Positions 1-64,000 of a stretch of 64,000 nt of DNA are shown here, piece by piece; positions within the stretch are counted from its first letter, which is position 1, and each line of letters opens with the position of its first letter. The stretch covers positions 67,683-131,682 of the forward strand of contig WGBD01000002.1 of NCBI GenBank assembly GCA_015494465.1, given 5' to 3'. Source of the stretch: Candidatus Omnitrophota bacterium. Lineage in GTDB: Bacteria; Omnitrophota; Gorgyraeia; S143-82. The notes below the pieces were generated by a model. It searched no databases, was not told the DNA's origin, and worked only from the letters and a program-made list of their open reading frames with translations. Both the position numbers and the translations under genes were made by a program.

Positions 1-7
1 GATCCTT

Positions 8-91
8 GCCGAAGTGGCGGAACTGGCAGACGCGCATGGTTCAGGACCATGTGTCCTTCCGGACGTGTGGGTTCGAATCCCACCTTCGGCA
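8..91 (+). tRNA. tRNA-Leu (anticodon CAG), class II with long variable arm
   Basis: Acceptor stem GCCGAAG/CTTCGGC with discriminator A. Anticodon arm CATGG-TTCAGGA-CCATG gives CAG. T-loop GGTTCGAATCC. No encoded CCA. Confidence 0.8.
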
Positions 92-985
92 CATTATAGA
101 ATTCAACACCGCAACCCGCTTGTCTATCTCCTTCCGGCTCACCTCTATCAATCGCTTGGGGCCGACATCCTCCACGCAAAACGAGGCAACCGATGTTGCG
201 TAGTAAGCGGACTGGCAAGGGTTGGCATCGTCACCGAACTCCAACCAGGCCCCTAAGAAGGCCCCAGCAAAACTATCACCTGCCCCAGTAGGGTCTACCG
301 CATTCTCAAGGGGATAGGCAGGGACGAAAAACAGATCACTAGTCTCGAATATCAGTGCCCCGCAATCGCCCCTCTTTATCAGGACCATCCCCCCTTCCAA
401 GGCCTCTAATAAGAAGCTACCCGCCCGGAACAGATTGGTTTCCCGGGCCAGCAGGCGTGCCTCCTGATCGTTTAAGACCAAGACATCCACCTGTCTCACC
501 AGCTCCAATATCTCGTCTCGATGATTGAGTATCCAGTGGTCCATCGTGTCCATCATAACCAGATCCGCACTTATCTGAGACAGGACCTCCCTCTGCAGTG
601 CGGGGGCTATGTTGGCCAAAAATAGGGCCTTGGCCTTTTGATACTCCTTGGGTATGACCGGTGAAAAGTCAGCGAATACCCCCAGATCCAAAGATATCGT
701 CTCTCTCTGGTTTATGTCCTCGAAGTACCGTCCTTCCCAAAAGAAGGTCCTCCCCGAAGAGACGCTGATACCTTTGAGATCCAGCCTTGGGAACTCGGAC
801 ATAGCCTCGAGGATCCGCCTGCCCTCCTCGTCGTCGCCCACTACCCCTACCATACCCACCTCCACTTCAAACCTACCCGCGGAAAGGGCAGAGTACACTG
901 CAGATCCCCCAAACACCACCTCCGGTTGCCTCCCCGGGAGGTGTATCCTGTCCTGGGCAATGGAGCCGACCACCACTATGTCCAC
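41..985 (-). CDS. PfkB/ribokinase-family carbohydrate kinase, possibly heptose-7-phosphate kinase-like. The 3' end runs antisense through the tRNA-Leu gene.
   Basis: 314-aa ORF with the C-terminal PfkB signature DPTGAGDSFAGAF and N-terminal VVVGSIAQDRI, which resembles HldE kinase VVGDVMLDRY. gmhB lies 2.5 kb away. Confidence 0.6.
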   Translation of the reverse strand: MDIVVVGSIAQDRIHLPGRQPEVVFGGSAVYSALSAGRFEVEVGMVGVVGDDEEGRRILEAMSEFPRLDLKGISVSSGRTFFWEGRYFEDINQRETISLDLGVFADFSPVIPKEYQKAKALFLANIAPALQREVLSQISADLVMMDTMDHWILNHRDEILELVRQVDVLVLNDQEARLLARETNLFRAGSFLLEALEGGMVLIKRGDCGALIFETSDLFFVPAYPLENAVDPTGAGDSFAGAFLGAWLEFGDDANPCQSAYYATSVASFCVEDVGPKRLIEVSRKEIDKRVAVLNSIMCRRWDSNPHVRKDTWS

Positions 986-2403
986 TTCTTATCCCTCTCC
1001 TTCATCAACTTAACGATCCCTGCCAACAGCACCAAAGCCAACACCACACCGTAGTAAAGCACCATCCAATGCTCATCTACGCCAGCAAGACACAAGGGCA
1101 GGCTCCTGTCCTGTAGCAGGTCTACCACATAGATCATGGCCAGGGCCAGCCCCTTAACCACCACCCCACCTATGAAGCCCAGGCTAAGCACATAGATCAA
1201 CACCATAAAAAGCAGGAAGGTCAATAAGCCTACCAAGACGGGCGTAACTACCCAGCCAACCAAAGGGAAACACCCAAACTTTGCCAACACGATGGGTGCG
1301 AGCCCAACGCTAGCACTGAAGCTCACATACCAGAGATCCAGGATGCTGTGCCGAGACAACAATGAAAGCCCTATCAATATCGCTAGTACAGCTGTAACCG
1401 ACATCAAGAATCCGAGACTGAAGACCTGAAGCGGATCGATCAAGAACACCAGAAAGACGGTCAAACCGAGCACATCGTAGATAGACCACGAGCGCCTTAG
1501 CAGACGAGAGATCAAAAACAGCACCAGCATCACCGAGGCCCTCAATAAGGAAGCGCTCTCGGGTATCATCATAGCGTAAAAGGAGACGAAACCGATAACG
1601 ATGACATCCGCTAACCAACCGGGTAGACCGAATAGCCGAGAGATCAGGTATACGATCATGGCTAGGATAGCGAGGTGCAGGCCACTTATCGCTAATATGT
1701 GGGCCACACCGACCTTAGCGAAGGCCTCCCTCATGCGGGAGAAACCCTGGGTCTTCACCCCCAGAAAGACCGCACTCACCAGAGTCTTCGTCTTTGCAGG
1801 CAAGCCCCTGAAGAGATAGTACATCCCCTTGCGCACCAGATAGGGCCCCTTATAGAGCCAACCGTACCACAGATTCCTGGAGGAAATCCCACCCCCGTAG
1901 TAAAGGAATCCGCCTTTGTGGTACTTGACCGGCATAACGACCAGCTTGCCCACGAGATCGTCTAGGGGCTTACTCTCTCTCCTCCTCGCCATCCGCCGAG
2001 AGACAACCCATACCCTATAAGGAAAGCGCAATCTCTTACCCGCCAACAAGATATCTCGCCCCTGGAGAAGAAGACGATTAGGTCGGGCCAGATCCACCGT
2101 TCTGGCAACGCCTCTCAAGGTGAGCTCTAGTCCATCTCGGGGGAGGAGATCCCTGTAATCCGTTTCAATGCGCCCGTAGAAAGAGGCCCCTATACACGAC
2201 CACACCAACAGGATAACTATGGCCTTCAAAGGGAACCTTTTGATACCAAAGGATCGGAAGAGGAGAAGGGTAAGGGCCAAGAACAGAGGCAGGGCTAGGC
2301 CTGGAACCCACCACCCCCTAAAAAGCGCCCCTAAGAAGAAAACCGCAGACAAGCCCCAAATCCCTGGCAAAGGCCAACTCCTTGCTCTAGTACCTATACC
2401 CAA
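976..2403 (-). CDS. comEC: ComEC/Rec2-family DNA internalization channel protein, short form (DUF4131 plus competence domain; no obvious metallo-beta-lactamase domain)
   Basis: 475-aa polytopic membrane protein containing the ComEC motif AHILAISGLHLAILA. Confidence 0.65.
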   Translation of the reverse strand: MGIGTRARSWPLPGIWGLSAVFFLGALFRGWWVPGLALPLFLALTLLLFRSFGIKRFPLKAIVILLVWSCIGASFYGRIETDYRDLLPRDGLELTLRGVARTVDLARPNRLLLQGRDILLAGKRLRFPYRVWVVSRRMARRRESKPLDDLVGKLVVMPVKYHKGGFLYYGGGISSRNLWYGWLYKGPYLVRKGMYYLFRGLPAKTKTLVSAVFLGVKTQGFSRMREAFAKVGVAHILAISGLHLAILAMIVYLISRLFGLPGWLADVIVIGFVSFYAMMIPESASLLRASVMLVLFLISRLLRRSWSIYDVLGLTVFLVFLIDPLQVFSLGFLMSVTAVLAILIGLSLLSRHSILDLWYVSFSASVGLAPIVLAKFGCFPLVGWVVTPVLVGLLTFLLFMVLIYVLSLGFIGGVVVKGLALAMIYVVDLLQDRSLPLCLAGVDEHWMVLYYGVVLALVLLAGIVKLMKERDKKWT

Positions 2404-2601
2404 GCAACAACCTTTTAATTGCCCTGTTGTCCCCGATCCCCCTCACCTCCAAAAGACGGCAGACCTTACAACTAATGATAACCCGTTTTGTATCTTTGCT
2501 CAATAGCAAGGGAACAGCCCTTAGCAAAACCAATAGAAATATGGGGAGATACACCAAGAGATGTCTTAAAAGGCCGCGAATAAGGGACCGCTTAAAGGAA
2601 A

Positions 2602-2766
2602 TCACCGCTTACGGAGCTCTTTAAGTATCTCGTCCAAGGTCCGGGCGATCCTCTTTAAGAGCTCGTTGTTCTCCTGAAGAAGTTTATCGTGCTTGGCCTG
2701 TATCTTCTTTGCCTCCTGCGCAGCCTTGGCCAGTGCAGCCATATCCTTGAGATTACCGAAATTCAT
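2602..2766 (-). CDS. Small hypothetical coiled-coil protein (54 aa)
   Basis: The 2602..2937 ORF overlaps tRNA-Leu(TAA), so it is trimmed to the internal ATG at 2766. That ATG is preceded by a strong SD (AAGGAGG, 7 nt spacer). Sequence MNFGNLKDMAALAKAAQEAKKIQAKHDKLLQENNELLKRIARTLDEILKELRKR. Confidence 0.4.
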   Translation of the reverse strand: MNFGNLKDMAALAKAAQEAKKIQAKHDKLLQENNELLKRIARTLDEILKELRKR

Positions 2767-2790
2767 GGACCAACCTCCTTGATTTTCCCG

Positions 2791-2876
2791 TGCCGGGAGC
2801 CGGACTTGAACCGGCACGCCCACAAAGGGGCGAGGGATTTTAAGTCCCTTGCGTCTGCCAATTCCGCCATCCCGGC
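2791..2876 (-). tRNA. tRNA-Leu (anticodon TAA), class II
   Basis: Reverse complement reads GCCGGGATGGCGGAATTGGCAGACGC-AGGGA-CTTAAAA-TCCCT-(long variable arm)-GCCGGTTCAAGTCCGGC-TCCCGGCA. Anticodon TAA. Confidence 0.8.
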
Positions 2877-2909
2877 CAAGAGGGAAGGGTCGCGAATCAA
2901 CCCCAAATC

Positions 2910-2985
2910 TGGAGGTGGCGGTGGGATTTGCACCCACGAATAGCGGTTTTGCAGACCGCCCCCTTAGCTACTTGGGCACGCCACC
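2910..2985 (-). tRNA. tRNA-Cys (anticodon GCA), CCA encoded
   Basis: Reverse complement reads GGTGGCG...GCGGT-CTGCAAA-ACCGC...GGTTCAAATCC...CGCCACC-T-CCA. Confidence 0.8.
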
Positions 2986-3061
2986 GTGAAGATAAATTCT
3001 ATTAGAAAAGGCTTAGGTTATCAAGCCCAAAGTCCTCTCCTTAATTAAGGAATCTTTACTA

Positions 3062-3089
3062 TTGACAAACCCAGTTTTACACATAAAAT
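3062..3089 (+). promoter_or_regulatory. Sigma-70-like promoter for rpsT (TTGACA, 16 nt spacer, TAAAAT)
   Basis: -35 TTGACA at 3062-3067 and -10 TAAAAT at 3084-3089, about 45 nt upstream of the rpsT GTG. SD AAGGAGG at 3119-3125. Confidence 0.4.
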
Positions 3090-3134
3090 ATTTCATTCAC
3101 GAAAGTGGACGCGCATTAAGGAGGTAAGTGGGTC

Positions 3135-3404
3135 GTGCCGAACAGACACTGCAAACTCAAGGCCCTCAGGGCAAGCGAAAAGCGCAGGGTAAGGAACCTG
3201 CGGGTAAAGCGCCATGTGAAGAAGACGGTCAAGGCCTATCTTAAGGCCGTCGCCAACAAGGATGTAGAGACGGCCCGGGAGATGTTGCCGACCGTTTTTT
3301 CAGTCTTGGATAAGGCAGCCAAGTACGGGGTCATAAAGAAGAACACCGCCAGCCGGAAGAAGTCCCGGCTCAGCCGGAAACTCTCCGCACTGGTAGGGGC
3401 CTAA
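3135..3404 (+). CDS. rpsT: 30S ribosomal protein S20
   Basis: 89-aa basic protein with the S20-like pattern (KRHVKKTVKAYLKAV...KAAKYGVIKKNTASRKKSRLS). GTG start with SD. Confidence 0.85.
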   Translation: MPNRHCKLKALRASEKRRVRNLRVKRHVKKTVKAYLKAVANKDVETAREMLPTVFSVLDKAAKYGVIKKNTASRKKSRLSRKLSALVGA

Positions 3405-3958
3405 GCCCCTCCCAATCTGTACTCCACGAAGTCCAGAAGGTCTGCACAGACCAAATCCGGCCGATAGTTTTCCGGCCATTCCTTAGGATCGTACACACGA
3501 ACCTGCCCCGACATAACCAAGGCGGTCCTTATCCCTATCCGCTTCCCTGCGACGATGTCCTTGTCGCTATCGCCGACCATAAATATCTCGTCCTTTGGCA
3601 CATCCGGATAATCCTTCAGCACCTGCTCGAAAAACAGGGTCCCCGGTTTACGACAGGCACAGCCCTCATCCGGCCGGTGGGTGCAGTAGAAAACCCGCTT
3701 TAAGGTTATTCCCCTCTCCTCTAGGGCGTCCAGCATGTTCCGGGTAATCTCCTCCAGTGCCTCTTTGCTGTATATCCCCCTTCCCACCCCTGCCTGATTG
3801 GAGACGACGAAGATTTCATAACCTGCAGATGCCAACCTCTCAAGGGCCTTCAGCGAACGCTCTATAAACCTAAACTCCTGCCAAGAGGTTACATACTTCC
3901 CGTATCCGGGGAACTGGTTTATCACCCCGTCCCTGTCCAGGAATATTACCTTTCTCAT
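3401..3958 (-). CDS. gmhB: D-glycero-D-manno-heptose 1,7-bisphosphate phosphatase / HAD-IIIA family phosphatase
   Basis: Motif FLDRDGVIN, VSNQ, a Cys cluster (CTHRPDEGCACRKP), and GDSDKD. Confidence 0.75.
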   Translation of the reverse strand: MRKVIFLDRDGVINQFPGYGKYVTSWQEFRFIERSLKALERLASAGYEIFVVSNQAGVGRGIYSKEALEEITRNMLDALEERGITLKRVFYCTHRPDEGCACRKPGTLFFEQVLKDYPDVPKDEIFMVGDSDKDIVAGKRIGIRTALVMSGQVRVYDPKEWPENYRPDLVCADLLDFVEYRLGGA

Positions 3959-4755
3959 CTCTCCTTTAGCACCTTTATCATCTGGCGGTGCAGGCGCCCG
4001 TTGCTTGCCACCACCTCGGGACGAAAGGGGTCAAACTCGCCTCCGGAGAAATTGCTCACCCTCCCGCCCGCGCACTTCACCATCAAGGCACCTGCAGGGG
4101 TATCCCAAGGCTTCAGGTTGGGCTCCCAGAATCCGTCGAACCTCCCGCAGGCTACATAACACAGGTCCAGCGCTGCCGAACCGTCCCTCCTCACCCCTTG
4201 GGCCCGGTGGAGGAAGGCAATAAAGTGCCCCACATTGTTGTCGGAATCGGAACTGAACCGGTAGGCAAAGCCGGTGCAGACGAGGGCGTCTTCCAAGCGG
4301 GATATCTCGGAGACCCTTATCCTTTTTCGGTTCAGAAAGGCCCCCTCCCCGTCGGAATAAAAGAGTTCTTCCCGAGTGGGGTCGTAGACCACTCCCAAAA
4401 GGACCTCTTTCCCCTGCATCAGGGCAATGGAAGTGCAAAACACGGGATAACCGTGGGCAAAGTTGTTCGTCCCGTCTAGGGGGTCTATTGCCCAGAAGAG
4501 TTCCGCATCCGGGACCTCGGCATTCCTTTCCTCTGCCAGAAAACCGAACTCCTTCCACCTTCGGGAAAGTTCGTTCTTGTAGAACTCTTCTACATACAGG
4601 TCCACCTCGGTCACCAGGTCCTTTTTCCCCTTCTTCCTGCTCCTGGTCCTACCCAAGCGGGAGAGCATATAGGCCCCCGCGCGCAAGGCAAGTTCCTTTA
4701 TCTCCCTTAGGATCCCTCTCCTCTCTCTCTTGCTCAGCACCACCGCTCTCCTCAC
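3955..4755 (-). CDS. Inositol monophosphatase / FBPase-IMPase family protein
   Basis: IMPase signatures WAIDPLDGTNNF and GYPVFCTSIAL. Confidence 0.75.
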   Translation of the reverse strand: MRRAVVLSKRERRGILREIKELALRAGAYMLSRLGRTRSRKKGKKDLVTEVDLYVEEFYKNELSRRWKEFGFLAEERNAEVPDAELFWAIDPLDGTNNFAHGYPVFCTSIALMQGKEVLLGVVYDPTREELFYSDGEGAFLNRKRIRVSEISRLEDALVCTGFAYRFSSDSDNNVGHFIAFLHRAQGVRRDGSAALDLCYVACGRFDGFWEPNLKPWDTPAGALMVKCAGGRVSNFSGGEFDPFRPEVVASNGRLHRQMIKVLKER

Positions 4756-5999
4756 CGGAACAACCTCTCTCCCCTTATCAGGTCCTTAAAGGTCTCCCTC
4801 CTCCTGACCAAGGAAAACCTATCGCCCTCCACCATCACCTCCGCAGGCCGAGGGCGGGAGTTGTAGTTGCTGGCCATCACGAAGCCGTAGGCACCGGCAC
4901 TAAAGACCGCCAACAGATCCCTCGAATCCACCTGAGGGATCTGTCTGTCCTTGGCAAAGAAGTCCCCGCTCTCGCAGACCGGCCCTACCACATCGCAGGT
5001 CATCGTCTCCGAGGTCCTCTCTACCACCGGCCATATGCGGTGATAGGCCTTGTAGAGAGACGGCCTTATGAGATCGTTCATCGCCCCGTCCACCACCACG
5101 AAGTTCTTGGCGGGCGTGCGCTTGACATAGATAACCCTGCAGACGAATATCCCCGAATTGCCGGCGATAAACCTGCCCGGTTCCATCACCATCTTCAGGC
5201 CCAAACGCTTTACATAGGGAATTATCCGACTCGCAAAGACCTCCGCACTGTCGGGATCCTCGTCCTTGTACCTTATCCCCAATCCCCCACCGATGTTGAG
5301 GTACTTAAGGGACCTCGCCTTTGGGCCAAGTCCCTTGATGAACTTCTCCACCTTATCCAAGGCGGTCGCGTAGGGGCTGGTGTCCACTATCTGGGAGCCG
5401 ATGTGGACATGGATCCCCACGATCTCCACCCATGGATAGCGCTTGGGGTTGGAGAATATCTGCTCTGCGGTGTAAAGGTCCACACCAAACTTGTTCTCCT
5501 TCTTTGCGGTGGTGATGTAATCGTGGGTGCGGGCATCGACATCGGGATTCACCCGTATGGCCACCCGCGCCCTTTTCCTCAACCTGCTGGCGACCCTGCT
5601 CAACAGCTCCAGTTCCGCCGACGACTCGACATTGAACATAAGTATGCCCCAGTTGAGGGCCATCTCCATGTCCTCTTCCCTCTTGCCCACGCTGGCGTAG
5701 ACCACCTTTCTGGGGTCGGCCCCGATCCTCTGCACCCGATATATCTCACCGGCAGACACCACATCAAACCCCGAACCCAGCCCCTTAAGGGTGTCCAACA
5801 CCGCCAGATTGGAGTTGGCCTTAACCGAATAGCATATCAACGGCCGAACCTCCCGAAAGGCCCGCTCGAGTTGCTGGTACCTGTCCCTTAAGGAAGATCG
5901 GCTGTAGACGTATACCGGACTACCGTAGCGGGAGACTATCTTCCTCACCGGAACGGCCTCACAGAACAACTCTCCGTTTTCGTATCTAAACCAGTCCAT
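4752..5999 (-). CDS. lysA: Diaminopimelate decarboxylase
   Basis: Fold-III PLP decarboxylase motifs YSVKANSNLAVL and GSGFDVVSAGE. 415 aa. Confidence 0.85.
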   Translation of the reverse strand: MDWFRYENGELFCEAVPVRKIVSRYGSPVYVYSRSSLRDRYQQLERAFREVRPLICYSVKANSNLAVLDTLKGLGSGFDVVSAGEIYRVQRIGADPRKVVYASVGKREEDMEMALNWGILMFNVESSAELELLSRVASRLRKRARVAIRVNPDVDARTHDYITTAKKENKFGVDLYTAEQIFSNPKRYPWVEIVGIHVHIGSQIVDTSPYATALDKVEKFIKGLGPKARSLKYLNIGGGLGIRYKDEDPDSAEVFASRIIPYVKRLGLKMVMEPGRFIAGNSGIFVCRVIYVKRTPAKNFVVVDGAMNDLIRPSLYKAYHRIWPVVERTSETMTCDVVGPVCESGDFFAKDRQIPQVDSRDLLAVFSAGAYGFVMASNYNSRPRPAEVMVEGDRFSLVRRRETFKDLIRGERLFR

Positions 6000-6002
6000 G
6001 GC

Positions 6003-7370
6003 TTATCTCCTCCCCTCCAACAGCCTTATCTGTCGCTCCACATTACCCCAAGCGGTACCGTTGTAAGAGGTCTTGGACTCCACGGACCTGACCGGATCGA
6101 ACAGGGAGCGATAGACCCCCTCCTCTATGTCCACCAGCAACTCCTTCCTGACCAGATCCATCGGCAGGTCCCTGAGGCGGATACCTTCCTTTTCCGCCCG
6201 CCTCACCAGACGCCCCACCGCCATGTGGGCCCTCCTGCTGTCCAGTCCCATCTTTATGAGGACCTCCATAATATCCGTGGCGTAGAGGTAATCGTTCTCC
6301 AAAAGTGCAGACAGCCTCTCTTCCACCAACTCCAGCCCCTTTATCACCGAGGTGCAAACGCCCAGCATCTGGAAGAGGAGCGCGCTCAGGGAGAAGAATA
6401 CCTCCTTGTCCTCCTGCATGTCCCGATTGTAGGTCATAGGCAGGGCCTTCAGTATCGTCAGCAACCTCGTCAGGCCCAGCATCAACTCCACGCTCCTTGC
6501 CCGCATCAGTTCCATGGAGTCGGGATTGCGTTTGTGGGGCATTATACTGGATCCGGTGGAGAACTCCTCGGGTATCCTCAGAAAACCGAACTCGTTCGAC
6601 GAATACATAATCCAGTCCTCCGCCATACGGGAGAGTATCAAACCTACCCTCCCCATCACATACAGGGCATCCAGAAAGTAATCCCGGTTGGCAATCGCAT
6701 CCATACTGTTCTCGTAGATCCGGCTCAGTCCCAGCTCCCCTGCTATGTCCTCGGCAGAGACCGGAAGGGATGTCCCCGCCCCTGCACAGGCGGTAAATGG
6801 AGAGGAAAGACCCGAACGGAAGAAGGTGCACAGTTCCTTTATCCTCTCTATAGCAAAGGCGTAGGAAAGAAGATAATGACTGAAGTAGACCACCTGTGCA
6901 CCCTGCAGGTGGGTGTAAGAGGGGATTATCTTGCCCTTGAGGTCCTTGGCCTTCTCTACCAGGGCATCCTGCAGACGGGATAGGGCGTCGTAGACGCCCC
7001 CGTACCAGTCCCTCAACATCAGTATGCTGTCCCCAGCGACCAGGTCGTTGCGACTGCGGGCGGTGTGAACCTTATCCGCCAGAGATCCCACCACCTCCCG
7101 CAGGGCCTCCTGGACGAAAGAATGCACATCCTCTTCCTCGTAATCCGGGGAGGAATACAACTTGGATATCTTCTCAAGACCTGCTAGAATCTTTTGTGCC
7201 TCCTCACCGCTCAACAGACCCGCCTTCGCGAGGGCCTTCACATGGGCCCGCGTGGCCTCTATCTCGTAAGGATACAAGAATCTATCCGCCTTCCCCCCTC
7301 GGGAAAACTCCCACATCTCCTCTGCGGGCCCCTTCTCAAACCGTCCTCCCCAGAACTGCGCTCTGGCCAT
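6003..7370 (-). CDS. argH: Argininosuccinate lyase
   Basis: N-terminal WGGRFEKGP and the fumarate-lyase signature GSSIMPHKRNPD. 455 aa. Confidence 0.9.
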   Translation of the reverse strand: MARAQFWGGRFEKGPAEEMWEFSRGGKADRFLYPYEIEATRAHVKALAKAGLLSGEEAQKILAGLEKISKLYSSPDYEEEDVHSFVQEALREVVGSLADKVHTARSRNDLVAGDSILMLRDWYGGVYDALSRLQDALVEKAKDLKGKIIPSYTHLQGAQVVYFSHYLLSYAFAIERIKELCTFFRSGLSSPFTACAGAGTSLPVSAEDIAGELGLSRIYENSMDAIANRDYFLDALYVMGRVGLILSRMAEDWIMYSSNEFGFLRIPEEFSTGSSIMPHKRNPDSMELMRARSVELMLGLTRLLTILKALPMTYNRDMQEDKEVFFSLSALLFQMLGVCTSVIKGLELVEERLSALLENDYLYATDIMEVLIKMGLDSRRAHMAVGRLVRRAEKEGIRLRDLPMDLVRKELLVDIEEGVYRSLFDPVRSVESKTSYNGTAWGNVERQIRLLEGRR

Positions 7371-7373
7371 ATC

Positions 7374-8117
7374 TCACCCCTTTTTGAGCAAGAAAAATCC
7401 AACCTCTGCCCTAGCTCGCAGACCACCCCGGGCCTTCCTCAAGTCCTCTTCGGCCCTGCGGAGCCTTTCCCGGGACAGGAACCTCCTGCCCGTCCGGGCA
7501 CCCGTCCCCTTCATAAACCGCAAGAAGTCTAAAAGACTATTATACTGTCTTTCCAATTGCATTACCTCAAAATTTAGCAACGCAAACCGTTCACCCACCA
7601 ACCCTTTCACCTCTTCCAAAGAGAGAAACCCCTCCGCAGGAAACCGGATTCCCAATGCCCTTGCTATCTCCCCAAAGCTCCCCTTGGCAAATACATTGAA
7701 GGCCCAACAGCCCCCATCCCTGAGCGCCTCGTAGACCAGATCCACCAGGGCCTGCCAATCACCTACCCAGTGCAGAGAGGAATTCGCCACCACCAGATCT
7801 ATCCCTGACAGGCCCTCCCAGACCTTAGGGTCCTCCGCTTTCCCAAGGATCGCCTTGCCCTGGGGAAGTCTCTCCTTCCAGAGGGAGAGCATGTTGGGGG
7901 CAGGGTCTATCCCGAATACCTCCTGGACACCCCTCAGCCTCTGCAGGACCTCCAGCGTAAACCACCCGGTACCACAACCGAGGTCGACGAGAGCATCAAC
8001 CTCCAACGGCAGGCCATCGATATATCCCAACAGGCGCAGGCCCACCTCTTTTTGGATGTCCGAGAAGGCATCGTAAGAGTGGGCAGAGGCGTTGAACTCT
8101 TGCACCGGATCCATCAC
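7374..8117 (-). CDS. bioC: SAM-dependent methyltransferase, BioC-like (malonyl-ACP O-methyltransferase candidate)
   Basis: Motif I LVDLGCGTGW. The N-terminal SAHSYDAFSDIQKEV and the C-terminal block are collinear with E. coli BioC (AAHYEQHADLQRQ ... KGIGAT). Confidence 0.55.
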   Translation of the reverse strand: MMDPVQEFNASAHSYDAFSDIQKEVGLRLLGYIDGLPLEVDALVDLGCGTGWFTLEVLQRLRGVQEVFGIDPAPNMLSLWKERLPQGKAILGKAEDPKVWEGLSGIDLVVANSSLHWVGDWQALVDLVYEALRDGGCWAFNVFAKGSFGEIARALGIRFPAEGFLSLEEVKGLVGERFALLNFEVMQLERQYNSLLDFLRFMKGTGARTGRRFLSRERLRRAEEDLRKARGGLRARAEVGFFLLKKG

Positions 8118-8686
8118 GCGGATATGAAGTTGGAGAGCAGTTCCTTGCCGTATTCGGTGAGTATGGATTCAGGGTGAAACTGGACTCCCCAGATAGGCAG
8201 GTCCTTGTGCCTCAGGGCCATTATCTCCCCGTCCTCGCTGTGGGCGATGGCCTTGAGCTCCCCTGGGAGGCGTTTGGGATCTACCACGAGGGAGTGATAC
8301 CTCGTAGCCACGAAGCCCTGAGGAATACCCCTGAAGAGGACATCGTCGTCGTGATATATCCTGGAGACCTTGCCGTGCATCAGCCTGCGGGCGTGGATTA
8401 TCCTTCCCCCGAAGGCCACGCCGATACACTGGTGTCCCAGACAGACCCCGAGGATGGGGACCTCCCCGGCAAACTCCCTTATGACCTCCAGAGATATCCC
8501 TGCATCCTTGGGCCAGCCCGGTCCCGGGGAGATGATAATCTTATCCGGGGAAAACCTCTTCACATCCTCCAGGCCAACATCCCGGGAGCGGAACACAGCA
8601 ATATCATAACCCAGCTCCCCTATGTACTGGACGATGTTGTAGGTAAACGAATCGTAGTTGTCTATCATCAACAGTCGCATGGCCAA
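8114..8686 (-). CDS. Glutamine amidotransferase, anthranilate / aminodeoxychorismate synthase component II
   Basis: Class-I GATase triad context GVCLGHQ and HPES, with N-terminal MIDNYDSFTYN. Confidence 0.85.
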   Translation of the reverse strand: MAMRLLMIDNYDSFTYNIVQYIGELGYDIAVFRSRDVGLEDVKRFSPDKIIISPGPGWPKDAGISLEVIREFAGEVPILGVCLGHQCIGVAFGGRIIHARRLMHGKVSRIYHDDDVLFRGIPQGFVATRYHSLVVDPKRLPGELKAIAHSEDGEIMALRHKDLPIWGVQFHPESILTEYGKELLSNFISA

Positions 8687-8716
8687 GACAATTCTAACAC
8701 AACTTCCCCCGACCCA

Positions 8717-10657
8717 TTAAGGGGAATCCGCCCCCAACAGGACCTGTCCCGGATCGCTCAACTTACTGCGCAGTTCCTCCACCACCGAGCGGAGCATCCG
8801 ACAGTAAAGGTCAAAACCCACCGCAGTTATGTACCCGTGCTGTTCCGTCCCCAGGACATTGCCCGCCCCCCGTATCTCCAGGTCCTCCATTGCCAGGTGG
8901 AAGCCCGCCCCCAGATCGCTGTACCTCTCTATTGCGCTCAACCGCCTGCGGGCGTCGTCGGTGAGGACCTCCTCCGGGGGAAGGCAAAAATAGGCGTATG
9001 CCTGACGGTCGTAGCGCCCCACCCTGCCCCGCAACTGGTGTAGTTCCGCAAGGCCAAACATGTCCGCCCGCTCCACAATCAGGGTATTGGCGTTTGGTAT
9101 GTCTATCCCTGACTCTATGATAGTGGTGCAGACGAGGACATCTATCTCCCCCCGGATAAACCTCAACATTATCTCCTCGAGCCTGTCCGACGACATCTTG
9201 CCGTGGGCAACCGCAATCCTGGCGGGGACGAGTTTCGACAGCCACTTTGCCCGCCTCTCTATGGACTCCACCCGGTTGTGCACGAAAAAGACCTGCCCTC
9301 CGCGGGCCACCTCCCTCTCTACCGCCTGCTTTATTATGTCCGGATCAAACCTCACCAGACGCGTCTCCACCGCCAGCCGGTTCACCGGCGGGGTGGTTAT
9401 CACCGAGATGTCCTTCAGTCCCATAAGGGCCATGTAAAGCGTACGGGGTATCGGGGTTGCGGTCATGGTCAAGACATCCACCAAGGCCCGCATCCGCTTC
9501 ATCTTCTCCTTGTGCTTCACCCCAAACCTCTGCTCCTCGTCGATGATGAGCAGACCCAGATCCTTGAACCTCACATCCCCGGAGAGCAGGCGATGGGTCC
9601 CGATGAGGATGTCCACCTTCCCTTCCCTCACCTCCTCGAGTATCCTCTTCTGCTCCTTTGGGGAACGGAAACGGGAGAGCATCTCCACCCGCACCGGGAA
9701 CCTCTCCATCCGGGAGAGGAAGTTGGTGTAGTGCTGTTCCGCCAGCAAGGTGGTCGGCACCAGTATCGCGACCTGTTTTCCCGCCAGGGCCGCCTTGAAG
9801 GCAGCCCGCATTGCCACCTCCGTCTTACCGTATCCCACCTCCCCGCATACCAGACGGTCCATCGGACGGGGGGCCATCATGTCCTTCTTGACCTCTTCTA
9901 TGGCCTTCCTCTGGTCCGGGGTCTCCTCGTAGGGGAAAGTCGCCTCAAACTCCCTCTGCATCTCGTCGTCCTCAGGGAAGGCAAAGCCCGGGAGGGTACT
10001 GCGCAGGGCCTGTATCTTGAGCATCTCCAAGGCCATGTTGTATATCCCCTTGCGCACCTTCTCCTTGAGCCGGCGCCAGTCCGCCCCACCCAGCCGGGAC
10101 AACTTTACCTTCACCCGCTTGTCAAAACTGATGTACCTCTGGACCAGATGGGCCTCTTCCACCGGGACATAGAGGAGGTCCTTGTCCGCGTACTCTATCA
10201 CCAAGGCCTGCCTCTCCCCATCCCTGAAGCGGATCCTGCGCATCCCCAGATAACGCCCGATCCCGTGATCGGTGTGGACCACATAGTCGCCTTCCTGAAA
10301 GTCAATGAAGTTGTAGGTGGGCAGTTCCTCTATCCGGCGGGCATCCACCTTGTCCACGGTCTTCCTTTTCCTGGCCTCCCTCCGGGGCAACACCACGACC
10401 AACTCGTAATCCCACAAGGGCCTGCCGTCGGCGGGATTGAAGGCAAAGATCCTCTCTATCTCGTCGAAATCCCAGGTAATCCTCACCGGGAACTCAAAGG
10501 TAAAGGGAAAGACCTCCAAGGTCTCGCCCCGCAATGCGAACTCCCCCTCCCTCTCCAATAGGGGATTGCGGACATAACCCGACTTGATGAGGCGGTTCAC
10601 CACCTCTTCAGGAGAGACCTTTTGCCTACGGTAGAGCTTGAAGTGCTCGAAGGTCAT
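8717..10657 (-). CDS. mfd: Transcription-repair coupling factor Mfd, compact 646-aa form
   Basis: UvrB-like D2 remnant (GEFALRGETLEVFP). CarD/TRCF RNAP-interaction domain (GDYVVHTDHGIGRYLGM...LYVPV). SF2 helicase motifs GEVGYGKTEVA, DEEQRFG and QLRGRVGR. The ORF is bounded by neighbouring genes, and regions D1a/D1b/D3/D7 are absent. Confidence 0.8.
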   Translation of the reverse strand: MTFEHFKLYRRQKVSPEEVVNRLIKSGYVRNPLLEREGEFALRGETLEVFPFTFEFPVRITWDFDEIERIFAFNPADGRPLWDYELVVVLPRREARKRKTVDKVDARRIEELPTYNFIDFQEGDYVVHTDHGIGRYLGMRRIRFRDGERQALVIEYADKDLLYVPVEEAHLVQRYISFDKRVKVKLSRLGGADWRRLKEKVRKGIYNMALEMLKIQALRSTLPGFAFPEDDEMQREFEATFPYEETPDQRKAIEEVKKDMMAPRPMDRLVCGEVGYGKTEVAMRAAFKAALAGKQVAILVPTTLLAEQHYTNFLSRMERFPVRVEMLSRFRSPKEQKRILEEVREGKVDILIGTHRLLSGDVRFKDLGLLIIDEEQRFGVKHKEKMKRMRALVDVLTMTATPIPRTLYMALMGLKDISVITTPPVNRLAVETRLVRFDPDIIKQAVEREVARGGQVFFVHNRVESIERRAKWLSKLVPARIAVAHGKMSSDRLEEIMLRFIRGEIDVLVCTTIIESGIDIPNANTLIVERADMFGLAELHQLRGRVGRYDRQAYAYFCLPPEEVLTDDARRRLSAIERYSDLGAGFHLAMEDLEIRGAGNVLGTEQHGYITAVGFDLYCRMLRSVVEELRSKLSDPGQVLLGADSP

Positions 10658-11388
10658 CTCTTGTTCACGGCCTTCTTAAGGGCAGAGACCTCCTCTGGAG
10701 ACAAATACCTCCACTTGCCTTCCTTCAGCCCGCCCAATCTCAAAGGTCCAAAACCGGTCCTGAGAAGATCCACCACCGGATGGCCAAGGCGGGCAAACAT
10801 CCTCCTTATCTGGCGCTTCTTCCCCTCCCGCATCCGCAGGCGGATCCGGGAATACTCCAATCCCACCTCCACCGCCTCAGCATAGCAGGGCATAGACCTG
10901 AAGTCTCCCAGATCCATCCCCCTGCGCACCTCCTCTAACTCCTCCTCGCTGACCTTGCCCTTGACCTTCACCAGGTACTCCTTGACCACTCCGTAGCGCG
11001 GGTGCAGGAGAGGATGCACTATCTCACCGTCGTCGGTAAGGAGCAGGAGCCCCCGGCTGTCCTTGTCCAGCCTTCCCACCGGTTTAAGGCGGGATAACTC
11101 CCCGGGGAGCAGGTCCATCACCGTGCGATTGAACCTGTCCCGAACGCTAGTCACCACCCCTGCGGGCTTGAAGAAGATCACATAGCGATGCCCAGGAAGG
11201 CGCAGACGCCTGCCCTCAAACTCCACGATGTCCCCTTCGGGATCCACCTTAAAGGACAGATCCCCGTCGAAGGTCCTTCCGTTTATACGGAACTTGCGGG
11301 GACACTTCTTGAGCAGGTCCCCTGCCCGCCTCCGGGACAGGCCCAAGGCCTTGGCCACGAACGAACCAATCCTTATCCTCTTTCCCAT
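10654..11388 (-). CDS. Pseudouridine synthase, RsuA/RluB family (S4 domain plus catalytic domain)
   Basis: Motif PVGRLDKDSRGLLLLTDDGEIVHPLLHP with an N-terminal S4-like region. Confidence 0.8.
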   Translation of the reverse strand: MGKRIRIGSFVAKALGLSRRRAGDLLKKCPRKFRINGRTFDGDLSFKVDPEGDIVEFEGRRLRLPGHRYVIFFKPAGVVTSVRDRFNRTVMDLLPGELSRLKPVGRLDKDSRGLLLLTDDGEIVHPLLHPRYGVVKEYLVKVKGKVSEEELEEVRRGMDLGDFRSMPCYAEAVEVGLEYSRIRLRMREGKKRQIRRMFARLGHPVVDLLRTGFGPLRLGGLKEGKWRYLSPEEVSALKKAVNKR

Positions 11389-11435
11389 AGTTAGCTAGTA
11401 TATCACCACCCGCAAAAACCCGCACCCACCACCAA

Positions 11436-11533
11436 ATGAGACAGATTCTTCCAGAAAGATCCCGTCTCATTTCTAATCCTCGACTGGGAAAATGGAGTTA
11501 TGAGACATTTTTTCCAGAAAGATTTCGTCTCAC
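11436..11533. repeat. Two imperfect 34-35 nt direct repeats, each an inverted repeat TGAGAC-N21-GTCTCA
   Basis: Copy 1 at 11436-11470: atgagacagattcttccagaaagatcccgtctcat. Copy 2 at 11500-11533: atgagacattttttccagaaagatttcgtctcac. Copy 2 overlaps the RND gene stop. Confidence 0.6.
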
Positions 11534-14500
11534 TTCGGGGATTGACGGAATAGGAGGGCGTACATCACGGGTACGAGAAACAAGGTAAGGCTACCCGAAA
11601 ACATCAGTCCGCCTATGGCAGCAACTCCAAATTCCTGCCATATCTCCGCCCCCTCACCCATACCCAAGGCCAAGGGAAGCATCCCAAGGACGGTGGTGAA
11701 CCAGGTCATCAAGATCGGTCTCAACCTGCGCCGGGCGGAGTTTACGATTGCGGTGCGCACATCCATCCCCTGCGCCCTCAATACCTTTATGTAGTCCACC
11801 ATCACGATGGCATTGTTCACCACTACGCCGGTGAGCATTATCAGGGCCATAAAGGCCATCATGGAAAAGGGCATACCTACCAAGAATAGTCCTACGATCA
11901 CCCCCACCACCGCAAAGGGCACGGAGAAGAATATCACCAATGGGGCCTTCAACGACTCGAACTGCGCGGTCAATACCATGTACACCAGGGCCATACCTAA
12001 CAGGAGCATACCCTTTAATTCGGAAAAGGCCTTCTTCTGCTCGTCTATCTGCCCGCCAAACTCCACCCTTATGCCCGGGGGCAGGGACAGGGACCTTATT
12101 ATCCTGTCCACATCCCTCTTGACCTCGCTCAACGCCCGGTGATAGGTGTCGCATCCGACAGTCACCACCCGCTGTCTGTCCTTTCTCCTGACCTCCACCT
12201 CACCGGAAGACAACTCCACTTCCGCCACTTCCTTAAGGGGGATCACCTTGCCACTGGGCAGGACCAAAGGCAGGTGATAGAGATAATCGAGGCTATAACG
12301 CTGATCCTCGGGAAGGGACACGGTCACATCGAAGTCCTCGCCTGCATCCCGGAACTTCACGACATCGTCGGGATGTAGGTACAACCTGAGGGTCTCCGCT
12401 ACATCCTTCACCGACAGCCCCAGAGTGGCCAACTTCTCCCTATCTACACTAATGCGCAACTCCAACCGGGTATTCCTCAGGGATGTCTTCACATTCACCG
12501 CACCGGGTATCTTCTTCATGGCCTCCTCTAACGCCTTGGCATACCGCCTCAACTCATTCAGATCGCGTCCCAACAGTTCCACCTCTATCTCACTCCTGCC
12601 CCACAGGAGCATCCTCTTGACCGGGGTTATGGATATACACTGATATTTCTCCAGATCAGGGATCTCCTTCAACCTGCGCCTGATGAGATAAGCAATCTCT
12701 TCACTCCTACGGGATCGCTCCTTTCTGGGGACCAGTTTCACGCCTATCTCCCCGACATTCTCTCCCTCGGGAAATCCCATAGCACTGCCGATGCCTTTCT
12801 TGGACTGCCCTACGAAGGCATACCAGCCCTTTAACTCCTTAGGGCTAACCACCTCGTGGACTATCTGCCCGATCTTTTTAGTGATCTTAGCGGTCTCCTC
12901 TATTCGGGAGGACTCGCTCAAAAAATAGGTGATAGTGATGTCACCGGTATCCACCTTGGGGAAGAATGAGGTCCCAACCACCTTTGCCAAAAAGAGACTG
13001 GAAACAAACAATACACCCCCGATCCCCAAGACCTTCTTGGGAGAATCCAGGGCCCGCTCCAGCCAAACGGTGTAGACTTCTTCTACCCTTGCGAAGGCGA
13101 TCTCACCGCCCCTGCGCTCCCCGGCTTTGAGGATCCGGGAAGTGAGTGATGGCACCAGGGTAAGGGCTATCAACCAAGAGAAGGTTATAGTGGCGCTTAC
13201 GGTAAACCCCAACTGTTTGAACATTATCCCGGTCAGTCCCTTGACGAATATAAGGGGGATAAAGACGCAGACCGTGGTCAGTGTAGAGGCAAATATCGCC
13301 CCTCCCACCTCACCTGCGCCTATCTCACTGGCCCTTTTCGGCGGGATACCCTCGGAGACCTTTCTGGTCACGCTCTCCAGGACCACGATGGAGTTGTCCA
13401 CCACCATACCTATGGCGATGGCCAGACTCATCAGGGACATTATGTTTATGCTGTAACGGAAGAGATAAAGGAAGACGAAAGAACCCAGCAGAGAAAAGGG
13501 AATAGACAGGGCAATCACCAGAGAAGACCGCACCCTCCGCAAGAACAAGAAGGTAATGAACACAACCAGTACGCCTGCGGTAGCCACGGTGGTCAACAGG
13601 TCCCTTATCGCCATAAATATGAACTCCGAGGCATCCATTAGGACATTTACCTCGGTATCCGAAGGAAGCAGGTCCCTTAGTTCACTCAAGCGTTCCCTTA
13701 GCCTTTCGCACACCTTCACCGTGTTGGCCCCGGACCTCTTCTTGACCACCAAGACCACCGCAGGTTTACCATTGGCGAAGCCGAGCATCTGCTCCTCTTC
13801 GAACGCGTCCTTGACCTCGGCGACATCCCGCAGGTACACGGGCCTGCCGTTGCGGACGGTCAGGAGAACATCACCTATCTCCTTTGGAGAGGTAAATCTG
13901 GCCTTAAGGCGGATAAAGTAATTGCGCCTACCCTTCTTTATCCTTCCCAGAGGCAGGTCCAAATTCTCCTGTTTCAGACGCAGGGCAACCAATCTGGGAT
14001 CTATCCCGTAGGCATTGAGCCTATCCGCATCCAGGCGGACCTTTATCTCCCGCCTCAAACCCCCATAAACCACCACCGCACCCACTCCCTCCACCCGCCT
14101 CAGATCGTCCAACACATTCGCATCCACCATCCGATACAGGTCTCGCCAGCTCGAATCCGAGGAAAGGGATACGACCATAACCGGTGCGGTTGCGGAGGAG
14201 AAACGGAATATAATGGGCTCCTCTGCGGAAGGTGCGTGCTGGGCGATGTCCCATCTGGCCAGATCCAGTTTGTCCCGAACATCGTTTACCGCTGAATCCA
14301 GATCCGTGCCCCACTTGAACTGGCAGGTGACCAAGGCGAGATTGTCCTTGGCGACGGAGAAGAGCTTGTCCAGACCCTCAACGGTGGATAACTGGTCCTC
14401 CAGATACTTTATCACATCCGACTCCACATCCTCCGCGCTCGCTCCGGGATAGGGGACGAGCACCGAGACCACCGGGGGTTCTATCTCCGGAAGCAACTCC

Positions 14501-14613
14501 ACCGGCAACTTCGTTATTGCCACGACGGAGAGTAGCAACATACCGAGGAGGGACATCCAGATCAGATACGGCCTATGGACCGAAAGGTGAGGTAGGTTCA
14601 TATCACTTACCAC
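11530..14613 (-). CDS. RND efflux transporter permease (AcrB/CzcA family)
   Basis: 1027 aa with 12-TM architecture and two large periplasmic loops. Typical AcrB-like conserved blocks. Confidence 0.9.
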   Translation of the reverse strand: MVSDMNLPHLSVHRPYLIWMSLLGMLLLSVVAITKLPVELLPEIEPPVVSVLVPYPGASAEDVESDVIKYLEDQLSTVEGLDKLFSVAKDNLALVTCQFKWGTDLDSAVNDVRDKLDLARWDIAQHAPSAEEPIIFRFSSATAPVMVVSLSSDSSWRDLYRMVDANVLDDLRRVEGVGAVVVYGGLRREIKVRLDADRLNAYGIDPRLVALRLKQENLDLPLGRIKKGRRNYFIRLKARFTSPKEIGDVLLTVRNGRPVYLRDVAEVKDAFEEEQMLGFANGKPAVVLVVKKRSGANTVKVCERLRERLSELRDLLPSDTEVNVLMDASEFIFMAIRDLLTTVATAGVLVVFITFLFLRRVRSSLVIALSIPFSLLGSFVFLYLFRYSINIMSLMSLAIAIGMVVDNSIVVLESVTRKVSEGIPPKRASEIGAGEVGGAIFASTLTTVCVFIPLIFVKGLTGIMFKQLGFTVSATITFSWLIALTLVPSLTSRILKAGERRGGEIAFARVEEVYTVWLERALDSPKKVLGIGGVLFVSSLFLAKVVGTSFFPKVDTGDITITYFLSESSRIEETAKITKKIGQIVHEVVSPKELKGWYAFVGQSKKGIGSAMGFPEGENVGEIGVKLVPRKERSRRSEEIAYLIRRRLKEIPDLEKYQCISITPVKRMLLWGRSEIEVELLGRDLNELRRYAKALEEAMKKIPGAVNVKTSLRNTRLELRISVDREKLATLGLSVKDVAETLRLYLHPDDVVKFRDAGEDFDVTVSLPEDQRYSLDYLYHLPLVLPSGKVIPLKEVAEVELSSGEVEVRRKDRQRVVTVGCDTYHRALSEVKRDVDRIIRSLSLPPGIRVEFGGQIDEQKKAFSELKGMLLLGMALVYMVLTAQFESLKAPLVIFFSVPFAVVGVIVGLFLVGMPFSMMAFMALIMLTGVVVNNAIVMVDYIKVLRAQGMDVRTAIVNSARRRLRPILMTWFTTVLGMLPLALGMGEGAEIWQEFGVAAIGGLMFSGSLTLFLVPVMYALLFRQSPK

Positions 14614-15487
14614 CCGAAAGCACGGCCCTTATCTTTTCCCCCTCTTTGACGCCCCCCTGAGCGGAGACGACCACCAGATCCCCTTCGGAGAGCCCCTCCA
14701 ACACCTCTACACCCCAGTCCCCTATCTGACCGATCTTCAGATAACGCTTCTCCACCTTCCCATCCTTCACGACGAGACAATAGTAGGATCCGCTTCCCGG
14801 GAACCTCATCAGGGCATCCAGAGGAATAACCAAGGCCCTGTGGCGATCCAACACCACCTCCACCCGGGCGAACATCCCCGGCAGTAGTTCCCCTTGGGGA
14901 TTTTCCACCAAGACCTCAACCCGTCCGGTGCGAGATAAGGGATCCAACACCTCCACCTTCTTGCTCACAACCCCCTTAAACACCTTCCGGGGATAGGCAG
15001 GGACCCGGACCTCCGCTTTCCCCCCCACCTTCACCTTTGGCAGGGTATACTCCGGCACATCGACTACCACCTTCACCCTATCCAACTCCACAACCACGCC
15101 CACCGGAGTGGCAGGGCTCACCACCTCCCCCTGATCCCTAGTCAGGTCCATCACCACGCCACCGGCAGGGGCCACCACCTTCGCAGGGTTGAACTTGTAT
15201 CCCACCACATCCCGATCCACCAGGGCCACTACATCTCCCTTTTCCACCCGAGCGCCCTCCTCAACGACATACCGGATGAACTTACCCCCCACCCGGGGGT
15301 ATATTCTCACCTGATTTCCCCCCTCCACACTGCCCACCCCCTGCCAGTGGGAACTGACCGTCTCATACACTACCCTCTCCACCCGCACCGGCCTTGCCTC
15401 CTCCCGAGCGAGAAGCGGTGAAGTCAAGAGAAAAGACGCCAGCACTGCCCCAGTGGAAAGCCTTATCACCTTATTTTGCATCTCCAT
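14603..15487 (-). CDS. RND efflux periplasmic adaptor (membrane fusion protein, HlyD family)
   Basis: 294 aa with a signal/anchor and a beta-rich lipoyl/barrel-like sequence. Its position between the TolC-like and RND genes supports the call. Confidence 0.8.
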   Translation of the reverse strand: MEMQNKVIRLSTGAVLASFLLTSPLLAREEARPVRVERVVYETVSSHWQGVGSVEGGNQVRIYPRVGGKFIRYVVEEGARVEKGDVVALVDRDVVGYKFNPAKVVAPAGGVVMDLTRDQGEVVSPATPVGVVVELDRVKVVVDVPEYTLPKVKVGGKAEVRVPAYPRKVFKGVVSKKVEVLDPLSRTGRVEVLVENPQGELLPGMFARVEVVLDRHRALVIPLDALMRFPGSGSYYCLVVKDGKVEKRYLKIGQIGDWGVEVLEGLSEGDLVVVSAQGGVKEGEKIRAVLSGGK

Positions 15488-16805
15488 TCATCTCCCCCTT
15501 TACCTCGTCTATGCTTCCGCCTATCTCGTATTCTAGTCGGGCCATCGCCTGGGCCATCTCACACCTCGCTTCAGCTAAAGCCACCCGGGCATTACCCAGA
15601 GAAGTCCTGCTGGAGAGGACATCCAGATGACTGCTCTCCCCGGCGGCATACCTGTCCAAGGCTATCCTATAGGCCCGCTCTGCCTCGCAGACCGCATCCC
15701 TGTGCATCTTCACCCGGTCCAAGGCGGAGTAAAGGTCAACCAGTGCCTCGTGCACCCCCGCAAGGACCTCCTTCTTCACCCTGGAAAATCCTGCCCGGGC
15801 CTTCTTAAGAGATGCCTTGGCCAGATTATACCTTGCCCGATTCAGGAAGAAGTCCAACGAGAGACTGACCTTCAGCCAGGTCAACATATAGTCGTCGTAT
15901 TCAGGTCTACCGCGGGCAAAGGCCTGTCTGTCGTCTATGTGGTCCTCAAACTCCAGATACACCTTGGGCATAGACCTCCCGAAGGCGCTCTTCACCCCGT
16001 ACTCCCCGGCCCGCCACCGTTCCCTTGCGGAGAGAATAGCAGGCCGGTGGGCGAGGGCGTAATCCCTAAACAAAGTCTCCGGGGAAAGACCCTTCGGCTC
16101 CTCCGGGAGATCCCCCCTCAAACGGACCTCCACCTCCGGAGACAGCCCCAAGGCCAACTTAAGACGGGTATAACTGTCCTCCAAAACGGCCCTTGCCTGG
16201 CGCAGGTCACTTCGGGCCTCGGACACCGCCACCTTGCTCCGCAGGAGGTCGTATTCAGGGGCCAGTCCTTGGGAGAACCGCTCCTCCGTCACCCGTAAGG
16301 TCTCCTCCGCGAGATCTAGGAGTTCCTTGCGTATGCGCACAAGTTCCTCGGCAAACAGGCACTGATAGAAAAAGAAGCGCGCCTGATAGAGTAGAAATGC
16401 CTCCACCTCCTGCCTCGACCAACGGCTTGCCTTCAGCACTGCCTTCGCCTGTCGTATAGCGTTCTCCACCTCGCCACCGGAAAAGAGGAGTTGGGACAGC
16501 CTCAATGCCACCCCGCGATTGGACTCAAAGTCTATGAAGGGGTGATCTTTATACCGGTTGTAATAGGCATCCAGCGAAATCCGGGGGAGAAACTGCGCCA
16601 TTTCCAGATCCAGACTCGCTCGAGCCAGATCTTCCTGACTCCTTGACTGCGCAAGCCTGTCGCTGTTTCGCCGTATCAGCTTTAACAGATCCGCTTCCCT
16701 CAAGGTCAAAGCCCCCCTCTCACCCGCCACCAGCTGCGGGGCAACTCCGCTGACGAGAAAGAAAAATAAGAAAAGGAGCCTTATTATAGAAGAGGCCCTA
16801 CTCAT
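15471..16805 (-). CDS. TolC-family outer membrane efflux protein
   Basis: 444 aa with a signal peptide and the two-repeat coiled-coil/beta pattern typical of outer membrane factors. Confidence 0.75.
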   Translation of the reverse strand: MSRASSIIRLLFLFFFLVSGVAPQLVAGERGALTLREADLLKLIRRNSDRLAQSRSQEDLARASLDLEMAQFLPRISLDAYYNRYKDHPFIDFESNRGVALRLSQLLFSGGEVENAIRQAKAVLKASRWSRQEVEAFLLYQARFFFYQCLFAEELVRIRKELLDLAEETLRVTEERFSQGLAPEYDLLRSKVAVSEARSDLRQARAVLEDSYTRLKLALGLSPEVEVRLRGDLPEEPKGLSPETLFRDYALAHRPAILSARERWRAGEYGVKSAFGRSMPKVYLEFEDHIDDRQAFARGRPEYDDYMLTWLKVSLSLDFFLNRARYNLAKASLKKARAGFSRVKKEVLAGVHEALVDLYSALDRVKMHRDAVCEAERAYRIALDRYAAGESSHLDVLSSRTSLGNARVALAEARCEMAQAMARLEYEIGGSIDEVKGEMNGDAK

Positions 16806-17403
16806 CCTTTATCAACCCTCCCCGCAGGACATTCCAGACCAGATTCGCCTTTTTCCGGAAAGAATACCTCCAACCCTGATGCGGAGACAGCAAGACCACC
16901 CCGGTTATCATGGCCAGGAGGACATCCAGAATCTCCTCTATGGAACCGCCCAAATCCCTCAGTCTTCCCATCTCCCGTGCCCTTGCGAAGGTGGTCTTTA
17001 TACGGTCCAGTTCCTGATAGTAATTCTCCAAGTATATCTTTATAGACTGCCCCCGAAACTGGCTCTGATCGTGCACCAAAAGTTTCACCAGATGGGGATG
17101 CTCCTCAAAGAAGTTAAAGTAGGTAAATAGCGCCTCCCTTATCCGCAATACCGGATCTTCTATAGGATCCACCCGCGCGTGGATGGTCCTCCGCAACTCC
17201 TCCAAGCCGTGCCTTATTACCTCTACGAACAGCCCCTCTTTACTCCCGAAATACCTGTACACCGTCCCCTTGCCAAGGCCTGCCTCCTCCGCCACATCGT
17301 CCATCCGGGTATCCGCAAAGCCATAACGGGCAAACAACCTGCCGGCGACCTCCAGTATCCGTTTGCGCTTATCTCCGACCTTCACCTCTATATCACCCTC
17401 CAA
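16798..17403 (-). CDS. TetR/AcrR-family transcriptional regulator, first gene of the efflux operon
   Basis: N-terminal HTH RILEVAGRLFARYGFADTRMDDVAEEAGLGKGTVYRYF. Confidence 0.85.
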   Translation of the reverse strand: MEGDIEVKVGDKRKRILEVAGRLFARYGFADTRMDDVAEEAGLGKGTVYRYFGSKEGLFVEVIRHGLEELRRTIHARVDPIEDPVLRIREALFTYFNFFEEHPHLVKLLVHDQSQFRGQSIKIYLENYYQELDRIKTTFARAREMGRLRDLGGSIEEILDVLLAMITGVVLLSPHQGWRYSFRKKANLVWNVLRGGLIKDE

Positions 17404-17508
17404 AACCTTTCCAAGATAGCACCATCCAGCTTTTTTATCGTCCTATCCCCCTGATGCCCAGCAAAATATAGCTTATCACGGACGGACTGGTCAGTCCACA
17501 ACATCGAG

Positions 17509-17538
17509 AAAAAAAGGGAGGCCTCCAGGGCCTCCCCC
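17509..17538 (-). terminator. Rho-independent terminator of glnA
   Basis: Minus strand reads GGGGGAGGCCC-TGGA-GGGCCTCCC followed by TTTTTTT, directly after the glnA stop. Confidence 0.7.
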
Positions 17539-17561
17539 TAACGCTCCACGGCTGAAGAAGA

Positions 17562-19034
17562 TTAGATGTCGAAGTAGAGGTAGAACTCGTAAGGATGCGG
17601 TCTCAGGTTGACGCCGTCTATCTCCACCGTCCGCTTGTACTCTATCCAGGTCTCTATTACATCCTTGGTGAAGACATCGCCCCGGAGCAAGAACTCGTGG
17701 TCCTTCTCCAGCGCGTTGAGGGCCTCCTCCAGACTGCCCGGGACGCTCTTTATCCTCGCCTTCTCCCTCGGAGAGAGCTCGTAGATGTTCTTGTCTATGG
17801 CCTTACCCGGATCTATCTTGTTGATTATTCCGTCTATACCCGCCATCAGCATCGCTGCAAAGGCCAGATAAGGATTGGCAGAGGGATCCGGAGGCCTGAA
17901 CTCTATCCTCTTGGCCTTGGGGTTGGCGCTGTAGACCGGTATACGGACCGCTGCGGAGCGGTTCCTGGCGGAGTAGACCAGGTTCACCGGAGCCTCGTAG
18001 CCCGGGACCAACCTCTTATAGGAGTTGGTAGTCGGGGCGGCGAAGGCGAGGACCGCAGGTGCGTGCTTCAACAGGCCGCCGATGTACCACAGGGCCAGCT
18101 GGCTGAGGTGGGCGTAACCGTCCTTGGAATAGAAGAGATTCTCGTTGCCCTTCCAGAGGCTCTGGTGGGTGTGCATACCCGAACCGTTGTCCTTGAATAT
18201 CGGCTTGGGCATAAAGGTAACGGTCTTGTTGTACCTCCGAGCAAGGTTCTTTATGACATACTTGTAGATCAGGAGGCTGTCCGCAGTGCGGGTGAGGGTC
18301 CCGTAGCGGATGTCTATCTCGCACTGCCCACCGCTGGCGACCTCGTGGTGATGGACCTCCACCGGGACGCCTATGGAGCGGAGGATCAACATGACCTCGT
18401 TGCGGAACTCCTGAAGGGTGTCGTGAGGAGGCACCGGGAAGTAACCCTCCTTGTACCTCGGCTTGTATCCGAGGTTGGGATTCTCCTCCCTTCCGGTATT
18501 CCACTCACCCTCTATGGAATCCACGAAGTAGAAACCGAAGTTCTCGCCCTGATCAAACCTGACATCGTCGAAGACGAAGAACTCTGCCTCCGGGCCCCAA
18601 TAGCTGATGTCCGCTATTCCGCTCTCCTTGAGGAACTTCTCCGCCTTCTTGGCGATGTAGCGGGGATCACGGCTGTAGGGCTCGTGAGTAATCGGGTCGT
18701 AGATGTCGCAGATGATCACCAAGGTAGGGGTCTTTGCCAGAGGATCTATGAACGCGGTATCCAGATCCAACTTCAGTATCATGTCGCTTTCCTGTATCTT
18801 CTGGAAACCGCGGATGGAGGAACCGTCAAAACCAATACCTTCCTCCAGGATACCCCCACCCTTCTCGAGATCGGCCAACAGGTCCTCTGCGGGCATGGAG
18901 AAGTGCTGCCAGAGTCCGGGCAGGTCGTTAAACCTGAGATCGATTACCTTGATGTTGTTCTCCAATATGATCTTCTTGATCTCCTCCGGACTCCTGTGAG
19001 GATAACCCTCGGTCTTTATGACCAGAGAACTCAT
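17562..19034 (-). CDS. glnA: Glutamine synthetase, type I
   Basis: 490 aa with GS signatures, including [12 protein letters not shown], and conserved N- and C-domain blocks. Confidence 0.9.
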
Positions 19035-19184
19035 ACCAAGACCTCCTGTTTAAACGGTTAAACCCAAAACCACTTCAACTCCAAGAGAATGCAAACCACA
19101 CACGGAGACAGAGAAAACAACGCGGGACAGTGAGGCTGGACTCCTTTGCCCAGATCTCGCGGACACCCTTGCCCGGAAGTATTG

Positions 19185-19212
19185 ATTTTAACCCAAACCA
19201 GGCCATTGTCAA
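19185..19212 (-). promoter_or_regulatory. Candidate sigma-70 promoter for glnA (TTGACA, 16 nt spacer, TAAAAT) with a ~150-nt leader
   Basis: Minus strand reads TTGACAatggcctggtttgggtTAAAAT. The downstream leader has a GTTTAAAC palindrome adjacent to the SD (ACAGGAGG). Confidence 0.35.
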
Positions 19213-19219
19213 CAAAAAT

Positions 19220-19918
19220 TCACTTCATACGCAGTACCCTGTCGCAGACCCGCTCCACCAGATCGAGGTCGTGGGATATGAACAGGCCTGAAACCTGTTT
19301 TTCTTTAAACAGGTTTCGCACCAGATCTACCAACCTGGATTCCGTCCGCTTGTCCAGGGCAGAGGTGATCTCGTCCAATACGAGGAACTTGGGCTCCAGC
19401 AACAAGGCCCTCGCTATGCAGACCCTCTGTCTTTGCCCCCCGCTCAACTGAGAGGGATAACGATCCAGGACCGATTCGTCCAGATCGACATCCGCCAAGG
19501 CCCTTACTATCCTCTCCCTAACCGCCCTGCGATTGAGATGGGGGAAGTGCACATCCATTGCCTCCTTCAGGTAACTCCCCACCTTCCAGAAGGGATCTAT
19601 CGCGGTATAGGGGTCCTGAAAGACGATCTGCACCGCCTTGGCCAAGCCCTTGCGGTCCATCCTGCGCCATTCGGATACCTCCCGTCCCAAGACCTTGACC
19701 GAGCCCTCGTAATCCTCAAGCCCGGCGACGATCCTGCCGATGGTACTCTTCCCACATCCCGAAGGGCCCACTATTCCCACCAACTCCCCGGGGTAGACCT
19801 CCAGATCCAACCCGTCTATCACCACCTGGGGCAGGGACAGCAAGAGTTCCTTGCGGACATAAACCTTTCTCAAATCCCGTACGAGAAGTATGGGCTCTCT
19901 TTCAACCGACCTATCCAA
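19220..19918 (-). CDS. ABC transporter ATP-binding protein (OppF/DppF-like)
   Basis: Walker A GPSGCGKST, signature LSGGQRQR, Walker B LVLDE. Confidence 0.85.
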   Translation of the reverse strand: MDRSVEREPILLVRDLRKVYVRKELLLSLPQVVIDGLDLEVYPGELVGIVGPSGCGKSTIGRIVAGLEDYEGSVKVLGREVSEWRRMDRKGLAKAVQIVFQDPYTAIDPFWKVGSYLKEAMDVHFPHLNRRAVRERIVRALADVDLDESVLDRYPSQLSGGQRQRVCIARALLLEPKFLVLDEITSALDKRTESRLVDLVRNLFKEKQVSGLFISHDLDLVERVCDRVLRMK

Positions 19919-20576
19919 TCTCTATCCTCCGGGCCGAGAGGTACTCCACCGCAGACTCGTCGTGGGTGATGAACAGGACCGCAAACGATCCTTCCCTCTG
20001 GAGGTTGAGGATGAGGTCCAATATCCCCCGACGCAGGTCTGCGTCCAAGGACGAGGTGATCTCGTCGCCTATGAGGAGGGCGGGCTCCAAGAGGAGGGTC
20101 TGGGCTATGGCCACCCTCTGGGCCATCCCCCCGCTCAACTGAAACGGGTACTTCCTCTTTACCTCCAGTGGCAGGCCCACCTTCTTCAGCACCCCATCTA
20201 TACTCTCCTGCACTCCCTTGGTTATCCCCTTGAGCAGGAGGACCTCCCTTAAGATATTATCCACCCGCATTATTGGATTGAGATAGGCGTGGGGCTGTTG
20301 GAATACTATACCGATCCCCTGTCCCCGTATCCGGCGGAAGTCCTCCTCATCCTCAAGAAGAGCACCCTTAAAGCGTATCTGTCCTTCCCAGACCGCGTTT
20401 TCGGGCAAGAGTCCCAACAGGGCCAAGGCTACGGTGCTCTTACCCGAGCCGGAAGGCCCGAGCAGGGCGACGATTTCCCCTTCTTTGATCTCCAGATCAA
20501 ACCCCTTGACGACCTGTTTCAGCCCCTCAGGGGTCCTATAGGATATCCCCAGAGCGGATACCTTTAACAGACTCAT
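19911..20576 (-). CDS. ABC transporter ATP-binding protein (OppD/DppD-like)
   Basis: Walker A GPSGSGKST, signature LSGGMAQR, Walker B LIGDE. It overlaps the ugd stop by 4 nt. Confidence 0.85.
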   Translation of the reverse strand: MSLLKVSALGISYRTPEGLKQVVKGFDLEIKEGEIVALLGPSGSGKSTVALALLGLLPENAVWEGQIRFKGALLEDEEDFRRIRGQGIGIVFQQPHAYLNPIMRVDNILREVLLLKGITKGVQESIDGVLKKVGLPLEVKRKYPFQLSGGMAQRVAIAQTLLLEPALLIGDEITSSLDADLRRGILDLILNLQREGSFAVLFITHDESAVEYLSARRIEIG

Positions 20577-21886
20577 CCCACGCGTATGTACTTACGAGCG
20601 TACCTGCGGATCAGTTCGGGGTTGTAGATGTTCCTGCCGTCGTAAACGACCTTGCCTTTGAACAGAGTCGGGTTGATGTCCTTATACTCCGGCCAGTCGG
20701 TCACCACCACTACCGCCTCGCAGTCCTTTATCAGATGCTGAGGATCATCCGCTACCCGAACCGAGTCTGCCAGATCACCCAAAGCAGAGAGGAAGTTATC
20801 CACCGCCACCGGATCGTGGACCGTCAACCTCGCACCCTCCTCAAGCAGGGCTCGGGCAATATCTATGGCCGGGGATTGGCGCACGTCGTCGGTACCGGGC
20901 TTGAAGGCAAGGCCGAGAAGGCCAACACTTCTTCCTTTTAAAGAGGCGAATTCCCCCCGCAAGGCCTCCACAGGTTTCATCCTCTGCCGGGCGTTCACCT
21001 TCATCACTGCAGACAGGAGCTCCACTTCCACCCCAACCGAGCGGGCGGTGGATATCAGGGCCGAGACATCCTTGGGGAAACAACTTCCCCCAAATCCAAG
21101 CCCTGCCTTTAGAAAGTAGGGGGATATCCGGTGGTCCAGACCCAATCCCCGGGACACCGTATCCACATCCGCCCCTAACCGCTCGCACATGTTGGCTATC
21201 TCGTTGATAAACGATATCTTGGTGGCCAGGAAGGCGTTTGAGGCGTACTTTATCATCTCCGCAGTGGCTATGTCGCAGACTAAGAGGGTGGGATTTACCT
21301 TCTCGTACAAAGACGCCACCTTCCAGGCAGCCTCCCGGTTGTCACTCCCTATCACCACCCTATCCGGGTTCATAAAGTCGTAGACCGCCTTACCCTCCCG
21401 CAAGAACTCGGGATTGGAGACCACATCAAAGCAGGCCTCGGGATGCCTTATACCCCTGCGGGTCAATTCCCCCAAGAGGAATGCCCTTGCCCATCGGCCA
21501 GTTCCCACCGGAACGGTGGACTTGTTGACGATGATCTTGTAGTCCCCTTCCTGCAGGTGCTCTGCTATGCCCTGAAGTGCGGACTCCACGAAGGACAGGT
21601 CCGCCGAACCGTCCGGCCTTGGAGGGGTACCCACGGATGTAAAGATAAAGTCTGCAAATCCAACCGCCTCTGCGTAATCCTCGGTGAAATTTATCCTGCC
21701 TTCGGAGCGCACGAAAGAGAACATCTCATCCAACTCGGGCTCGTATATAGGCAACTCACCTGCCTTCAGGCGGGCAACCTTGAAGGGGTCCTTGTCTAGT
21801 CCCAACACATCATGTCCCAGATAGGCGAAGCCTATTCCCGAGACCAGTCCGACATATCCCGTACCGATAACCGATATCCGCGCCAT
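20573..21886 (-). CDS. Nucleotide-sugar dehydrogenase (UDP-glucose 6-dehydrogenase family)
   Basis: N-terminal Rossmann fold ISVIGTGYVGLVSG and a catalytic region GGSCFPKD. 437 aa. Confidence 0.85.
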   Translation of the reverse strand: MARISVIGTGYVGLVSGIGFAYLGHDVLGLDKDPFKVARLKAGELPIYEPELDEMFSFVRSEGRINFTEDYAEAVGFADFIFTSVGTPPRPDGSADLSFVESALQGIAEHLQEGDYKIIVNKSTVPVGTGRWARAFLLGELTRRGIRHPEACFDVVSNPEFLREGKAVYDFMNPDRVVIGSDNREAAWKVASLYEKVNPTLLVCDIATAEMIKYASNAFLATKISFINEIANMCERLGADVDTVSRGLGLDHRISPYFLKAGLGFGGSCFPKDVSALISTARSVGVEVELLSAVMKVNARQRMKPVEALRGEFASLKGRSVGLLGLAFKPGTDDVRQSPAIDIARALLEEGARLTVHDPVAVDNFLSALGDLADSVRVADDPQHLIKDCEAVVVVTDWPEYKDINPTLFKGKVVYDGRNIYNPELIRRYARKYIRVG

Positions 21887-21901
21887 AGAAGGGATTATAC
21901 A

Positions 21902-22813
21902 TCAGGTCTTCTCCAAAATACAGATGTAAAAGCCCTCCATGGTCTCGGTGGGGATCACATGCCAGCCAAGTCCGTTTATACCCGGAAAGACATTCTTAAA
22001 GGGCAGGGCAAAGTCCACGGGTCGCAGATCCGGGAACTTGTTAAGTATCCACTCCATCAACCACTCGTTCTCCTCGGGGGAGAAGGTGCAGGTGGAGTAG
22101 ACCAGTCTTGCCCCCTCCTGCATACAGCGATAGGCAGAGATAAGGAGCCTGCGCTGTTTCCTCGTCATCTCCTTGACCTTGCGCAGGGACCAATAGGCAT
22201 AACTCCGGGGATCGTGGGGATCAAACCGCCCCTCCGCACTGCAGGGGGCATCCAAGAGGACCCTATCGAACCGTCCCGCGTACCTGCGGAAGAGGACCCC
22301 AGCGTCTCCCAAGAGAAGGTCTGCCTCCCTACAGCCCTGCAATTCCAGATTCGCCTTCAGACGATAGAACCTCGGTTTCACCTTCTCCACCGCCAGAAGA
22401 TAGGCACCGGGAGGCAACATTGCACAGATCTGGGTGGTCTTGCTCCCGGGGGCAGCGCACATGTCCAATACACTGCGGGCGGACTCCAATTCCATGTACA
22501 AAGGGGGGAGCATGCTGGAGAGGTTTTGGAGGTATATCTTGCCCTCGCGATAGAGGTGTGTCTCTTGGAGCTCCCTTTGAGTCGGGGACAGGAGCACGAA
22601 GGCCCAGTCAAACCAGGGGACCTCCCTCAGACGCAGGCCAAGGGCTCTGGCCTCCTCCAGGAAGGCCCGCCGATCTATCTTGAGGGGATTTATCCGAAAT
22701 GTCGTCAACCTCTTCCCGGTGAGACCGCGCAATATCTCAGCGAAGTGCTGGGGGAAGAACTCTTCCAACCTCTCTAAAAACTGGGCGGGAAATCTATCCT
22801 TCAACGAGGCCAT
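21902..22813 (-). CDS. RNA cytosine-C5 methyltransferase, RsmB/RsmF (NOL1/NOP2/Sun) family
   Basis: Motifs DMCAAPGSKT and DAPCSAEG. Confidence 0.8.
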   Translation of the reverse strand: MASLKDRFPAQFLERLEEFFPQHFAEILRGLTGKRLTTFRINPLKIDRRAFLEEARALGLRLREVPWFDWAFVLLSPTQRELQETHLYREGKIYLQNLSSMLPPLYMELESARSVLDMCAAPGSKTTQICAMLPPGAYLLAVEKVKPRFYRLKANLELQGCREADLLLGDAGVLFRRYAGRFDRVLLDAPCSAEGRFDPHDPRSYAYWSLRKVKEMTRKQRRLLISAYRCMQEGARLVYSTCTFSPEENEWLMEWILNKFPDLRPVDFALPFKNVFPGINGLGWHVIPTETMEGFYICILEKT

Positions 22814-23300
22814 GGCGCGCCTTCATAAACACATAACCGGTGGCTACTGCGATGGCATCGCTCACATCCAAGGGGTGATCCTTTATCCCCTCTCCCAGCG
22901 AATACATCTGGGCTATAACCCCCCTCACCTGCTCCTTTGAGGCATTCCCCCTGCCGGTGATGGCCCGCTTTATCCGGGCAGGAGATATCTCGGAGACCCT
23001 TGCCCCGCTCCTCTGGGCCGAGAGAAGCAGAATCCCCCGGGCGTGTCCCATGATCACCGAGGTGTAGGGGTGCTGACGGTGAGAATATATCGACTCAAAC
23101 ACCACCACCGCAGGCCGGTAAGAGGAGAACAACTCACAGGCGCTTTCGTAGAGGAAGTTGAGCCTCCAGGAAAGGGACTTACCACTGGGTATCTTGAAGA
23201 CCCCTTTGTCCTCGAGATAACACCTGCGGGAGTGGACTCTAAGTACCGCGTATCCGGTCTGCCTTATCCCGGGATCTATACCTACGACGATACCTTCCAC
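22794..23300 (-). CDS. ruvC: Holliday junction resolvase RuvC
   Basis: Motif GIDPGIRQTGYAV plus conserved acidic residues. 168 aa. Confidence 0.85.
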   Translation of the reverse strand: MEGIVVGIDPGIRQTGYAVLRVHSRRCYLEDKGVFKIPSGKSLSWRLNFLYESACELFSSYRPAVVVFESIYSHRQHPYTSVIMGHARGILLLSAQRSGARVSEISPARIKRAITGRGNASKEQVRGVIAQMYSLGEGIKDHPLDVSDAIAVATGYVFMKARHGLVEG

Positions 23301-23301
23301 A

Positions 23302-24045
23302 TCAACAACACTTCACACCCAACACCGCACTATCGCCATAACCCCTTACCAACACCTCTCCCACCGCATCCCGGGACAACTCCACGAACCTGCGTATCTT
23401 CTCGGGAGGGTGAACCCAATCCGGGCAGTGTTCCGGATCCAAGACATACTCCGGCCGATAGGCCTGCAAGACATAGCGTCGGGCAGAGGCGATCTCCTCT
23501 GCGATGGCCTTGATGTCCTCTTCCTCCACGAACCCCGGCACGACCGTGGTGCGAAACTCGTAATCCGGGGCAAGGGAGATGATCAGGGAGATGCTCTTGC
23601 GGATTCGCTCCACACCGTCGGGAGCAGACAGGCCCAGTTCGGGATACCTCTCCAGACGGGTCTTTACATCCATCGCCAGGTAGTCCAACTGCCCCTCCCT
23701 CAGGAGCAACTCCAGCACACCGGGGTTGGTCCCATTGGTATCCAGCTTGACCTTGTATCCCAAGGACTTTATCTGGTGTATGGCGTTGGGAAGATCCGCG
23801 TGGAGCGTGGGCTCCCCGCCGGTGATACAGACGCCCTCGAGAAAGGTCTTGCGGTGAGAGAGGTAGTCCAGGACCTCCTCCCACCGCTCCTTATAGACCT
23901 CTTCAGGCTCGTATTCGCAGGGGAGGAGGGCCACATTGTGGCAATAAGGACAGCGCAGATTGCACCCCTGCAAAAAGACTATCGCGCACAGGTGATTGGG
24001 ATAATCAACGAGCGACAGTCTCTGTAGTCCGGCAACCGGGAGCAT
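23302..24045 (-). CDS. nrdG: Anaerobic ribonucleoside-triphosphate reductase activating protein (radical SAM)
   Basis: Motif CNLRCPYCHN near the N-terminus. It sits immediately downstream of nrdD and the glycyl-radical gene. Confidence 0.8.
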   Translation of the reverse strand: MLPVAGLQRLSLVDYPNHLCAIVFLQGCNLRCPYCHNVALLPCEYEPEEVYKERWEEVLDYLSHRKTFLEGVCITGGEPTLHADLPNAIHQIKSLGYKVKLDTNGTNPGVLELLLREGQLDYLAMDVKTRLERYPELGLSAPDGVERIRKSISLIISLAPDYEFRTTVVPGFVEEEDIKAIAEEIASARRYVLQAYRPEYVLDPEHCPDWVHPPEKIRRFVELSRDAVGEVLVRGYGDSAVLGVKCC

Positions 24046-24175
24046 GCAGACCTTCCTCCTTGACCTTGAAGGTCTTCCTGTCCTTGAATTCCTCCTGCTT
24101 GCCCTTGTTCCACTCCTGCACCGGACGGAAGAATCCGGTTACCCGAGAGAATACCTCAACTTTGCACCTTCCCAT
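24005..24175 (-). CDS. Small glycyl-radical domain protein (56 aa) matching the C-terminal NrdD glycyl radical motif, encoded as a separate ORF
   Basis: Sequence MGRCKVEVFSRVTGFFRPVQEWNKGKQEEFKDRKTF matches the class III RNR Gly-radical consensus (RVxGY/F...WNKGK..E...R). It has its own SD, AAGGAGGGGG, 5 nt before the ATG. Its frame differs from that of nrdD. Confidence 0.6.
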   Translation of the reverse strand: MGRCKVEVFSRVTGFFRPVQEWNKGKQEEFKDRKTFKVKEEGLHAPGCRTTETVAR

Positions 24176-24206
24176 AGCCCCCTCCTTTCTTTTTTCCTGT
24201 TTCCAC

Positions 24207-26198
24207 CTATCCCTCGACACTGGCCAGGTCTTCGTAAGGGCACTTGAAGTGCGCACCCGGTATAAGCCCGTGATTCGGACATATCGTAAAGGTCGGCGTT
24301 ATCGTAAAGTAAGGCAGACGATAGTTCTGGGCTATCACCCGTACCAACTTCTTCACCGTCTCCCCGCTGTCCAGGCTCTCTCCCAAGAAGATGTGGAAGA
24401 CCGTACCGCCGGTGTAAAGCGTCTGGAGGTCGTCCTGATGATCCAGGGCCCAGAAGAGATCGTCGGTGTAATTGACCGGCAACTGGGAGGAATTCGTGTA
24501 ATAGGGCTCCTCCTTGCCCTGGGTCTTTATGTCCGCAAACCGCTCCTTGTCCATCTTCGCCAGTTTGTAGGCGGTGCTCTCCGCAGGTGTTGCCTCCAAG
24601 TTGTAGAGGTGCCCCGTCTCTTCCTGGAATTCCCGCATCTTTTCCCGAATGTACTTGAGCACCTTTATGGCAAAGGCCTTGCCCTCGGGATGGGCGATGC
24701 TGACCCCGAGGAAGTTCAGACACATCTCGTTCATCCCCACCACCCCTATGGTGGAGAAGTGGTTGGCCCAGTAACTGCCAAATCTGGACTTGATGTCCGA
24801 GAGGTAGTGTCGGGAGTAAGGATAGAGTCCCTTCTCGGTGAACCTCTCCAGGACCTCCCGCTTTATCTCCAGAGAGGTCTTGGCCAAATCCAAGAGGTGG
24901 TCTAGACGGGCGAAGAACTCCTCCTCGCTGTCCGAGAGGTAGCCGATGCGGGGCATGTTCAGGGTGACCACCCCGATGGAGCCGGTCATCGGATTGGATC
25001 CGAAGAGACCTCCTCCCCGCTTCCGCAGTTCCCGATTGTCCAACCTCAGACGACAGCACATGCTCCGGGCATCCGAGGGATCCATGTCGCTGTTTATGAA
25101 GTTGGAGAAGTAAGGGATACCGTACTTGGCGGTCATCTCCCACAACGGCTCCAAGAGTGGATTGTCCCAGTCGAAGTCCTTGGTGATGTTGTAGGTGGGG
25201 ATCGGGAAGGAGAATATCCTGTGCTTGGCATCCCCCTCTATCATCACCTCGCAGAAGGCCCGGTTTATCCAGTCCGCCTCCTTCTGGAACTCCTTGTACT
25301 TCTTGTCCTTGAACTCACCCCCGACGATGACATACTCCTCTTTAAGCATGTCGGGGATGGTGAGGTCCATAGTGATGTTGGTAAACGGGGTCTGGAACCC
25401 GACCCGCGTGGGCACATTTATGTTGAATATGAACTCCTGCATGTACTGCTTGACCTGTTCGTAGGTCAGGCCGTCGTAGTAGACGAACGGTGCCAAGAGG
25501 GTGTCGAAGTTGGAGAAGGCCTGGGCGCCCGCTGCCTCTCCCTGCAGGGTATAGAAGAAGTTGACGATCTGTCCCAAGGCGGTGCGGAAGTGCTTGGGCG
25601 GTCGGGATTCCACCTTACCGTAGGCACCACCAAAGCCCCGCAGGAGCAGGTCCTTGAGGTCCCATCCACAGCAGTAGACGCTGATAGAACCGAGGTCGTG
25701 GATGTGGAAGTCCCCGTTGCGGTGGGCGTCTGCCACCTCCTTGGGGTACACCTTGGTGAGCCAGTATCCGCTGGCAACGGTGGTGGAGATGTAGTTGTTC
25801 AACCCCTGGAGGGAATAGCCCATGTTGGCGTTTTCCTTGACCTTCCAGTCCCTCTGGTTGATGTAGTCGTCTATCATGTCCACCGCATCCCGCAGGAGCT
25901 GGTGGACCTCCCTTATCTTGGCGTGCTGTTCCCGATAAAGTATGTAGGCCTTGGCGGTCTTGGCGTGCCCGTTCTCTATCAGCATCTTCTCCACGAGATC
26001 CTGCACCTCTTCCACCGTCGGTATGCGGTCGTCTTTGTAGAGGATCTCAAGGATGGAGACCACCTGGTTGGCTATCTTCTTGGCGGGCTCCCTGTCCTTG
26101 CCCCCTACCGCTTGGGCAGCCTTGAAGATGGCGTTCTCGATCTTCTCGGGATTGAACTTCTCCAACCGGCCGTCGCGTTTGCGGATGTACTTGATCAT
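24207..26198 (-). CDS. nrdD: Anaerobic ribonucleoside-triphosphate reductase (class III) catalytic subunit, ending before the glycyl radical motif
   Basis: N-terminal ATP-cone (KRDGRLEKFNPEKIENAI), conserved NrdD core blocks, and a C-terminal Zn-ribbon-like CPNHG...KCP. The stop codon falls just upstream of the Gly-radical sequence. Confidence 0.85.
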   Translation of the reverse strand: MIKYIRKRDGRLEKFNPEKIENAIFKAAQAVGGKDREPAKKIANQVVSILEILYKDDRIPTVEEVQDLVEKMLIENGHAKTAKAYILYREQHAKIREVHQLLRDAVDMIDDYINQRDWKVKENANMGYSLQGLNNYISTTVASGYWLTKVYPKEVADAHRNGDFHIHDLGSISVYCCGWDLKDLLLRGFGGAYGKVESRPPKHFRTALGQIVNFFYTLQGEAAGAQAFSNFDTLLAPFVYYDGLTYEQVKQYMQEFIFNINVPTRVGFQTPFTNITMDLTIPDMLKEEYVIVGGEFKDKKYKEFQKEADWINRAFCEVMIEGDAKHRIFSFPIPTYNITKDFDWDNPLLEPLWEMTAKYGIPYFSNFINSDMDPSDARSMCCRLRLDNRELRKRGGGLFGSNPMTGSIGVVTLNMPRIGYLSDSEEEFFARLDHLLDLAKTSLEIKREVLERFTEKGLYPYSRHYLSDIKSRFGSYWANHFSTIGVVGMNEMCLNFLGVSIAHPEGKAFAIKVLKYIREKMREFQEETGHLYNLEATPAESTAYKLAKMDKERFADIKTQGKEEPYYTNSSQLPVNYTDDLFWALDHQDDLQTLYTGGTVFHIFLGESLDSGETVKKLVRVIAQNYRLPYFTITPTFTICPNHGLIPGAHFKCPYEDLASVEG

Positions 26199-26237
26199 GT
26201 CGCCCCCCTTATACTAACAAAACCTGTTGAAGGAAAT

Positions 26238-28514
26238 CTACTTGCCGTACTTCTTCCTCAGGATCCGCGCCGCCTCTACCATGTTGGAGAGAGAACGCTT
26301 CACCTCAGGCCAGTCGCGGGTCTTCAGTCCGCAGTCGGGATTGACCCACAACAACTCCTTCTTTATCCCCCGGCGCAGACACTCCTCAAGGAGTTCCAAG
26401 ATCTCCTCCACCGGAGGCACCCGCTTGCTGTGTATGTCGTAGACCCCGGGGCCGATGCACTTGTCGTAGCGGTACTCCCGGAATACATCCAAGAGTTCTC
26501 CCCGGGACCTGGCGTTCTCTATGCTTATCACATCCGCATCCATCTCCGAGATGGCGCTGATGATGTCGTTGAAGTCGGAGTAGCACATGTGGGTGTGGAT
26601 CTGGGTCTCCGGCCTCACCCCGGATGTGGTCAACCTAAACGACTTCACCGCCCAGTCCAGATAGGCCCTGCGCTTGCGGGCCTTCAAGGGCAGGCCCTCC
26701 CTCAAGGCAGGCTCGTCTACCTGTATTGCCTTTATACCGACCTTCTCTAAATCCAACACCTCCTCCCGCAGGGCCAAGGCAATCTGATAGGCCACCTCCT
26801 TGCGGGGTATGTCCGTGCGCACGAAGGACCAGTTCAATATCGTAACCGGACCGGTAAGCATGCCCTTCACCGGCCTTTCGGTCTGCTCCTGCGCGTACCT
26901 TATCTCGTTGACGGTCATAGGGGCGGGGCGAGAGACATCTCCGTATATGATGGGAGGACGCACGCACCGGGAACCGTAGGACTGGACCCACCCGTTCTTG
27001 GTAAAGGCAAAGCCCTTCATCTTCATACCGAAGAACTCCACCATGTCCGTGCGCTCAAACTCCCCGTGCACCAAGACATCCAGCCCTAATTCCTCCTGAA
27101 ACCTTATTACCTCCCTTATCTTCTCGGCAATGAAGACCTGATAGGCCAACTCGCTTATCTGCCCGCTCCGGTACAACCTGCGCATCCGCCTGACCTCTTG
27201 GGTCTGGGGGAAACTGCCGATAGTGGTGGTGGGGAACAACGGCAGATTCAGGAGCTTCTTCTGCAGGGCAAACCTCTTGGCAAAGGGCACGCCCCTGTCG
27301 AAGTCCGAAGGACTCAGGGCCTTCATCCTGCGCCTGACCTCGGGATCGTTGCGGAAGGCCTCTCTCTCCAGTCTCTTGAACAGGGCCCTGTTTGCCCTCA
27401 AGAGGGATGTGTTCCCTCTCCATACCTTCCTTATGTCCACCAACTCCTTAATTTTCTCTATCGCAAACGCAAGGTAAGGCTGAATCTCGCCCAGATCCTC
27501 TCCCTCAACCGTGTAAGGGACGAATTGCAGGGAAGACGACGGCGAGAGCATAGAATTACTCAGGTCGATCTTCTTGGCCAACCCCTTCAAGAGGGTGATG
27601 ACCTGGGAGTAGTCGGTACGCCAGACATTCCTGCCGTCCACTACCCCCAGGACGAGTCTGAGGCCCTCAGGGAGCCTGGTGCGAGAGAGGGCCTTAAGGT
27701 TTGCCTCCCTGCCCCGTACCATGTCCAGCCCAATATAGGCGAACCCCCACTTTACTGCCTCAGGTAGGTGCTCCTCTACGGACTCGAAATAGGTCTGGAG
27801 GACAAACCTCGTCTTCTTCCCGTAGCGGGCGTTGAGATCTCTATAATAGCCCCCGAGCCTCTTCACCGCCTTCTTATCCCTGCCGTAGACCAAGGCGGGC
27901 TCGTCTATTTGGATGTACCTTGCCCCCGCGGAGACCAAGGAGTTTACAACTTCCTCGAACACCGGCCAGAGGGCAGACATCCACTCCACCAGCGTGGTCT
28001 CGGACTCCACCTTGGCCAACTTCAGGAAGGTATACGGACCGATGAGAACCGGCTTGAGCTCCACCTTCCGGCCCTTCAGCCACCGTTTGGCCTTGTTGAA
28101 CTCGTCCAACATCCAGTTGTACTGCAGGTGGAACTCCCCATCCACCTCGGGCACTATGTAGTGATAATTGGTATCAAACCACTTGGTCATCTCTAGAGCG
28201 GGATTGCGGGCATCCCCCCGGGCGTAGACGAAGTACTTATCCAGCCAATCCGCAGAAGGGGAAAACCTAAACCGCTTCCCCGCGCACCCGTACATCCAGG
28301 CGGTGTCCAGGACCCCATCGTAAAGGGAGAAGTCCCCTACCGGTATCACCTCCACGCCGAGATCGGCCTGCAGTAGGAGGTGTTCCTTTTTCAAGGCATC
28401 CACCTTCTTCAGGAACTCCTCCCGGCCTATCTCCTTCCTCCAGAAGGACTCCAAGAGGAACTTCAACTCCCGATTCCTGCCTATTCTGGGAAAGCCCAAG
28501 GTGGTGATCTTCAT
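26238..28514 (-). CDS. metE: Cobalamin-independent methionine synthase
   Basis: 758 aa with N-terminal MKITTLGFPRIGRNREL and the two-domain MetE architecture. Confidence 0.9.
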   Translation of the reverse strand: MKITTLGFPRIGRNRELKFLLESFWRKEIGREEFLKKVDALKKEHLLLQADLGVEVIPVGDFSLYDGVLDTAWMYGCAGKRFRFSPSADWLDKYFVYARGDARNPALEMTKWFDTNYHYIVPEVDGEFHLQYNWMLDEFNKAKRWLKGRKVELKPVLIGPYTFLKLAKVESETTLVEWMSALWPVFEEVVNSLVSAGARYIQIDEPALVYGRDKKAVKRLGGYYRDLNARYGKKTRFVLQTYFESVEEHLPEAVKWGFAYIGLDMVRGREANLKALSRTRLPEGLRLVLGVVDGRNVWRTDYSQVITLLKGLAKKIDLSNSMLSPSSSLQFVPYTVEGEDLGEIQPYLAFAIEKIKELVDIRKVWRGNTSLLRANRALFKRLEREAFRNDPEVRRRMKALSPSDFDRGVPFAKRFALQKKLLNLPLFPTTTIGSFPQTQEVRRMRRLYRSGQISELAYQVFIAEKIREVIRFQEELGLDVLVHGEFERTDMVEFFGMKMKGFAFTKNGWVQSYGSRCVRPPIIYGDVSRPAPMTVNEIRYAQEQTERPVKGMLTGPVTILNWSFVRTDIPRKEVAYQIALALREEVLDLEKVGIKAIQVDEPALREGLPLKARKRRAYLDWAVKSFRLTTSGVRPETQIHTHMCYSDFNDIISAISEMDADVISIENARSRGELLDVFREYRYDKCIGPGVYDIHSKRVPPVEEILELLEECLRRGIKKELLWVNPDCGLKTRDWPEVKRSLSNMVEAARILRKKYGK

Positions 28515-28571
28515 TACTCGTCCCCCTTTCCACAGGTCTTCACACGAAATCCACAGGTTTTGCCCAACTTA

Positions 28572-28639
28572 CACAATATATTGTGGTTCACTATTGCTCA
28601 AGCCACTATATATTGTAATCCGGGCGGGAATATTGTCAA
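28572..28639 (-). promoter_or_regulatory. metE promoter (TTGACA, 16 nt spacer, TACAAT) overlapped by palindromic operator-like sites
   Basis: Perfect 14-bp palindrome CACAATATATTGTG at 28572-28585. Near-palindrome CACTATATATTGTA at 28604-28617 overlapping the -10. An ACAATAT half-site within the -35 at 28631-28639. Confidence 0.45.
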
Positions 28640-29562
28640 CAGATTTTTTGGAATTCTTCCTCTATCAGGCGGATCAATCTCGCGTCCTCTTGGGCCTCCG
28701 CCCCGGGCACGGTGAGATATCCGCCTACCATAAGCCCGTTGGCCCCGCTCAGGAAGGCCAACAACTGCATAGGGCCGAAGACCCGCTCCCTACCGGCGAT
28801 GATGCGTATCTCTTTATCGGGCAGGGCAACCCTGAAGAGGGCAATGGCCTTAAGGGCGGATATCGGATCCAGCGTCTCGAGGCCCTCCAGGGGTGTGCCC
28901 GGGATGGGAATCAGGAAGTTTATCGGGATGGAATCCACATCCAGATCCCGCAGGACCAGGGCCATCTCTATACGGTCTTCCCAATCCTCCCCCATACCTA
29001 TTATACCACCGGAGCAGACCTCAAGTCCCTCCTCTTTGGCCAGACGGATGGTCCTCATCCTGTCCTCAAAGCGGTGGGTGGAGACGATCTTAGGATAGAA
29101 GGAAGGGGATGCCTCTATGTTGTGGTGATAGCGCACCAGCCCCGCGGACTTCAGGGCCCGCAGTTGATCCCGGGAGAGCATCCCCAGAGAGGCGCAGACC
29201 TCCAGCCCAATCGATCTGATCTCAGGGATTACCTCGCATATCCTATCCAGTTCCTCGTCGCTGATACTCTCTCCGCTGGTTACTATACTGAAGCGCTGGG
29301 CGCCAAGGGCCTTCTTGGCCCGGGCGGATTCCAGTATTTCGTCCTTATCCTTTAAAGGATACACCGCTATGTTCGCCCGACTCACCCGGGACTGGGCACA
29401 GTACTTACAATCCCCCGAACAAAGCCCGGAACGGGCGTTCACTATCGAGCAGAGGTACAATCTATTCCCGCAAAACCTGTTGCGCAGTTCGTTGGCAAGG
29501 CATATAATCTCTAAAAGAGGTTTGTGCAACAATTCCTTAAGTTCCCGTTCCATCTCGGCCAT
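28636..29562 (-). CDS. bioB: Biotin synthase (radical SAM)
   Basis: Motif CSGDCKYCAQS plus conserved BioB blocks. 308 aa. Confidence 0.85.
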   Translation of the reverse strand: MAEMERELKELLHKPLLEIICLANELRNRFCGNRLYLCSIVNARSGLCSGDCKYCAQSRVSRANIAVYPLKDKDEILESARAKKALGAQRFSIVTSGESISDEELDRICEVIPEIRSIGLEVCASLGMLSRDQLRALKSAGLVRYHHNIEASPSFYPKIVSTHRFEDRMRTIRLAKEEGLEVCSGGIIGMGEDWEDRIEMALVLRDLDVDSIPINFLIPIPGTPLEGLETLDPISALKAIALFRVALPDKEIRIIAGRERVFGPMQLLAFLSGANGLMVGGYLTVPGAEAQEDARLIRLIEEEFQKIC

Positions 29563-29602
29563 AGCAATCGGATTATAACCCGTTTAACCGAGGAGGTAAA
29601 CT

Positions 29603-30294
29603 ATGCAGTACGGTATAACCAGTCTGGACCAGGCAGAACTGAGGATACGGGAGTTCGTCTCCGGGGTCTACGGATGGATGGCAGGGGGACTGGCCCTGAC
29701 CGCGGTGGTAGCGATGTCCATCGCCAACAACCCCAACGCGGTGATCTTCCTGGCCACCCACCCCTGGATAATGTGGCTCTTGATCATCGCCCAGATCGCC
29801 ATGGTCTTCAGCCTGTCCATCGCCCGGATGTCCGGGATGACCGCCACCATAATCTTCATCCTCTACTCCGGGATGATGGGGGTGACCCTGTCGGGCATAT
29901 TCCTCGTATACACCAAGACCAGTATCGCCCAGGCCTTCTTCACCACCGCGGGGATGTTCGGGATAATGGCGATATACGGTCACACCACCAAGACGGACCT
30001 GACCCGAGTGGGCCAGATAGGGATGATGGCCCTGATAGGGATCATCCTCGCTTCGTTGATAAACCTCTTCTTCCGCTCTTCCACACTCCAGCTCATCATC
30101 TCCGTAATAGGCGTGATCCTGTTTACCGCCCTCACTGCCTACGATAGCCAGAAGATAAAACAAATCGGTTACGAGGCCTACCAGATGGACGAGAACACCC
30201 TGCAAAGGATGACCATACTGGGGGCACTCGTGCTCTATTTGGACTTCGTCAACCTGTTCCTATATCTGTTACAGCTGATGGGCCGAAGGGAAGA

Positions 30295-30298
<4 letters not shown>
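29603..30298 (+). CDS. Bax inhibitor-1/YccA-family membrane protein
   Basis: 231 aa with 7 TM segments and the characteristic N-terminal FVSGVYGWMAGGLALTA and C-terminal charged tail. Confidence 0.75.
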
Positions 30299-33045
<2,747 letters not shown>

Positions 33046-33321
33046 CTATATCGTCGGTAATATGTGGAATCCGCTCTGAGAAGGGATCTCCTCTGCATCG
33101 TCCAAAAACCGTTTATCCCGAATGTATCCCAGGAAGTGCCTCTCCAGATCGCTGAGGAAGCTCTGCAGTTGCTCGGGCTCGCCTTCTACGAACATCTCCA
33201 CCTCACCAGTGCGCAGGTTCCTCACCCAACCCGATACGCCCCACCTGTGGGCCAGCATCTTGGAGGTGTACCGGAACCCTACGCCCTGTACCGTGCCGGA
33301 GAAGACGATGTGCCACTTCAT
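33046..33321 (-). CDS. acyP: Acylphosphatase
   Basis: 91 aa with the signature VQGVGFRY...GWVRN. Confidence 0.85.
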   Translation of the reverse strand: MKWHIVFSGTVQGVGFRYTSKMLAHRWGVSGWVRNLRTGEVEMFVEGEPEQLQSFLSDLERHFLGYIRDKRFLDDAEEIPSQSGFHILPTI

Positions 33322-33362
33322 ATTACGATTATACCACAGGAGCGAGTAGGCGTTGGACGGGC

Positions 33363-34124
33363 TTACTCCCGGCGGACTGGGGCAGGTTGAACCAAGTCAT
33401 CTTGGGCAGTGGTTTTAGATCTCATCCGCCACCATAGGAGCTTGCTGATGAGGATCAGATAGAGAACGACCTCCTTCCAATCCAACTTGCTTTGGCCGTA
33501 ATGGCGCACGCCAAAGTGAATCGGGACCTCCACCACCTTCGCGGACCTGGCCTTTACCAGTATCTCCAGCAGTACCTTGTATCCGATCAGATACCAGTCC
33601 GAGATCGACTCCAAGACCCAGCGCTTCACCGCAAAGAACCCGCTCATCGGATCCTTGACCGGCGTAAATGGGGAGGCCAAAAGGGTGGCTACATGGGACA
33701 TCAGGTTTCGGTTGTGGCTCCACTTGGGATCTATGTCTCCACCCACGAAGCGACTGCCCACCACTACATCTGCCCCCTTTTCCAGTTCCTCTATCATCCT
33801 AGGGATCACCTCGGGGTCGTGCTGGCCGTCCGCATCCAGACACACCAGGTAATCACCTTCCGAGGAGAGAAAGCCCGTTAGGACCGCAGAGGCAAGTCCC
33901 ATCTTCTTGGGCCTGCGGATCAGCTTTATGGGATAGGTAGCGCTCATCGCCTTCACTACCTCGTAGGTGCGATCAGGGGAGTTGTCGTCTACGACCACTA
34001 TCTCGTAATCGTAGGGCTCCAAGGTGTAGGCGATCTTGCTCAAGAGAGGCCCGATGTTCTCCCTCTCGTTGTAAGAGGCGAGGACCACCGAGATCTTGGG
34101 TGAGTTGCCCAAATCAGCCTTCAA
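33363..34124 (-). CDS. GT2 glycosyltransferase, polyprenol-phosphate mannosyl/glucosyltransferase-like (Dpm1/Ppm1-like)
   Basis: ISVVLASYNERENI and DYEIVVVDDNSPDRT, followed by a DAD-type DxD motif (CLDADGQHDP). Confidence 0.75.
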   Translation of the reverse strand: MKADLGNSPKISVVLASYNERENIGPLLSKIAYTLEPYDYEIVVVDDNSPDRTYEVVKAMSATYPIKLIRRPKKMGLASAVLTGFLSSEGDYLVCLDADGQHDPEVIPRMIEELEKGADVVVGSRFVGGDIDPKWSHNRNLMSHVATLLASPFTPVKDPMSGFFAVKRWVLESISDWYLIGYKVLLEILVKARSAKVVEVPIHFGVRHYGQSKLDWKEVVLYLILISKLLWWRMRSKTTAQDDLVQPAPVRRE

Positions 34125-35307
34125 AAGGTAGCCCCCACAGTTTTATGAAGCCTTCCGCTGCGGAGTGATCGAAGGTGTCGGATTCGTCGTAAGAGGCAAG
34201 GCTCTTCTTGTAGCGGGTGTAAGGGGACTTCCTCCCTACCACCTGGACCCAACCCGGACCTATCTTAAGCCTTACCACACCGCTGACCCTCTCCTGAGTG
34301 ACGTCCACGAACGCGCTCATCGCCCGGCGCAGGGGTGAATACCACAGGCCGTAATAGACCAGCTGGGCAAATCGATTGGCCATGTTGTCCTTGAAGAACA
34401 GGGTATCCCTATCCAGGACCAACATCTCCAATTCCCTGTGGGCAAGGTACAATATGTGACCTGCCGGTGCCTCGTAGACCTCACGGGACTTTATCCCTAC
34501 CAACCTATCCTCCACCATGTCTATCCTGCCCACGCCGTACTCTCCGCCTAGCTTGTTCAGTTCCTTGATAAGCGATTCGCCGGAAAGCCTTTTGCCATTG
34601 AGGGCAACGGGTATCCCCTTGCGAAATTCTATCTCCACATAGGTCGGGCTCTTCCTCACCTCTGCGGGGTCCTTGGTGATCTGGAAGGCATCCTTGGGTG
34701 GCTCCGCATAGGGATCCTCCAAGATACCGCACTCTATGCTCACCCCCCACAGATTCTCGTCTATGCTGTAGACCTTCTTCTTGCTGACATCTATGGGGAT
34801 ACCGTGGAGTCGGCAGTAATCCACCTCCTCTTCTCGGGAGCGAAACTCCCACTCCCTGACCGGGGCTATTATCTTCAACTTGGGATCCAGCATCCTGACC
34901 GCCAGCTCTATACGCACCTGATCGTTGCCCTTCCCCGTACATCCGTGGGCGACTGCAACTGCCCCTTCCTTGTGGGCCACCTCTACCAGGTACTTACCTA
35001 TGAGTGGCCTGCCCAGGGCGGTGGCGAGGTAATACTTCCCCTCGTAGACCGCCCCTGCCTTTAAGGTGGGCCAGATGAAGTCTTCTATGAACTCCTTGCG
35101 CAGGTTCTTCACATACAACTTGGTGGCCCCGGCAGCCTTTGCCCGCTTCCGGGCGATCTCGACATCCAAGGCCTGTCCCAGATCCGCCATAAAGCAGACC
35201 ACATCCCAGCCCCGATCCTTCAACCAGCGCACACAACAGGAGGTATCCAGGCCCCCCGAATAGGCCAAGACGACCTTCTTATTCTTCTTTCTCACGCTTT
35301 TTGCCAT
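34114..35307 (-). CDS. argG: Argininosuccinate synthase
   Basis: N-terminal PP-loop VVLAYSGGLDTS plus conserved ArgG blocks. 397 aa. Confidence 0.9.
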   Translation of the reverse strand: MAKSVRKKNKKVVLAYSGGLDTSCCVRWLKDRGWDVVCFMADLGQALDVEIARKRAKAAGATKLYVKNLRKEFIEDFIWPTLKAGAVYEGKYYLATALGRPLIGKYLVEVAHKEGAVAVAHGCTGKGNDQVRIELAVRMLDPKLKIIAPVREWEFRSREEEVDYCRLHGIPIDVSKKKVYSIDENLWGVSIECGILEDPYAEPPKDAFQITKDPAEVRKSPTYVEIEFRKGIPVALNGKRLSGESLIKELNKLGGEYGVGRIDMVEDRLVGIKSREVYEAPAGHILYLAHRELEMLVLDRDTLFFKDNMANRFAQLVYYGLWYSPLRRAMSAFVDVTQERVSGVVRLKIGPGWVQVVGRKSPYTRYKKSLASYDESDTFDHSAAEGFIKLWGLPFEG

Positions 35308-37498
35308 CCTCGTTACCTCCTATGGTCCTAGCGATTATATCATTCCAAAACCCGTGAGGATAGTTCTCGCAGTTTACCGCATCGGTCAACACGCAATTGA
35401 CGAATTCCGGATAGGGGATATTTGCCCCCTCAGCCTTGGAGTTGACGCTTCCTACCAGATAGGCCTTGGCATCTACTTTCTGGCCCAGATGGTATAGGGC
35501 AACCCCTTGATTGAAAAGGTTTATGTCCAGACGGTGGGCAAAGCGGAAGATCAACCGTTCCCAGTTGAGGGCCAATCGGTACTTTCCCTCTTCGTAGAGG
35601 TCCTCCGCATGCCTCCGAGCAAGGAACAGAACGGTGGAGAGGTAGACCGAGGGCATTCGCTCCAGGGCGCTGAGGGAACCGATGTAGGTGCGATAACCGT
35701 AGTGGTAATCGCTTTCCGCCAAGAGTATGGTATTCATGTGCTCGCTTACGCTGTCGTACCAGGCCTTGTGTACCTCCTTGGCGATCTCCAGGACCTTCTT
35801 GCACTCTTCTATGTGCCCGGTGTAAAGGAGGAACCTCAACATCACATCCTGGGTGTAGCGGAACAACACGAACTCCCGTTTAAACTTATCCCAATCGGGA
35901 TCGTGCCAACCCAGCTCTGGAGCAACGCCCTTTCTGACCAAGGCCACACCCCCGGTGTCCCAGTAGACGGGTCTCCAGTCAGGCTGATCCAGGAGCATCC
36001 ACAACAATCCCCAGTGGGTATAGGAGATAAGGGCGACATCCGCCTCCTTTAGCACCTCCTGGATGGGGATGCCCATCTTCTCGTACCGGCCGGTGCTCAT
36101 GTTGTAATAATCCATAAAGTGCTTGCCCATACGGGTATCGATGAAGACCTTGAACTTGGGATAGCCCTTCAACATAACATAGGAACCCACTCCGTAGCTG
36201 TTGATCATCTTGTAAGGGCCACCCGGGAGGTTCTTCTTCAAGAACTCCAGCTCCCGCACCGGCACCCAAGGCCCGTCGCCCACATAGGTGTAACTGGGGA
36301 TCCGTTCTACGCACCCCACCAACAGGAAGTAGATAAAAATCACCGAGACGAGTTCCATCAGGTACCACCAAAGAGTCTTCCACTTCAGCCCTCTGAGCCA
36401 ATAGGTCAAAGAGAAGGCAGAGAAAACCCCAAAGGTGTAGGTGAACCTACCGAACGACAAGGACAGCTTCGCAAATACCAATCCCAGCACCAGTAGGTCC
36501 CAGGGACATGACCTTAAGGCCTCGAAAAGGGAATCCTTATCTCGAGATTCCCAATACCGCCTCAATCCTGGATAGGCCAACGCCCCGAAGACGACGACTA
36601 TGGAGATCAGGCCAAAGAGAAATCCCAAGAAGTACATGCTGTTCAGGTTCGGCTTCAAGGGGGAAAAGGCCATTATGTGCTTCGCACTCTCTGCCAAAGG
36701 CTCGTTGGGCCCAAGGCCGATTATTTTCAGCAGGGCCTTGCCCACGAACTTGGAGGCGATAAACCTGGCATAGAACAGGGGCTTGGGAGTAATGAACAAG
36801 GCGACAGAAGAAAGTACCCACATCAGGAACAAGTGCTTTCCCAGTCTGCGATTACCGTTCAGGAAGAACTCCACGAAGGCCATGAGAAGGATCGTCCCCC
36901 AACCGATGACCACTGCGATGTGGGAATTGGCCCAGATCAAGGTGATGAGGGGAATAGACCACAGGAGCTTTAGTCGTCCCGTGAGCTTAGCGAAGTAATA
37001 GACGAAGACGAGGGCGGAAAACAGAGGTGCGGAAAACATGTCCGCCTTCAGCATCATCCCGTTTCTGCTCAGCATCAACATCAACAGGAGTAGATAGAGA
37101 AAGGTGATCCGAATACTGGACCTGGCTTCGTAGGCCAAGACGAAGAGAAGGATACCCATGAAGAACAACAACAAGATCCTCAAGGAATATATGTAGGTGA
37201 GCTCCTCTCCTCCCAGTTTGTACAAGAGATAAAAGCTCACCTGGGGAATCCAAGCGGGGTACAGTCCCACATCCGAGTAGTGGACCCAGGTGAAGTCGTT
37301 CTCGTCTACTCTCAAGCTCTTGTGTCTCAGGATCTCCTTCCCGTAGGCAGTGTGGAAGTAGATGTCCCCGTCTATCGTGGCATTAGAATACAACAGGATC
37401 AAGGCTATAAAGGACAAAGCCACCAAACAGGCAAAGGCCACCTTTTGAAACAACGAGAGAAGATTAGCGTCTTTCCACATTGCTATTCGCATCTGCAT
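35279..37498 (-). CDS. Large polytopic membrane protein, putative GT-C-fold (PMT/ArnT-like) glycosyltransferase
   Basis: 739 aa with ~11-13 TM helices and a first-loop acidic motif IDGDIYFHTAYGKE resembling the DE/DxD loop-1 motif of GT-C enzymes. The soluble C-terminal domain is large. Confidence 0.4.
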   Translation of the reverse strand: MQMRIAMWKDANLLSLFQKVAFACLVALSFIALILLYSNATIDGDIYFHTAYGKEILRHKSLRVDENDFTWVHYSDVGLYPAWIPQVSFYLLYKLGGEELTYIYSLRILLLFFMGILLFVLAYEARSSIRITFLYLLLLMLMLSRNGMMLKADMFSAPLFSALVFVYYFAKLTGRLKLLWSIPLITLIWANSHIAVVIGWGTILLMAFVEFFLNGNRRLGKHLFLMWVLSSVALFITPKPLFYARFIASKFVGKALLKIIGLGPNEPLAESAKHIMAFSPLKPNLNSMYFLGFLFGLISIVVVFGALAYPGLRRYWESRDKDSLFEALRSCPWDLLVLGLVFAKLSLSFGRFTYTFGVFSAFSLTYWLRGLKWKTLWWYLMELVSVIFIYFLLVGCVERIPSYTYVGDGPWVPVRELEFLKKNLPGGPYKMINSYGVGSYVMLKGYPKFKVFIDTRMGKHFMDYYNMSTGRYEKMGIPIQEVLKEADVALISYTHWGLLWMLLDQPDWRPVYWDTGGVALVRKGVAPELGWHDPDWDKFKREFVLFRYTQDVMLRFLLYTGHIEECKKVLEIAKEVHKAWYDSVSEHMNTILLAESDYHYGYRTYIGSLSALERMPSVYLSTVLFLARRHAEDLYEEGKYRLALNWERLIFRFAHRLDINLFNQGVALYHLGQKVDAKAYLVGSVNSKAEGANIPYPEFVNCVLTDAVNCENYPHGFWNDIIARTIGGNEDGKKREKEE

Positions 37499-38307
37499 GT
37501 GCCTGTTCCCCCCCAGTTTACCCAGACATACTGCTTGTTATCGTCGTCGCCCACTTCCAACTTCACCATCTGCTTCAGGACATTGACCTCCACTACTTTC
37601 CCCTTCTCCCCCTCAAGCCTCACTACTTGCCCAAGCTTAGGCATATCCTTCAAGGCCTCTCTATACAGGTCCCATTCGTATCCCAGACAGCACATCAACC
37701 TACCGCATATCCCGGATATCTTATTAGGATTCAAGGAGAGGTTCTGATCCTTTGCCATCTTTATGGACATGGACCTGAACTCCCGCAGGAACAGGGAACA
37801 ACACACCTCCCGTCCACAGATTCCCAGGCCTCCTAGCATCTTTGCCCCGTCGCGCACCCCTATCTGGCGCATCTCTATCCGGGTTCTAAAGGTCCGGGCA
37901 AGGTCCCGCACTAACTGGCGAAAGTCCACCCTCTCCTCGGATACGAAGTAGACGATGAGCTTTCCCTTATCGAAGGTATACTCCGCAGATATGAGGTTCA
38001 TGTCCAGGTTGTGATAGTTGATCTTGTCCTTGATTATCCGCAGGACCTCGGGTATAGAGGCCTGCAAAGACTCGATCTTCTCCTTATCCTCTTCACTGGC
38101 CTTCCTGACGATCTGATGTACTGGACTGACCGGCTCTTCTAAGAAAAGAGAAGAGACCACCTCACCCCAATCCGTGCCCTTGTCGTCCTTCAGTATCACC
38201 AGATCGTCTGCAGATATGTCTTCTTCACAGGCCTTTCGGGCGTAAACTACCGGCCCGTGTCTCCTTATCCTGACCTGATAGAGTATCTCCTCACTCATCT
38301 CGCACAC
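37483..38307 (-). CDS. ricT: PSP1 C-terminal domain protein (RicT/YaaT-like)
   Basis: PSP1 Cys motifs GICGREVCCSLF and GICGRLMCCLGYE. Conserved synteny downstream of holB. Confidence 0.8.
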   Translation of the reverse strand: MCEMSEEILYQVRIRRHGPVVYARKACEEDISADDLVILKDDKGTDWGEVVSSLFLEEPVSPVHQIVRKASEEDKEKIESLQASIPEVLRIIKDKINYHNLDMNLISAEYTFDKGKLIVYFVSEERVDFRQLVRDLARTFRTRIEMRQIGVRDGAKMLGGLGICGREVCCSLFLREFRSMSIKMAKDQNLSLNPNKISGICGRLMCCLGYEWDLYREALKDMPKLGQVVRLEGEKGKVVEVNVLKQMVKLEVGDDDNKQYVWVNWGGTGTCRCE

Positions 38308-39140
38308 TCCATTCCCGCTGAAAGCCTGGCCTCGAGCAGAGCGAGGTTGGCCATCTCCGCATTGGCGTAGGCCTCAAAGACCAACTCACCTGCCCCTATC
38401 CAGGCGCCTATGTCCCTGCAAGATTTGTCGAACAGCCCATAGGCCACCTCTTTTACAACCCGATTCGCCAAGGCATCGTGCAGGGCCATCGCGTAATAGC
38501 GCATCCCTAAGTCCACCCTCGCCCTATCCTTTATCAACTGAGGGCGCCCCCGTATCGTGCCCATCGCTTTACGAAACTTTTCTTTAGCCGAGTCCAGATC
38601 TTCGTCCAACAAGGGTCTAAATCTCCCTTCGCTGTAGCGCCAATCCGCCCTCTCACAATTCACCTTAGGCACCCCAAAACGCAAGGACAGACACCGCGAA
38701 CGGATGGTCGCCGGGACCCGGGAAGGCCTGCTGGTTATTAAGATAAAGACCAGCTCCCCGGGAGGCTCCTCCAGGAGTTTGAGAAAGGCGTTGGCGCAGA
38801 CCGCATTCATCCTGTGGGCGTCGTCTATCAACGCGAACTTCCGCTCTCCGTAGGCAGGGCGTTTGTAGGCAAACTCCCTGATCGCGGAAAGGTCCCCTAC
38901 GAGGATCTCGTCCCCGTTCTTTTCCAGGAAGAGGACATCCGGGTGGGCGCCCATCTCTATCAAGCGATGTTGATCCGCAGGATAAAAGGTCTTGATCCAG
39001 ATCTTGGCCAGGAGCCGTTTCCCCACCCCTTCGGGACCAACGAACAGAAGTCCCCGGGGGATAGTTCCCTTATCCCGCAAGGTGGCAAGGAACCTCCACT
39101 GGACCTCGTGGCCTATAACCTCTTTTTCACTTCCTGCCAT
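38295..39140 (-). CDS. holB: DNA polymerase III delta' subunit
   Basis: AAA+ clamp-loader fold with GLLFVGPEGVGK. It lies between tmk and ricT, as in Firmicutes. Confidence 0.75.
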   Translation of the reverse strand: MAGSEKEVIGHEVQWRFLATLRDKGTIPRGLLFVGPEGVGKRLLAKIWIKTFYPADQHRLIEMGAHPDVLFLEKNGDEILVGDLSAIREFAYKRPAYGERKFALIDDAHRMNAVCANAFLKLLEEPPGELVFILITSRPSRVPATIRSRCLSLRFGVPKVNCERADWRYSEGRFRPLLDEDLDSAKEKFRKAMGTIRGRPQLIKDRARVDLGMRYYAMALHDALANRVVKEVAYGLFDKSCRDIGAWIGAGELVFEAYANAEMANLALLEARLSAGMECAR

Positions 39141-39718
39141 ACCTCTTCACACACCTCCTCTAACGGCCTCCGAGAGTCCACCAACAGCATCCTCTCCGGG
39201 AAGACCTCTACCAAGTCTCTATAGGCCTGAATGACCTTCTCTAGAAAGTGGACCCCTCGGGACTCTACCTTGTCCTTCTCCCTAGCCTCCAATCTGGCGA
39301 GGATGTCCTCGACATCCGAATCCAAGACCACGGTAAAGGTCGGGAACACCGATCCAAAGAACTCTACTAAGACCCTCAAGACCTTATCCACCCCCAACCC
39401 CATTACCGCCCCTTGATACACGAGGGTAGAATCCACATAGCGGTCCATCACCACTATCTTGCCTGCCTTCAGGGCAGGCAAAATCAACTCCTCCACCAAC
39501 TGGGCCCTCGCGGACAGGTATAGGAACAACTCCGCCTTGGGACAGATGTTGATGGACTCGTCGCGCAACAACAACAGACGGATCCTCTCACCCAGCCCCG
39601 TGGAGCCTGGCTCCCTCACCAAGAGGACCTCTCTACCCATCTCTTGGAGCCTGTCCTTTATGTATCCCGCGACGGAACTCTTCCCGGTCCCGTCAGCGCC
39701 TTCCACTGAGATAATCAT
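39113..39718 (-). CDS. tmk: Thymidylate kinase
   Basis: P-loop IISVEGADGTGKSS and LVREPGSTGLGERIR. Confidence 0.85.
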   Translation of the reverse strand: MIISVEGADGTGKSSVAGYIKDRLQEMGREVLLVREPGSTGLGERIRLLLLRDESINICPKAELFLYLSARAQLVEELILPALKAGKIVVMDRYVDSTLVYQGAVMGLGVDKVLRVLVEFFGSVFPTFTVVLDSDVEDILARLEAREKDKVESRGVHFLEKVIQAYRDLVEVFPERMLLVDSRRPLEEVCEEVWQEVKKRL

Positions 39719-41115
39719 TTATAGAACCACCTACTCCCTTGCTTGGTATCCTCCAGCCCTATTCCCCGCTGGGACAGGAGCTCCCGTATCTCGTCCGCCA
39801 GAGCGAACTCCTTATGCTCCCTTAACTTTTGGCGAGCAGAGACCAAGGCCTGCAAGAGGGCCTCGTCAAGACCACCGATTCCGCTCTTTATCTCGGGTTC
39901 AATAAACAAGGTCTGGAAGACCTCGGAGGCAGAGAATAGTAACTCCTTTGAGGACCGCCCCTCTTTTAATGCCTCCATACTCTCACCGATGACCCTGAAG
40001 AGCACGCCAAGGGCCTTTGGGGTGTTAAGGTCGTCCGCCAGGGCCTTCCTCACCTCCCAGCGCAGTTCCCTAGCCAGACTGTCCAGCTCCTGGGAACGAG
40101 AGCCCTGACGCAGTAAGAGGGCGTACCAGAGGTCTATCCTCTCCTGCATCCGGGCGACCTCCTTCATCTTCTCTTCGGAGAAGTCTATCGGACTGCGGTA
40201 GTGGGAGGTAAGATACCACAGCCTCCAATACCGGGCAGGATACCGGGAGAGTGCATCTTTTAAGGTGAGGAAGTTCCCCAGGGACTTGGACATCTTCTCG
40301 CCCTCTACCGTCACCATTCCGTGATGTATCCAGTATCGGGCGAACTCACCGCCTATAACCGGTTCCGCCTCTGCAATCTCGTTCTCGTGGTGGGGGAATA
40401 TCAGGTCCAGCCCCCCGCCATGTATGTCAAACCCCGGGCCCAAGAGATTCGTGCTCATCACTGCGCACTCCAGATGCCAGCCCGGCCGACCCAATCCCCA
40501 AGGACTGGGCCAAGCCGGCTCACCCTCCTTTTTCGCCTTCCAGAGGGCAAAGTCCAGGGGATCGCGCTTGTCCTCCTCTATCTCCTTCCTCACGCCTTGG
40601 GCCAACTCCTCTAGCCTCCTGCCCGACAACTTTCCGTAACCCCTAAACCTCTGCACCGAGTAGTAGACATTGCCCTGATCCGTCGCGTAGGCATACCCCA
40701 GAGAGATTAATCTCTCGACGAACCCTATCATCTCCTCTATGTACTCCGTGGCCCGGGGCTCGACATCCGCCAGAGGAAGGCCGAGGCCTGCGAGGTCCTG
40801 CCGGTAGGAATCTATGTACTCCTCAACGAAGTCGTTCAGAGCCTCGATGGTGACCTCCCGTCCACCGATCCGTTCCCTTATCCGAGCTATAATCTTGTCG
40901 TCCACATCGGTTATGTTCCTGACGAACCTCACCTCGTAGCCCTCTCCTTCCAGAAAACGCTTCAGAAGAGAAAAGACGAAGAGGCTCCTCCCGTGCCCGA
41001 TGTGGCAGTGATCGTACACCGTCACCCCGCAGGCGTACATACCCACCCGGTGCGGGGTCTTAGGGAGGAATACCTCCTTCTTCCCTCCAAGGGTATTCAA
41101 CAAAGATATCTCCAT
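39715..41115 (-). CDS. cysS: Cysteine--tRNA ligase
   Basis: HIGH motif (CHIGHGRS), KMSKS motif, and a Zn-binding Cys residue. 466 aa. Confidence 0.9.
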   Translation of the reverse strand: MEISLLNTLGGKKEVFLPKTPHRVGMYACGVTVYDHCHIGHGRSLFVFSLLKRFLEGEGYEVRFVRNITDVDDKIIARIRERIGGREVTIEALNDFVEEYIDSYRQDLAGLGLPLADVEPRATEYIEEMIGFVERLISLGYAYATDQGNVYYSVQRFRGYGKLSGRRLEELAQGVRKEIEEDKRDPLDFALWKAKKEGEPAWPSPWGLGRPGWHLECAVMSTNLLGPGFDIHGGGLDLIFPHHENEIAEAEPVIGGEFARYWIHHGMVTVEGEKMSKSLGNFLTLKDALSRYPARYWRLWYLTSHYRSPIDFSEEKMKEVARMQERIDLWYALLLRQGSRSQELDSLARELRWEVRKALADDLNTPKALGVLFRVIGESMEALKEGRSSKELLFSASEVFQTLFIEPEIKSGIGGLDEALLQALVSARQKLREHKEFALADEIRELLSQRGIGLEDTKQGSRWFYK

Positions 41116-41145
41116 AACCGGCTCCTAAGGTAAAATAGCCTAATA

Positions 41146-42375
41146 TTATACCACCTCAATCCGCCCATAGACACCATCATATCCGGGCCGGACCTTCACC
41201 TTGCCTTGTCTCATCGAAACGATTGCCTTTTGCAGGTCCCTATCCACGAACCGCTCCAGTTCCCTTTCGGGGAGGAATACCAAGAGAGACAGTTCGTCCC
41301 GTCGAGACACCAAGCGGATGTACTCCTCCCTAACCGCCTTGCTCTGCCGACCCCTCCCCCTCACCTGGGAGATGACCTCTATCAGAGGGATCGTCCTCTG
41401 GTATCCGATCTCTCTGCGCCCCTCTTCAGGTCCCTTACGATCCGCAAGCTTCCTGACCCTATGTAACACCCCAAGGGTCAGTTTCTTACCGCAAACCGGA
41501 CAGAGATTCCCCAACCGCTCAGCCTCCTCAGGGGGCAAAACCACCCCGCAGGACCGGTGCCCGTCGTAATGGTATTTGCCCTCTTCGGGAAAGAACTCCA
41601 CGGTAAAGGCAAACCTTTGGGCATCCCCCTTTTCCAATACCTCCCGCAGGGCAAAGAAGTCGAGGGCATCCTGGAAGACACTCGCCTCCCTGCCCAAGGC
41701 AAGGGGAGAGTGGGCGTCGGAGTTGGAGACCAAGGCAAGGCGATCCAGATCGGATAGACACCAGTTCATCGGTGGATCCGAGGAAAGCCCCGTCTCTATC
41801 GCCACTACATTCGGCGGGAGTCCATTGGGGAAGGCCTGGGACAGGGAATCGAAACCCGAACGACTCCCAAAGACCGCATACCACGGCGTCCAGGCGTGGG
41901 CCAGGATCAGGAAACACTCCGGGACGACTCGATGCAACATCCAGGCCATCTCGTCCACATCCAGACGGAGCGTGGGCCTCCCGTCCGCCCGGAGAGTCCC
42001 AAAAGGTGCCAAGGACTGCCTCAGCCTCTCAACGCAGTCGAAGTCAGGGCAATAGAGAAGGGTGTGGACGCGGTAGGTCCTGCCCTCCCGGGAAAAGACA
42101 TTGCTCACCTCTCCACCCAAGACGAATTCCACCCCACCGTAATACCACAGCCCCCTCTTGCTGGCAGGCCGGAGTTTTCGCCTCAAGAGGTCCAACCAGT
42201 CAGGATGGGTGATGTCCGCGGTTGCCAGGAGGTCTATCCCTTTTAGGTGGGCCCAGCGGGAGAGGGATTCCAGATCCATCTCCTTGCTGGTGGCCAGGGA
42301 GAAGGGGGAATGGATGTGCAGGTCAGCGACGAAGTACCCCATACCAATCCCTGACAACGGAAAGGACCTGCTCAA
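41146..42375 (-). CDS. PHP-domain protein, endonuclease Q-like (TIGR00375-like) with C-terminal zinc ribbon
   Basis: N-terminal ADLHIHSPFS PHP motif and C-terminal CPVCGKKLTLG. Confidence 0.5.
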   Translation of the reverse strand: MSRSFPLSGIGMGYFVADLHIHSPFSLATSKEMDLESLSRWAHLKGIDLLATADITHPDWLDLLRRKLRPASKRGLWYYGGVEFVLGGEVSNVFSREGRTYRVHTLLYCPDFDCVERLRQSLAPFGTLRADGRPTLRLDVDEMAWMLHRVVPECFLILAHAWTPWYAVFGSRSGFDSLSQAFPNGLPPNVVAIETGLSSDPPMNWCLSDLDRLALVSNSDAHSPLALGREASVFQDALDFFALREVLEKGDAQRFAFTVEFFPEEGKYHYDGHRSCGVVLPPEEAERLGNLCPVCGKKLTLGVLHRVRKLADRKGPEEGRREIGYQRTIPLIEVISQVRGRGRQSKAVREEYIRLVSRRDELSLLVFLPERELERFVDRDLQKAIVSMRQGKVKVRPGYDGVYGRIEVV

Positions 42376-43423
42376 GGTCCCCGTCGGTCATACCGGCGGA
42401 AAGGGACAACCTCACCCGGGAGGTCCCTTCCGGGACCGTAGGTGGTCTTATGGGAGGACAGAACAGGCCCCTTTCCAGGGCATAGGCATAGAACTCTACC
42501 GCGGTCTCGTCCTCCCCCAAGATCAGGGGGACGATCTGGCTCTCTCCCAACACTCGTGCCCCTTCTACACTCCTCAATTCTCTCCGAAACCGGGCTATCC
42601 TTGCCTGAAATCCTCGTAGATCCAGTCGCCTGAGTATCCGACCCAAGAATGTTTCCACCAAACCCGCCAAGAGGGGAGAAATACCGGTAGAGAATATAAA
42701 ACCCCGACAGCGGTTGACTATCGCATCCATTACCTCCCTTCCCACACACACATAACTGCCCCACAGTCCTATCGCCTTGCCGAAGGTCCCGACGAGCACA
42801 TCCGCATCTTTCACAGAGGGGATCTCCCAGACCCCGACCGAGTGGGCCTCGTCCACATACAGGCGACAGTCAAACTCCCGAGCCAGATCCACTATCTTAG
42901 ACATGGGAGCGAAGTCCCCCTCCATACTGAAGACCGTCTCAGTGATTATCCAACAGGCCTTGGCCTTTGCCCTCTCCCTTTCTAAGGTACGGCGCAGTGC
43001 CTCAAGGTCGTTATGAGGATACCTGCGAAACCTCGCCCCCGACCTCGTTACCCCGTCGACTATACTTGCGTGCACCAACCTGTCCATTACCACCAGATCT
43101 CCCTCGGAGACGAGGACGGGTATCAGGGTGGAATTTAATTGATAGCCCGAAGGAAAGAACAAGGCCTCCCCGAACCCCCTCCAACTCGCCCAGGCCCGCT
43201 CCACTCGACGGATAAGGGCGTCGTTGCCCGAGAGCAGGCGGGAGGCACCGCTGCCAACCGGACCGTCCCAATCCCTCAGGGTATCCCTGTACTCCGGGGC
43301 CCAAGACAGGGAAAGATAATCGTTGGAGGCCAGATTGAGGATCTGTCGACCGTCTATCCAGATCCACTTGCCCTGATGCCTGTCGATGGGATACAGGGCC
43401 CTTTTACGAGGAGCCGATGTCAT
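42323..43423 (-). CDS. bioF: Class II aminotransferase, 8-amino-7-oxononanoate synthase-like (BioF/KBL family)
   Basis: GSGASRLLSGN, DEAHSVG and TFGKAIG blocks typical of alpha-oxoamine synthases. Confidence 0.6.
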   Translation of the reverse strand: MTSAPRKRALYPIDRHQGKWIWIDGRQILNLASNDYLSLSWAPEYRDTLRDWDGPVGSGASRLLSGNDALIRRVERAWASWRGFGEALFFPSGYQLNSTLIPVLVSEGDLVVMDRLVHASIVDGVTRSGARFRRYPHNDLEALRRTLERERAKAKACWIITETVFSMEGDFAPMSKIVDLAREFDCRLYVDEAHSVGVWEIPSVKDADVLVGTFGKAIGLWGSYVCVGREVMDAIVNRCRGFIFSTGISPLLAGLVETFLGRILRRLDLRGFQARIARFRRELRSVEGARVLGESQIVPLILGEDETAVEFYAYALERGLFCPPIRPPTVPEGTSRVRLSLSAGMTDGDLEQVLSVVRDWYGVLRR

Positions 43424-44285
43424 CTTTCTGCAGGGATTCGGAGAGCTCGGGTGTCTCCCTGTCCAAGAACTGCCTGAGTTTCTCTATCGCCCTCTTTTCT
43501 ATGATCCGTGCCCCCTCCCGGGTCACGCCCAGCTCGTCGGCGATCTCCTGAAGGGTACGCGGTTTGCCGTCTTCGAGCCCAAAGCGCATGTTAAGGACCT
43601 TCCTCTCCTTCTCCGAGATGTTGTCCATTGCGCTCATCACCGCGTCGAAGTCGATGCGCCTCTCGATCTCCTCCTTTACATCCTCCTCCCGCATGGAGTC
43701 CACCAGATCCCCCAGCTCGGTGTCCCTGCTCTCCCCGACCAAGACATTCAAAGAGGTCGTCGACTCGCGCCAGGTCTTAAGCTGTTTCAGCCGAGAGAGG
43801 CTTATCCCCATCTCCTTGGCGAGCTCCTTGTCCGTGGGTTCCCGGCCCAACTTGTTGCTCAACTCCGCCTCCACGGACTTTAGTTTTAGGAGGAGATTGT
43901 TCACATGGACCGGTATGTGCAGGGTGCTGGAGGCCCGCATCAGGGCCCGAATGATGGACTGCCTTATCCACCAGGCTGCGTAAGTGGAGAAACGAAACCC
44001 CATGTCCGGGTTGAACTTATCAACCGCCCTTAAGAGGCCGACATTCCCCTCCGCAATAAGGTCGGAGAAGGAGAGCCCCAGTCCCATGTAGTGCTTGGCC
44101 ATGCTCACCACCAAACGCAGATTGGCCTGGATCATCTTATCCCGGGCCTTGGGATCCCCCTGCGCCACCTTGCGGGCGAGTTCCTTTTCCTCCTTCTCGG
44201 AGAGGACCTTGGAAAAGGACTGGACCTCTTTCATGTAGTGCTTCAGGGCGTCCATAGACTTGATTATATCGGGACAGGTAAACAC
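43404..44285 (-). CDS. Sigma-70-family RNA polymerase sigma factor (RpoD/RpoS-like, regions 1.2-4)
   Basis: Region 2 motif NLRLVVSMAKHY...FSTYAAWWIRQSI and region 4 ELGVTREGARIIEKRAIEKLR. Confidence 0.8.
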   Translation of the reverse strand: MFTCPDIIKSMDALKHYMKEVQSFSKVLSEKEEKELARKVAQGDPKARDKMIQANLRLVVSMAKHYMGLGLSFSDLIAEGNVGLLRAVDKFNPDMGFRFSTYAAWWIRQSIIRALMRASSTLHIPVHVNNLLLKLKSVEAELSNKLGREPTDKELAKEMGISLSRLKQLKTWRESTTSLNVLVGESRDTELGDLVDSMREEDVKEEIERRIDFDAVMSAMDNISEKERKVLNMRFGLEDGKPRTLQEIADELGVTREGARIIEKRAIEKLRQFLDRETPELSESLQKDDIGSS

Positions 44286-44392
44286 CTGTCAAACCTTTAA
44301 CCCGTCTGATTCCCTGCCCCTTTTCACTTGAATGGCAGGACAATTCTGTGTATTTTATTTATTCAAACCCAAAAAGAAAGAGGAGGATTCAT

Positions 44393-45604
44393 ATGAAAAG
44401 GATAGGCATAATCACCAGCGGAGGCGACTGCGGGGGACTCAACGCGGTGGTGAAAGGCGCAGCCCTGATGGCCCACAAACTCGGCATAACCGCCTACGTC
44501 ATACCCAACGGATACGCAGGTCTCTACAATCTGCTAGACTTCTCCGCAGACGAACTGGTAGCCCTGAAACCGGAAAGGGCGGACTTCATAGACGCCAGCC
44601 TTGCGGGTTCAGAGGCAGGGCACTCCCGGGTGAAGATAAAGAAGATAGAAGATCCCAACAAGTACGAGAGGATAAAGGCAGGGCTTAAGAAGTTCCAGAT
44701 AGAGGGGCTAGTGATAAGCGGTGGCGACGACACCGGCAGCGTAATGGTTGACCTCACCGAGCACGGGATTAACTGCGTCCACGCCCCCAAGACCATGGAC
44801 CTGGACCTGCAGACCTACTCGGTGGGAGGAGACTCCGCAATCAATCGCATCTCCACCTTCGCCCAGGACCTAAAGACCACCGGACGCACCCACAACCGGA
44901 TAATGGTCGTAGAAGTATTTGGGAGGTATGCGGGGCATACCGCATTCAGGGGCGGGATCGCAGCGGACGCAGACGCAATACTGATACCCGAGATACCCAC
45001 CGACTTCGATGTACTGTACCAGCACTGCAAGAGCAGGTACTTCGACCGCATATTCAACTCCGACGTGAAGGCAGGAACATACCTGATAATAGTTGCCGAA
45101 GGGATAAAGGACGCCTCCGGGCGGGAACTGGTGGACGAATCCGCCGGAACCGATGCCTTCGGGCACAAGAAACTGGCGGGCGCAGGTAAGTATGTGTGCC
45201 AGGAGCTGACCAAGCGATTCAAGGCGGATCCTGAGATCCCCGAACTCATGAAGAAGGCCCGGCTCTATGTGCCGGGAATATACGAGATCCCCGAGGTGCG
45301 CGATGTCCGTCCGGGGCACTTGGTAAGGAGCGGGCGGTCCTCCGCCTACGACGTAAACTTCGGTAAAGAGGTGGGAGGCGCTGCGGTGCTCTTGCTAAAG
45401 CAAGGGATAACCGGTGTAACCGTGGTGGGCGTCTACGGAAAGGAGATCCGCTACATCCCCACCAGCGAGGCCATAAAACAGAGGCATGTGGATCTGGATC
45501 AGGTCGCATTCCACGAACAGCAGGGGGTATGTTTCGGTAGGAAGACACCCGACTACGAGGCGACCTTCACCAAGGTCACCGGAAAGATAGACAGGTACAT
45601 GTAA
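44393..45604 (+). CDS. pfp: Pyrophosphate-dependent 6-phosphofructokinase (PfkA family)
   Basis: N-terminal GIITSGGDCGGLNA. GGDDTG (Asp in place of the ATP-type Gly) and PKTMD (Lys) are PPi-type signatures. The start is set at the ATG following AGGAGG rather than the upstream ATG of the ORF track. Confidence 0.75.
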   Translation: MKRIGIITSGGDCGGLNAVVKGAALMAHKLGITAYVIPNGYAGLYNLLDFSADELVALKPERADFIDASLAGSEAGHSRVKIKKIEDPNKYERIKAGLKKFQIEGLVISGGDDTGSVMVDLTEHGINCVHAPKTMDLDLQTYSVGGDSAINRISTFAQDLKTTGRTHNRIMVVEVFGRYAGHTAFRGGIAADADAILIPEIPTDFDVLYQHCKSRYFDRIFNSDVKAGTYLIIVAEGIKDASGRELVDESAGTDAFGHKKLAGAGKYVCQELTKRFKADPEIPELMKKARLYVPGIYEIPEVRDVRPGHLVRSGRSSAYDVNFGKEVGGAAVLLLKQGITGVTVVGVYGKEIRYIPTSEAIKQRHVDLDQVAFHEQQGVCFGRKTPDYEATFTKVTGKIDRYM

Positions 45605-45618
45605 AGGCCAAATTTTGC

Positions 45619-45647
45619 TTGACACTCCAAGGACAATGTCTTAATAT
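45619..45647 (+). promoter_or_regulatory. Sigma-70 promoter for rplM-rpsI (TTGACA, 17 nt spacer, TAATAT)
   Basis: -35 at 45619-45624 and -10 at 45642-45647, about 35 nt upstream of the rplM ATG. Confidence 0.5.
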
Positions 45648-45681
45648 GTTCAATTCAAGTGATTGAATGCAGGGAGTCGCT

Positions 45682-46113
45682 ATGAAAAAGACATTTATGC
45701 TCAGAAAAGAAGACGTGAATCGGAAGTGGTACATAGTCGACGCCAAGGGGAAGACCTTGGGCCGATTGGCGTCCAAGATAGCCACCATCTTGAGGGGTAA
45801 ACACAAACCCGAGTGGACGCCCCATGTGGACTGCGGTGACTACGTAATCGTGATAAACGCAAAGGATGTGGTGGTCACCGGAAAGAAGGCGGAACAGAAG
45901 ATCTACCAGAGGTACTCCGGCTACCCCGACGGACTGAAAGAGACCAAGTTCAAGGACATGATAAAGAGAAATCCCAACTATGTAATACGACACGCGGTAT
46001 GGGGTATGCTCCCCAAAGGCAGGTTGGGACGGAGGATCTTCAAGAAACTCAAGGTATTTGCCGGCCCGGAACACGACCACATTGCCCAGAAACCTGAACC
46101 ATTAGAGGTGTAA
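45682..46113 (+). CDS. rplM: 50S ribosomal protein L13
   Basis: N-terminal [31 protein letters not shown]. Followed immediately by rpsI. Confidence 0.9.
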
Positions 46114-46114
46114 G

Positions 46115-46522
46115 ATGAGCATTGCCACCGAGAAGAGGTCCGTATACCACGCAGTCGGTAAGAGAAAGACCGCAATAGCAAGGGTCTTTCTACAGGAAGG
46201 TAAAGGCCGAATAAAGGTAAACGGCAAGGATTTTAAGGAGTACTTTCCTGTCGAGACCTTACAGATACTTATAACCGCACCCTTGAAGCTGGTCGGTAAG
46301 GAATCTGCCTTCGACATAAAGGCGAACATCCAAGGCGGAGGCATAAAGGGGCAGGCAGAGGCCCTGAGATTGGGGATATCCCGAGCCTTGGTACAGTACG
46401 ACGAGACCCTCAGGCCCGCCTTAAGGGATGCAGGCTTCCTTACCCGCGACGCCCGGGTCAAAGAGCGCAAAAAGTACGGTCAGCGCGGGGCCCGCAGGAA
46501 GTTCCAGTGGGTCAAGAGGTAA
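46115..46522 (+). CDS. rpsI: 30S ribosomal protein S9
   Basis: Ends in the universal S9 tail ...KYGQRGARRKFQWVKR. Confidence 0.9.
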   Translation: MSIATEKRSVYHAVGKRKTAIARVFLQEGKGRIKVNGKDFKEYFPVETLQILITAPLKLVGKESAFDIKANIQGGGIKGQAEALRLGISRALVQYDETLRPALRDAGFLTRDARVKERKKYGQRGARRKFQWVKR

Positions 46523-46913
46523 GGAGCTCTTTCAGGGGAATCAAAACGAAGTCCCTCTCTTCTATCCTCGGATGAGGTATTATCAGCTCTGGCAGGCTCA
46601 ACTTCAGGTCGTCGTAAAAAAGTATGTCTATGTCTATGGTGCGGGGGGCGTTGTTTCCCTTCTCCTTACGGCCCATAGCCCGCTCGATCCCCTCCAGTCG
46701 GCGTAACAAGGCAAGCGGATCCAGCAAGGTGTAGACCTCCGCCACCGCGTTTACGAAGTCCGGACCAGCGTTATAGCGGGCGGGATTGTAGTAGAACGAA
46801 GAGACCTTACCTACCGAGGTAAAATCCAATCGGGATATGCGAAGTAGGGCCTGACGGATGTTCTCTTCCCGCGGACCGAGGTTACTCCCCAGCCCCAAGA
46901 TCACCCTGCTCAT
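46512..46913 (-). CDS. folK: 2-amino-4-hydroxy-6-hydroxymethyldihydropteridine pyrophosphokinase
   Basis: N-terminal ILGLGSNLG and the motif RTIDIDILFY. Confidence 0.85.
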   Translation of the reverse strand: MSRVILGLGSNLGPREENIRQALLRISRLDFTSVGKVSSFYYNPARYNAGPDFVNAVAEVYTLLDPLALLRRLEGIERAMGRKEKGNNAPRTIDIDILFYDDLKLSLPELIIPHPRIEERDFVLIPLKELLTS

Positions 46914-48102
46914 CTATCAGGTGCCCCAGTTTCTTCTTCTTCGTCTCCAGATAAAACCGGTTTTCCTTCTTTATCCCGACCACCAAAGGCACCCTCTCCA
47001 CTACCTCCAGATCGTATCCCTGCAGACCCACTATCTTGCGGGGGTTGTTGGTCATAAGCCGTATCTTCCTCACTCCAAGGTCCTTCAGTATCTGGGCACC
47101 GATCCCGTACTCCCTCAGATCCGGAGGAAATCCCAAGGCCACATTGGCATCCACCGTATCCATTCCCTGATCCTGCAGGTGATAGGCCCTTATCTTGTTG
47201 CCCAAGCCTATTCCCCGGCCCTCCTGGGACATGTACACGATAATTCCCCTGCCATCCTCTGCCACCTTCTCCATGGCGGAGTGCAACTGATCCCCGCAGT
47301 CGCACCTGCGGGAATGAAATATGTCCCCAGTCATACACTGGGAGTGCACCCTCACCAATACCGGCTCGTCCTCCTGCCACTGCCCCATCCAGAGGGCCAT
47401 GTGCTCCTTACCGTCTATAAGACTGCGGTATATGGCCACATTGAATTCGCCAAAGTCGGTAGGCATCTTGGCCTGGGCGACCTTTTCTATCAACTTCTCC
47501 CGCTTCCTGCGGTATTCAATGATCTCCGCTACCGAACACATAGACAGGCCGTGCCGTTTGGCAAACTCTCTCAACTGAGGGAGCCTTGCCATGGATCCAT
47601 CCTCGTTCATTATCTCGCATATGACCGCCACCGGAGGCAGTCCCGCCAGTTTCATAAGGTCAACTGCCGCCTCGGTGTGCCCGGCCCTGACCAGCACCCC
47701 TCCCGGGACCGCCCGGAGAGGGAAGACATGACCGGGGCGCACCAGATCCTCGGGACGGGAGTTGGGGTTGCATAGCACCTCGATGGTTCGGGCCCTGTCG
47801 TAGGCGGAGATGCCGGTAGTAATACCCCTGGCTGCATCAACCGACATCGCCCAAGCGGTAGCAAACTGGTCCCGGGAGTAATCAGGAGGATTGAGAAGCG
47901 GGATGTCCAAGCGCCTGAGGTATTCCTCGGTCATCGGGACGCATATCAGCCCACGGCCCTCCTTGGCCATAAAGTTTATCTTATCCGGGGTGGCGTAGAT
48001 CCCAGCAACCACCAGATCGCCTTCGTTTTCCCGATCCTCGTCGTCTACGACGATGACCAGTTTGCCCGCCTTTATGTCCTCTATAACCTTCTCTATGCTC
48101 AT
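46882..48102 (-). CDS. ribBA: Bifunctional 3,4-dihydroxy-2-butanone-4-phosphate synthase / GTP cyclohydrolase II
   Basis: RibB N-terminus (DDEDRENEGDLV) and the RibA Cys cluster (CDCGDQ). 406 aa. Confidence 0.9.
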   Translation of the reverse strand: MSIEKVIEDIKAGKLVIVVDDEDRENEGDLVVAGIYATPDKINFMAKEGRGLICVPMTEEYLRRLDIPLLNPPDYSRDQFATAWAMSVDAARGITTGISAYDRARTIEVLCNPNSRPEDLVRPGHVFPLRAVPGGVLVRAGHTEAAVDLMKLAGLPPVAVICEIMNEDGSMARLPQLREFAKRHGLSMCSVAEIIEYRRKREKLIEKVAQAKMPTDFGEFNVAIYRSLIDGKEHMALWMGQWQEDEPVLVRVHSQCMTGDIFHSRRCDCGDQLHSAMEKVAEDGRGIIVYMSQEGRGIGLGNKIRAYHLQDQGMDTVDANVALGFPPDLREYGIGAQILKDLGVRKIRLMTNNPRKIVGLQGYDLEVVERVPLVVGIKKENRFYLETKKKKLGHLIDEQGDLGAGE

Positions 48103-48204
48103 GTTAAGGGAATTTTAACACAAAATTTAGATCAAAGATAGACGACAAGAGCCAATTAATTAACGGAAAAACCGGGGAAAAATCAATCGGAAGGGAACCT
48201 CAAA

Positions 48205-48280
48205 TGCGCCTGGACGGATTCGAACCGCCGCAAGACGTGCCTTAGGAGGGCACCGCTCTATCCTACTGAGCTACAGGCGC
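48205..48280 (-). tRNA. tRNA-Arg (anticodon CCT)
   Basis: Reverse complement reads GCGCCTG-TA-GCTC...GAGC-G-GTGCC-CTCCTAA-GGCAC...GGCGG-TTCGAAT-CCGTC-CAGGCGC-A. Confidence 0.75.
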
Positions 48281-48282
48281 AT

Positions 48283-48459
48283 CTATTCCAGGGTTATGGC
48301 CTCTACCGGACAGGCGCTCACGCAGGCCCCGCAGTCCACGCAGGTAGAGGGATCAACTTTTGCCTTGCCGTTGTCCTGCATCGTGATGGCGCCAACCGGA
48401 CAAGCAGCAACGCAGGCACCACAGCCAACGCACTTTTCCTCGTTTACCACTGCCGGCAT
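48283..48459 (-). CDS. 2[4Fe-4S] ferredoxin (58 aa), absent from the ORF track
   Basis: Translation MPAVVNEEKCVGCGACVAACPVGAITMQDNGKAKVDPSTCVDCGACVSACPVEAITLE has two CxxCxxCxxxCP motifs. SD GGAGG lies 6 nt upstream of the ATG. Confidence 0.8.
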   Translation of the reverse strand: MPAVVNEEKCVGCGACVAACPVGAITMQDNGKAKVDPSTCVDCGACVSACPVEAITLE

Positions 48460-48478
48460 CTGAGACCTCCTTTTAAAA

Positions 48479-48556
<78 letters not shown>

Positions 48557-48636
48557 TCCGTAGGAATGAATAATACCACTTTTGAAACCAAAAATCAATA
48601 TGGTTTAGAAGATATCCCACTTATTCTCTTTGCCCA

Positions 48637-49407
48637 TTACAACACATCCTTGACGATCAAAAGAAAGGAGACAAAGAGCAAGACTATACCGAACACCAAC
48701 CTCACCCCTCTGGGCCTTAATCGATTCGCCATAAACCGAGATCCCAATTGGCTCCCCAACAACACCGACAGCACGCACGCTGACCACAACAACCAGTCGG
48801 GTTTAGCAGAGATCGCTATGTGGGAGACAAAGCTCGACAGACCGGAGAGGGTCACCACGAAAGCAGAGGTGGCAGCCGCGGTCTTGGGATCCAATCCAGC
48901 GATAAAGAGCAGAGGCACCACGAAACTGCCTCCGCCTCTGCCGATAAGCCCGGCAAAGAATCCCAGCACACTGCCACCCACCACTCCCAGCACTAACCTG
49001 GCCCGCGGTGAGGATACGCCCTTAGACGGCCTCCAACCCGACAACATAAGCACCGCAGCGGTGGCGGTGAAGAGGGCGAATATCAATATAACGACCTTGG
49101 TGGGCAGATGGAGATTTGCCAGGGTCCCGAGCGGGGCGAACAACACCATCGTGATCCCAAACGGCAGGGCAACCCTCCACTCTATAAGGCCCTTACGGGC
49201 GTAGGTCACAGAAGCGGAGGCGGAGTTTACTACATTAAGGAGCATACCCAAAGGAATCGCCTGGGTCTTAAAATCGAGTCCCATCCAGAAGAGTATGGGG
49301 ATGTACAACTGAGAACCACCCATACCAAGCATTGAGAACACAAAAGCTATGACGAAAAACAAGCCCGGGACCACTATCAGTTGCATAATCTTTACTCCCC
49401 TATTCAA
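48637..49407 (-). CDS. TauE/SafE (DUF81) family anion exporter
   Basis: 256-aa polytopic membrane protein with a two-fold internal repeat and Gly-rich TM motifs ([18 protein letters not shown]). Confidence 0.75.
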
Positions 49408-50063
49408 CCCTCATATCCCGAACAAGGGATGCAGACGAGGTCGCCCTCTCTCGTAACCCTCAACTTATCCACGAACACCATCTCTCCGCACTTAGCGCAG
49501 GGCCTAATCTCAAACATCCCCTCGCCCTTTTTCACCTCTACCTCTTTTACTTCTCCGATGTCTAAGAAGGCCTCCTCCGGCAGGCTCATTATCTTATCGA
49601 CCAAGGGATCTACTATCTCCGGCGGGATCTCCTGCGGAGGTATGCCCTGCTTACGCCTCTGCACGAACGGAGAGTTAATCGCCTTGGCGAAGAAATCCGG
49701 CTTCAAGGACACCCGAACAGATTTTCCTTGCCGAGTATCTATAAGGGTGAAGGCCATCTTGTTGTAATACAACTTCTGCACATTGGACTTACCGTAAGTA
49801 GCACCGGTTACTACCATAATCCCATCCAAAAAGCACCCTGCTGCGTGCCCCTTGCCCGTCTCCGATATCACGATGAGCTCCTTATCCTGGGCCCGCTCCG
49901 AACCCAATACATTCATCGCTGCAGCGCCGGCCCGCAGGCCCATTGGCATAGCGGGGCACTTGTGCCCGTGGAACCTTAGGGCCAAGTCCAGAAAATCCTT
50001 TGCATCTACCATCTCATACCTCCCTTTGTTAATAACAAAGCTAACCACACCCTTCGTATTCAA
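49404..50063 (-). CDS. FmdE-family protein with C-terminal zinc ribbon
   Basis: [15 protein letters not shown] motif of FmdE domains and C-terminal CAKCGE...CIPC. Confidence 0.7.
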
Positions 50064-50964
50064 ACTGGAAGGTACTGTGATTTATCCCATACTTTCCCTT
50101 AAGCAATCTATCCAGGGCCTCTTTTGTTTCTTTCGTCTGGCTTACTTTTAGATCCTCATCCAGATTAATGTGGGCCTCAAAGTGAATATCTTTTGGGGTA
50201 AGGCTCCACATGTGGATGTGGTGAACATCTTTGACCCCGGGTATCTGTTGAATATCTCTGCGCACCGCCTCTAGAGAAACACCTTTGGGAGAATAAAGCA
50301 TAAGAACATCCAGGGCATCAAGAAACACAGAAACCGCAAGCTTTATAATGTAACCCCCTATAATTATTGCCAACACTGCATCCACCCAAAATGTATGAAA
50401 GAAATACATAGATATTCCTCCGATAAAGACCGAAACAGATACCAACGCATCCGCAAACAGGTGGAGAAAGGCAGAACGGATATTCATATCGTTATGGGAA
50501 TGGCCCCTAAGCCAAAACGCACACAAAAAATTCACCATCATCCCAATCAGAGCAATGACCACCACGAAAACACTCTTTATAGCAACGGGATGCAGTAACC
50601 TGAACACCGCTTCCTTGATTAAAAACAGAGATACAATCATCAACAAGATAGAGTTCAGAAACGCAGCCATTACCCCAGCCCGTTTATGCCCAAACGTCCT
50701 TTTATCACTCCTTCCTTCCTTCTCGAGATTAAAGGCAACAAGGCTTATTATCAGAGAGACCGTATCCGTAAAATTGTGCAGGGCATCGGTTATAATGGAC
50801 AGACTGCCGGAGAGGAATCCTCCCGCCAGCTGAATGGCCGTAACAGATAAATTCAATACTACAGACCAGATTAATTTCTTGCCTGCGTCTTTGATATCAT
50901 TATCGTGATTATGCATGGTCCGTTCTTCAATCCACTTTTTGAACCTCACATGCCCCACCCTCAA
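50041..50964 (-). CDS. Cation diffusion facilitator (CzcD/ZitB-like) metal efflux transporter
   Basis: 6 TM, a His-rich N-terminus (MHNHDND), the CDF signature [14 protein letters not shown], and a C-terminal cytoplasmic domain. Confidence 0.85.
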
Positions 50965-51226
50965 TCCTTATCGCCTTGGCGTTCACCAAGGCGTCGGTTA
51001 CCTTCCTGTGGGCGGACTTTAGGGTGCGGGAGACGGTAGAGCGATGGATACCCATCCTCTTCCCTGCCTCCTCTTGGCTCAATCCCTCCAGATGCACCAA
51101 CCGAAGCACCTCAAACTCGTCCAAGGACAAGACGACGCCCTCCAATTCGTCAACGCGCCTACACCGCGGTCGAAAACACCTCTCCTTGGGACTGCACCTT
51201 ATCCAACGGGGCTTCTTGGGCCTCAA
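50927..51226 (-). CDS. DUF134-family predicted DNA-binding protein (sigma-70 region-4-like HTH)
   Basis: 99 aa with an N-terminal Cys-rich segment (CSPKERCFRPRC) and an HTH LSQEEAGKRMGIHRSTVSRTL. Confidence 0.65.
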   Translation of the reverse strand: MRPKKPRWIRCSPKERCFRPRCRRVDELEGVVLSLDEFEVLRLVHLEGLSQEEAGKRMGIHRSTVSRTLKSAHRKVTDALVNAKAIRIEGGACEVQKVD

Positions 51227-51362
51227 CTACTCCTCCTTCAAACAATTATGCACATATGTGCATAATATTTTAGTACTCATAAGCATAGACATCAAGCAAA
51301 AACCTTCTTCACTGCTCACCCGGGGAGGGGAAATAAAACAGATTCTTCCAGAAACATTTATC

Positions 51363-51842
51363 TCACACTATCAATACCGGGATGGTAAGGTAGTCCAAGA
51401 CCACGCTCAAGAGTTTATGAGGCGGTTGGAGGGCGGTGCGCTTCTTGGTCTCCCGCCCTATGACCACCATGTCTATCTGATACCTACGGGCAAAGTCCAG
51501 GACCACCTTCTCTAGATTGCCCTCTTCTTGTTCCAGAACGATCTTCACCCCTCTATCCTTTGCCCGCTCCTCTATGGCATAGAGGTACTTCCATCCGTCT
51601 TCGCTCAGTTCCACATAGGCCTCACTCTCGCTCTTTCCTAACAACTTCACCATGGCCTTGATGACATCCGGCGGGACGATATTCAAGGCTATTATGCGGG
51701 CAGACAAGGCCCCTGCGAGCTCTATGGCGACATCCCCTGCCCGAAAGGATTCCTCCGAACCCTTTACCAATAGCAATATGTTGTTGATCTTCTCGTCCAT
51801 GTTCAATATTCTACCACAGCTATTCCAGAAATACCGAGCCAA
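51363..51842 (-). CDS. Universal stress protein (UspA family)
   Basis: 159 aa with the Usp fold pattern ILLLVKGSEES...VVIGRETK. Confidence 0.7.
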   Translation of the reverse strand: MARYFWNSCGRILNMDEKINNILLLVKGSEESFRAGDVAIELAGALSARIIALNIVPPDVIKAMVKLLGKSESEAYVELSEDGWKYLYAIEERAKDRGVKIVLEQEEGNLEKVVLDFARRYQIDMVVIGRETKKRTALQPPHKLLSVVLDYLTIPVLIV

Positions 51843-52521
51843 TTCGAACGATGGTTGCCCCCTCCTCCACCGCTATCTCGAAGTCGTTGCTGGTGCCCAT
51901 AGACAACTCGGGAAGGGAAAACTCCTCTGCCAAGGAGCGTAATTGAGAGAAGACCCTGCGCAATAGATTCTCATCAGAGCTATAAGGGGCCATCGTCATC
52001 AAACCCACGCACTCCAGATGGGGACAATCCCTGCGAATGAAGTCTATGGCCTCTGCAAGTTCGCCTCTGGTGCGAAAACCCCACTTGCTGGCCTCTCCGC
52101 TGACATTTACCTCTAGGAGGCACCTCACCTTCAGACCATGCGCCTCCGCCCGCCTCTCTAACGCAGACACCAATCGCAACGAATCAACGGAATGTATCAA
52201 TTGAAAGGGAAGGGAGAGGAATTTATTTATCTTATTGCGTTGGAGGTGGCCTATAAAGTGCCACTCTATATCCAGATCGGCCAACTCGCTTATCTTCTTT
52301 TCTGCAGACTGGATGTGATTCTCGCCAAAACAGCGCAGGCCTATCTCGTAAAGGGTGCGCATAAAGGCGGTATCCATATACTTCGAAGCAACCACCACCT
52401 TCGGGAAATCCGTGCGACCTGCCCTCTCAAGGGCTCGCAAGATGCGACCCCTGACTTCTTCCCACCTCCGGGAAAGCCTCGCTTTCAAATCCATAGCCCT
52501 TAGGCAACAGGGGGCTGACAA
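51820..52521 (-). CDS. YggS-family PLP-binding (PLP homeostasis) protein
   Basis: VVASKY...GENHIQ and TMAP blocks. 233 aa. Confidence 0.8.
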   Translation of the reverse strand: MSAPCCLRAMDLKARLSRRWEEVRGRILRALERAGRTDFPKVVVASKYMDTAFMRTLYEIGLRCFGENHIQSAEKKISELADLDIEWHFIGHLQRNKINKFLSLPFQLIHSVDSLRLVSALERRAEAHGLKVRCLLEVNVSGEASKWGFRTRGELAEAIDFIRRDCPHLECVGLMTMAPYSSDENLLRRVFSQLRSLAEEFSLPELSMGTSNDFEIAVEEGATIVRIGSVFLE

Positions 52522-53534
52522 GAGTTTCTTATCACCAACTCGGTGTGAAGATAAACCTTGTGGGGAGTAACATGGGACATGTAAAGGTGTCTACCCTTCT
52601 TATTCTCTATGATCCGATGGAGTTCCTCCACCGCCTCCCGGGCCATCTCCAGTAAGGGCTGTTTTACGGTGGTAAGGGGAACAGGACTCTGGACAGCGGA
52701 AGGGCTGTCATCGAACCCCACTATAGAGACATCCCTGGGGACATTTATTCCGTGCTCCCGCAAGGTGTAGACGACTTCCAAGGCCATCTCGTCGCTGGCC
52801 ACGAATATGGCGGTCGGCCTATCCTTTAACCTCAAGAGTTTCTCGGTAGCCAACCTTGCAGATAACCTGGAGAAGTCCCCTTCTTGTATGTACTCTGGAC
52901 GCACCTCTATCCCTGCCTTCAACAGGGTCTCTTTGTATCCTGTTAACCTATCGCTTGCCGCCTGCGTGCGTAGATCTCCAGTGATGTGGGCGATCTTACG
53001 GTGTCCAAGGGAGATCAGGTATTCCACCGCTTCCCTGGCTCCGCCTCGGTTATCTATTGCAAAGCAGTCGACGGGAATGTCTTCCACGACATTGTTTATT
53101 ACCACCGTCGGGATGCGCCTCTCTACGGTGTGTTTTAAACACTCGTACTGGTAAAGGACATCTGCAAAGATGACTCCACCCGCAGCGATTGGCAGGTCGG
53201 TCCTCTCCCGCGTGGCCACATACAACAACAGGTCAAGACCAAGGGCATCGCAGGCCATACCCACTCCCCGCAATATCTCCACCGCGTAGAAGGAATAGAA
53301 TAATCCCTCGTAATGGGGAATCACCACTGCTATCGTCCTGGTCTTACCACCTGCAAGTCGCTGAGCGCTTATGTTGGGATAGTACTTAAGATCCTTTATC
53401 GCCTGCTCTACCTTTTTCCTGGTCTCAGGTCGGACATTAGGATGATTGTTTATGACTCGGGAAACCGTAGCGGGAGAGACCCCGGCATACTTTGCGACAT
53501 CGAATATGTTTACGGATCCTTTCATGGTGGGCAA
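52500..53534 (-). CDS. LacI-family transcriptional regulator
   Basis: N-terminal HTH IFDVAKYAGVSPATVSRVINN and a periplasmic-binding-protein-like effector domain. Confidence 0.85.
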   Translation of the reverse strand: MPTMKGSVNIFDVAKYAGVSPATVSRVINNHPNVRPETRKKVEQAIKDLKYYPNISAQRLAGGKTRTIAVVIPHYEGLFYSFYAVEILRGVGMACDALGLDLLLYVATRERTDLPIAAGGVIFADVLYQYECLKHTVERRIPTVVINNVVEDIPVDCFAIDNRGGAREAVEYLISLGHRKIAHITGDLRTQAASDRLTGYKETLLKAGIEVRPEYIQEGDFSRLSARLATEKLLRLKDRPTAIFVASDEMALEVVYTLREHGINVPRDVSIVGFDDSPSAVQSPVPLTTVKQPLLEMAREAVEELHRIIENKKGRHLYMSHVTPHKVYLHTELVIRNSCQPPVA

Positions 53535-53548
53535 CCAGGTTCGATAAT

Positions 53549-56500
53549 CTAATCCGTCAACAACGCATCTCCCTCGGGGTCTATTATAGATGCGGTGACG
53601 AAGATGAGCAAGTTCCTTCTGTTCACCACATCCGACTGCTTGCGGAAGAGATTACCCAAGATCGGCAGGTCTCCCAAGAGCGGGACCTTGGTAAGGGTCT
53701 TATTCCGGGTCTCCTTTATCAGGCCACCCAACACGACGGTATCCGTATTCTCCACTACCACATTGGTACTAAGATTCCTGGAAGTAAATTTCGGTAACTT
53801 AACTCCTCCGGTATATTGGAAGTAGTCCGCCACCGCATCACTGACCTCGGGAAGCAAGCTCAAGGAGATCGTCTTCATGTCTTCTCCCACACTCGGAGTA
53901 ACCCTCAAGATTATCCCCACATCCCGCTTCACGAAATCGGTGGGGACATTCTCGTACCGGGTCTCTCCGGCGTCGTCGTAATCCCCATCACCGTTGAGAT
54001 CAAACTGCACTATCTGGAATTCGTAGCGCGTGGGATAAATCCACTCGTCAACGACTTTTATCGTAGCGGTCTGGTTGTTAAGTGTGGTCACCCGAGGAGA
54101 GGAAAGCGTGCGCGTCTTTTGGCTCTGGCTTAAGGCGTGCAATACCGCCTCAAACTGGGGCTTGGTCAATACGCCTTTATAGGTCAGATTCAATCCCGAA
54201 GAGGCGTTACTAAATTCTGGATAGGAAAATCCACTATCCTTGGCTACACCGTGCTTGAAGTTGCTTCCTCGGGCATCTACCGCCCAGTCCTCGTTGGCGA
54301 TCTTCCAGTGAACACCCAGTTCCTTTAGGTCGTTAACATCTACCTCCAGGAACTTAGCCTCGATAAGGACCTGTACCGGCGTGATGTCCAAATTCCAGAG
54401 TATCTCGTCTATTTTCTTTATGTTTGCTGGGGTATTGGTCACTATGAGGGTACCACTGCGCTCGTCCAGGACGAGTTTGCTCCCCGAAGGCCAATCTACT
54501 GCCTCCTGTATTACATCCTTAAGGCTCTTCACCTCGCTGACCTGGGCGCCACTGCCCAACTCTACACTGCCTGCGGTGGTGTCACTAAACTTGCTGTAGA
54601 GTCCTATCCCCTTGCTGAGCCGATATATCTTCGTCTCCATCGGCTCCTTCTCCAGTTGATCAGGCGTAGTAATCCAAACCGCATCGTCGTCTATCTGATA
54701 GGTAAGATTGTAAGAGCGCAAGAGGTACTTAAGGGCCGACTCCAATGGCATGTCGGCAATGTCTATCGTCACCTTGTAATCCTGAGATAGCACGGATGCG
54801 GATGGGATGATGTTTACACCGGTCTGCTTGGCAAAGAACCTCAAGACATCGATCAAGGAAACATCTTCGAATTTAGCAGTGATCTTCTGTTGGAGTTTCT
54901 TCTTGATAGGCGGAAGATTTATCAAACGGCGTCGCTGAGTCTTCTTCCTCTTTTTGATTTCAACTGGCACGAGGCCATTCTTCATTACCTCCTTCACCAT
55001 CTTCTTGTCCTGCTCTTCTAATTTTTCTTGGAGCTCGCGCTTCTCTTGGGCATACAATTTCTCTTTCAAGGCAAACAGCCGTGTCTTCGCCTTCTCGTCG
55101 TTGGGGAAGAGGAAGAGTATGTTTTCGTAGACCGCTATCGCGGACTTGTACTTACCCGCCTTCTCAAAGGTCTCTGCATCGTCGTACAGTTTCTCTACAA
55201 TCTTGTTCTTTAATTCTTCGGTCTCCTTCTGGCGGTTTAGTTCCTGGATCTCCTTCTCCCTTTCCTTGATGAGATCCAAGTATTCCCGGGCATAGGGCGT
55301 ATAGTAAGAGACCTTCAACTCCTTTTCCTTTGCACACACCTTCTGGAAGAGCTCCCTTGCCTTGAAGTAGTCTCCTTCGTCGTAGGCCTGCTTGGCAGAC
55401 TCGTACAGCTTCCGCACATCCTCAGTGCTTTCCTGAGCAGATACTCTGGCATCTAGTAATTTCTTCTCCCTTTCCAATATGCCCTTGGCCTTTTCCACGA
55501 GCCTTACTGCCTCTTTATTGTCAGGATCTATGTCTACCACCTTCTGGGCCAGCTCTAACACCCGTGAGTAATCTCCCTCGTAAAGGGCCTTCTTGGCCTC
55601 CTCCAACATACCCGAGATGAGCTTCTTCTTCTCCCGGGCATCCTTTGCCACCTTATCGTTGCTGGCCAGCCTTAAGGAACTCAACTTCTTGTCGATCCAC
55701 TCCCTTCGCTTGGCCTTCTCTTTCTCGATCCGCCTGGCCAGGCGCTCCGCCCTCTTCTCCAAGCTGGACAATCTCTTCTTCGCTTTACGAGAAAGCGGGG
55801 AAGAGGAAAGTTTCGCCAATTCCTCCTCCAGGACGGAGAACTTAGACCAGTCCTTCTCTGCAAGTCCTAATAAGTGCTCCAAGGAATCTAGCTTCTTTTC
55901 CTCTTCCTCTTCTTGTTGGGCCTTTGCCAACAACCAAAGCTCCCGATCCAAGGCCTTTTCCAATTGGCTCAACCCCTTACTCATCAACGCAGAGCGAGCA
56001 AAGACCTCCTCTTCTAACCCCTTAAGGGTCCTCTCTCTGGCCCGGGCTATCCTCCTCTCCCTTTCCGCTTTCTCCCTTGCCAGGCGCTCCAACTCCTGGG
56101 CCCGTTTCCTTATGGCTATCCTCTTCCACTTGCGCGCCGGGCGATTATCGGGATCCAACTTAAACACCTCTTTCACCAATCCCAAGGCCCTCTCGTAATC
56201 CCCTCCGTCAACCGCACCTCTTATCGAGGCAATCAATCCCGATATCATCGCCTTCTTCTCTTCTTCCGCCTTTCTCTCCAGCCACTGCTCCAGTTTCCTC
56301 TCTAGCAGTTCCGACTGCCTACGCAGGGTCTCGGCCTTCTCCCTGACCGCCCTTTTCTGGGCCTTTAAGGTCCAATCGTGGAGTCTGGCCAAGCGCCTCA
56401 ATTCTCGCTCTCGGCGACGCTTCTCGCGAATCAACTCCCTCTTCTCCTTTCGCTGAGAGGCAGTCTTCGTTGAACGGGCCACCTTGGTCGCAGAAGGGGT

Positions 56501-59500
56501 CTTTTCACTCCTAGCCTTAACCGCGCGCCTCTCCTCTTTGGGAGGTTGGACCTCCGCCTCCTTGGGTTCCGGCCTTTTGGCCACCTTTTCGGTGGGCCCC
56601 CTCTTCTCCACCTCTTTAGACAAAGATCCCTCCTGGGCAGGGACTCCTTTGGTTTTCTCCTGTCTCTTCTCTATCTCTTCCTGCATCAGGAGGATGAGGT
56701 CCAAGAGGTCCCTTGCGGGCTGATTCGTAGGATCGTACTCTAGGACCTTCTGACAAAGGGCAATGGCCCTGTCGAACCTCTGCTCGTCCATAAGCCTGCG
56801 GGCCTGCAACAGCATGCTGTTTATGTCTGCCTTGATCAAGCGAGCGCTTTGAGTATATCCCAAGCGCTGGTGTCTTACTTCCTGCAGGGCAGAGTAGGCC
56901 TTACGCCTCTTGGCGGCCTCTTCTTCTATCTGACGAAGGAGGCTCTTGCGCCTGAGTATCTCGCTCTGCCACCTGGCCTTTGCCCTACGATAAAGCTCCC
57001 ACAGCTGTCGATTCTTGGAGTCGAGTTTGAGGCCCTCCTTGGCCAACTTCACTGCGCTCTCGTAGTCCCCCGCCTCAAGGGCCTTTATTCCCCTTTCCAG
57101 CTTCAGGTCCGCATAATAAAGGGCCTCCGCCTTCTCGATCTGCCTCAAGAACTCCTTAGCCTGCTCGTTCTTGGGATCTATGTTCTTAAGGATGTCTTTC
57201 ACCACTATCTTCGCGCTCAAGAAGTCACCGCTTTCCAAGTATATCCTCGCGGTCTTGAGGGCCTGCCGGACCTTGAAAAACTTCAATCGCCGGTCCAGTT
57301 CTTCCATTACCTTTCGGACCTCTTTCTTTCTACCAGGAGCTATGGCCTTGGCTAACTCCAATTCCTTCCTAGCGGTCTCGAAATCGTAGACCTTGAGGGC
57401 GCTCCGGGCCAGTTCCAGGTGTTTGTAGAAATCCCGCTCTTTCTCCTTCCTCACCAACTCCTTAAACAGCCTCTTGACCCGGGATTGATACTCTTTAGGA
57501 GCGTTCTTCAAGGCCTCCAAAAGATTGCGAGCGGAGACTAGATCCGCCTCGTCCAGGTAGCGAGATACCATCTTAAGCGCAGTCTCGTAATAATCCTTGC
57601 GGTACGCCTCCTGGGCCGAATCTATGGCTCGATCCAACCTAGGATCCACTCGAAGGCCTTCTGCCCTCTTGCGCACCTCCTTTTCTAGCTGGGACAAGGT
57701 CCATCGATGTATCTGGGACAACCGCCTCTCTTCCTTCTCAACATCCTTTAGTCTGGTGCGAATCTTGTCCACCCAATCCCTAAACCTGGATTCGTTAGGA
57801 AAGTCCTGCCTAGCCTTGGTAGCTATCCTAAGGGCCTCCCGCAGGGAATCTGCGTCTCCCTTCTTCCAAAGCTTCTGGATCCTATCCAGGTAGGGCTTGG
57901 CCAACAAAAAGGATATCTCTCTCCGCAAGCTCAAGAGGTCCTGCTTTTTTTCCGGGTAAGAGCGAATAAGCCGGTCCAGTTCTTCCTTCGCTAGGAGGTA
58001 CTCCTTGTTCTCGATGTACCCATTGACCTTCTCCACAGCCTCAGCGAAGGCCTTCTCTCTCTTGGCCTTCCGCACCCGGGAGAGGTAATCCGCTATCTCT
58101 CTATCCTCGGGATAGAGACGGATAAGACGCACCAACGACTCCTCGGCCTTCTCCAGGTTGCCCTCGTCTATCAACTTCTTTACCTCTGCGAGCTTGCCCT
58201 CTATGTACTCCCGCTGACGCCTCTTGGCTTCCTGCTCTAATCTGGCCATAGACTCTTTGACCCTCTGAGAATAATCCGGTAGGGGAGGGAGGGTCTCCTT
58301 CTCGACCGGTGAGATCTTGGACTCAGATCCTGGAGAGCCCCCTTCCTGGGAGACCGTCTCTTCCTCTTTCGCCTTCAGATCCCTGTCCACCAAGGCCAGT
58401 TTCTTGAGCTCCTTGGCAGGCTTAAAACCAGGATCCAAGGCCAGGACCTTCTCGCAGAGGGAGATCGCCTGATCGTAGTCCCCAGAAAAGTAGGCATCCT
58501 GGGCCTTAAAGAATAGATCCAACCTCTTCCTTTTCTTCTCCTCCTCCAACCTTAGCCTGGCCTCTTCCTCCTTAAGCCTTTGCCTGGCCTCCGCAAGCAA
58601 GACCTCCGCCTGTCGGGCGTACTTTCCCCCCAACTTATCCAGATCTATCACCTGAGAAAGATACGAAATCGCGGATCGGTAATTCCCGCGCCTGAGCTCC
58701 TTCTTGCCCTTGGCCAACAGCCTCTTTATCTTGCGATAATCCACCCTCTTAGAGGGCTCGAGGGTTTTGCTTACATGCCTTGGTTCTCCCTCCGAGGCAG
58801 GTCCCACAGGGCTTCCTTCCTCTACCGCTGGAACGGAAGGTTTATTGGACTCCACCACCCTCTGGACCTCTTTGGCCAAACCACTCTGAGATAGGGTCTC
58901 ACTCTTAAGTCTCTCTTCTATCTGCTTGAGCTCTTCTTCTAAAGATTCCCGCAGTTTCAGCTCCTGGAGTAACTTCTGCCTCAGACGCCTCTCCTCTTCC
59001 GTCAATTCCTCCTCGCGGGTATTCAGATCCAGCACCTTATCCCAGGAGATCTCCTCCCCTGTGCGAGTAGAAAAGGAGACCGCCAACCTTCTCTCCAGTA
59101 AGAAGATCTCCTCGTTTATTCGGGCCAGCTCGGACTGAAGTCGCAACCTCTCCGCAGAGAGCTTATCCACCAGGGCACTTTGGTCCTTTATCCTCTCCTC
59201 TAACTCCCGGACGCGACGCTCTTTCTCCTCCAAGTACTTCTTGAGCAGGGCATCCTCACGGGCCTTTATGTTGGAAAGGGTCTGGAAGTAATCCAAGAGC
59301 TGATTCTGCAGGGCCAAGAGGGCACCTTTCAACTTGGTAGTCAGCAACTGCGGATCCGTTATGCCAAGCTCCTCACTGCTTTTCCCCTCTTCAACGACGG
59401 GAACCTCAACAGGCCGTTCCAACTTTGCCCGGGCCCGTTCTAGGTACCTACGAGCGTATTGATGATTGGGCACATACTTCAACACCTCTTCGAAGAGCCG

Positions 59501-59839
59501 GACTGCCTCTTCGTAATCCCCTCTCAGAAACGCAGACTTTGCCTTGGTGTACAAATCCTCTATCTGGGGAGTGGAAGAGGCCAATGAGGACTTGGCCATA
59601 GCAACCTCTATTTCCGACAGATAGCGCTTGGCCTCGTTATTGTTGGGATTCTCTTTCAAGGCGAGTTCGAATAAGGCCTTTGCCCGTACCAAGTCCCCTC
59701 GGTTAAAGTAGTCCTTGGCTTTAGATAGATACTCCTGCTCCTGAGATGACAACCGGGTCTCGGTGGCCTGTAATCGGTAGGGAAAAGAGACGAAAAGGGC
59801 CGAAAACAAGAGGAGAGGAATTAAGGACCTAATCTTCAC
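53549..59839 (-). CDS. pilQ: Giant (2096 aa) secretin. A signal peptide is followed by ~1650 aa of TPR-like repeats interleaved with highly charged coiled coil, then an N0-N1-secretin (PilQ/GspD-type) C-terminal module.
   Basis: C-terminal secretin signature VVLGGLIKETRNKTLTKVPLLGDLPILGNLFRKQSDVVNRRNLLIFVTASII. N0-like DVLRFFAKQTGVNIIPSASV...ALKYLLRSYNLTY. At least 12 TPR-like units of pattern A..Y..GDY..A...F..VL.LDP.N..A. It lies directly downstream of the pilMN/O/P genes. Confidence 0.8.
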   Translation of the reverse strand: MKIRSLIPLLLFSALFVSFPYRLQATETRLSSQEQEYLSKAKDYFNRGDLVRAKALFELALKENPNNNEAKRYLSEIEVAMAKSSLASSTPQIEDLYTKAKSAFLRGDYEEAVRLFEEVLKYVPNHQYARRYLERARAKLERPVEVPVVEEGKSSEELGITDPQLLTTKLKGALLALQNQLLDYFQTLSNIKAREDALLKKYLEEKERRVRELEERIKDQSALVDKLSAERLRLQSELARINEEIFLLERRLAVSFSTRTGEEISWDKVLDLNTREEELTEEERRLRQKLLQELKLRESLEEELKQIEERLKSETLSQSGLAKEVQRVVESNKPSVPAVEEGSPVGPASEGEPRHVSKTLEPSKRVDYRKIKRLLAKGKKELRRGNYRSAISYLSQVIDLDKLGGKYARQAEVLLAEARQRLKEEEARLRLEEEKKRKRLDLFFKAQDAYFSGDYDQAISLCEKVLALDPGFKPAKELKKLALVDRDLKAKEEETVSQEGGSPGSESKISPVEKETLPPLPDYSQRVKESMARLEQEAKRRQREYIEGKLAEVKKLIDEGNLEKAEESLVRLIRLYPEDREIADYLSRVRKAKREKAFAEAVEKVNGYIENKEYLLAKEELDRLIRSYPEKKQDLLSLRREISFLLAKPYLDRIQKLWKKGDADSLREALRIATKARQDFPNESRFRDWVDKIRTRLKDVEKEERRLSQIHRWTLSQLEKEVRKRAEGLRVDPRLDRAIDSAQEAYRKDYYETALKMVSRYLDEADLVSARNLLEALKNAPKEYQSRVKRLFKELVRKEKERDFYKHLELARSALKVYDFETARKELELAKAIAPGRKKEVRKVMEELDRRLKFFKVRQALKTARIYLESGDFLSAKIVVKDILKNIDPKNEQAKEFLRQIEKAEALYYADLKLERGIKALEAGDYESAVKLAKEGLKLDSKNRQLWELYRRAKARWQSEILRRKSLLRQIEEEAAKRRKAYSALQEVRHQRLGYTQSARLIKADINSMLLQARRLMDEQRFDRAIALCQKVLEYDPTNQPARDLLDLILLMQEEIEKRQEKTKGVPAQEGSLSKEVEKRGPTEKVAKRPEPKEAEVQPPKEERRAVKARSEKTPSATKVARSTKTASQRKEKRELIREKRRRERELRRLARLHDWTLKAQKRAVREKAETLRRQSELLERKLEQWLERKAEEEKKAMISGLIASIRGAVDGGDYERALGLVKEVFKLDPDNRPARKWKRIAIRKRAQELERLAREKAERERRIARARERTLKGLEEEVFARSALMSKGLSQLEKALDRELWLLAKAQQEEEEEKKLDSLEHLLGLAEKDWSKFSVLEEELAKLSSSPLSRKAKKRLSSLEKRAERLARRIEKEKAKRREWIDKKLSSLRLASNDKVAKDAREKKKLISGMLEEAKKALYEGDYSRVLELAQKVVDIDPDNKEAVRLVEKAKGILEREKKLLDARVSAQESTEDVRKLYESAKQAYDEGDYFKARELFQKVCAKEKELKVSYYTPYAREYLDLIKEREKEIQELNRQKETEELKNKIVEKLYDDAETFEKAGKYKSAIAVYENILFLFPNDEKAKTRLFALKEKLYAQEKRELQEKLEEQDKKMVKEVMKNGLVPVEIKKRKKTQRRRLINLPPIKKKLQQKITAKFEDVSLIDVLRFFAKQTGVNIIPSASVLSQDYKVTIDIADMPLESALKYLLRSYNLTYQIDDDAVWITTPDQLEKEPMETKIYRLSKGIGLYSKFSDTTAGSVELGSGAQVSEVKSLKDVIQEAVDWPSGSKLVLDERSGTLIVTNTPANIKKIDEILWNLDITPVQVLIEAKFLEVDVNDLKELGVHWKIANEDWAVDARGSNFKHGVAKDSGFSYPEFSNASSGLNLTYKGVLTKPQFEAVLHALSQSQKTRTLSSPRVTTLNNQTATIKVVDEWIYPTRYEFQIVQFDLNGDGDYDDAGETRYENVPTDFVKRDVGIILRVTPSVGEDMKTISLSLLPEVSDAVADYFQYTGGVKLPKFTSRNLSTNVVVENTDTVVLGGLIKETRNKTLTKVPLLGDLPILGNLFRKQSDVVNRRNLLIFVTASIIDPEGDALLTD

Positions 59840-60344
59840 CTAAACCCCCCGCTTTTTTTAATGTAATTAAAGACAGTCCCCCTTTTTTAGATAATACAAC
59901 CGCATCTTCCGTGATGTCAAGGAGCTTATATCCCCCGATAAATTCCCCTAATTTCAGAAAGTGATCCTTTTTATCTTCACTGGAGTATATGATGGCTATC
60001 TTTTCCTCACCCCAAATCATCATCCCTTTATAAGAGAACGGCAGGGATGCCTGTTTGTGCACCTGCTTCACCTCCTCGTCTACGGCCATTGAGACATTTA
60101 CCTCCAGAGCTGGTGGGAAAAACGGTTCCCTTTTGGGAAGCCGGAACAACGCCTCGTCTAGACGGGGCAGGGAATACTCGCCGGGTTCATAGGCGCAGTT
60201 GAACTCCACCTGGGGTAGGGGCAGACGAGCAGAGTGCCACACCAAGATCCCCAATCCCAAAACGATCAAGAACTCTACCAAGAATAAACTATTGATCAAT
60301 GTCCGGGACTGCATTTCCTCTTTCTCCCCCTTGTCCCCCACCAA
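59829..60344 (-). CDS. pilP: PilP-like pilus assembly protein (single N-terminal TM/anchor plus C-terminal beta domain)
   Basis: C-terminal YKGMMIWGEEKIAIIYSSEDKKDHFLKLGEFIGGYKLLDITEDAVVL resembles the PilP/GspC HR domain. Position is between pilO-like and pilQ. Confidence 0.5.
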   Translation of the reverse strand: MVGDKGEKEEMQSRTLINSLFLVEFLIVLGLGILVWHSARLPLPQVEFNCAYEPGEYSLPRLDEALFRLPKREPFFPPALEVNVSMAVDEEVKQVHKQASLPFSYKGMMIWGEEKIAIIYSSEDKKDHFLKLGEFIGGYKLLDITEDAVVLSKKGGLSLITLKKAGGLGED

Positions 60345-61023
60345 GATCGTAATAAGGTAAAAACCGCATCTTTACCAACAGCAACCGGGCCTCCTCGTCT
60401 TGGGAAGTAATATCTTCGGAATCGATTGGGAAGACAGGATCCTTAAGAAGCTCTTTGTAGACATCCATCAGGGCCGCCATCGGCAAAACCATATCCAATT
60501 CCAAGGGATAGCGATCCTCACTCGACAGGCCCATCCGCACATTGGAAAGGTAGCCACCTCCTGCGTACAAAGCTGGTAAGATCCTTTCCATGAGTTTTAA
60601 GTGGTAAAAGAGGTAAACTATGTCTTGATTTTCCGGCAGTTGATCTGGGAATCCCAGGTTTTCGGGAATAGGTTGACCGGGATACCTTCCTTTTACGCCC
60701 TTCTCCAAGTCCTTTACCTTCTCCATAAGGGTTAGGGCAGGAGACTGATACCCCTCAATCTCCTTTTTTAATCTCTGAAGGACACCTACCCTGCGCTTAC
60801 ACTGCTCTATGGCAGAGCCTAGCTGGCGGAGATCCGCACGCATCCTAGAGGTAATGTCCTGGGGCGCACAGCCCCGAAGCTCTTCCTTTATCTGGTATAC
60901 CTCAGTAAGGAGCCTGGAGAAAGCTTCCCGTTTCTGGGTATAAAAAAACCACTCCAGACCAACCAACAAGATCAACGAGGCCAAGACTGCGTGCAATGGC
61001 CAGAAAACCCGAGTATTCACCAC
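60289..61023 (-). CDS. pilO: PilO-like inner-membrane pilus alignment protein (TM plus coiled coil plus periplasmic domain)
   Basis: N-terminal TM (FWPLHAVLASLILLVGL), a coiled-coil segment, then an alpha/beta domain. Operon position supports the call. Confidence 0.45.
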   Translation of the reverse strand: MVNTRVFWPLHAVLASLILLVGLEWFFYTQKREAFSRLLTEVYQIKEELRGCAPQDITSRMRADLRQLGSAIEQCKRRVGVLQRLKKEIEGYQSPALTLMEKVKDLEKGVKGRYPGQPIPENLGFPDQLPENQDIVYLFYHLKLMERILPALYAGGGYLSNVRMGLSSEDRYPLELDMVLPMAALMDVYKELLKDPVFPIDSEDITSQDEEARLLLVKMRFLPYYDLGGGQGGERGNAVPDIDQ

Positions 61024-61027
61024 CAGC

Positions 61028-62455
61028 TTATTCCTCCAACACCAGTATCATCTCCACCTGTCCCTTACCCTGATCGTACCGGGAAGATACGGGTGAGACC
61101 TTTCTAAACCTCTCCTGGCGCAGGTTGGTAAGGAATTCGTTCAAAACCGAATAGTTCTTCCCGGTCACCTTCAGGGTAAACGAAAGACCGATCTCCGGAT
61201 ATTGCACGAACTTACCCGAGAGGGCCTCGATCTTTACATCGTCCAGATCGTCAATCGCCCGCGAGAGGGCTACCATGGTCCCAGGCCAACGGTACTGGAC
61301 GGAGAGGAAGTTTACCGCCTCCTCGAATTCTTTCTTCAATCGTTCCTTTTTCTTTTCCAGACGACTAACCACCTTCTTCGCCTTTTTGTACTCCTCTAAC
61401 AAGGTCTCCGTTTTCTTATACTCCAACTGCAAAGGTAGAAGGGCCCTCGTGCCCAAAAAACCACCGATCCCCAACAAAGACAGGATCAACACCGACTGAA
61501 AGGCCAGTTCCCGAGCGGATATCTTAGGAGCGATCTCCACATCCCGCAGGCACATCGCCCTTACCACTGGGAACTTTTCGCCTGCCAAGGCCATGGCAAG
61601 GCCGAACGGTAGGATAAATCTCATCGCCTTCTCTGCTGGCAGGTAGTCACCCACCACTTCACTTACGGGAAACTCCTTAATCCGAACTCCCACCTGCTCT
61701 GCAAAGAGGTTCTCCCACTCTTTCTCCAATTCCAGCTGACCTGAACGGATCATGAACACATCTGCAATCTCTTTGCTAAGCGGGACATTACCCACTACCG
61801 GACCGGTACGGGCAAAATAGGATTCCAGGGTCTCCTTCACATCCCATATTAGGCTGACATTGCCATAGGCCCTGGCGAAACTGCGCAACCAGTCTGCCTG
61901 AGGGGTATCACCTATGATCACCATGTCCGTGGAAGTGGTATCACAAAACAGACCTATCGTCACCTTGCCCGGCTCTCGGATAGACCGCACCAACTCCAAC
62001 TGGCGGAAGAGATTGTAAAAGGGAACCACATAAGGGGTTAGACCAACTGCATTCGAGATAGGAGGCCCGAGCTTCTCGAGCCACTTGTCCATCACATCTA
62101 CCCTGCAACCGACGATCAAGGCGGACTTCTCTATCTCCTCGCTAAGGGGGTCTAAGAGATCGTATCCCCAGTACACCGCATGCACTGGGAAAGGAACATT
62201 CTTGTCGTATTCGAACCTTACCGCCAGATCGCACTCTACGCCGGAAGGGCAGAGGAGTCTAACTTGTTTGAGGAAAAAGAGATTTGACGGTACAACCAGA
62301 TAAAGGGGGTAGCGAGGCTTCCACAGGTACACATCATCCAAGGGCAGTGAAAAGGAGCGGACTATCCTAAGGTCTCCAGTCTCGCAGTCGCACTCTAATA
62401 CATGTATCTCGGTACAACATACCTGCCCTACGAAAAACCGGCGTGCCTGCACCAC
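61028..62455 (-). CDS. PilM-PilN fusion protein: actin-like cytoplasmic PilM domain, a TM helix, then a coiled-coil periplasmic PilN-like domain
   Basis: VTIGLFCDTTSTDMVIIGD resembles the PilM phosphate-2 block. A TM helix AFQSVLILSLLGIGGFLG at ~aa 320 is followed by KE-rich coiled coil. First gene of the operon. Confidence 0.5.
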   Translation of the reverse strand: MVQARRFFVGQVCCTEIHVLECDCETGDLRIVRSFSLPLDDVYLWKPRYPLYLVVPSNLFFLKQVRLLCPSGVECDLAVRFEYDKNVPFPVHAVYWGYDLLDPLSEEIEKSALIVGCRVDVMDKWLEKLGPPISNAVGLTPYVVPFYNLFRQLELVRSIREPGKVTIGLFCDTTSTDMVIIGDTPQADWLRSFARAYGNVSLIWDVKETLESYFARTGPVVGNVPLSKEIADVFMIRSGQLELEKEWENLFAEQVGVRIKEFPVSEVVGDYLPAEKAMRFILPFGLAMALAGEKFPVVRAMCLRDVEIAPKISARELAFQSVLILSLLGIGGFLGTRALLPLQLEYKKTETLLEEYKKAKKVVSRLEKKKERLKKEFEEAVNFLSVQYRWPGTMVALSRAIDDLDDVKIEALSGKFVQYPEIGLSFTLKVTGKNYSVLNEFLTNLRQERFRKVSPVSSRYDQGKGQVEMILVLEE

Positions 62456-62502
62456 CTTTGTGATACCCCCCTTGTTTCCCCTTTTACTATTTTAACACAC
62501 AA

Positions 62503-62808
62503 ATTGCCCTGCTGATAGAGTAATAAGCCGAGTTCTGTCTGGGCGGTCATCCATCTGCGCGGGGGATCGCTCCCCCGCTCTAGCGGCCAACCCGAGGGCA
62601 ATGCCCGGGCCAGGCAACCCTCCTACTTGGCCTTGCTGCGGGTAGAGATTACCCTGTGGGGGGATAGAACCCACCACGGGCTCTTATCCTGCCCGCGGGG
62701 AAGATCCCACGCGGACGGTGGGTGTTACCCACTACCCTGCCCTCTGCAGCTCGGACTTTCCTCCCGTCCTTGAGGACAGGCGACCGCCTTACTCTATCAG
62801 CAGGGCAA
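62503..62808 (-). ncRNA. rnpB: RNase P RNA (bacterial type A, compact ~306 nt)
   Basis: Minus strand contains GGAAAGTCCGAGCTGCAGAGGGCA (P4 5' strand) and ACAGAACTCGGCTTA (P4 3' strand). The P1 helix forms by GCCCTGCTGATAGAGTAAG pairing with CTTATTACTCTATCAGCAGGGC. The ORFs overlapping it are spurious. Confidence 0.8.
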
Positions 62809-63208
62809 TCCTTATTGCGCGCTTGGCAAGGGAATCCGCAACCGAATTGTCCCCTCTCCCGATGTGCTGAACGGAAACCGATCGGAACCCCTTCAATCGG
62901 TTCTCCGCCAAGGCCTTCAGTTTCTTTATTACCGGATTCTTGGTCTGGTACTCACCGTTGATCTGCCTGACCAAGAGCTCACTGTCACTTAATATTATAA
63001 CATCTCTGCCTTCGTAAGGCCTCAATTCCTCGAGGGCAATGAGAAGGGCGGTGTATTCTGCGACATTGTTGGTGGCCCTGCCGATGTAGGCCTGTATCCT
63101 CTTTTCTCTTCCGTCTGCCTCTATAACCACCCCACAACCCGCAGGACCGGGATTCCCCGAAGAGGCACCGTCTATCCAGACTCTGACGAGTTCCGAATCA
63201 CTCTGCAT
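62789..63208 (-). CDS. rnhA: Ribonuclease HI
   Basis: Motifs VWIDGASSGNPGPAGCG, TNNVAEYTALL and SDSELLV (DEDD catalytic residues). Confidence 0.85.
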   Translation of the reverse strand: MQSDSELVRVWIDGASSGNPGPAGCGVVIEADGREKRIQAYIGRATNNVAEYTALLIALEELRPYEGRDVIILSDSELLVRQINGEYQTKNPVIKKLKALAENRLKGFRSVSVQHIGRGDNSVADSLAKRAIRIALLIE

Positions 63209-63905
63209 AATAGAGAATGCACCCGCAGGTCTCGCACTGGATGATACCCTTCTCCAGCATCAGTTCGTTGACCACCTGAGGGGGCAGGGCCCTATAACAG
63301 GCCCCACAGACACCGTCCTTCCCAACCCGGGCCAGGGCAATGCCCCCTCGATGCTCCAATATCCTCTCGTACCTCTCCAAAAGGGCCTTATCCACATCCT
63401 TCGCCAGGTCATTACGCCTTTGAAGGAGACCTTCCAGTTCCGCCTTCAACTTCGCCTCTTCCTGCCTCAGGGCAGACAGCTCTCCCTCCAGTGCCTTCTT
63501 CTCCTCGTCCTTCTCCTGCTTAATCCCTCTAAACTGCGCCTCCTCTCCCTCTATCTCGTCCAACATGGTAAGGATCTGATCCTCAAGGCGAGATATCTCT
63601 TCCTTTAGGACCGCGATCTCGTCCTGGAGGGCGGTGTACTCCTTGTTGCTCTTCACCTGAAACAACTGTCCCTGCAGGCGCCTTAGGTCGGACTCCTTCT
63701 TGCCTAATTCTACCTCCAACTCCTTGTGGGCCACCTTCTTTCGTTCCAGATCCTTGCGGGCCTGTTCCAGTTCCGAGTCTATACCTTTGCGCTTGGCCTC
63801 TATCTCCTGATAAAGACGGGGAAACTCCTCCAGACGAGACTTCAGCTGATAGATCTGGCGATCTAACTCTTGCAGGGGCAGGAGTTGTTGGATCTCTTTC
63901 AGCAT
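63198..63905 (-). CDS. Coiled-coil protein with C-terminal C4 zinc ribbon (COG1579-like)
   Basis: About 190 aa of heptad-rich coiled coil, then CGAC...CETCGC. Confidence 0.6.
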   Translation of the reverse strand: MLKEIQQLLPLQELDRQIYQLKSRLEEFPRLYQEIEAKRKGIDSELEQARKDLERKKVAHKELEVELGKKESDLRRLQGQLFQVKSNKEYTALQDEIAVLKEEISRLEDQILTMLDEIEGEEAQFRGIKQEKDEEKKALEGELSALRQEEAKLKAELEGLLQRRNDLAKDVDKALLERYERILEHRGGIALARVGKDGVCGACYRALPPQVVNELMLEKGIIQCETCGCILYYAE

Positions 63906-63920
63906 GTTAGGCCACCAAAG

Positions 63921-63994
63921 TGGGCGATAGAGGATTCGAACCTCTGACCTTCCGCATGTGAGGCGGACGCTCTGACCAACTGAGCTAATCGCCC
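63921..63994 (-). tRNA. tRNA-Val (anticodon CAC)
   Basis: Reverse complement reads GGGCGAT-TA-GCTCAGTTGGTCAGAGC-G-TCCGC-CTCACAT-GCGGA-AGGTC-AGAGG-TTCGAAT-CCTCT-ATCGCCC-A. Confidence 0.8.
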
Positions 63995-64000
63995 AAGGGT

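Follow-up and report, generated by a model that had tools for sequence, protein, structure and literature searches.

A class III ribonucleotide reductase whose radical glycine probably resides on a separate 56-residue subunit

Described reductases and glycyl-radical spare parts

Among the enzymes that make DNA precursors, class III ribonucleotide reductase is believed to lie near the ancestral form, and it serves as a model glycyl-radical enzyme. One-piece NrdD and its activase NrdG are known from phage T4, Escherichia coli, Thermotoga maritima and Prevotella copri, and the locus described here holds the same parts in the same order: an ATP-cone, a ten-stranded barrel, a finger-loop cysteine, a predicted Zn-ribbon, an RVxG[YF] loop, a WNxGK motif and an adjacent radical-SAM activase. 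Unlike in one-piece NrdD, the chain in the window (the whole 64-kb stretch of DNA that was analysed) is broken between the third and fourth predicted zinc ligands, and the radical glycine is carried by a 56-aa protein with its own ribosome-binding site. A full-text literature search, with subscription-only papers and RNRdb outside its scope, found no description of a split NrdD.

Small free-standing copies of a glycyl-radical domain, activated by the enzyme's own activase, have been described in another enzyme system. E. coli GrcA/YfiD and phage T4 Y06I act as spare parts for pyruvate formate-lyase (PFL) (PMC8683613); according to a 2026 review, spare parts are known for formate lyases only (PMC13450708). 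The product of the small open reading frame in the window (the mini-protein) resembles GrcA/YfiD and Y06I in its size and independence, and phage-borne and stress-island orphan copies of its gene parallel Y06I and GrcA. The two groups differ in descent, however, with GrcA/YfiD and Y06I homologous to the radical domain of PFL and the mini-protein homologous to that of NrdD. In addition, GrcA rescues an enzyme that has a radical domain of its own, whereas the large subunit in the window has none.

Reductases encoded by two consecutive genes are represented by NrdJa/NrdJb of Pseudomonas aeruginosa and Thermus phage phiYS40, in which the second polypeptide is a C-terminal piece with a zinc finger (PMC9669993; PMC3653736). 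NrdJa/NrdJb is nevertheless a class II, B12-dependent enzyme with no glycyl radical, its second piece bears the reducing cysteine pair rather than the radical, and one of these papers treats splitting as distinct to class II. The nrdD genes of T4 and Aeromonas phages that contain introns or homing endonucleases likewise appear as more than one ORF (PMC3653736), but those breaks stem from mobile elements, occur elsewhere in the gene and are mended by splicing. An intein or intron at the break in the window was considered and rejected because no intervening element is present, just a 31-nt spacer.

Organization of the locus

The genes for the large subunit (nrdD), the mini-protein (mini-ORF) and the activase (nrdG) all lie on the minus strand (Table 1). 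The large subunit consists of an ATP-cone and a catalytic barrel and stops inside the Zn-ribbon, without the glycyl-radical loop. Pfam NRDD matches its residues 122-654 with profile positions 1-525 of 562 (E 3e-189), and the mini-ORF aligns with positions 527-562 of the same profile (E 1e-9; 38 bits, cut-off 26.2). NCBIfam NF006126 is divided at the corresponding place, with positions 2-646 of 684 on the large ORF (1066 bits, cut-off 548) and positions 647-683 on the mini-ORF. So clean a parting of both profiles between the two ORFs is far beyond chance. Class II models in the NCBIfam scan matched only the ATP-cone of the large subunit, the core being NrdD, and the mini-protein matched NrdD models only, with no PFL-type radical-domain or GrcA model among its matches in the Pfam and NCBIfam scans. 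Solved NrdD structures match the large subunit by sequence; Cys382 is aligned to chain residue 420 of 8p23_A, which is native Cys416 of P. copri NrdD, the partner of Gly711 in that enzyme (PMC11226230).

Table 1. Features of the split nrdD locus, in positions of the window
Feature	Coordinates	Strand	Basis or remark
nrdD large subunit, 663 aa	26198..24207	minus	ends ...HFKCPYEDLASVEG; TAG at 24209-24207
ATP-cone (allosteric activity site), nrdD residues 3-93	25920..26192	minus	Pfam PF03477, E 8.7e-26
Cys382 in SMCCRLRLD, predicted thiyl-radical cysteine, finger loop	25053..25055	minus	alignment to P. copri NrdD
Zn-ribbon, first three predicted ligands, large subunit	24240..24281	minus	alignment to 4coi, 8p23
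Cys640, predicted Zn ligand	24279-24281	minus	
His643, predicted Zn ligand	24270-24272	minus	
Cys653, predicted Zn ligand	24240-24242	minus	followed by Pro654
Acidic 9-residue tail YEDLASVEG and stop	24207..24236	minus	end of nrdD; TAG at 24207-24209
Intergenic spacer, 31 nt	24206-24176	minus	GTGGAAACAGGAAAAAAGAAAGGAGGGGGCT
Shine-Dalgarno of mini-ORF	24185-24178	minus	GGAGGGGG
Mini-ORF, 56 aa, predicted glycyl-radical subunit	24005..24175	minus	MGRCKVEVFSRVTGFFRPVQEWNKGKQEEFKDRKTFKVKEEGLHAPGCRTTETVAR; ATG 24175-24173, stop 24007-24005
Mini-protein Cys4, predicted fourth Zn ligand	24164-24166	minus	
Mini-protein Gly14 in SRVTGFF, predicted radical site	24134-24136	minus	
WNKGK, mini-protein residues 22-26		minus	
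nrdG, 247 aa, radical-SAM activating enzyme	23302..24045	minus	TIGR02495 NrdG2; CNLRCPYCHN motif

The RVTGF glycyl-radical motif of class III reductases is thus found on the separate ORF and not on the nrdD polypeptide, and no second copy of the motif is present within the 64-kb window. Relative to nrdD, the mini-ORF is shifted by one base, and 5 nt separate the end of GGAGG in its Shine-Dalgarno sequence from its ATG. The presence of this ribosome-binding site shows, at the level of sequence, a mini-ORF equipped to be translated separately here. These observations bear out the layout put forward in the original prediction, namely an nrdD that ends short of the glycyl-radical motif, a motif in another frame behind its own Shine-Dalgarno sequence and ATG, and a mini-ORF that runs into nrdG. 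The overlap with nrdG amounts to 41 nt and coincides with the variable tail of the mini-protein; the Shine-Dalgarno sequence of nrdG (AAGGAGGAAGG) lies inside the part of the mini-ORF that encodes this tail. The tail may be kept perhaps only through the nrdG overlap. NrdG itself scored 210.9 bits with NCBIfam TIGR02495 NrdG2 (cut-off 131) and matched Pfam Radical_SAM and Fer4_12. A scan for promoters and terminators between the three genes gave nothing convincing. A mechanical ORF listing gives an 83-aa GTG-initiated version of the mini-ORF (24256..24005), which was rejected as not being the conserved form, since relatives close the upstream frame within a few codons.

Conservation of the split and position of the break

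The order nrdD, mini-ORF, nrdG is shared by dozens of genomes from the Omnitrophota, Desulfuromonadales, Firestonebacteria and Goldiibacteriota, among them that of the cultured Geothermobacter hydrogeniphilus. In the record of the latter (L172), nrdD lies at 2501-4492, the mini-ORF at about 4596-4739 and nrdG at 4754-5449, and the gap around the mini-gene has no called gene. The top 120 homologues of the mini-protein are without exception free-standing (43-74 aa), and nearly all of the top 120 homologues of the large subunit measure 659-691 aa and have no radical domain. A free mini-ORF was found in 75 of the best 80 genome loci, in most cases after an nrdD of 667-777 aa and before nrdG. The junctions vary across genomes: 28 are ATGA overlaps, in which the ATG of the mini-ORF overlaps the nrdD stop, the others have spacers of 5-123 nt, and each of the three frame offsets and of the three stop codons is represented. 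Within the window's own clade, spacers measure 16, 42, 44, 45 and 81 nt as opposed to 31 nt in the window, frame offsets are 0, 1 or 2, stop codons are TAG or TAA, and no relative is contiguous. A large protein and a mini-protein identical to those of the window have also been recorded from other assemblies.

Signals for translation and selection are shared among these relatives. In 40 of 42 distinct relatives, a Shine-Dalgarno-like tetramer lies 5-20 nt upstream of the start codon; L031, which is naturally fused, has none. Eighteen mini-protein residues are invariant across 32 relatives (C4, E7, V8, S10, R11, V12, G14, F16, R17, P18, V19, W22, N23, G25, K26, E29, F30 and R33). Over a 27-codon core, 43 distinct nucleotide sequences share 76% identity at the nucleotide level and 91% at the protein level. 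Differences at the three codon positions number 2297, 1461 and 13438, so that 78% fall at third positions, and codon differences comprise 11930 synonymous and 2266 non-synonymous changes. Judged by this pattern, the mini-ORF is under strong purifying selection.

Alignments show the nrdD fission point to lie inside the second knuckle of the predicted Zn-ribbon. T. maritima NrdD binds zinc through CxxxHx6CxxC (Cys/His/Cys/Cys) (PMC4493059), and contiguous relatives read C-x2-H-G-x8-C-P-x-C-G-x3-EV[YW]SR followed by VxGY. Three candidate ligands are found, by sequence, in the large subunit, where we infer that Cys640, His643 and Cys653 act in this role, and one in the mini-protein, whose invariant Cys aligns with the final Cys of CPxC in the NrdD proteins of T. 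maritima and P. copri. In a one-piece NrdD this fourth ligand would come where the acidic tail of the large subunit stands. In split relatives the large subunit ends in a tail of differing length and sequence that always begins after C-P. These tails often place a His, Asp or Glu just past it, which could provide an alternative fourth ligand in cis, against a zinc site shared between the two polypeptides. Three contiguous relatives (P0256, P0269 and P0277) carry an insert of 20-25 residues at the same knuckle, which suggests a permissive surface loop. A third homologue search yielded mostly partial proteins, which served for the junction alignment only. For comparison with solved structures, the C-terminus of a contiguous relative served as the query; the mini-protein alone or its profile, being too short, gave no match in this search. 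Contiguous C-terminal fragments were also used for the structural analysis, because an alignment mixing full-length proteins with mini-proteins misplaced the short ones and was discarded.

One relative, P0206/L031, represents a natural re-fusion through a 1-nt insertion, and this fused form (731 aa) shares one 90%-identity cluster with a split form (678 aa). In an AlphaFold2 model the fusion folds as a normal NrdD (pLDDT 82.6, pTM 0.78), with lower confidence in the 20-residue linker, a pLDDT of 78-86 in the radical segment, and NrdD structures as the best structural matches. On the strength of this model, a linker at the break appears to be tolerated.

Alternative explanations, mechanism and the wider family

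We consider it probable that the locus encodes a class III (anaerobic) ribonucleotide reductase genuinely built from two polypeptides, with its radical glycine on a separate 56-aa subunit. If a frameshift had been introduced during sequencing or assembly, or if the gene were decaying into a pseudogene, the true gene would be one continuous nrdD, and the one-base offset of the mini-ORF and the A6 and G5 homopolymer runs in the spacer could be taken in that sense. These runs come after the stop codon, however, and the rejoined frame would still add about 23 residues; the same split occurs in dozens of independent assemblies, one of them from a cultured isolate, with differing spacers, frames and stops, and both proteins recur unchanged in other assemblies. 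Programmed recoding, by ribosomal frameshifting or stop read-through, could instead yield a full-length NrdD. The mini-ORF frame in the window is open for 27 codons upstream of its ATG, overlapping the end of nrdD, and a fused protein is viable. Yet there is no slippery site before the nrdD stop, Rfam revealed no RNA element at or near the junction, and the conserved ATG, with either a Shine-Dalgarno sequence or an ATGA overlap, speaks for ribosomes that re-initiate or initiate independently. Among relatives the frame relation is 0, +1 or +2 and the upstream frame mostly ends within 5-20 codons, a pattern that no one mechanism of recoding would explain. Taken together, the recurrent split, its varied junctions, the selection on the mini-ORF and the Shine-Dalgarno sequence exclude a sequencing error and make recoding very unlikely. 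The comparison of related nrdD loci that the original prediction proposed thus decides for a real split, which it had favoured over a frameshift; the contiguous relatives one base apart that it named as counter-evidence do not occur in the window's own clade.

Another reading takes the mini-protein as no more than a spare piece or a regulatory protein such as an NrdG decoy, with the large subunit inactive or receiving its radical from elsewhere. The PFL spare parts offer a precedent, and orphan and phage-borne copies exist, but we regard this reading as improbable: the large subunit has no glycine loop and needs one in trans, the window offers no other copy of the motif, and the conserved gene order points to a subunit. 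Since the large subunit has no radical domain, the mini-protein would be an obligate subunit, unlike GrcA. The analogy with GrcA/YfiD drawn originally therefore holds for a small free-standing radical domain and fails for a spare-copy role, and it seems to fit the orphan copies in other genomes and viral contigs better. Neutral gene fission is a different matter, since it accepts that the enzyme is truly in two pieces and holds only that the fragments reassemble, with no role in repair or exchange. Fused and split forms 1 nt apart in one cluster suggest that the split may be near neutral rather than adaptive; contiguous and split lineages are interspersed in a rough tree, and the knuckle insert of contiguous relatives is in keeping with a permissive loop. 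Against this, the split dominates whole clades and the coupling of the two genes is kept tuned through an ATGA overlap or a strong Shine-Dalgarno sequence, the same genomes hold extra orphan copies, some in oxygen-stress islands, and phages carrying the small piece alone are hard to square with the lack of an independent role. On balance we judge neutral fission unlikely, though it deserves serious consideration.

For the two-subunit reductase, catalysis could proceed much as in one-piece NrdD. The mini-protein would dock onto the large subunit, where Cys4 would complete the zinc site and the glycine loop would enter the barrel beside Cys382. NrdG, with S-adenosylmethionine, would remove a hydrogen from Gly14 while the mini-protein is free or once it is in the complex, and the glycyl radical would then generate a thiyl radical for nucleotide reduction. 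Oxygen cuts glycyl-radical enzymes at the radical glycine. More speculatively, the split may persist because oxygen would then cost only the 6-kDa piece, while the 76-kDa catalytic subunit need not be remade, or because a free radical domain would spare the enzyme from pulling a buried loop out of the barrel during activation. The radical-bearing piece may be cheaply replaceable.

Free-standing glycyl-radical proteins of the NrdD type form a large family that includes the mini-protein and has no dedicated model in Pfam, NCBIfam or PHROGs. At least 569 matching stretches were found in viral contigs (IMG/VR), and 69 of the best 80 loci there contain an orphan mini-gene, nearly all without NrdD or NrdG within 4 kb; orphan mini-genes also sit in phage replication modules. 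Phage-borne orphans emerged only in IMG/VR, with a profile of a different sub-type. A tblastn search of deposited phage genomes with the window's mini-protein gave four matches, three under an annotated nrdD and one in an unannotated record. Among bacterial orphans, one (L047) neighbors genes for a hybrid-cluster protein, a ferritin-like protein, a flavodiiron protein and desulfoferrodoxin, and another (L086) neighbors peroxiredoxin and flavodiiron genes; oxygen-defence genes adjoin only 3 of the 9 bacterial orphan copies examined (2 of about 6 distinct contexts). The orphan genes beside oxygen-defence genes and the phage copies, together with the high mobility of the radical domain in one-piece NrdD (PMC11226230), count in favor of a replaceable part. 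We tentatively propose a family of exchangeable radical cartridges, comprising obligate operon subunits, oxygen-stress copies that re-arm the reductase, and phage copies of ~45 codons that re-arm or hijack the host reductase; this proposal is plausible but falls short of being the likelier outcome.

A mini-gene of this size is easily missed, and a truncated nrdD could consequently be mistaken for a pseudogene. Where a free ~6-kDa peptide carries the radical loop, access of the activase to a glycine otherwise buried in the barrel becomes directly testable, and the mini-protein is short enough to be synthesized with isotope labels or unnatural residues before being supplied to the large subunit. 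If the cartridge family is real, pyruvate formate-lyase would cease to be the only glycyl-radical enzyme with a known spare-part system.

Anatomy of the nrdD locus

The family models partition exactly between the nrdD ORF, which encodes the large subunit, and the downstream mini-ORF, which encodes a glycyl-radical mini-protein. Positions 1–525 of the Pfam NRDD profile fall in the large ORF and 527–562 in the mini-ORF, and NCBIfam NF006126 is shared out in the same manner (positions 2–646 and 647–683, respectively). In an NCBIfam scan, the match of NrdG to TIGR02495 lies far over its cut-off. All features that the original prediction had described for nrdD, the mini-ORF, and nrdG were found, on the minus strand, by ORF coordinates and profile matches. 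The large chain carries the catalytic residues and the small chain the radical motif, and the activase gene adjoins them.

Features of the window, in window coordinates
Feature	Position	Strand	Remarks
nrdD	26198..24207	minus	663 aa, C-terminus ...TFTICPNHGLIPGAHFKCPYEDLASVEG, then TAG
Spacer nrdD/mini-ORF		minus	31 nt, GTGGAAACAGGAAAAAAGAAAGGAGGGGGCT; contains GGAGGGGG; GGAGG ends 5 nt from ATG
mini-ORF	ATG at 24175, end 24005	minus	56 aa, MGRCKVEVFSRVTGFFRPVQEWNKGKQEEFKDRKTFKVKEEGLHAPGCRTTETVAR; frame one base off nrdD
nrdG	start 24045	minus	247 aa; own Shine-Dalgarno within mini-ORF tail
758-aa ORF	26238–28514	minus
758-aa ORF, nrdD, mini-ORF, nrdG, 168-aa ORF	20573–28514	minus	tight same-strand packing
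Promoter	28612–28639	minus	sigma-70-type, near-consensus (TTGACA, 16 nt, TACAAT), upstream of 758-aa ORF
RNase P RNA	62509–62799	minus	class A (Rfam)
Six tRNA genes	8–91, 2791–2985, 48205–48555, 63921–63994		Rfam

In Omnitrophota, the mini-ORF tail overlaps the start of nrdG by 38–50 nt (24005–24045 in the window). Its semi-conserved ending in the window and these relatives, (C/S)RxTExxxG, may be due only to selection on the N-terminus of NrdG, which the other frame encodes. From sequence alone, the 758-aa ORF was taken as metE and the 168-aa ORF near nrdG as ruvC-like. Rfam found no cobalamin riboswitch in the window.

Conservation and translation of the two genes

The split of nrdD is real and not an artefact, as the original prediction had favored, and searches with the two parts agree. 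The mini-protein search returned 282 clusters, the best 120 of which are all 43–74 aa. The large-subunit search returned thousands of relatives; nearly all of the best 120 are 659–691 aa. Greater length comes from extensions at the N-terminus or in the tail, and the longer proteins include one with an intein, one fusion, and one contiguous protein. The order nrdD, mini-ORF, nrdG recurs in the contexts of three distant mini-proteins and a fourth sub-type. With each species represented by one genome, scanning gave 244 confirmed places, and 75 of the best 80 loci have a free-standing mini-ORF; of the other five, three belong to Thermoplasmata and one to Dehalococcoidia, and the last is a fused Omnitrophota. 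Carriers among these 80 are mostly Omnitrophota, together with Desulfuromonadales/Thermodesulfobacteriota, Firestonebacteria, Goldiibacteriota, and FCPU426. The small subunit has been overlooked by annotation: in the cultured Geothermobacter hydrogeniphilus (GCA_002898515.1, L172), the 261-nt gap between nrdD and nrdG holds a mini-ORF (about 4596–4739, MATKCDARTEVYSRVCGFF...) where the record calls no gene.

Several variants were seen among the relatives. An Omnitrophota large subunit of 1006 aa (P0222) contains an intein-type endonuclease domain (PF14528), and the contiguous archaeal proteins of three Thermoplasmata (L051, L052, L060) carry a thioredoxin-like domain (CPHCP) C-terminal to the radical domain. 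FARVTGFF replaces FSRVTGFF in thirteen Omnitrophota mini-proteins (L025, L027, L028, L033, L034, L036, L042, L046, L053, L054, L056, L064, L073), a Ser-to-Ala change three residues N-terminal to the radical glycine. Mini-proteins P0364, P0370, and P0374 have an internally duplicated radical motif (e.g. ...EVYSRVCGYFRPVSNWNKGRVCGYFRPVSNWNKGK...) and may be assembly artefacts.

A single frameshift had been put forward as the alternative to a genuine split. Stop and start overlap as ATGA at 28 loci, spacers of 5–123 nt separate the ORFs at the rest, and across loci every possible frame offset and each of the three stop codons is represented. Even within the window's own clade, spacers range from 16 to 81 nt with offsets 0, 1, and 2. 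Since spacers, frames, and stops differ among genomes, no single indel or recoding signal accounts for the split, and both were rejected as its cause. The homopolymer runs of the window (A6 and G5), which lie 3' of the nrdD stop codon, also speak against a frameshift.

nrdD and the mini-ORF are two conserved genes under selection, each with its own translation signals. In 43 different nucleotide sequences for the 27-codon core of the mini-ORF, mean identity is 76% for nucleotides and 91% for protein, third codon positions hold 78% of the differences, and codon differences are 11930 synonymous versus 2266 non-synonymous. Of 42 distinct upstream regions, 40 have a Shine-Dalgarno-like tetramer 5–20 nt from the ATG; a naturally fused relative (L031), which serves as an internal control, is without one. 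Because the frame upstream of this ATG shuts within a few codons in relatives, the mini-ORF starts there, and the upstream GTG of an 83-aa ORF was rejected as the start.

The zinc-ribbon break and its possible origin

Contiguous relatives share the consensus C-x2-H-G-x8-C-P-x-C-G-x3-EV[YW]SRVxGY. The split large subunit terminates a little beyond C-P, and the mini-protein begins M-x2-4-C, with a Cys that is invariant among relatives and corresponds to the last Cys of CPxC when aligned with the NrdD proteins of T. maritima and P. copri. This terminus and alignment place the fission point inside the second zinc knuckle, with three candidate ligands on the large chain and one on the small chain. 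In T. maritima NrdD, the Zn-ribbon follows the last barrel strand and precedes the glycine loop, its ligands are Cys/His/Cys/Cys, and contact with NrdG has been proposed for it (PMC4493059). The radical domain of P. copri NrdD, with its Zn site, shows high mobility (PMC11226230). We infer that the two chains would have a zinc site in common.

Some contiguous relatives (P0256, P0269, P0277) carry a 20–25 residue insert at the same knuckle, and the one in P0277 is similar to the tails found in split subunits P0236 and P0237, suggesting that insertion may have preceded fission. A natural re-fusion of 731 aa (P0206, from L031) is present in several assemblies and nested in a split Omnitrophota clade, and one 90%-identity cluster holds fused forms (731/740 aa) together with split members (678 aa). 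Compared with the split locus L032, L031 has gained 1 nt within an A-rich run, which joins the frames, and has lost the Shine-Dalgarno. The AlphaFold2 model of this fusion has a normal NrdD fold (pLDDT 82.6, pTM 0.78), with lower confidence in the linker (659–678) and pLDDT 78–86 in the radical segment, and its best structural matches are NrdD structures. Contiguous and split lineages are interspersed in a rough neighbor-joining tree without support values, which suggests that more than one transition between the two forms may have occurred.

A wider mini-protein family and a proposed two-chain enzyme

The protein family to which the mini-protein belongs is broad and unannotated. When 1.84 billion cluster representatives were searched with a profile, 4569 matched at E ≤ 0.001; nearly all of the best 150 are 47–120 aa, and a different sub-type, M[AS]KCGxK[TC]EV[YF]SRV[CTV]GYFRPVxNWN[KR]GK, is common among them. 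Pfam, NCBIfam, and PHROGs hold no dedicated model for mini-proteins. Some bacterial copies are orphans that do not adjoin nrdD. Ca. Tantalella remota has both an operon copy (L045) and an orphan (L047, 3477–3659). Upstream of this orphan are genes for a hybrid-cluster protein, an Fe-S protein, and a cupin; downstream of it, genes encode a ferritin-like protein, a flavodiiron protein, and desulfoferrodoxin. Another (L086, about 3501–3608) is flanked by peroxiredoxin and flavodiiron protein genes, and a third (L057) sits in an oxygen-defence neighborhood; unrelated genes flank other bacterial orphans.

The viral contigs of IMG/VR contain at least 569 stretches that encode NrdD-type glycyl-radical mini-proteins. 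Among the best 80 viral loci (L092–L171), the mini-ORF is an orphan in 69, and NrdD or NrdG is found within 4 kb in only six. A recurrent phage replication module consists of exonuclease, Sak4-like annealing protein, mini-ORF, SSB, RusA, and helicase; in L103, the ATG of the mini-ORF (4001–4141) overlaps the stop of the Sak4-like gene. Viral locus L115 has the order mini-ORF, nrdG, nrdD (3985–6657), its nrdD being itself two ORFs (4888–6162 and 6166–6657). A short phage-like contig (L088, 645–1223) encodes, directly 3' of a ThyX-like thymidylate synthase, a 192-aa fusion of a mini glycyl-radical segment with a dCMP deaminase domain.

We propose that the two chains would assemble via the zinc site, with the glycine loop inserting beside Cys382, the predicted thiyl-radical cysteine of the large subunit. 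NrdG would activate Gly14, the predicted radical glycine of the mini-protein, and ordinary class III chemistry would follow. One may speculate that, thanks to the split, the oxygen-labile part could be replaced at low cost and would be within easy reach of the activase. The main rival account of why the split exists is neutral fission at a permissive loop, favored by the ease with which fused and split forms interconvert. The orphan and viral copies outside the window indicate that the small piece has value on its own; it is evidently useful by itself, which bears on function.

The catalytic barrel, the finger-loop cysteine, and the adjacent NrdG fit a class III reductase, except that in the window the radical domain is in trans. 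The GrcA/YfiD analogy of the original prediction holds for form, which T4 Y06I also shares, but the mini-protein is not homologous to these proteins, and they are spares whereas in the window it is obligate. A 2026 review recognizes spare parts for formate lyases only (PMC13450708), and their possible existence for other glycyl-radical enzymes has been speculated (PMC8683613). The split class II NrdJa/NrdJb offers a parallel; in one survey of insertions and extensions in reductases, splitting is regarded as distinct to class II (PMC9669993). In phages, introns or endonucleases are what interrupts the nrdD genes described as split (PMC3653736). A full-text literature search, with subscription journals and RNRdb outside its scope, found no description of this NrdD split. 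Split NrdD is a new form of a known enzyme, relevant to specialists who work on glycyl-radical enzymes or ribonucleotide reductases, and it is amenable to experiment.

Follow-up and report, generated by a model that had tools for sequence, protein, structure and literature searches.

A 2096-residue TPR-fused PilQ-type secretin with an enlarged helical N-terminus in Candidatus Omnitrophota

What can some 1600 residues of repeats and long helices do in front of an outer-membrane secretin? The question is raised by a gene in the window, the stretch of 64,000 nucleotides from a Candidatus Omnitrophota bacterium that was analysed here. The gene encodes a real and conserved PilQ-type outer-membrane pilus channel protein of 2096 aa. 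We consider it probable (about 0.6) that this is the secretin of a type IVa-like pilus whose enlarged N-terminus surrounds the base of the secretin as a large scaffold or anchor in the periplasm.

The open reading frame listing gave one unbroken frame beginning with GTG, with no internal stop across 6291 nt, and NCBI and ENA hold an identical protein (P0121). As the original prediction had it, a signal peptide is followed by about 1600 aa of TPR-like units and long helices and then by an N0-N1-secretin module (Table 1). The putative signal peptide, MKIRSLIPLLLFSALFVSFPYRLQA, contains no lipobox cysteine when read by eye.

Table 1 Features of the giant secretin gene and its upstream neighbours (residue numbers are those of the secretin)
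Feature	Residues or length	Position in window	Strand	Basis
Whole gene, TPR-fused PilQ-type secretin	2096 aa	53549..59839	-	GTG start, stop codon included
Signal peptide, SPase-I type	aa 1-25	59765..59839	-	Read by eye from sequence; pLDDT low over aa 1-30
First TPR-like unit pair	aa 30-141	59417..59752	-	Own-repeat HMM at aa 30 and 88; AF2 helices H31-141
Two long amphipathic helices (98 and 50 aa)	aa 163-330	58850..59353	-	AF2; only clear heptad stretch aa 187-250
Second TPR-like unit pair with 46-aa connecting helix	aa 367-496	58352..58741	-	Own-repeat HMM, AF2
Regular helical array	aa 523-1060	56660..58273	-	AF2; HMM units at aa 543, 741, 856, 914, 1001
Disordered K/E/P-rich linker	aa 1061-1125	56465..56659	-	pLDDT <50; most variable part
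Helices of 86 and 97 aa plus ~5 TPR-like units	aa 1126-1621	54977..56464	-	Own-repeat HMM, AF2
N0 (STN) domain	aa 1644-1730	54650..54910	-	Pfam STN and FecR_C, AF2 beta-alpha-beta elements
N1 (Secretin_N) ring-building domain	aa 1735-1820	54380..54637	-	Sub-cut-off Pfam match, AF2 fold, Foldseek
Secretin beta-barrel/gate domain	aa 1823-2096	53549..54373	-	Pfam Secretin 136.8 bits
PilP-like gene, upstream	171 aa	59829..60344	-	Weak GspC HR-domain match; L004 counterpart
Gene at PilO position	244 aa	60289..61023	-	Assigned by position only
Divergent PilM/PilN-like fusion	475 aa	61028..62455	-	Weak NCBIfam Amuc_1101 PilM-like match

Orthologs of 2093-2332 aa with identical synteny occur in independent assemblies (NCBI MAGs, ENA and Logan runs). 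These giants are 41-55% identical and collinear end to end, with common conserved blocks. The whole-gene dN/dS is 0.08 at a dS of 0.74, and every segment stays below 0.4, with a maximum of 0.36 in the linker at aa 1066-1130. The N-terminus has a value of 0.093 and the C-terminal module one of 0.018, and indels are confined to linkers; purifying selection acts on the N-terminal region. A misassembly, or a missed stop or frameshift, that made one frame out of a TPR protein and a PilQ of normal size can practically be dismissed. Apart from the metagenomic source of the DNA nothing was found in its favour, and an assembly artefact is ruled out by the independent, syntenic and collinear orthologs together with the selection on the N-terminus. 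The frame is not split into a TPR protein and a PilQ, and the single intact gene of the original prediction stands.

The domain and fold searches (Pfam, AF2, Foldseek) bear out the predicted N0-N1-secretin module, which takes up the C-terminal ~445 aa and is nearest to PilQ. Pfam Secretin matched aa 1902-2087 with 136.8 bits (cut-off 27.5) and STN (N0) aa 1676-1724 with 29.2 bits (cut-off 28.4), with FecR_C at aa 1657-1723 inside the N0 region. Secretin_N (N1) reached 24.2 bits at aa 1770-1819, slightly under its cut-off of 28.2. N0, N1 and the secretin barrel are all present in the AF2 model of aa 1080-2096, and Pfam and AF2 place a single N1 domain between N0 and the barrel. The top Foldseek match of this model in the PDB is the V. 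cholerae PilQ (6w6m, E 5e-18), and the match takes in N1. A sequence search of the PDB returned as top matches the Neisseria PilQ (4av2/9sh1), with whose N0 the N0 region of the giant aligns, and the V. cholerae PilQ. Among the giants the beta-barrel/gate domain is 89-96% identical.

The N-terminal region is predicted by AF2 to be helical over 80% of its length, and E, K and R make up 37% of its residues. Pfam matched TPR_2 (E 4e-31, one unit at aa 95-126) and TPR_19 (E 6e-25). An HMM made from the protein's own repeats found 12 TPR-like units and the AF2 secondary structure about 17 short 14-aa 'B' helices, which bears out the 'at least 12' units first claimed; the three peptides quoted as examples sit at aa 41-74, 446-478 and 1415-1448. 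Eleven helices reach 40 aa or more, the longest having 98. The long helices contain 22-34% hydrophobic residues, and a periodicity of 3.5-3.6 residues marks several as amphipathic. Of the long E/K/R-rich coiled-coil spacers originally described, the E/K/R-rich long helices are confirmed and the coiled coil is plausible, with canonical heptads flagged by a crude filter solely at aa 187-250. Five disordered Pro/Gly-rich linkers were predicted as well. The AF2 pTM is just 0.30-0.34, and the models speak for helix content, not for tertiary arrangement.

Conservation varies along this region. The first TPR-like pair has a dN/dS of 0.043, and the giant orthologs share 63% identity in the block at aa 200-240. 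The regular array consists of ~9 hairpins, each a long (~32 aa) and a short (~14 aa) helix, with a period of ~50 aa; it is 53-66% identical among the giants, has a dN/dS of 0.069 and includes the most conserved N-terminal block (aa 800-1040). Insertions and deletions among orthologs fall in the K/E/P-rich linker that follows. The unit at aa 1470-1525, with a YYTPYAREYLD motif, is the counterpart of the first TPR unit in relatives of ~830 aa. Pfam detected no AMIN domain in the giant secretin. Profile and structure searches with the TPR region matched generic or designed TPRs and no pilotin, BamD or other specific family, the BamD-like similarity being weak (TIGR03302, 45.5 bits, under the cut-off of 81.4).

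The secretin is the last gene of a pilMN-pilO-pilP-like operon. It is translationally coupled to the PilP-like gene, whose stop overlaps the secretin GTG by 11 nt; a Shine-Dalgarno-like GGGGGG run precedes this GTG. The PilP-like protein shares 31% identity (E 3e-11) with its positional counterpart in the pilus operon of L004, and the 475-aa protein is 22% identical (E 1e-5) to an L004 protein carrying Pfam PilM_2 and PilN. The 244-aa protein has no family match in Pfam or NCBIfam and matches its L004 counterpart weakly (E 0.002); the position of its gene is conserved in L001, L005 and L009. Related loci carry PilM_2 and PilN domains, and one has T2SSF and an N_methyl pilin beside the ortholog as well. 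No pilin, PilB, PilC or PilT gene was found within the window. The top NCBIfam match is NF042912 (Amuc_1098 family) with 235 bits against a cut-off of 750; GspD scores 209.7 bits and PilQ (TIGR02515) 176.1 bits against a cut-off of 284. As all secretin-family HMMs score under their curated equivalog cut-offs, the type IV pilus assignment rests on context and on the ranking of the best matches. Type IVa pili are widespread in Omnitrophota (PMC10066038).

We propose that the gene product serves a type IVa-like pilus machine as its outer-membrane secretin, equivalent to PilQ. The protein would belong to a TPR-fused PilQ type of Omnitrophota and Verrucomicrobia, which we take to be the PVC group, represented by Akkermansia Amuc_1098. 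In this type, TPR-like hairpins and long helices would hold the place of the classical PilQ AMIN domains, and in one lineage the array appears to have grown from ~350 aa to ~1600 aa. Once exported by Sec, the protein would assemble through its C-terminus into a channel of 12-15 subunits, as secretins usually do, and N0 would dock on the PilP-like protein. The N-terminal arrays, 2-3 MDa in total for 12-15 protomers, probably remain periplasmic and might surround and flank the base of the secretin as a broad skirt of helices or a scaffold resembling spokes. Their TPR grooves and amphipathic helices could provide for self-association and for docking to envelope partners. Such a scaffold would join a pilotin or assembly role with the anchoring and load-spreading served elsewhere by AMIN domains, TsaP and FimV, and would leave the channel length unchanged. 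It gives no reason why relatives manage with 350 aa.

The original prediction offered a self-piloting secretin or one built for an unusually wide periplasm or toga-like envelope. A pure built-in pilotin seems unlikely to us; the TPR array would then do no more than chaperone the secretin to the outer membrane and into its oligomer, the task that PilF/PilW/Tgl/TadD perform in trans, and would have no later structural role. The fusion of TPRs to the secretin follows a logic already proposed for Amuc_1098, which makes the idea not new, and the lack of an AMIN domain and the faint likeness to BamD are in keeping with it. Known pilotins are lipoproteins, however, whereas the lipobox is absent here, and the PilW/PilF model of NCBIfam was not matched at E<=0.01. 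Self-piloting also leaves the extra ~1250 aa unexplained, because a few TPR units suffice in relatives (0-4 by the own-repeat HMM), and these residues are collinear between the diverged orthologs and under purifying selection. It is improbable that the N-terminus is a rod of 1600 aa by which the secretin spans an additional envelope layer or an unusually wide periplasm. The many long helices (~15 nm for 98 aa if straight) would fit, other long secretins exist in Gemmataceae and among further metagenome proteins (P0133-P0137), and length variation in the family could follow envelope geometry. The extension lies N-terminal of N0, however, the secretin ring that is closest to the inner membrane and contacts PilP/GspC; judged by solved secretins, it would therefore give no longer conduit from N0 to the gate. 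In Thermus PilQ, added ring domains lie between N0 and the barrel; here the sole N1 domain does. The supposed rod is broken by the five linkers, and the PilP/PilO/PilMN-like partners are ordinary in size. So are the components of an RND pump in the same window (OEP/TolC-like, 444 aa; MFP, 294 aa; AcrB, 1027 aa), and since the geometry of this pump is fixed, an ordinary periplasm is implied. A wide or toga-like envelope is thus disfavoured.

A channel outside pilus biology, T2SS-like or for polymer (slime/EPS) export with a guiding role for the TPR array in the periplasm like that in BcsC, PgaA and PelB, appears very improbable. The GspD model does outscore the PilQ model, the 171-aa protein matches the GspC HR domain, and synthase-dependent EPS exporters are generally known to place an outer-membrane channel behind a TPR array. 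There is also a giant TPR-TolC fusion (P0128), and secretins are reported to act as slime nozzles (PMC12475490). Yet the Amuc_1098 pilus family leads in NCBIfam and PilQs lead in the PDB, the neighbours are PilM/PilN-like rather than GspC/L/M-like, the ortholog loci carry pilus genes, and no glycosyltransferase or synthase gene adjoins the operon.

That the architecture represents no described secretin class was an overstatement, as the fusion is standard in the closest Omnitrophota relatives and has been published for Amuc_1098. In Candidatus Omnitrophota, fusion of TPRs to a secretin is the rule. The best 120 matches are mostly of 780-870 aa, many with TPR Pfam matches and with names such as 'tetratricopeptide repeat protein' and 'secretin CpaC/TPR repeat protein'. 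In an exhaustive scan, full-length relatives of 1033-1632 aa bridge the ~800-aa and >2000-aa forms, and the N-terminal length ranges from ~280 to ~1830 aa across the family. The proteins of 2093-2332 aa are one clade (100% bootstrap), and P0127 and P0144 form a separate long clade (100% bootstrap), making at least two well-supported long clades. With the fusion as the norm, intermediate lengths and these long clades, the gene therefore lies near the upper size end of a family with a very plastic N-terminus. What is still unusual is its size, one lineage having expanded the helical N-terminus about five-fold (~350 to ~1600 aa); a literature search found no paper on secretins of 2093-2332 aa.

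Among known systems, the Akkermansia PilQ Amuc_1098 has 907 aa with an N-terminal BamD-like domain and three TPRs 'resembling the pilotin proteins' (PMC4960237). NCBI curates its type as NF042912, 'Amuc_1098 family type IV pilus outer membrane protein'. Like the giant it fuses an N-terminal TPR region to a C-terminal secretin and adjoins a PilM-like gene, but the giant, with ~17 TPR-like hairpins and long helices, is by its NF042912 score no equivalog. Standard Omnitrophota TPR-secretins (e.g. P0014, MDD5005098.1) have N0-N1-secretin modules 50-58% identical to that of the giant, the same pilMN-(O/P)-Q operon type and common N-terminal material, namely TPR units (unit motif YFTPFAEIY) and E/K-rich helices. 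Their N-terminus has ~350 aa against ~1640 aa in the giant, where the additional ~1250-1440 aa come after the signal peptide and before the homologue of their first TPR unit. Sequence and fold searches alike rank classical T4aP PilQs (Neisseria 4av2/9sh1, V. cholerae 6w6m, P. aeruginosa 6ve2, M. xanthus 3jc8) best. They share the domain order and a similar pilMNOP context with the giant, but have beta-sandwich AMIN domains ahead of N0 where the giant has its helical TPR array. The pilotins PilF/PilW/Tgl/TadD and BamD are likewise TPR proteins and act on secretin or outer-membrane protein assembly; they are separate lipoproteins of ~250 aa, whereas the giant's TPRs are fused, without a lipobox and ~6 times longer. 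BcsC, PgaA and PelB join a long N-terminal periplasmic TPR array to a C-terminal outer-membrane channel in one polypeptide, a design principle that on general knowledge resembles that of the giant. Their channel is a monomeric beta-barrel porin and not an oligomeric secretin, their contiguous 34-aa repeats differ from hairpins spaced by helices of 30-98 aa, and they gave no sequence match to the giant's TPR region. In the flagellar motor of Campylobacter jejuni, a periplasmic spoke-and-rim scaffold is made of the TPR proteins PflA and PflB (PMC11870540; 9hmf). Foldseek matches of the giant include chain 9hmf_K, a generic TPR likeness with TM <0.1. Unlike the fused array, they are separate proteins; like it, they are long periplasmic TPR proteins, and theirs is a wide scaffold around an envelope-spanning machine.

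The gene for the 2096-aa TPR-fused secretin is real and not an artefact. It reads through as one frame, and the identical protein (P0121) is present in both NCBI and ENA, on a 559-kb contig. Orthologs of 2093, 2200, 2330/2332, 2130, 2283 and 2150 aa (the giants) show the same synteny at all fetched loci, which come from independent assemblies (NCBI MAGs, an ENA assembly and two Logan runs): a CT398-like zinc-ribbon gene, RNase H, genes for proteins of ~480, ~240 and ~165 aa, the giant secretin, a LacI-family regulator and YggS. Six giants, with an overall identity of 41-55%, are collinear over ~1860-2060 positions, with conserved N-terminal blocks at aa 200-240, 800-1040 and 1480-1600 and with indels concentrated in linkers and in aa 1081-1400. 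Against the 89%-identical ortholog at locus L009, dN/dS is 0.082 for the whole gene, 0.093 for aa 27-1640, 0.018 for the secretin module and 0.36 for the linker at aa 1066-1130, and the only five gap columns all fall in Pro/Gly-rich stretches. The collinear conservation, the low dN/dS and the confinement of gaps to linkers indicate that the N-terminal region is translated and selected. The original prediction of a single intact gene, open to a misassembly, stop or frameshift, is therefore sustained by the uninterrupted frame, the collinear orthologs, the shared synteny in independent assemblies and the low dN/dS.

An N0 domain and one N1-type domain precede the secretin domain, and both folds are found in the AF2 model of aa 1080-2096, which comprises N0, the single N1 domain and a long-stranded barrel. 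With PF00263 above its threshold and with these two domains, the window protein is a member of the secretin superfamily. The nearest solved proteins by sequence (phmmer, PDB) are the PilQ proteins of Neisseria (4av2, 9sh1) and V. cholerae (6w6m), and the alignment to PilQ spans N0 to the C-terminus. A Foldseek search of the same model against the PDB gave 6w6m as the top match (E 5e-18), followed by other secretins; its matches include PilQ, GspD and InvG secretins at E 1e-18 to 1e-9. The N0-N1-secretin module claimed from the sequence is thus borne out by Pfam, phmmer, AF2 and Foldseek. The protein begins with MKIRSLIPLLLFSALFVSFPYRLQA|TE, and its signal peptide, which ends in ...SFPYRLQA|TE, appears by eye to be of the Sec/SPase-I type and to have no lipobox Cys.

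Coordinates of the features of the giant secretin, of its window and of two other loci (aa, residues of the 2096-aa protein; otherwise nucleotides of the window or of the locus named)
Feature	Position	Strand	Evidence or content
Giant secretin gene	53549-59839	-	2096 codons, start GTG, no internal stops
STN/N0	aa 1676-1724		Pfam 29.2 bits, cut-off 28.4
Secretin_N/N1	aa 1770-1819		Pfam 24.2 bits, slightly below cut-off 28.2
Secretin domain (PF00263)	aa 1902-2087		Pfam 136.8 bits, cut-off 27.5; full-length model match
Pro/Gly-rich low-confidence linkers (five)	aa 143-162, 333-363, 496-520, 1060-1125, 1622-1642		AF2
LacI-family regulator	52500-53534	-	15 nt downstream of the secretin stop
Bacterial RNase P RNA	62509-62799	-	196 bits; directly upstream of the PilM/N-like gene, downstream of RNase H
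RND efflux operon, complete, ordinary-sized	11530-17403	-	TetR regulator, OEP/TolC-like (444 aa), HlyD-type MFP (294 aa), AcrB (1027 aa)
ComEC-like 'Competence' protein	976-2403	-	PF03772, E 8e-35
ORF, 739 aa	35279-37498	-	no Pfam match at E<=1e-5
ORF, 409 aa	41146-42375	-	no Pfam match at E<=1e-5
TPR-OEP protein P0128	L010:5001-12221		GCA_030154545.1; 2406 aa
Genes near the 2130-aa ortholog P0126	L001:1-4332		flagellin, FliW, CsrA, ParA/MipZ-like ATPase, MamF_MmsF-family protein

Inspection of the genes upstream of the secretin pointed to a putative pilus assembly operon. The secretin GTG, preceded by GGGGGG, overlaps the stop of a 171-aa gene by 11 nt. The product of this gene matches weakly the NCBIfam model of the GspC HR domain, which has the PilP fold, and shares 31% identity (E 3e-11) with its positional counterpart in L004, the operon of another long secretin. 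The 475-aa protein gives a weak NCBIfam match to the Amuc_1101 PilM-like family and aligns (E 1e-5) with an L004 protein bearing Pfam PilM_2 and PilN, while the 244-aa gene is assigned to PilO by its position alone. In the window the PilM/N- and PilP-like calls thus come from weak pairwise and NCBIfam matches; at the ortholog loci Pfam PilM_2/PilN is present, and T2SSF (PilC-like) and an N_methyl pilin are further encoded at the locus of a standard relative of 824 aa. No pilin or ATPase gene was found within the 64-kb window. From the PilM/N- and PilP-like neighbours, the gene at the PilO position and the T2SSF and pilin genes of the 824-aa relative, we read the locus as a putative pilMN-pilO-pilP-pilQ operon of a type IVa-like pilus. 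Type IVa pili are reported to be common in Omnitrophota (PMC10066038). The LacI-family regulator keeps its position in all three fetched giant loci (L001, L005 and L009) and may be co-transcribed with the secretin. In the window the RNase P RNA lies between RNase H and the ~480-aa gene, and the order of the protein-coding genes that flank it is unchanged in the same three loci. The remainder of the window contains housekeeping genes, the RND efflux operon and the ComEC-like gene, the latter being the sole other DNA-uptake- or pilus-related gene seen there.

The region before N0 is a helical array. As a self-BLAST of the entire protein gave no matches, repeats were sought by windowed BLAST and by an HMM built iteratively on the repeats of the protein itself; the HMM found a 41-aa TPR-like unit 12 times, with the consensus ..AK.AY..GDY..A..L..KVL..DP.N. 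The cumulative Pfam TPR signal is strong (TPR_2, E 4e-31; TPR_19, E 6e-25), despite counts of mostly 0-2 per stretch. The AF2 models show no beta structure before aa 1650, a helical share of 80% in aa 27-1640 and ~17 short 'B' helices of ~14 aa that mark TPR-like hairpins. The count of at least 12 TPR-like units in the original prediction agrees with both figures, and the three TPR peptides cited for it were located at aa 41-74, 446-478 and 1415-1448. The units are mostly single, paired or, in aa 523-1060, ~50 aa apart, each with one hairpin helix lengthened. This last stretch is a regular array of a long helix (~32 aa) and a short helix (~14 aa), and its period of ~50 residues departs from the 34 residues of a canonical TPR solenoid. 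Eleven helices reach at least 40 aa, the longest 98, 97, 86 and 75 aa. The overall shape of the N-terminal array is not fixed by these models because pTM is low (pLDDT 76 and pTM 0.30 for aa 1-1100; pLDDT 71.6 and pTM 0.34 for aa 1080-2096).

Hydrophobic residues make up 22-34% and charged residues 36-59% of the long helices, and in several a hydrophobic periodicity of 3.5-3.6 residues is significant. The long helices are therefore amphipathic and probably pack against something. A reading of these helices as ER/K single alpha-helix (SAH) spacers, prompted by the JGI name 'trichohyalin', was dropped because of this amphipathic character, and a crude coiled-coil/SAH heuristic flagged no ER/K single alpha-helix segment in the protein. 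With a strict heptad filter, the same heuristic marked only aa 187-250 as heptad-like. The proposed coiled-coil spacers are plausible, with the heptad pattern confined to that one segment. Foldseek and phmmer searches of the N-terminus against the PDB returned generic or designed TPRs alone, with no specific sequence or fold relative.

All named close matches to the protein are labelled Candidatus Omnitrophota, as are three GTDB genomes with relatives. In this phylum, the proteins most similar in the C-terminal module (50-58% identity) are typically 780-870 aa long. TPR units and E/K-rich helices are already present at the N-terminus of these standard relatives, and names such as 'tetratricopeptide repeat protein' or 'secretin CpaC/TPR repeat protein' are given to some of them. 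When the C-terminal 496 aa served as query in a word-indexed homolog search, nothing above 870 aa was returned; the length distribution of this search is biased, as it missed the identical 2096-aa protein and every giant, and very long proteins seem to be at a disadvantage when its candidates are picked. The bias was corrected by an exhaustive phmmer scan with the same query, which covered 1.84 billion cluster representatives and gave 1052 matches below 1e-30. The closest ~35 representatives have lengths of 719-905, 1033, 1038, 1138, 1162, 1290, 1469, 1632 and 2093-2330 aa, and the long ones that were checked start with Met and a signal-peptide-like segment. In a bootstrapped neighbour-joining tree of the C-terminal module, the proteins of 2093-2330 aa form one clade (bootstrap 100%). 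A second long clade, P0127 (2020 aa) with P0144 (1632 aa), lies elsewhere in the tree (bootstrap 100%), and proteins of intermediate length are scattered. The N-terminus of P0127 can be aligned to the window protein only over the last ~250 aa before N0. As the deep nodes are weakly supported, we speak of at least two long clades that are probably independent expansions. The first TPR unit of the standard relatives (YFTPFAEIY motif) matches giant aa 1470-1525, so most of the extra sequence sits after the signal peptide and ahead of the ancestral N-terminus.

Further very long secretins with different N-termini (P0130, P0131, P0133-P0137) were also seen. P0130 (1968 aa) has AMIN, STN, Secretin_N and Secretin; in P0133 (1917 aa, Gemmataceae) and the related P0135 (1960 aa) the C-terminal Secretin is the sole recognisable domain; P0136 (1766 aa) bears the JGI name 'GspD/TPR repeat protein'. 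The genes near P0126 hint at a flagellated giant-secretin lineage, perhaps one with kinship to magnetotactic Omnitrophota.

The original prediction suggested that the long N-terminus spans an unusually wide periplasm. In solved secretins, the ring that lies closest to the inner membrane is N0, and the AMIN domains that precede it fold back toward the peptidoglycan. An extension placed N-terminal of N0 cannot lengthen the conduit, and the TolC-like, MFP and AcrB genes in the same window are normal-sized; both points argue against a wide periplasm. We favour arrays that act as a lateral scaffold or anchor beside the secretin. The C-terminal module would form the usual 12-15-mer channel with N0 seated on the PilP-like partner, and the N-terminal arrays would stay periplasmic, at ~190 kDa per protomer and 2-3 MDa per complex. 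TPR grooves and amphipathic helices could serve self-association and docking to envelope partners, and such a scaffold would merge the pilotin or assembly role with the anchoring, load-spreading role of AMIN domains, TsaP and FimV. The scaffold step is one that we infer, because the PDB matches of the TPR region are generic or designed TPRs. At its furthest, this scaffold reading has 12-15 copies of the 1600-aa array form a megadalton periplasmic cage or spoke-wheel round the pilus secretin, replacing AMIN, TsaP, FimV and pilotin in one polypeptide, with a size that is evolvable, repeatedly expanded in Omnitrophota and tuned either to envelope geometry or to bearing force when the cell attaches to a host or prey; we give this roughly one chance in five. 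Among characterised type IV pilus machines, we know of no counterpart of such a cage or spoke-wheel.

Pili and secretion systems have secretins as their outer-membrane gates, and the targeting, anchoring and bracing of secretins have been studied mostly in Proteobacteria. This family represents a different solution, with a fused helical TPR array instead of AMIN domains and a separate pilotin, and the array length varies ~six-fold among close relatives. The giants, as natural extremes, could reveal whether the array serves assembly, anchoring or load-spreading. The host phylum Omnitrophota is uncultivated. Its type IVa pili are presumed to attach the bacteria to hosts or prey (PMC10066038). 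There is also a modest but real practical value, as public databases list the giants without a name or under a wrong one ('trichohyalin'). Their size and the range of lengths in the family would be notable to secretin specialists, and their function is a proposal.

The nearest design analogy to the giant secretin is found in the TPR-porin exporters BcsC, PgaA and PelB. A giant periplasmic TPR array joined to an outer-membrane channel also exists outside secretins: in P0128, an OEP/TolC-like outer-membrane efflux domain comes after ~1950 aa of TPR repeats, and MFP and AcrB genes lie a short way downstream of its gene. In structural terms the closest analogy is PflA/PflB, a TPR scaffold of spokes and rim in the periplasm at the Campylobacter flagellar motor (PMC11870540), and 9hmf_K is among the Foldseek matches. 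T4aP PilQ carries one or more AMIN domains before N0, whereas the window protein has an all-helical region there (AF2) and no AMIN (PF11741) N-terminal of N0 at E<=0.01 in Pfam; TIGR02515 scores 176.1 bits, below its cut-off of 284.35. Membership in T2SS GspD, which has N0-N1-N2-N3, was rejected, as the protein has one N1-type domain only and TIGR02517 scores 209.7 bits against a cut-off of 351.35, with the match limited to model positions 282-596. The pilotins PilF/PilW/Tgl/TadD have a lipobox Cys, whereas the signal peptide here appears to have none. No pilotin model was among the NCBIfam matches at E<=0.01, where the only pilotin-related match is BamD TIGR03302 (45.5 bits, cut-off 81.4). 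No account of giant TPR secretins came up in literature searches on Omnitrophota/secretin, TPR/secretin/Planctomycetes and fused TPR-PilQ. The best-scoring NCBIfam family is that of Amuc_1098, the Akkermansia PilQ (NF042912, 235.1 bits, below the equivalog cut-off of 750), which shares an N-terminal TPR region fused to a C-terminal secretin (PMC4960237). The view of an undescribed secretin class accordingly gives way to a fusion already present in the standard Omnitrophota relatives and in Amuc_1098, and the self-pilotin idea is likewise known. The architecture is not categorically new; what is new, as far as the searched literature goes, is the extreme size and the lineage-specific clade of a TPR-fused PilQ of the Amuc_1098 type.
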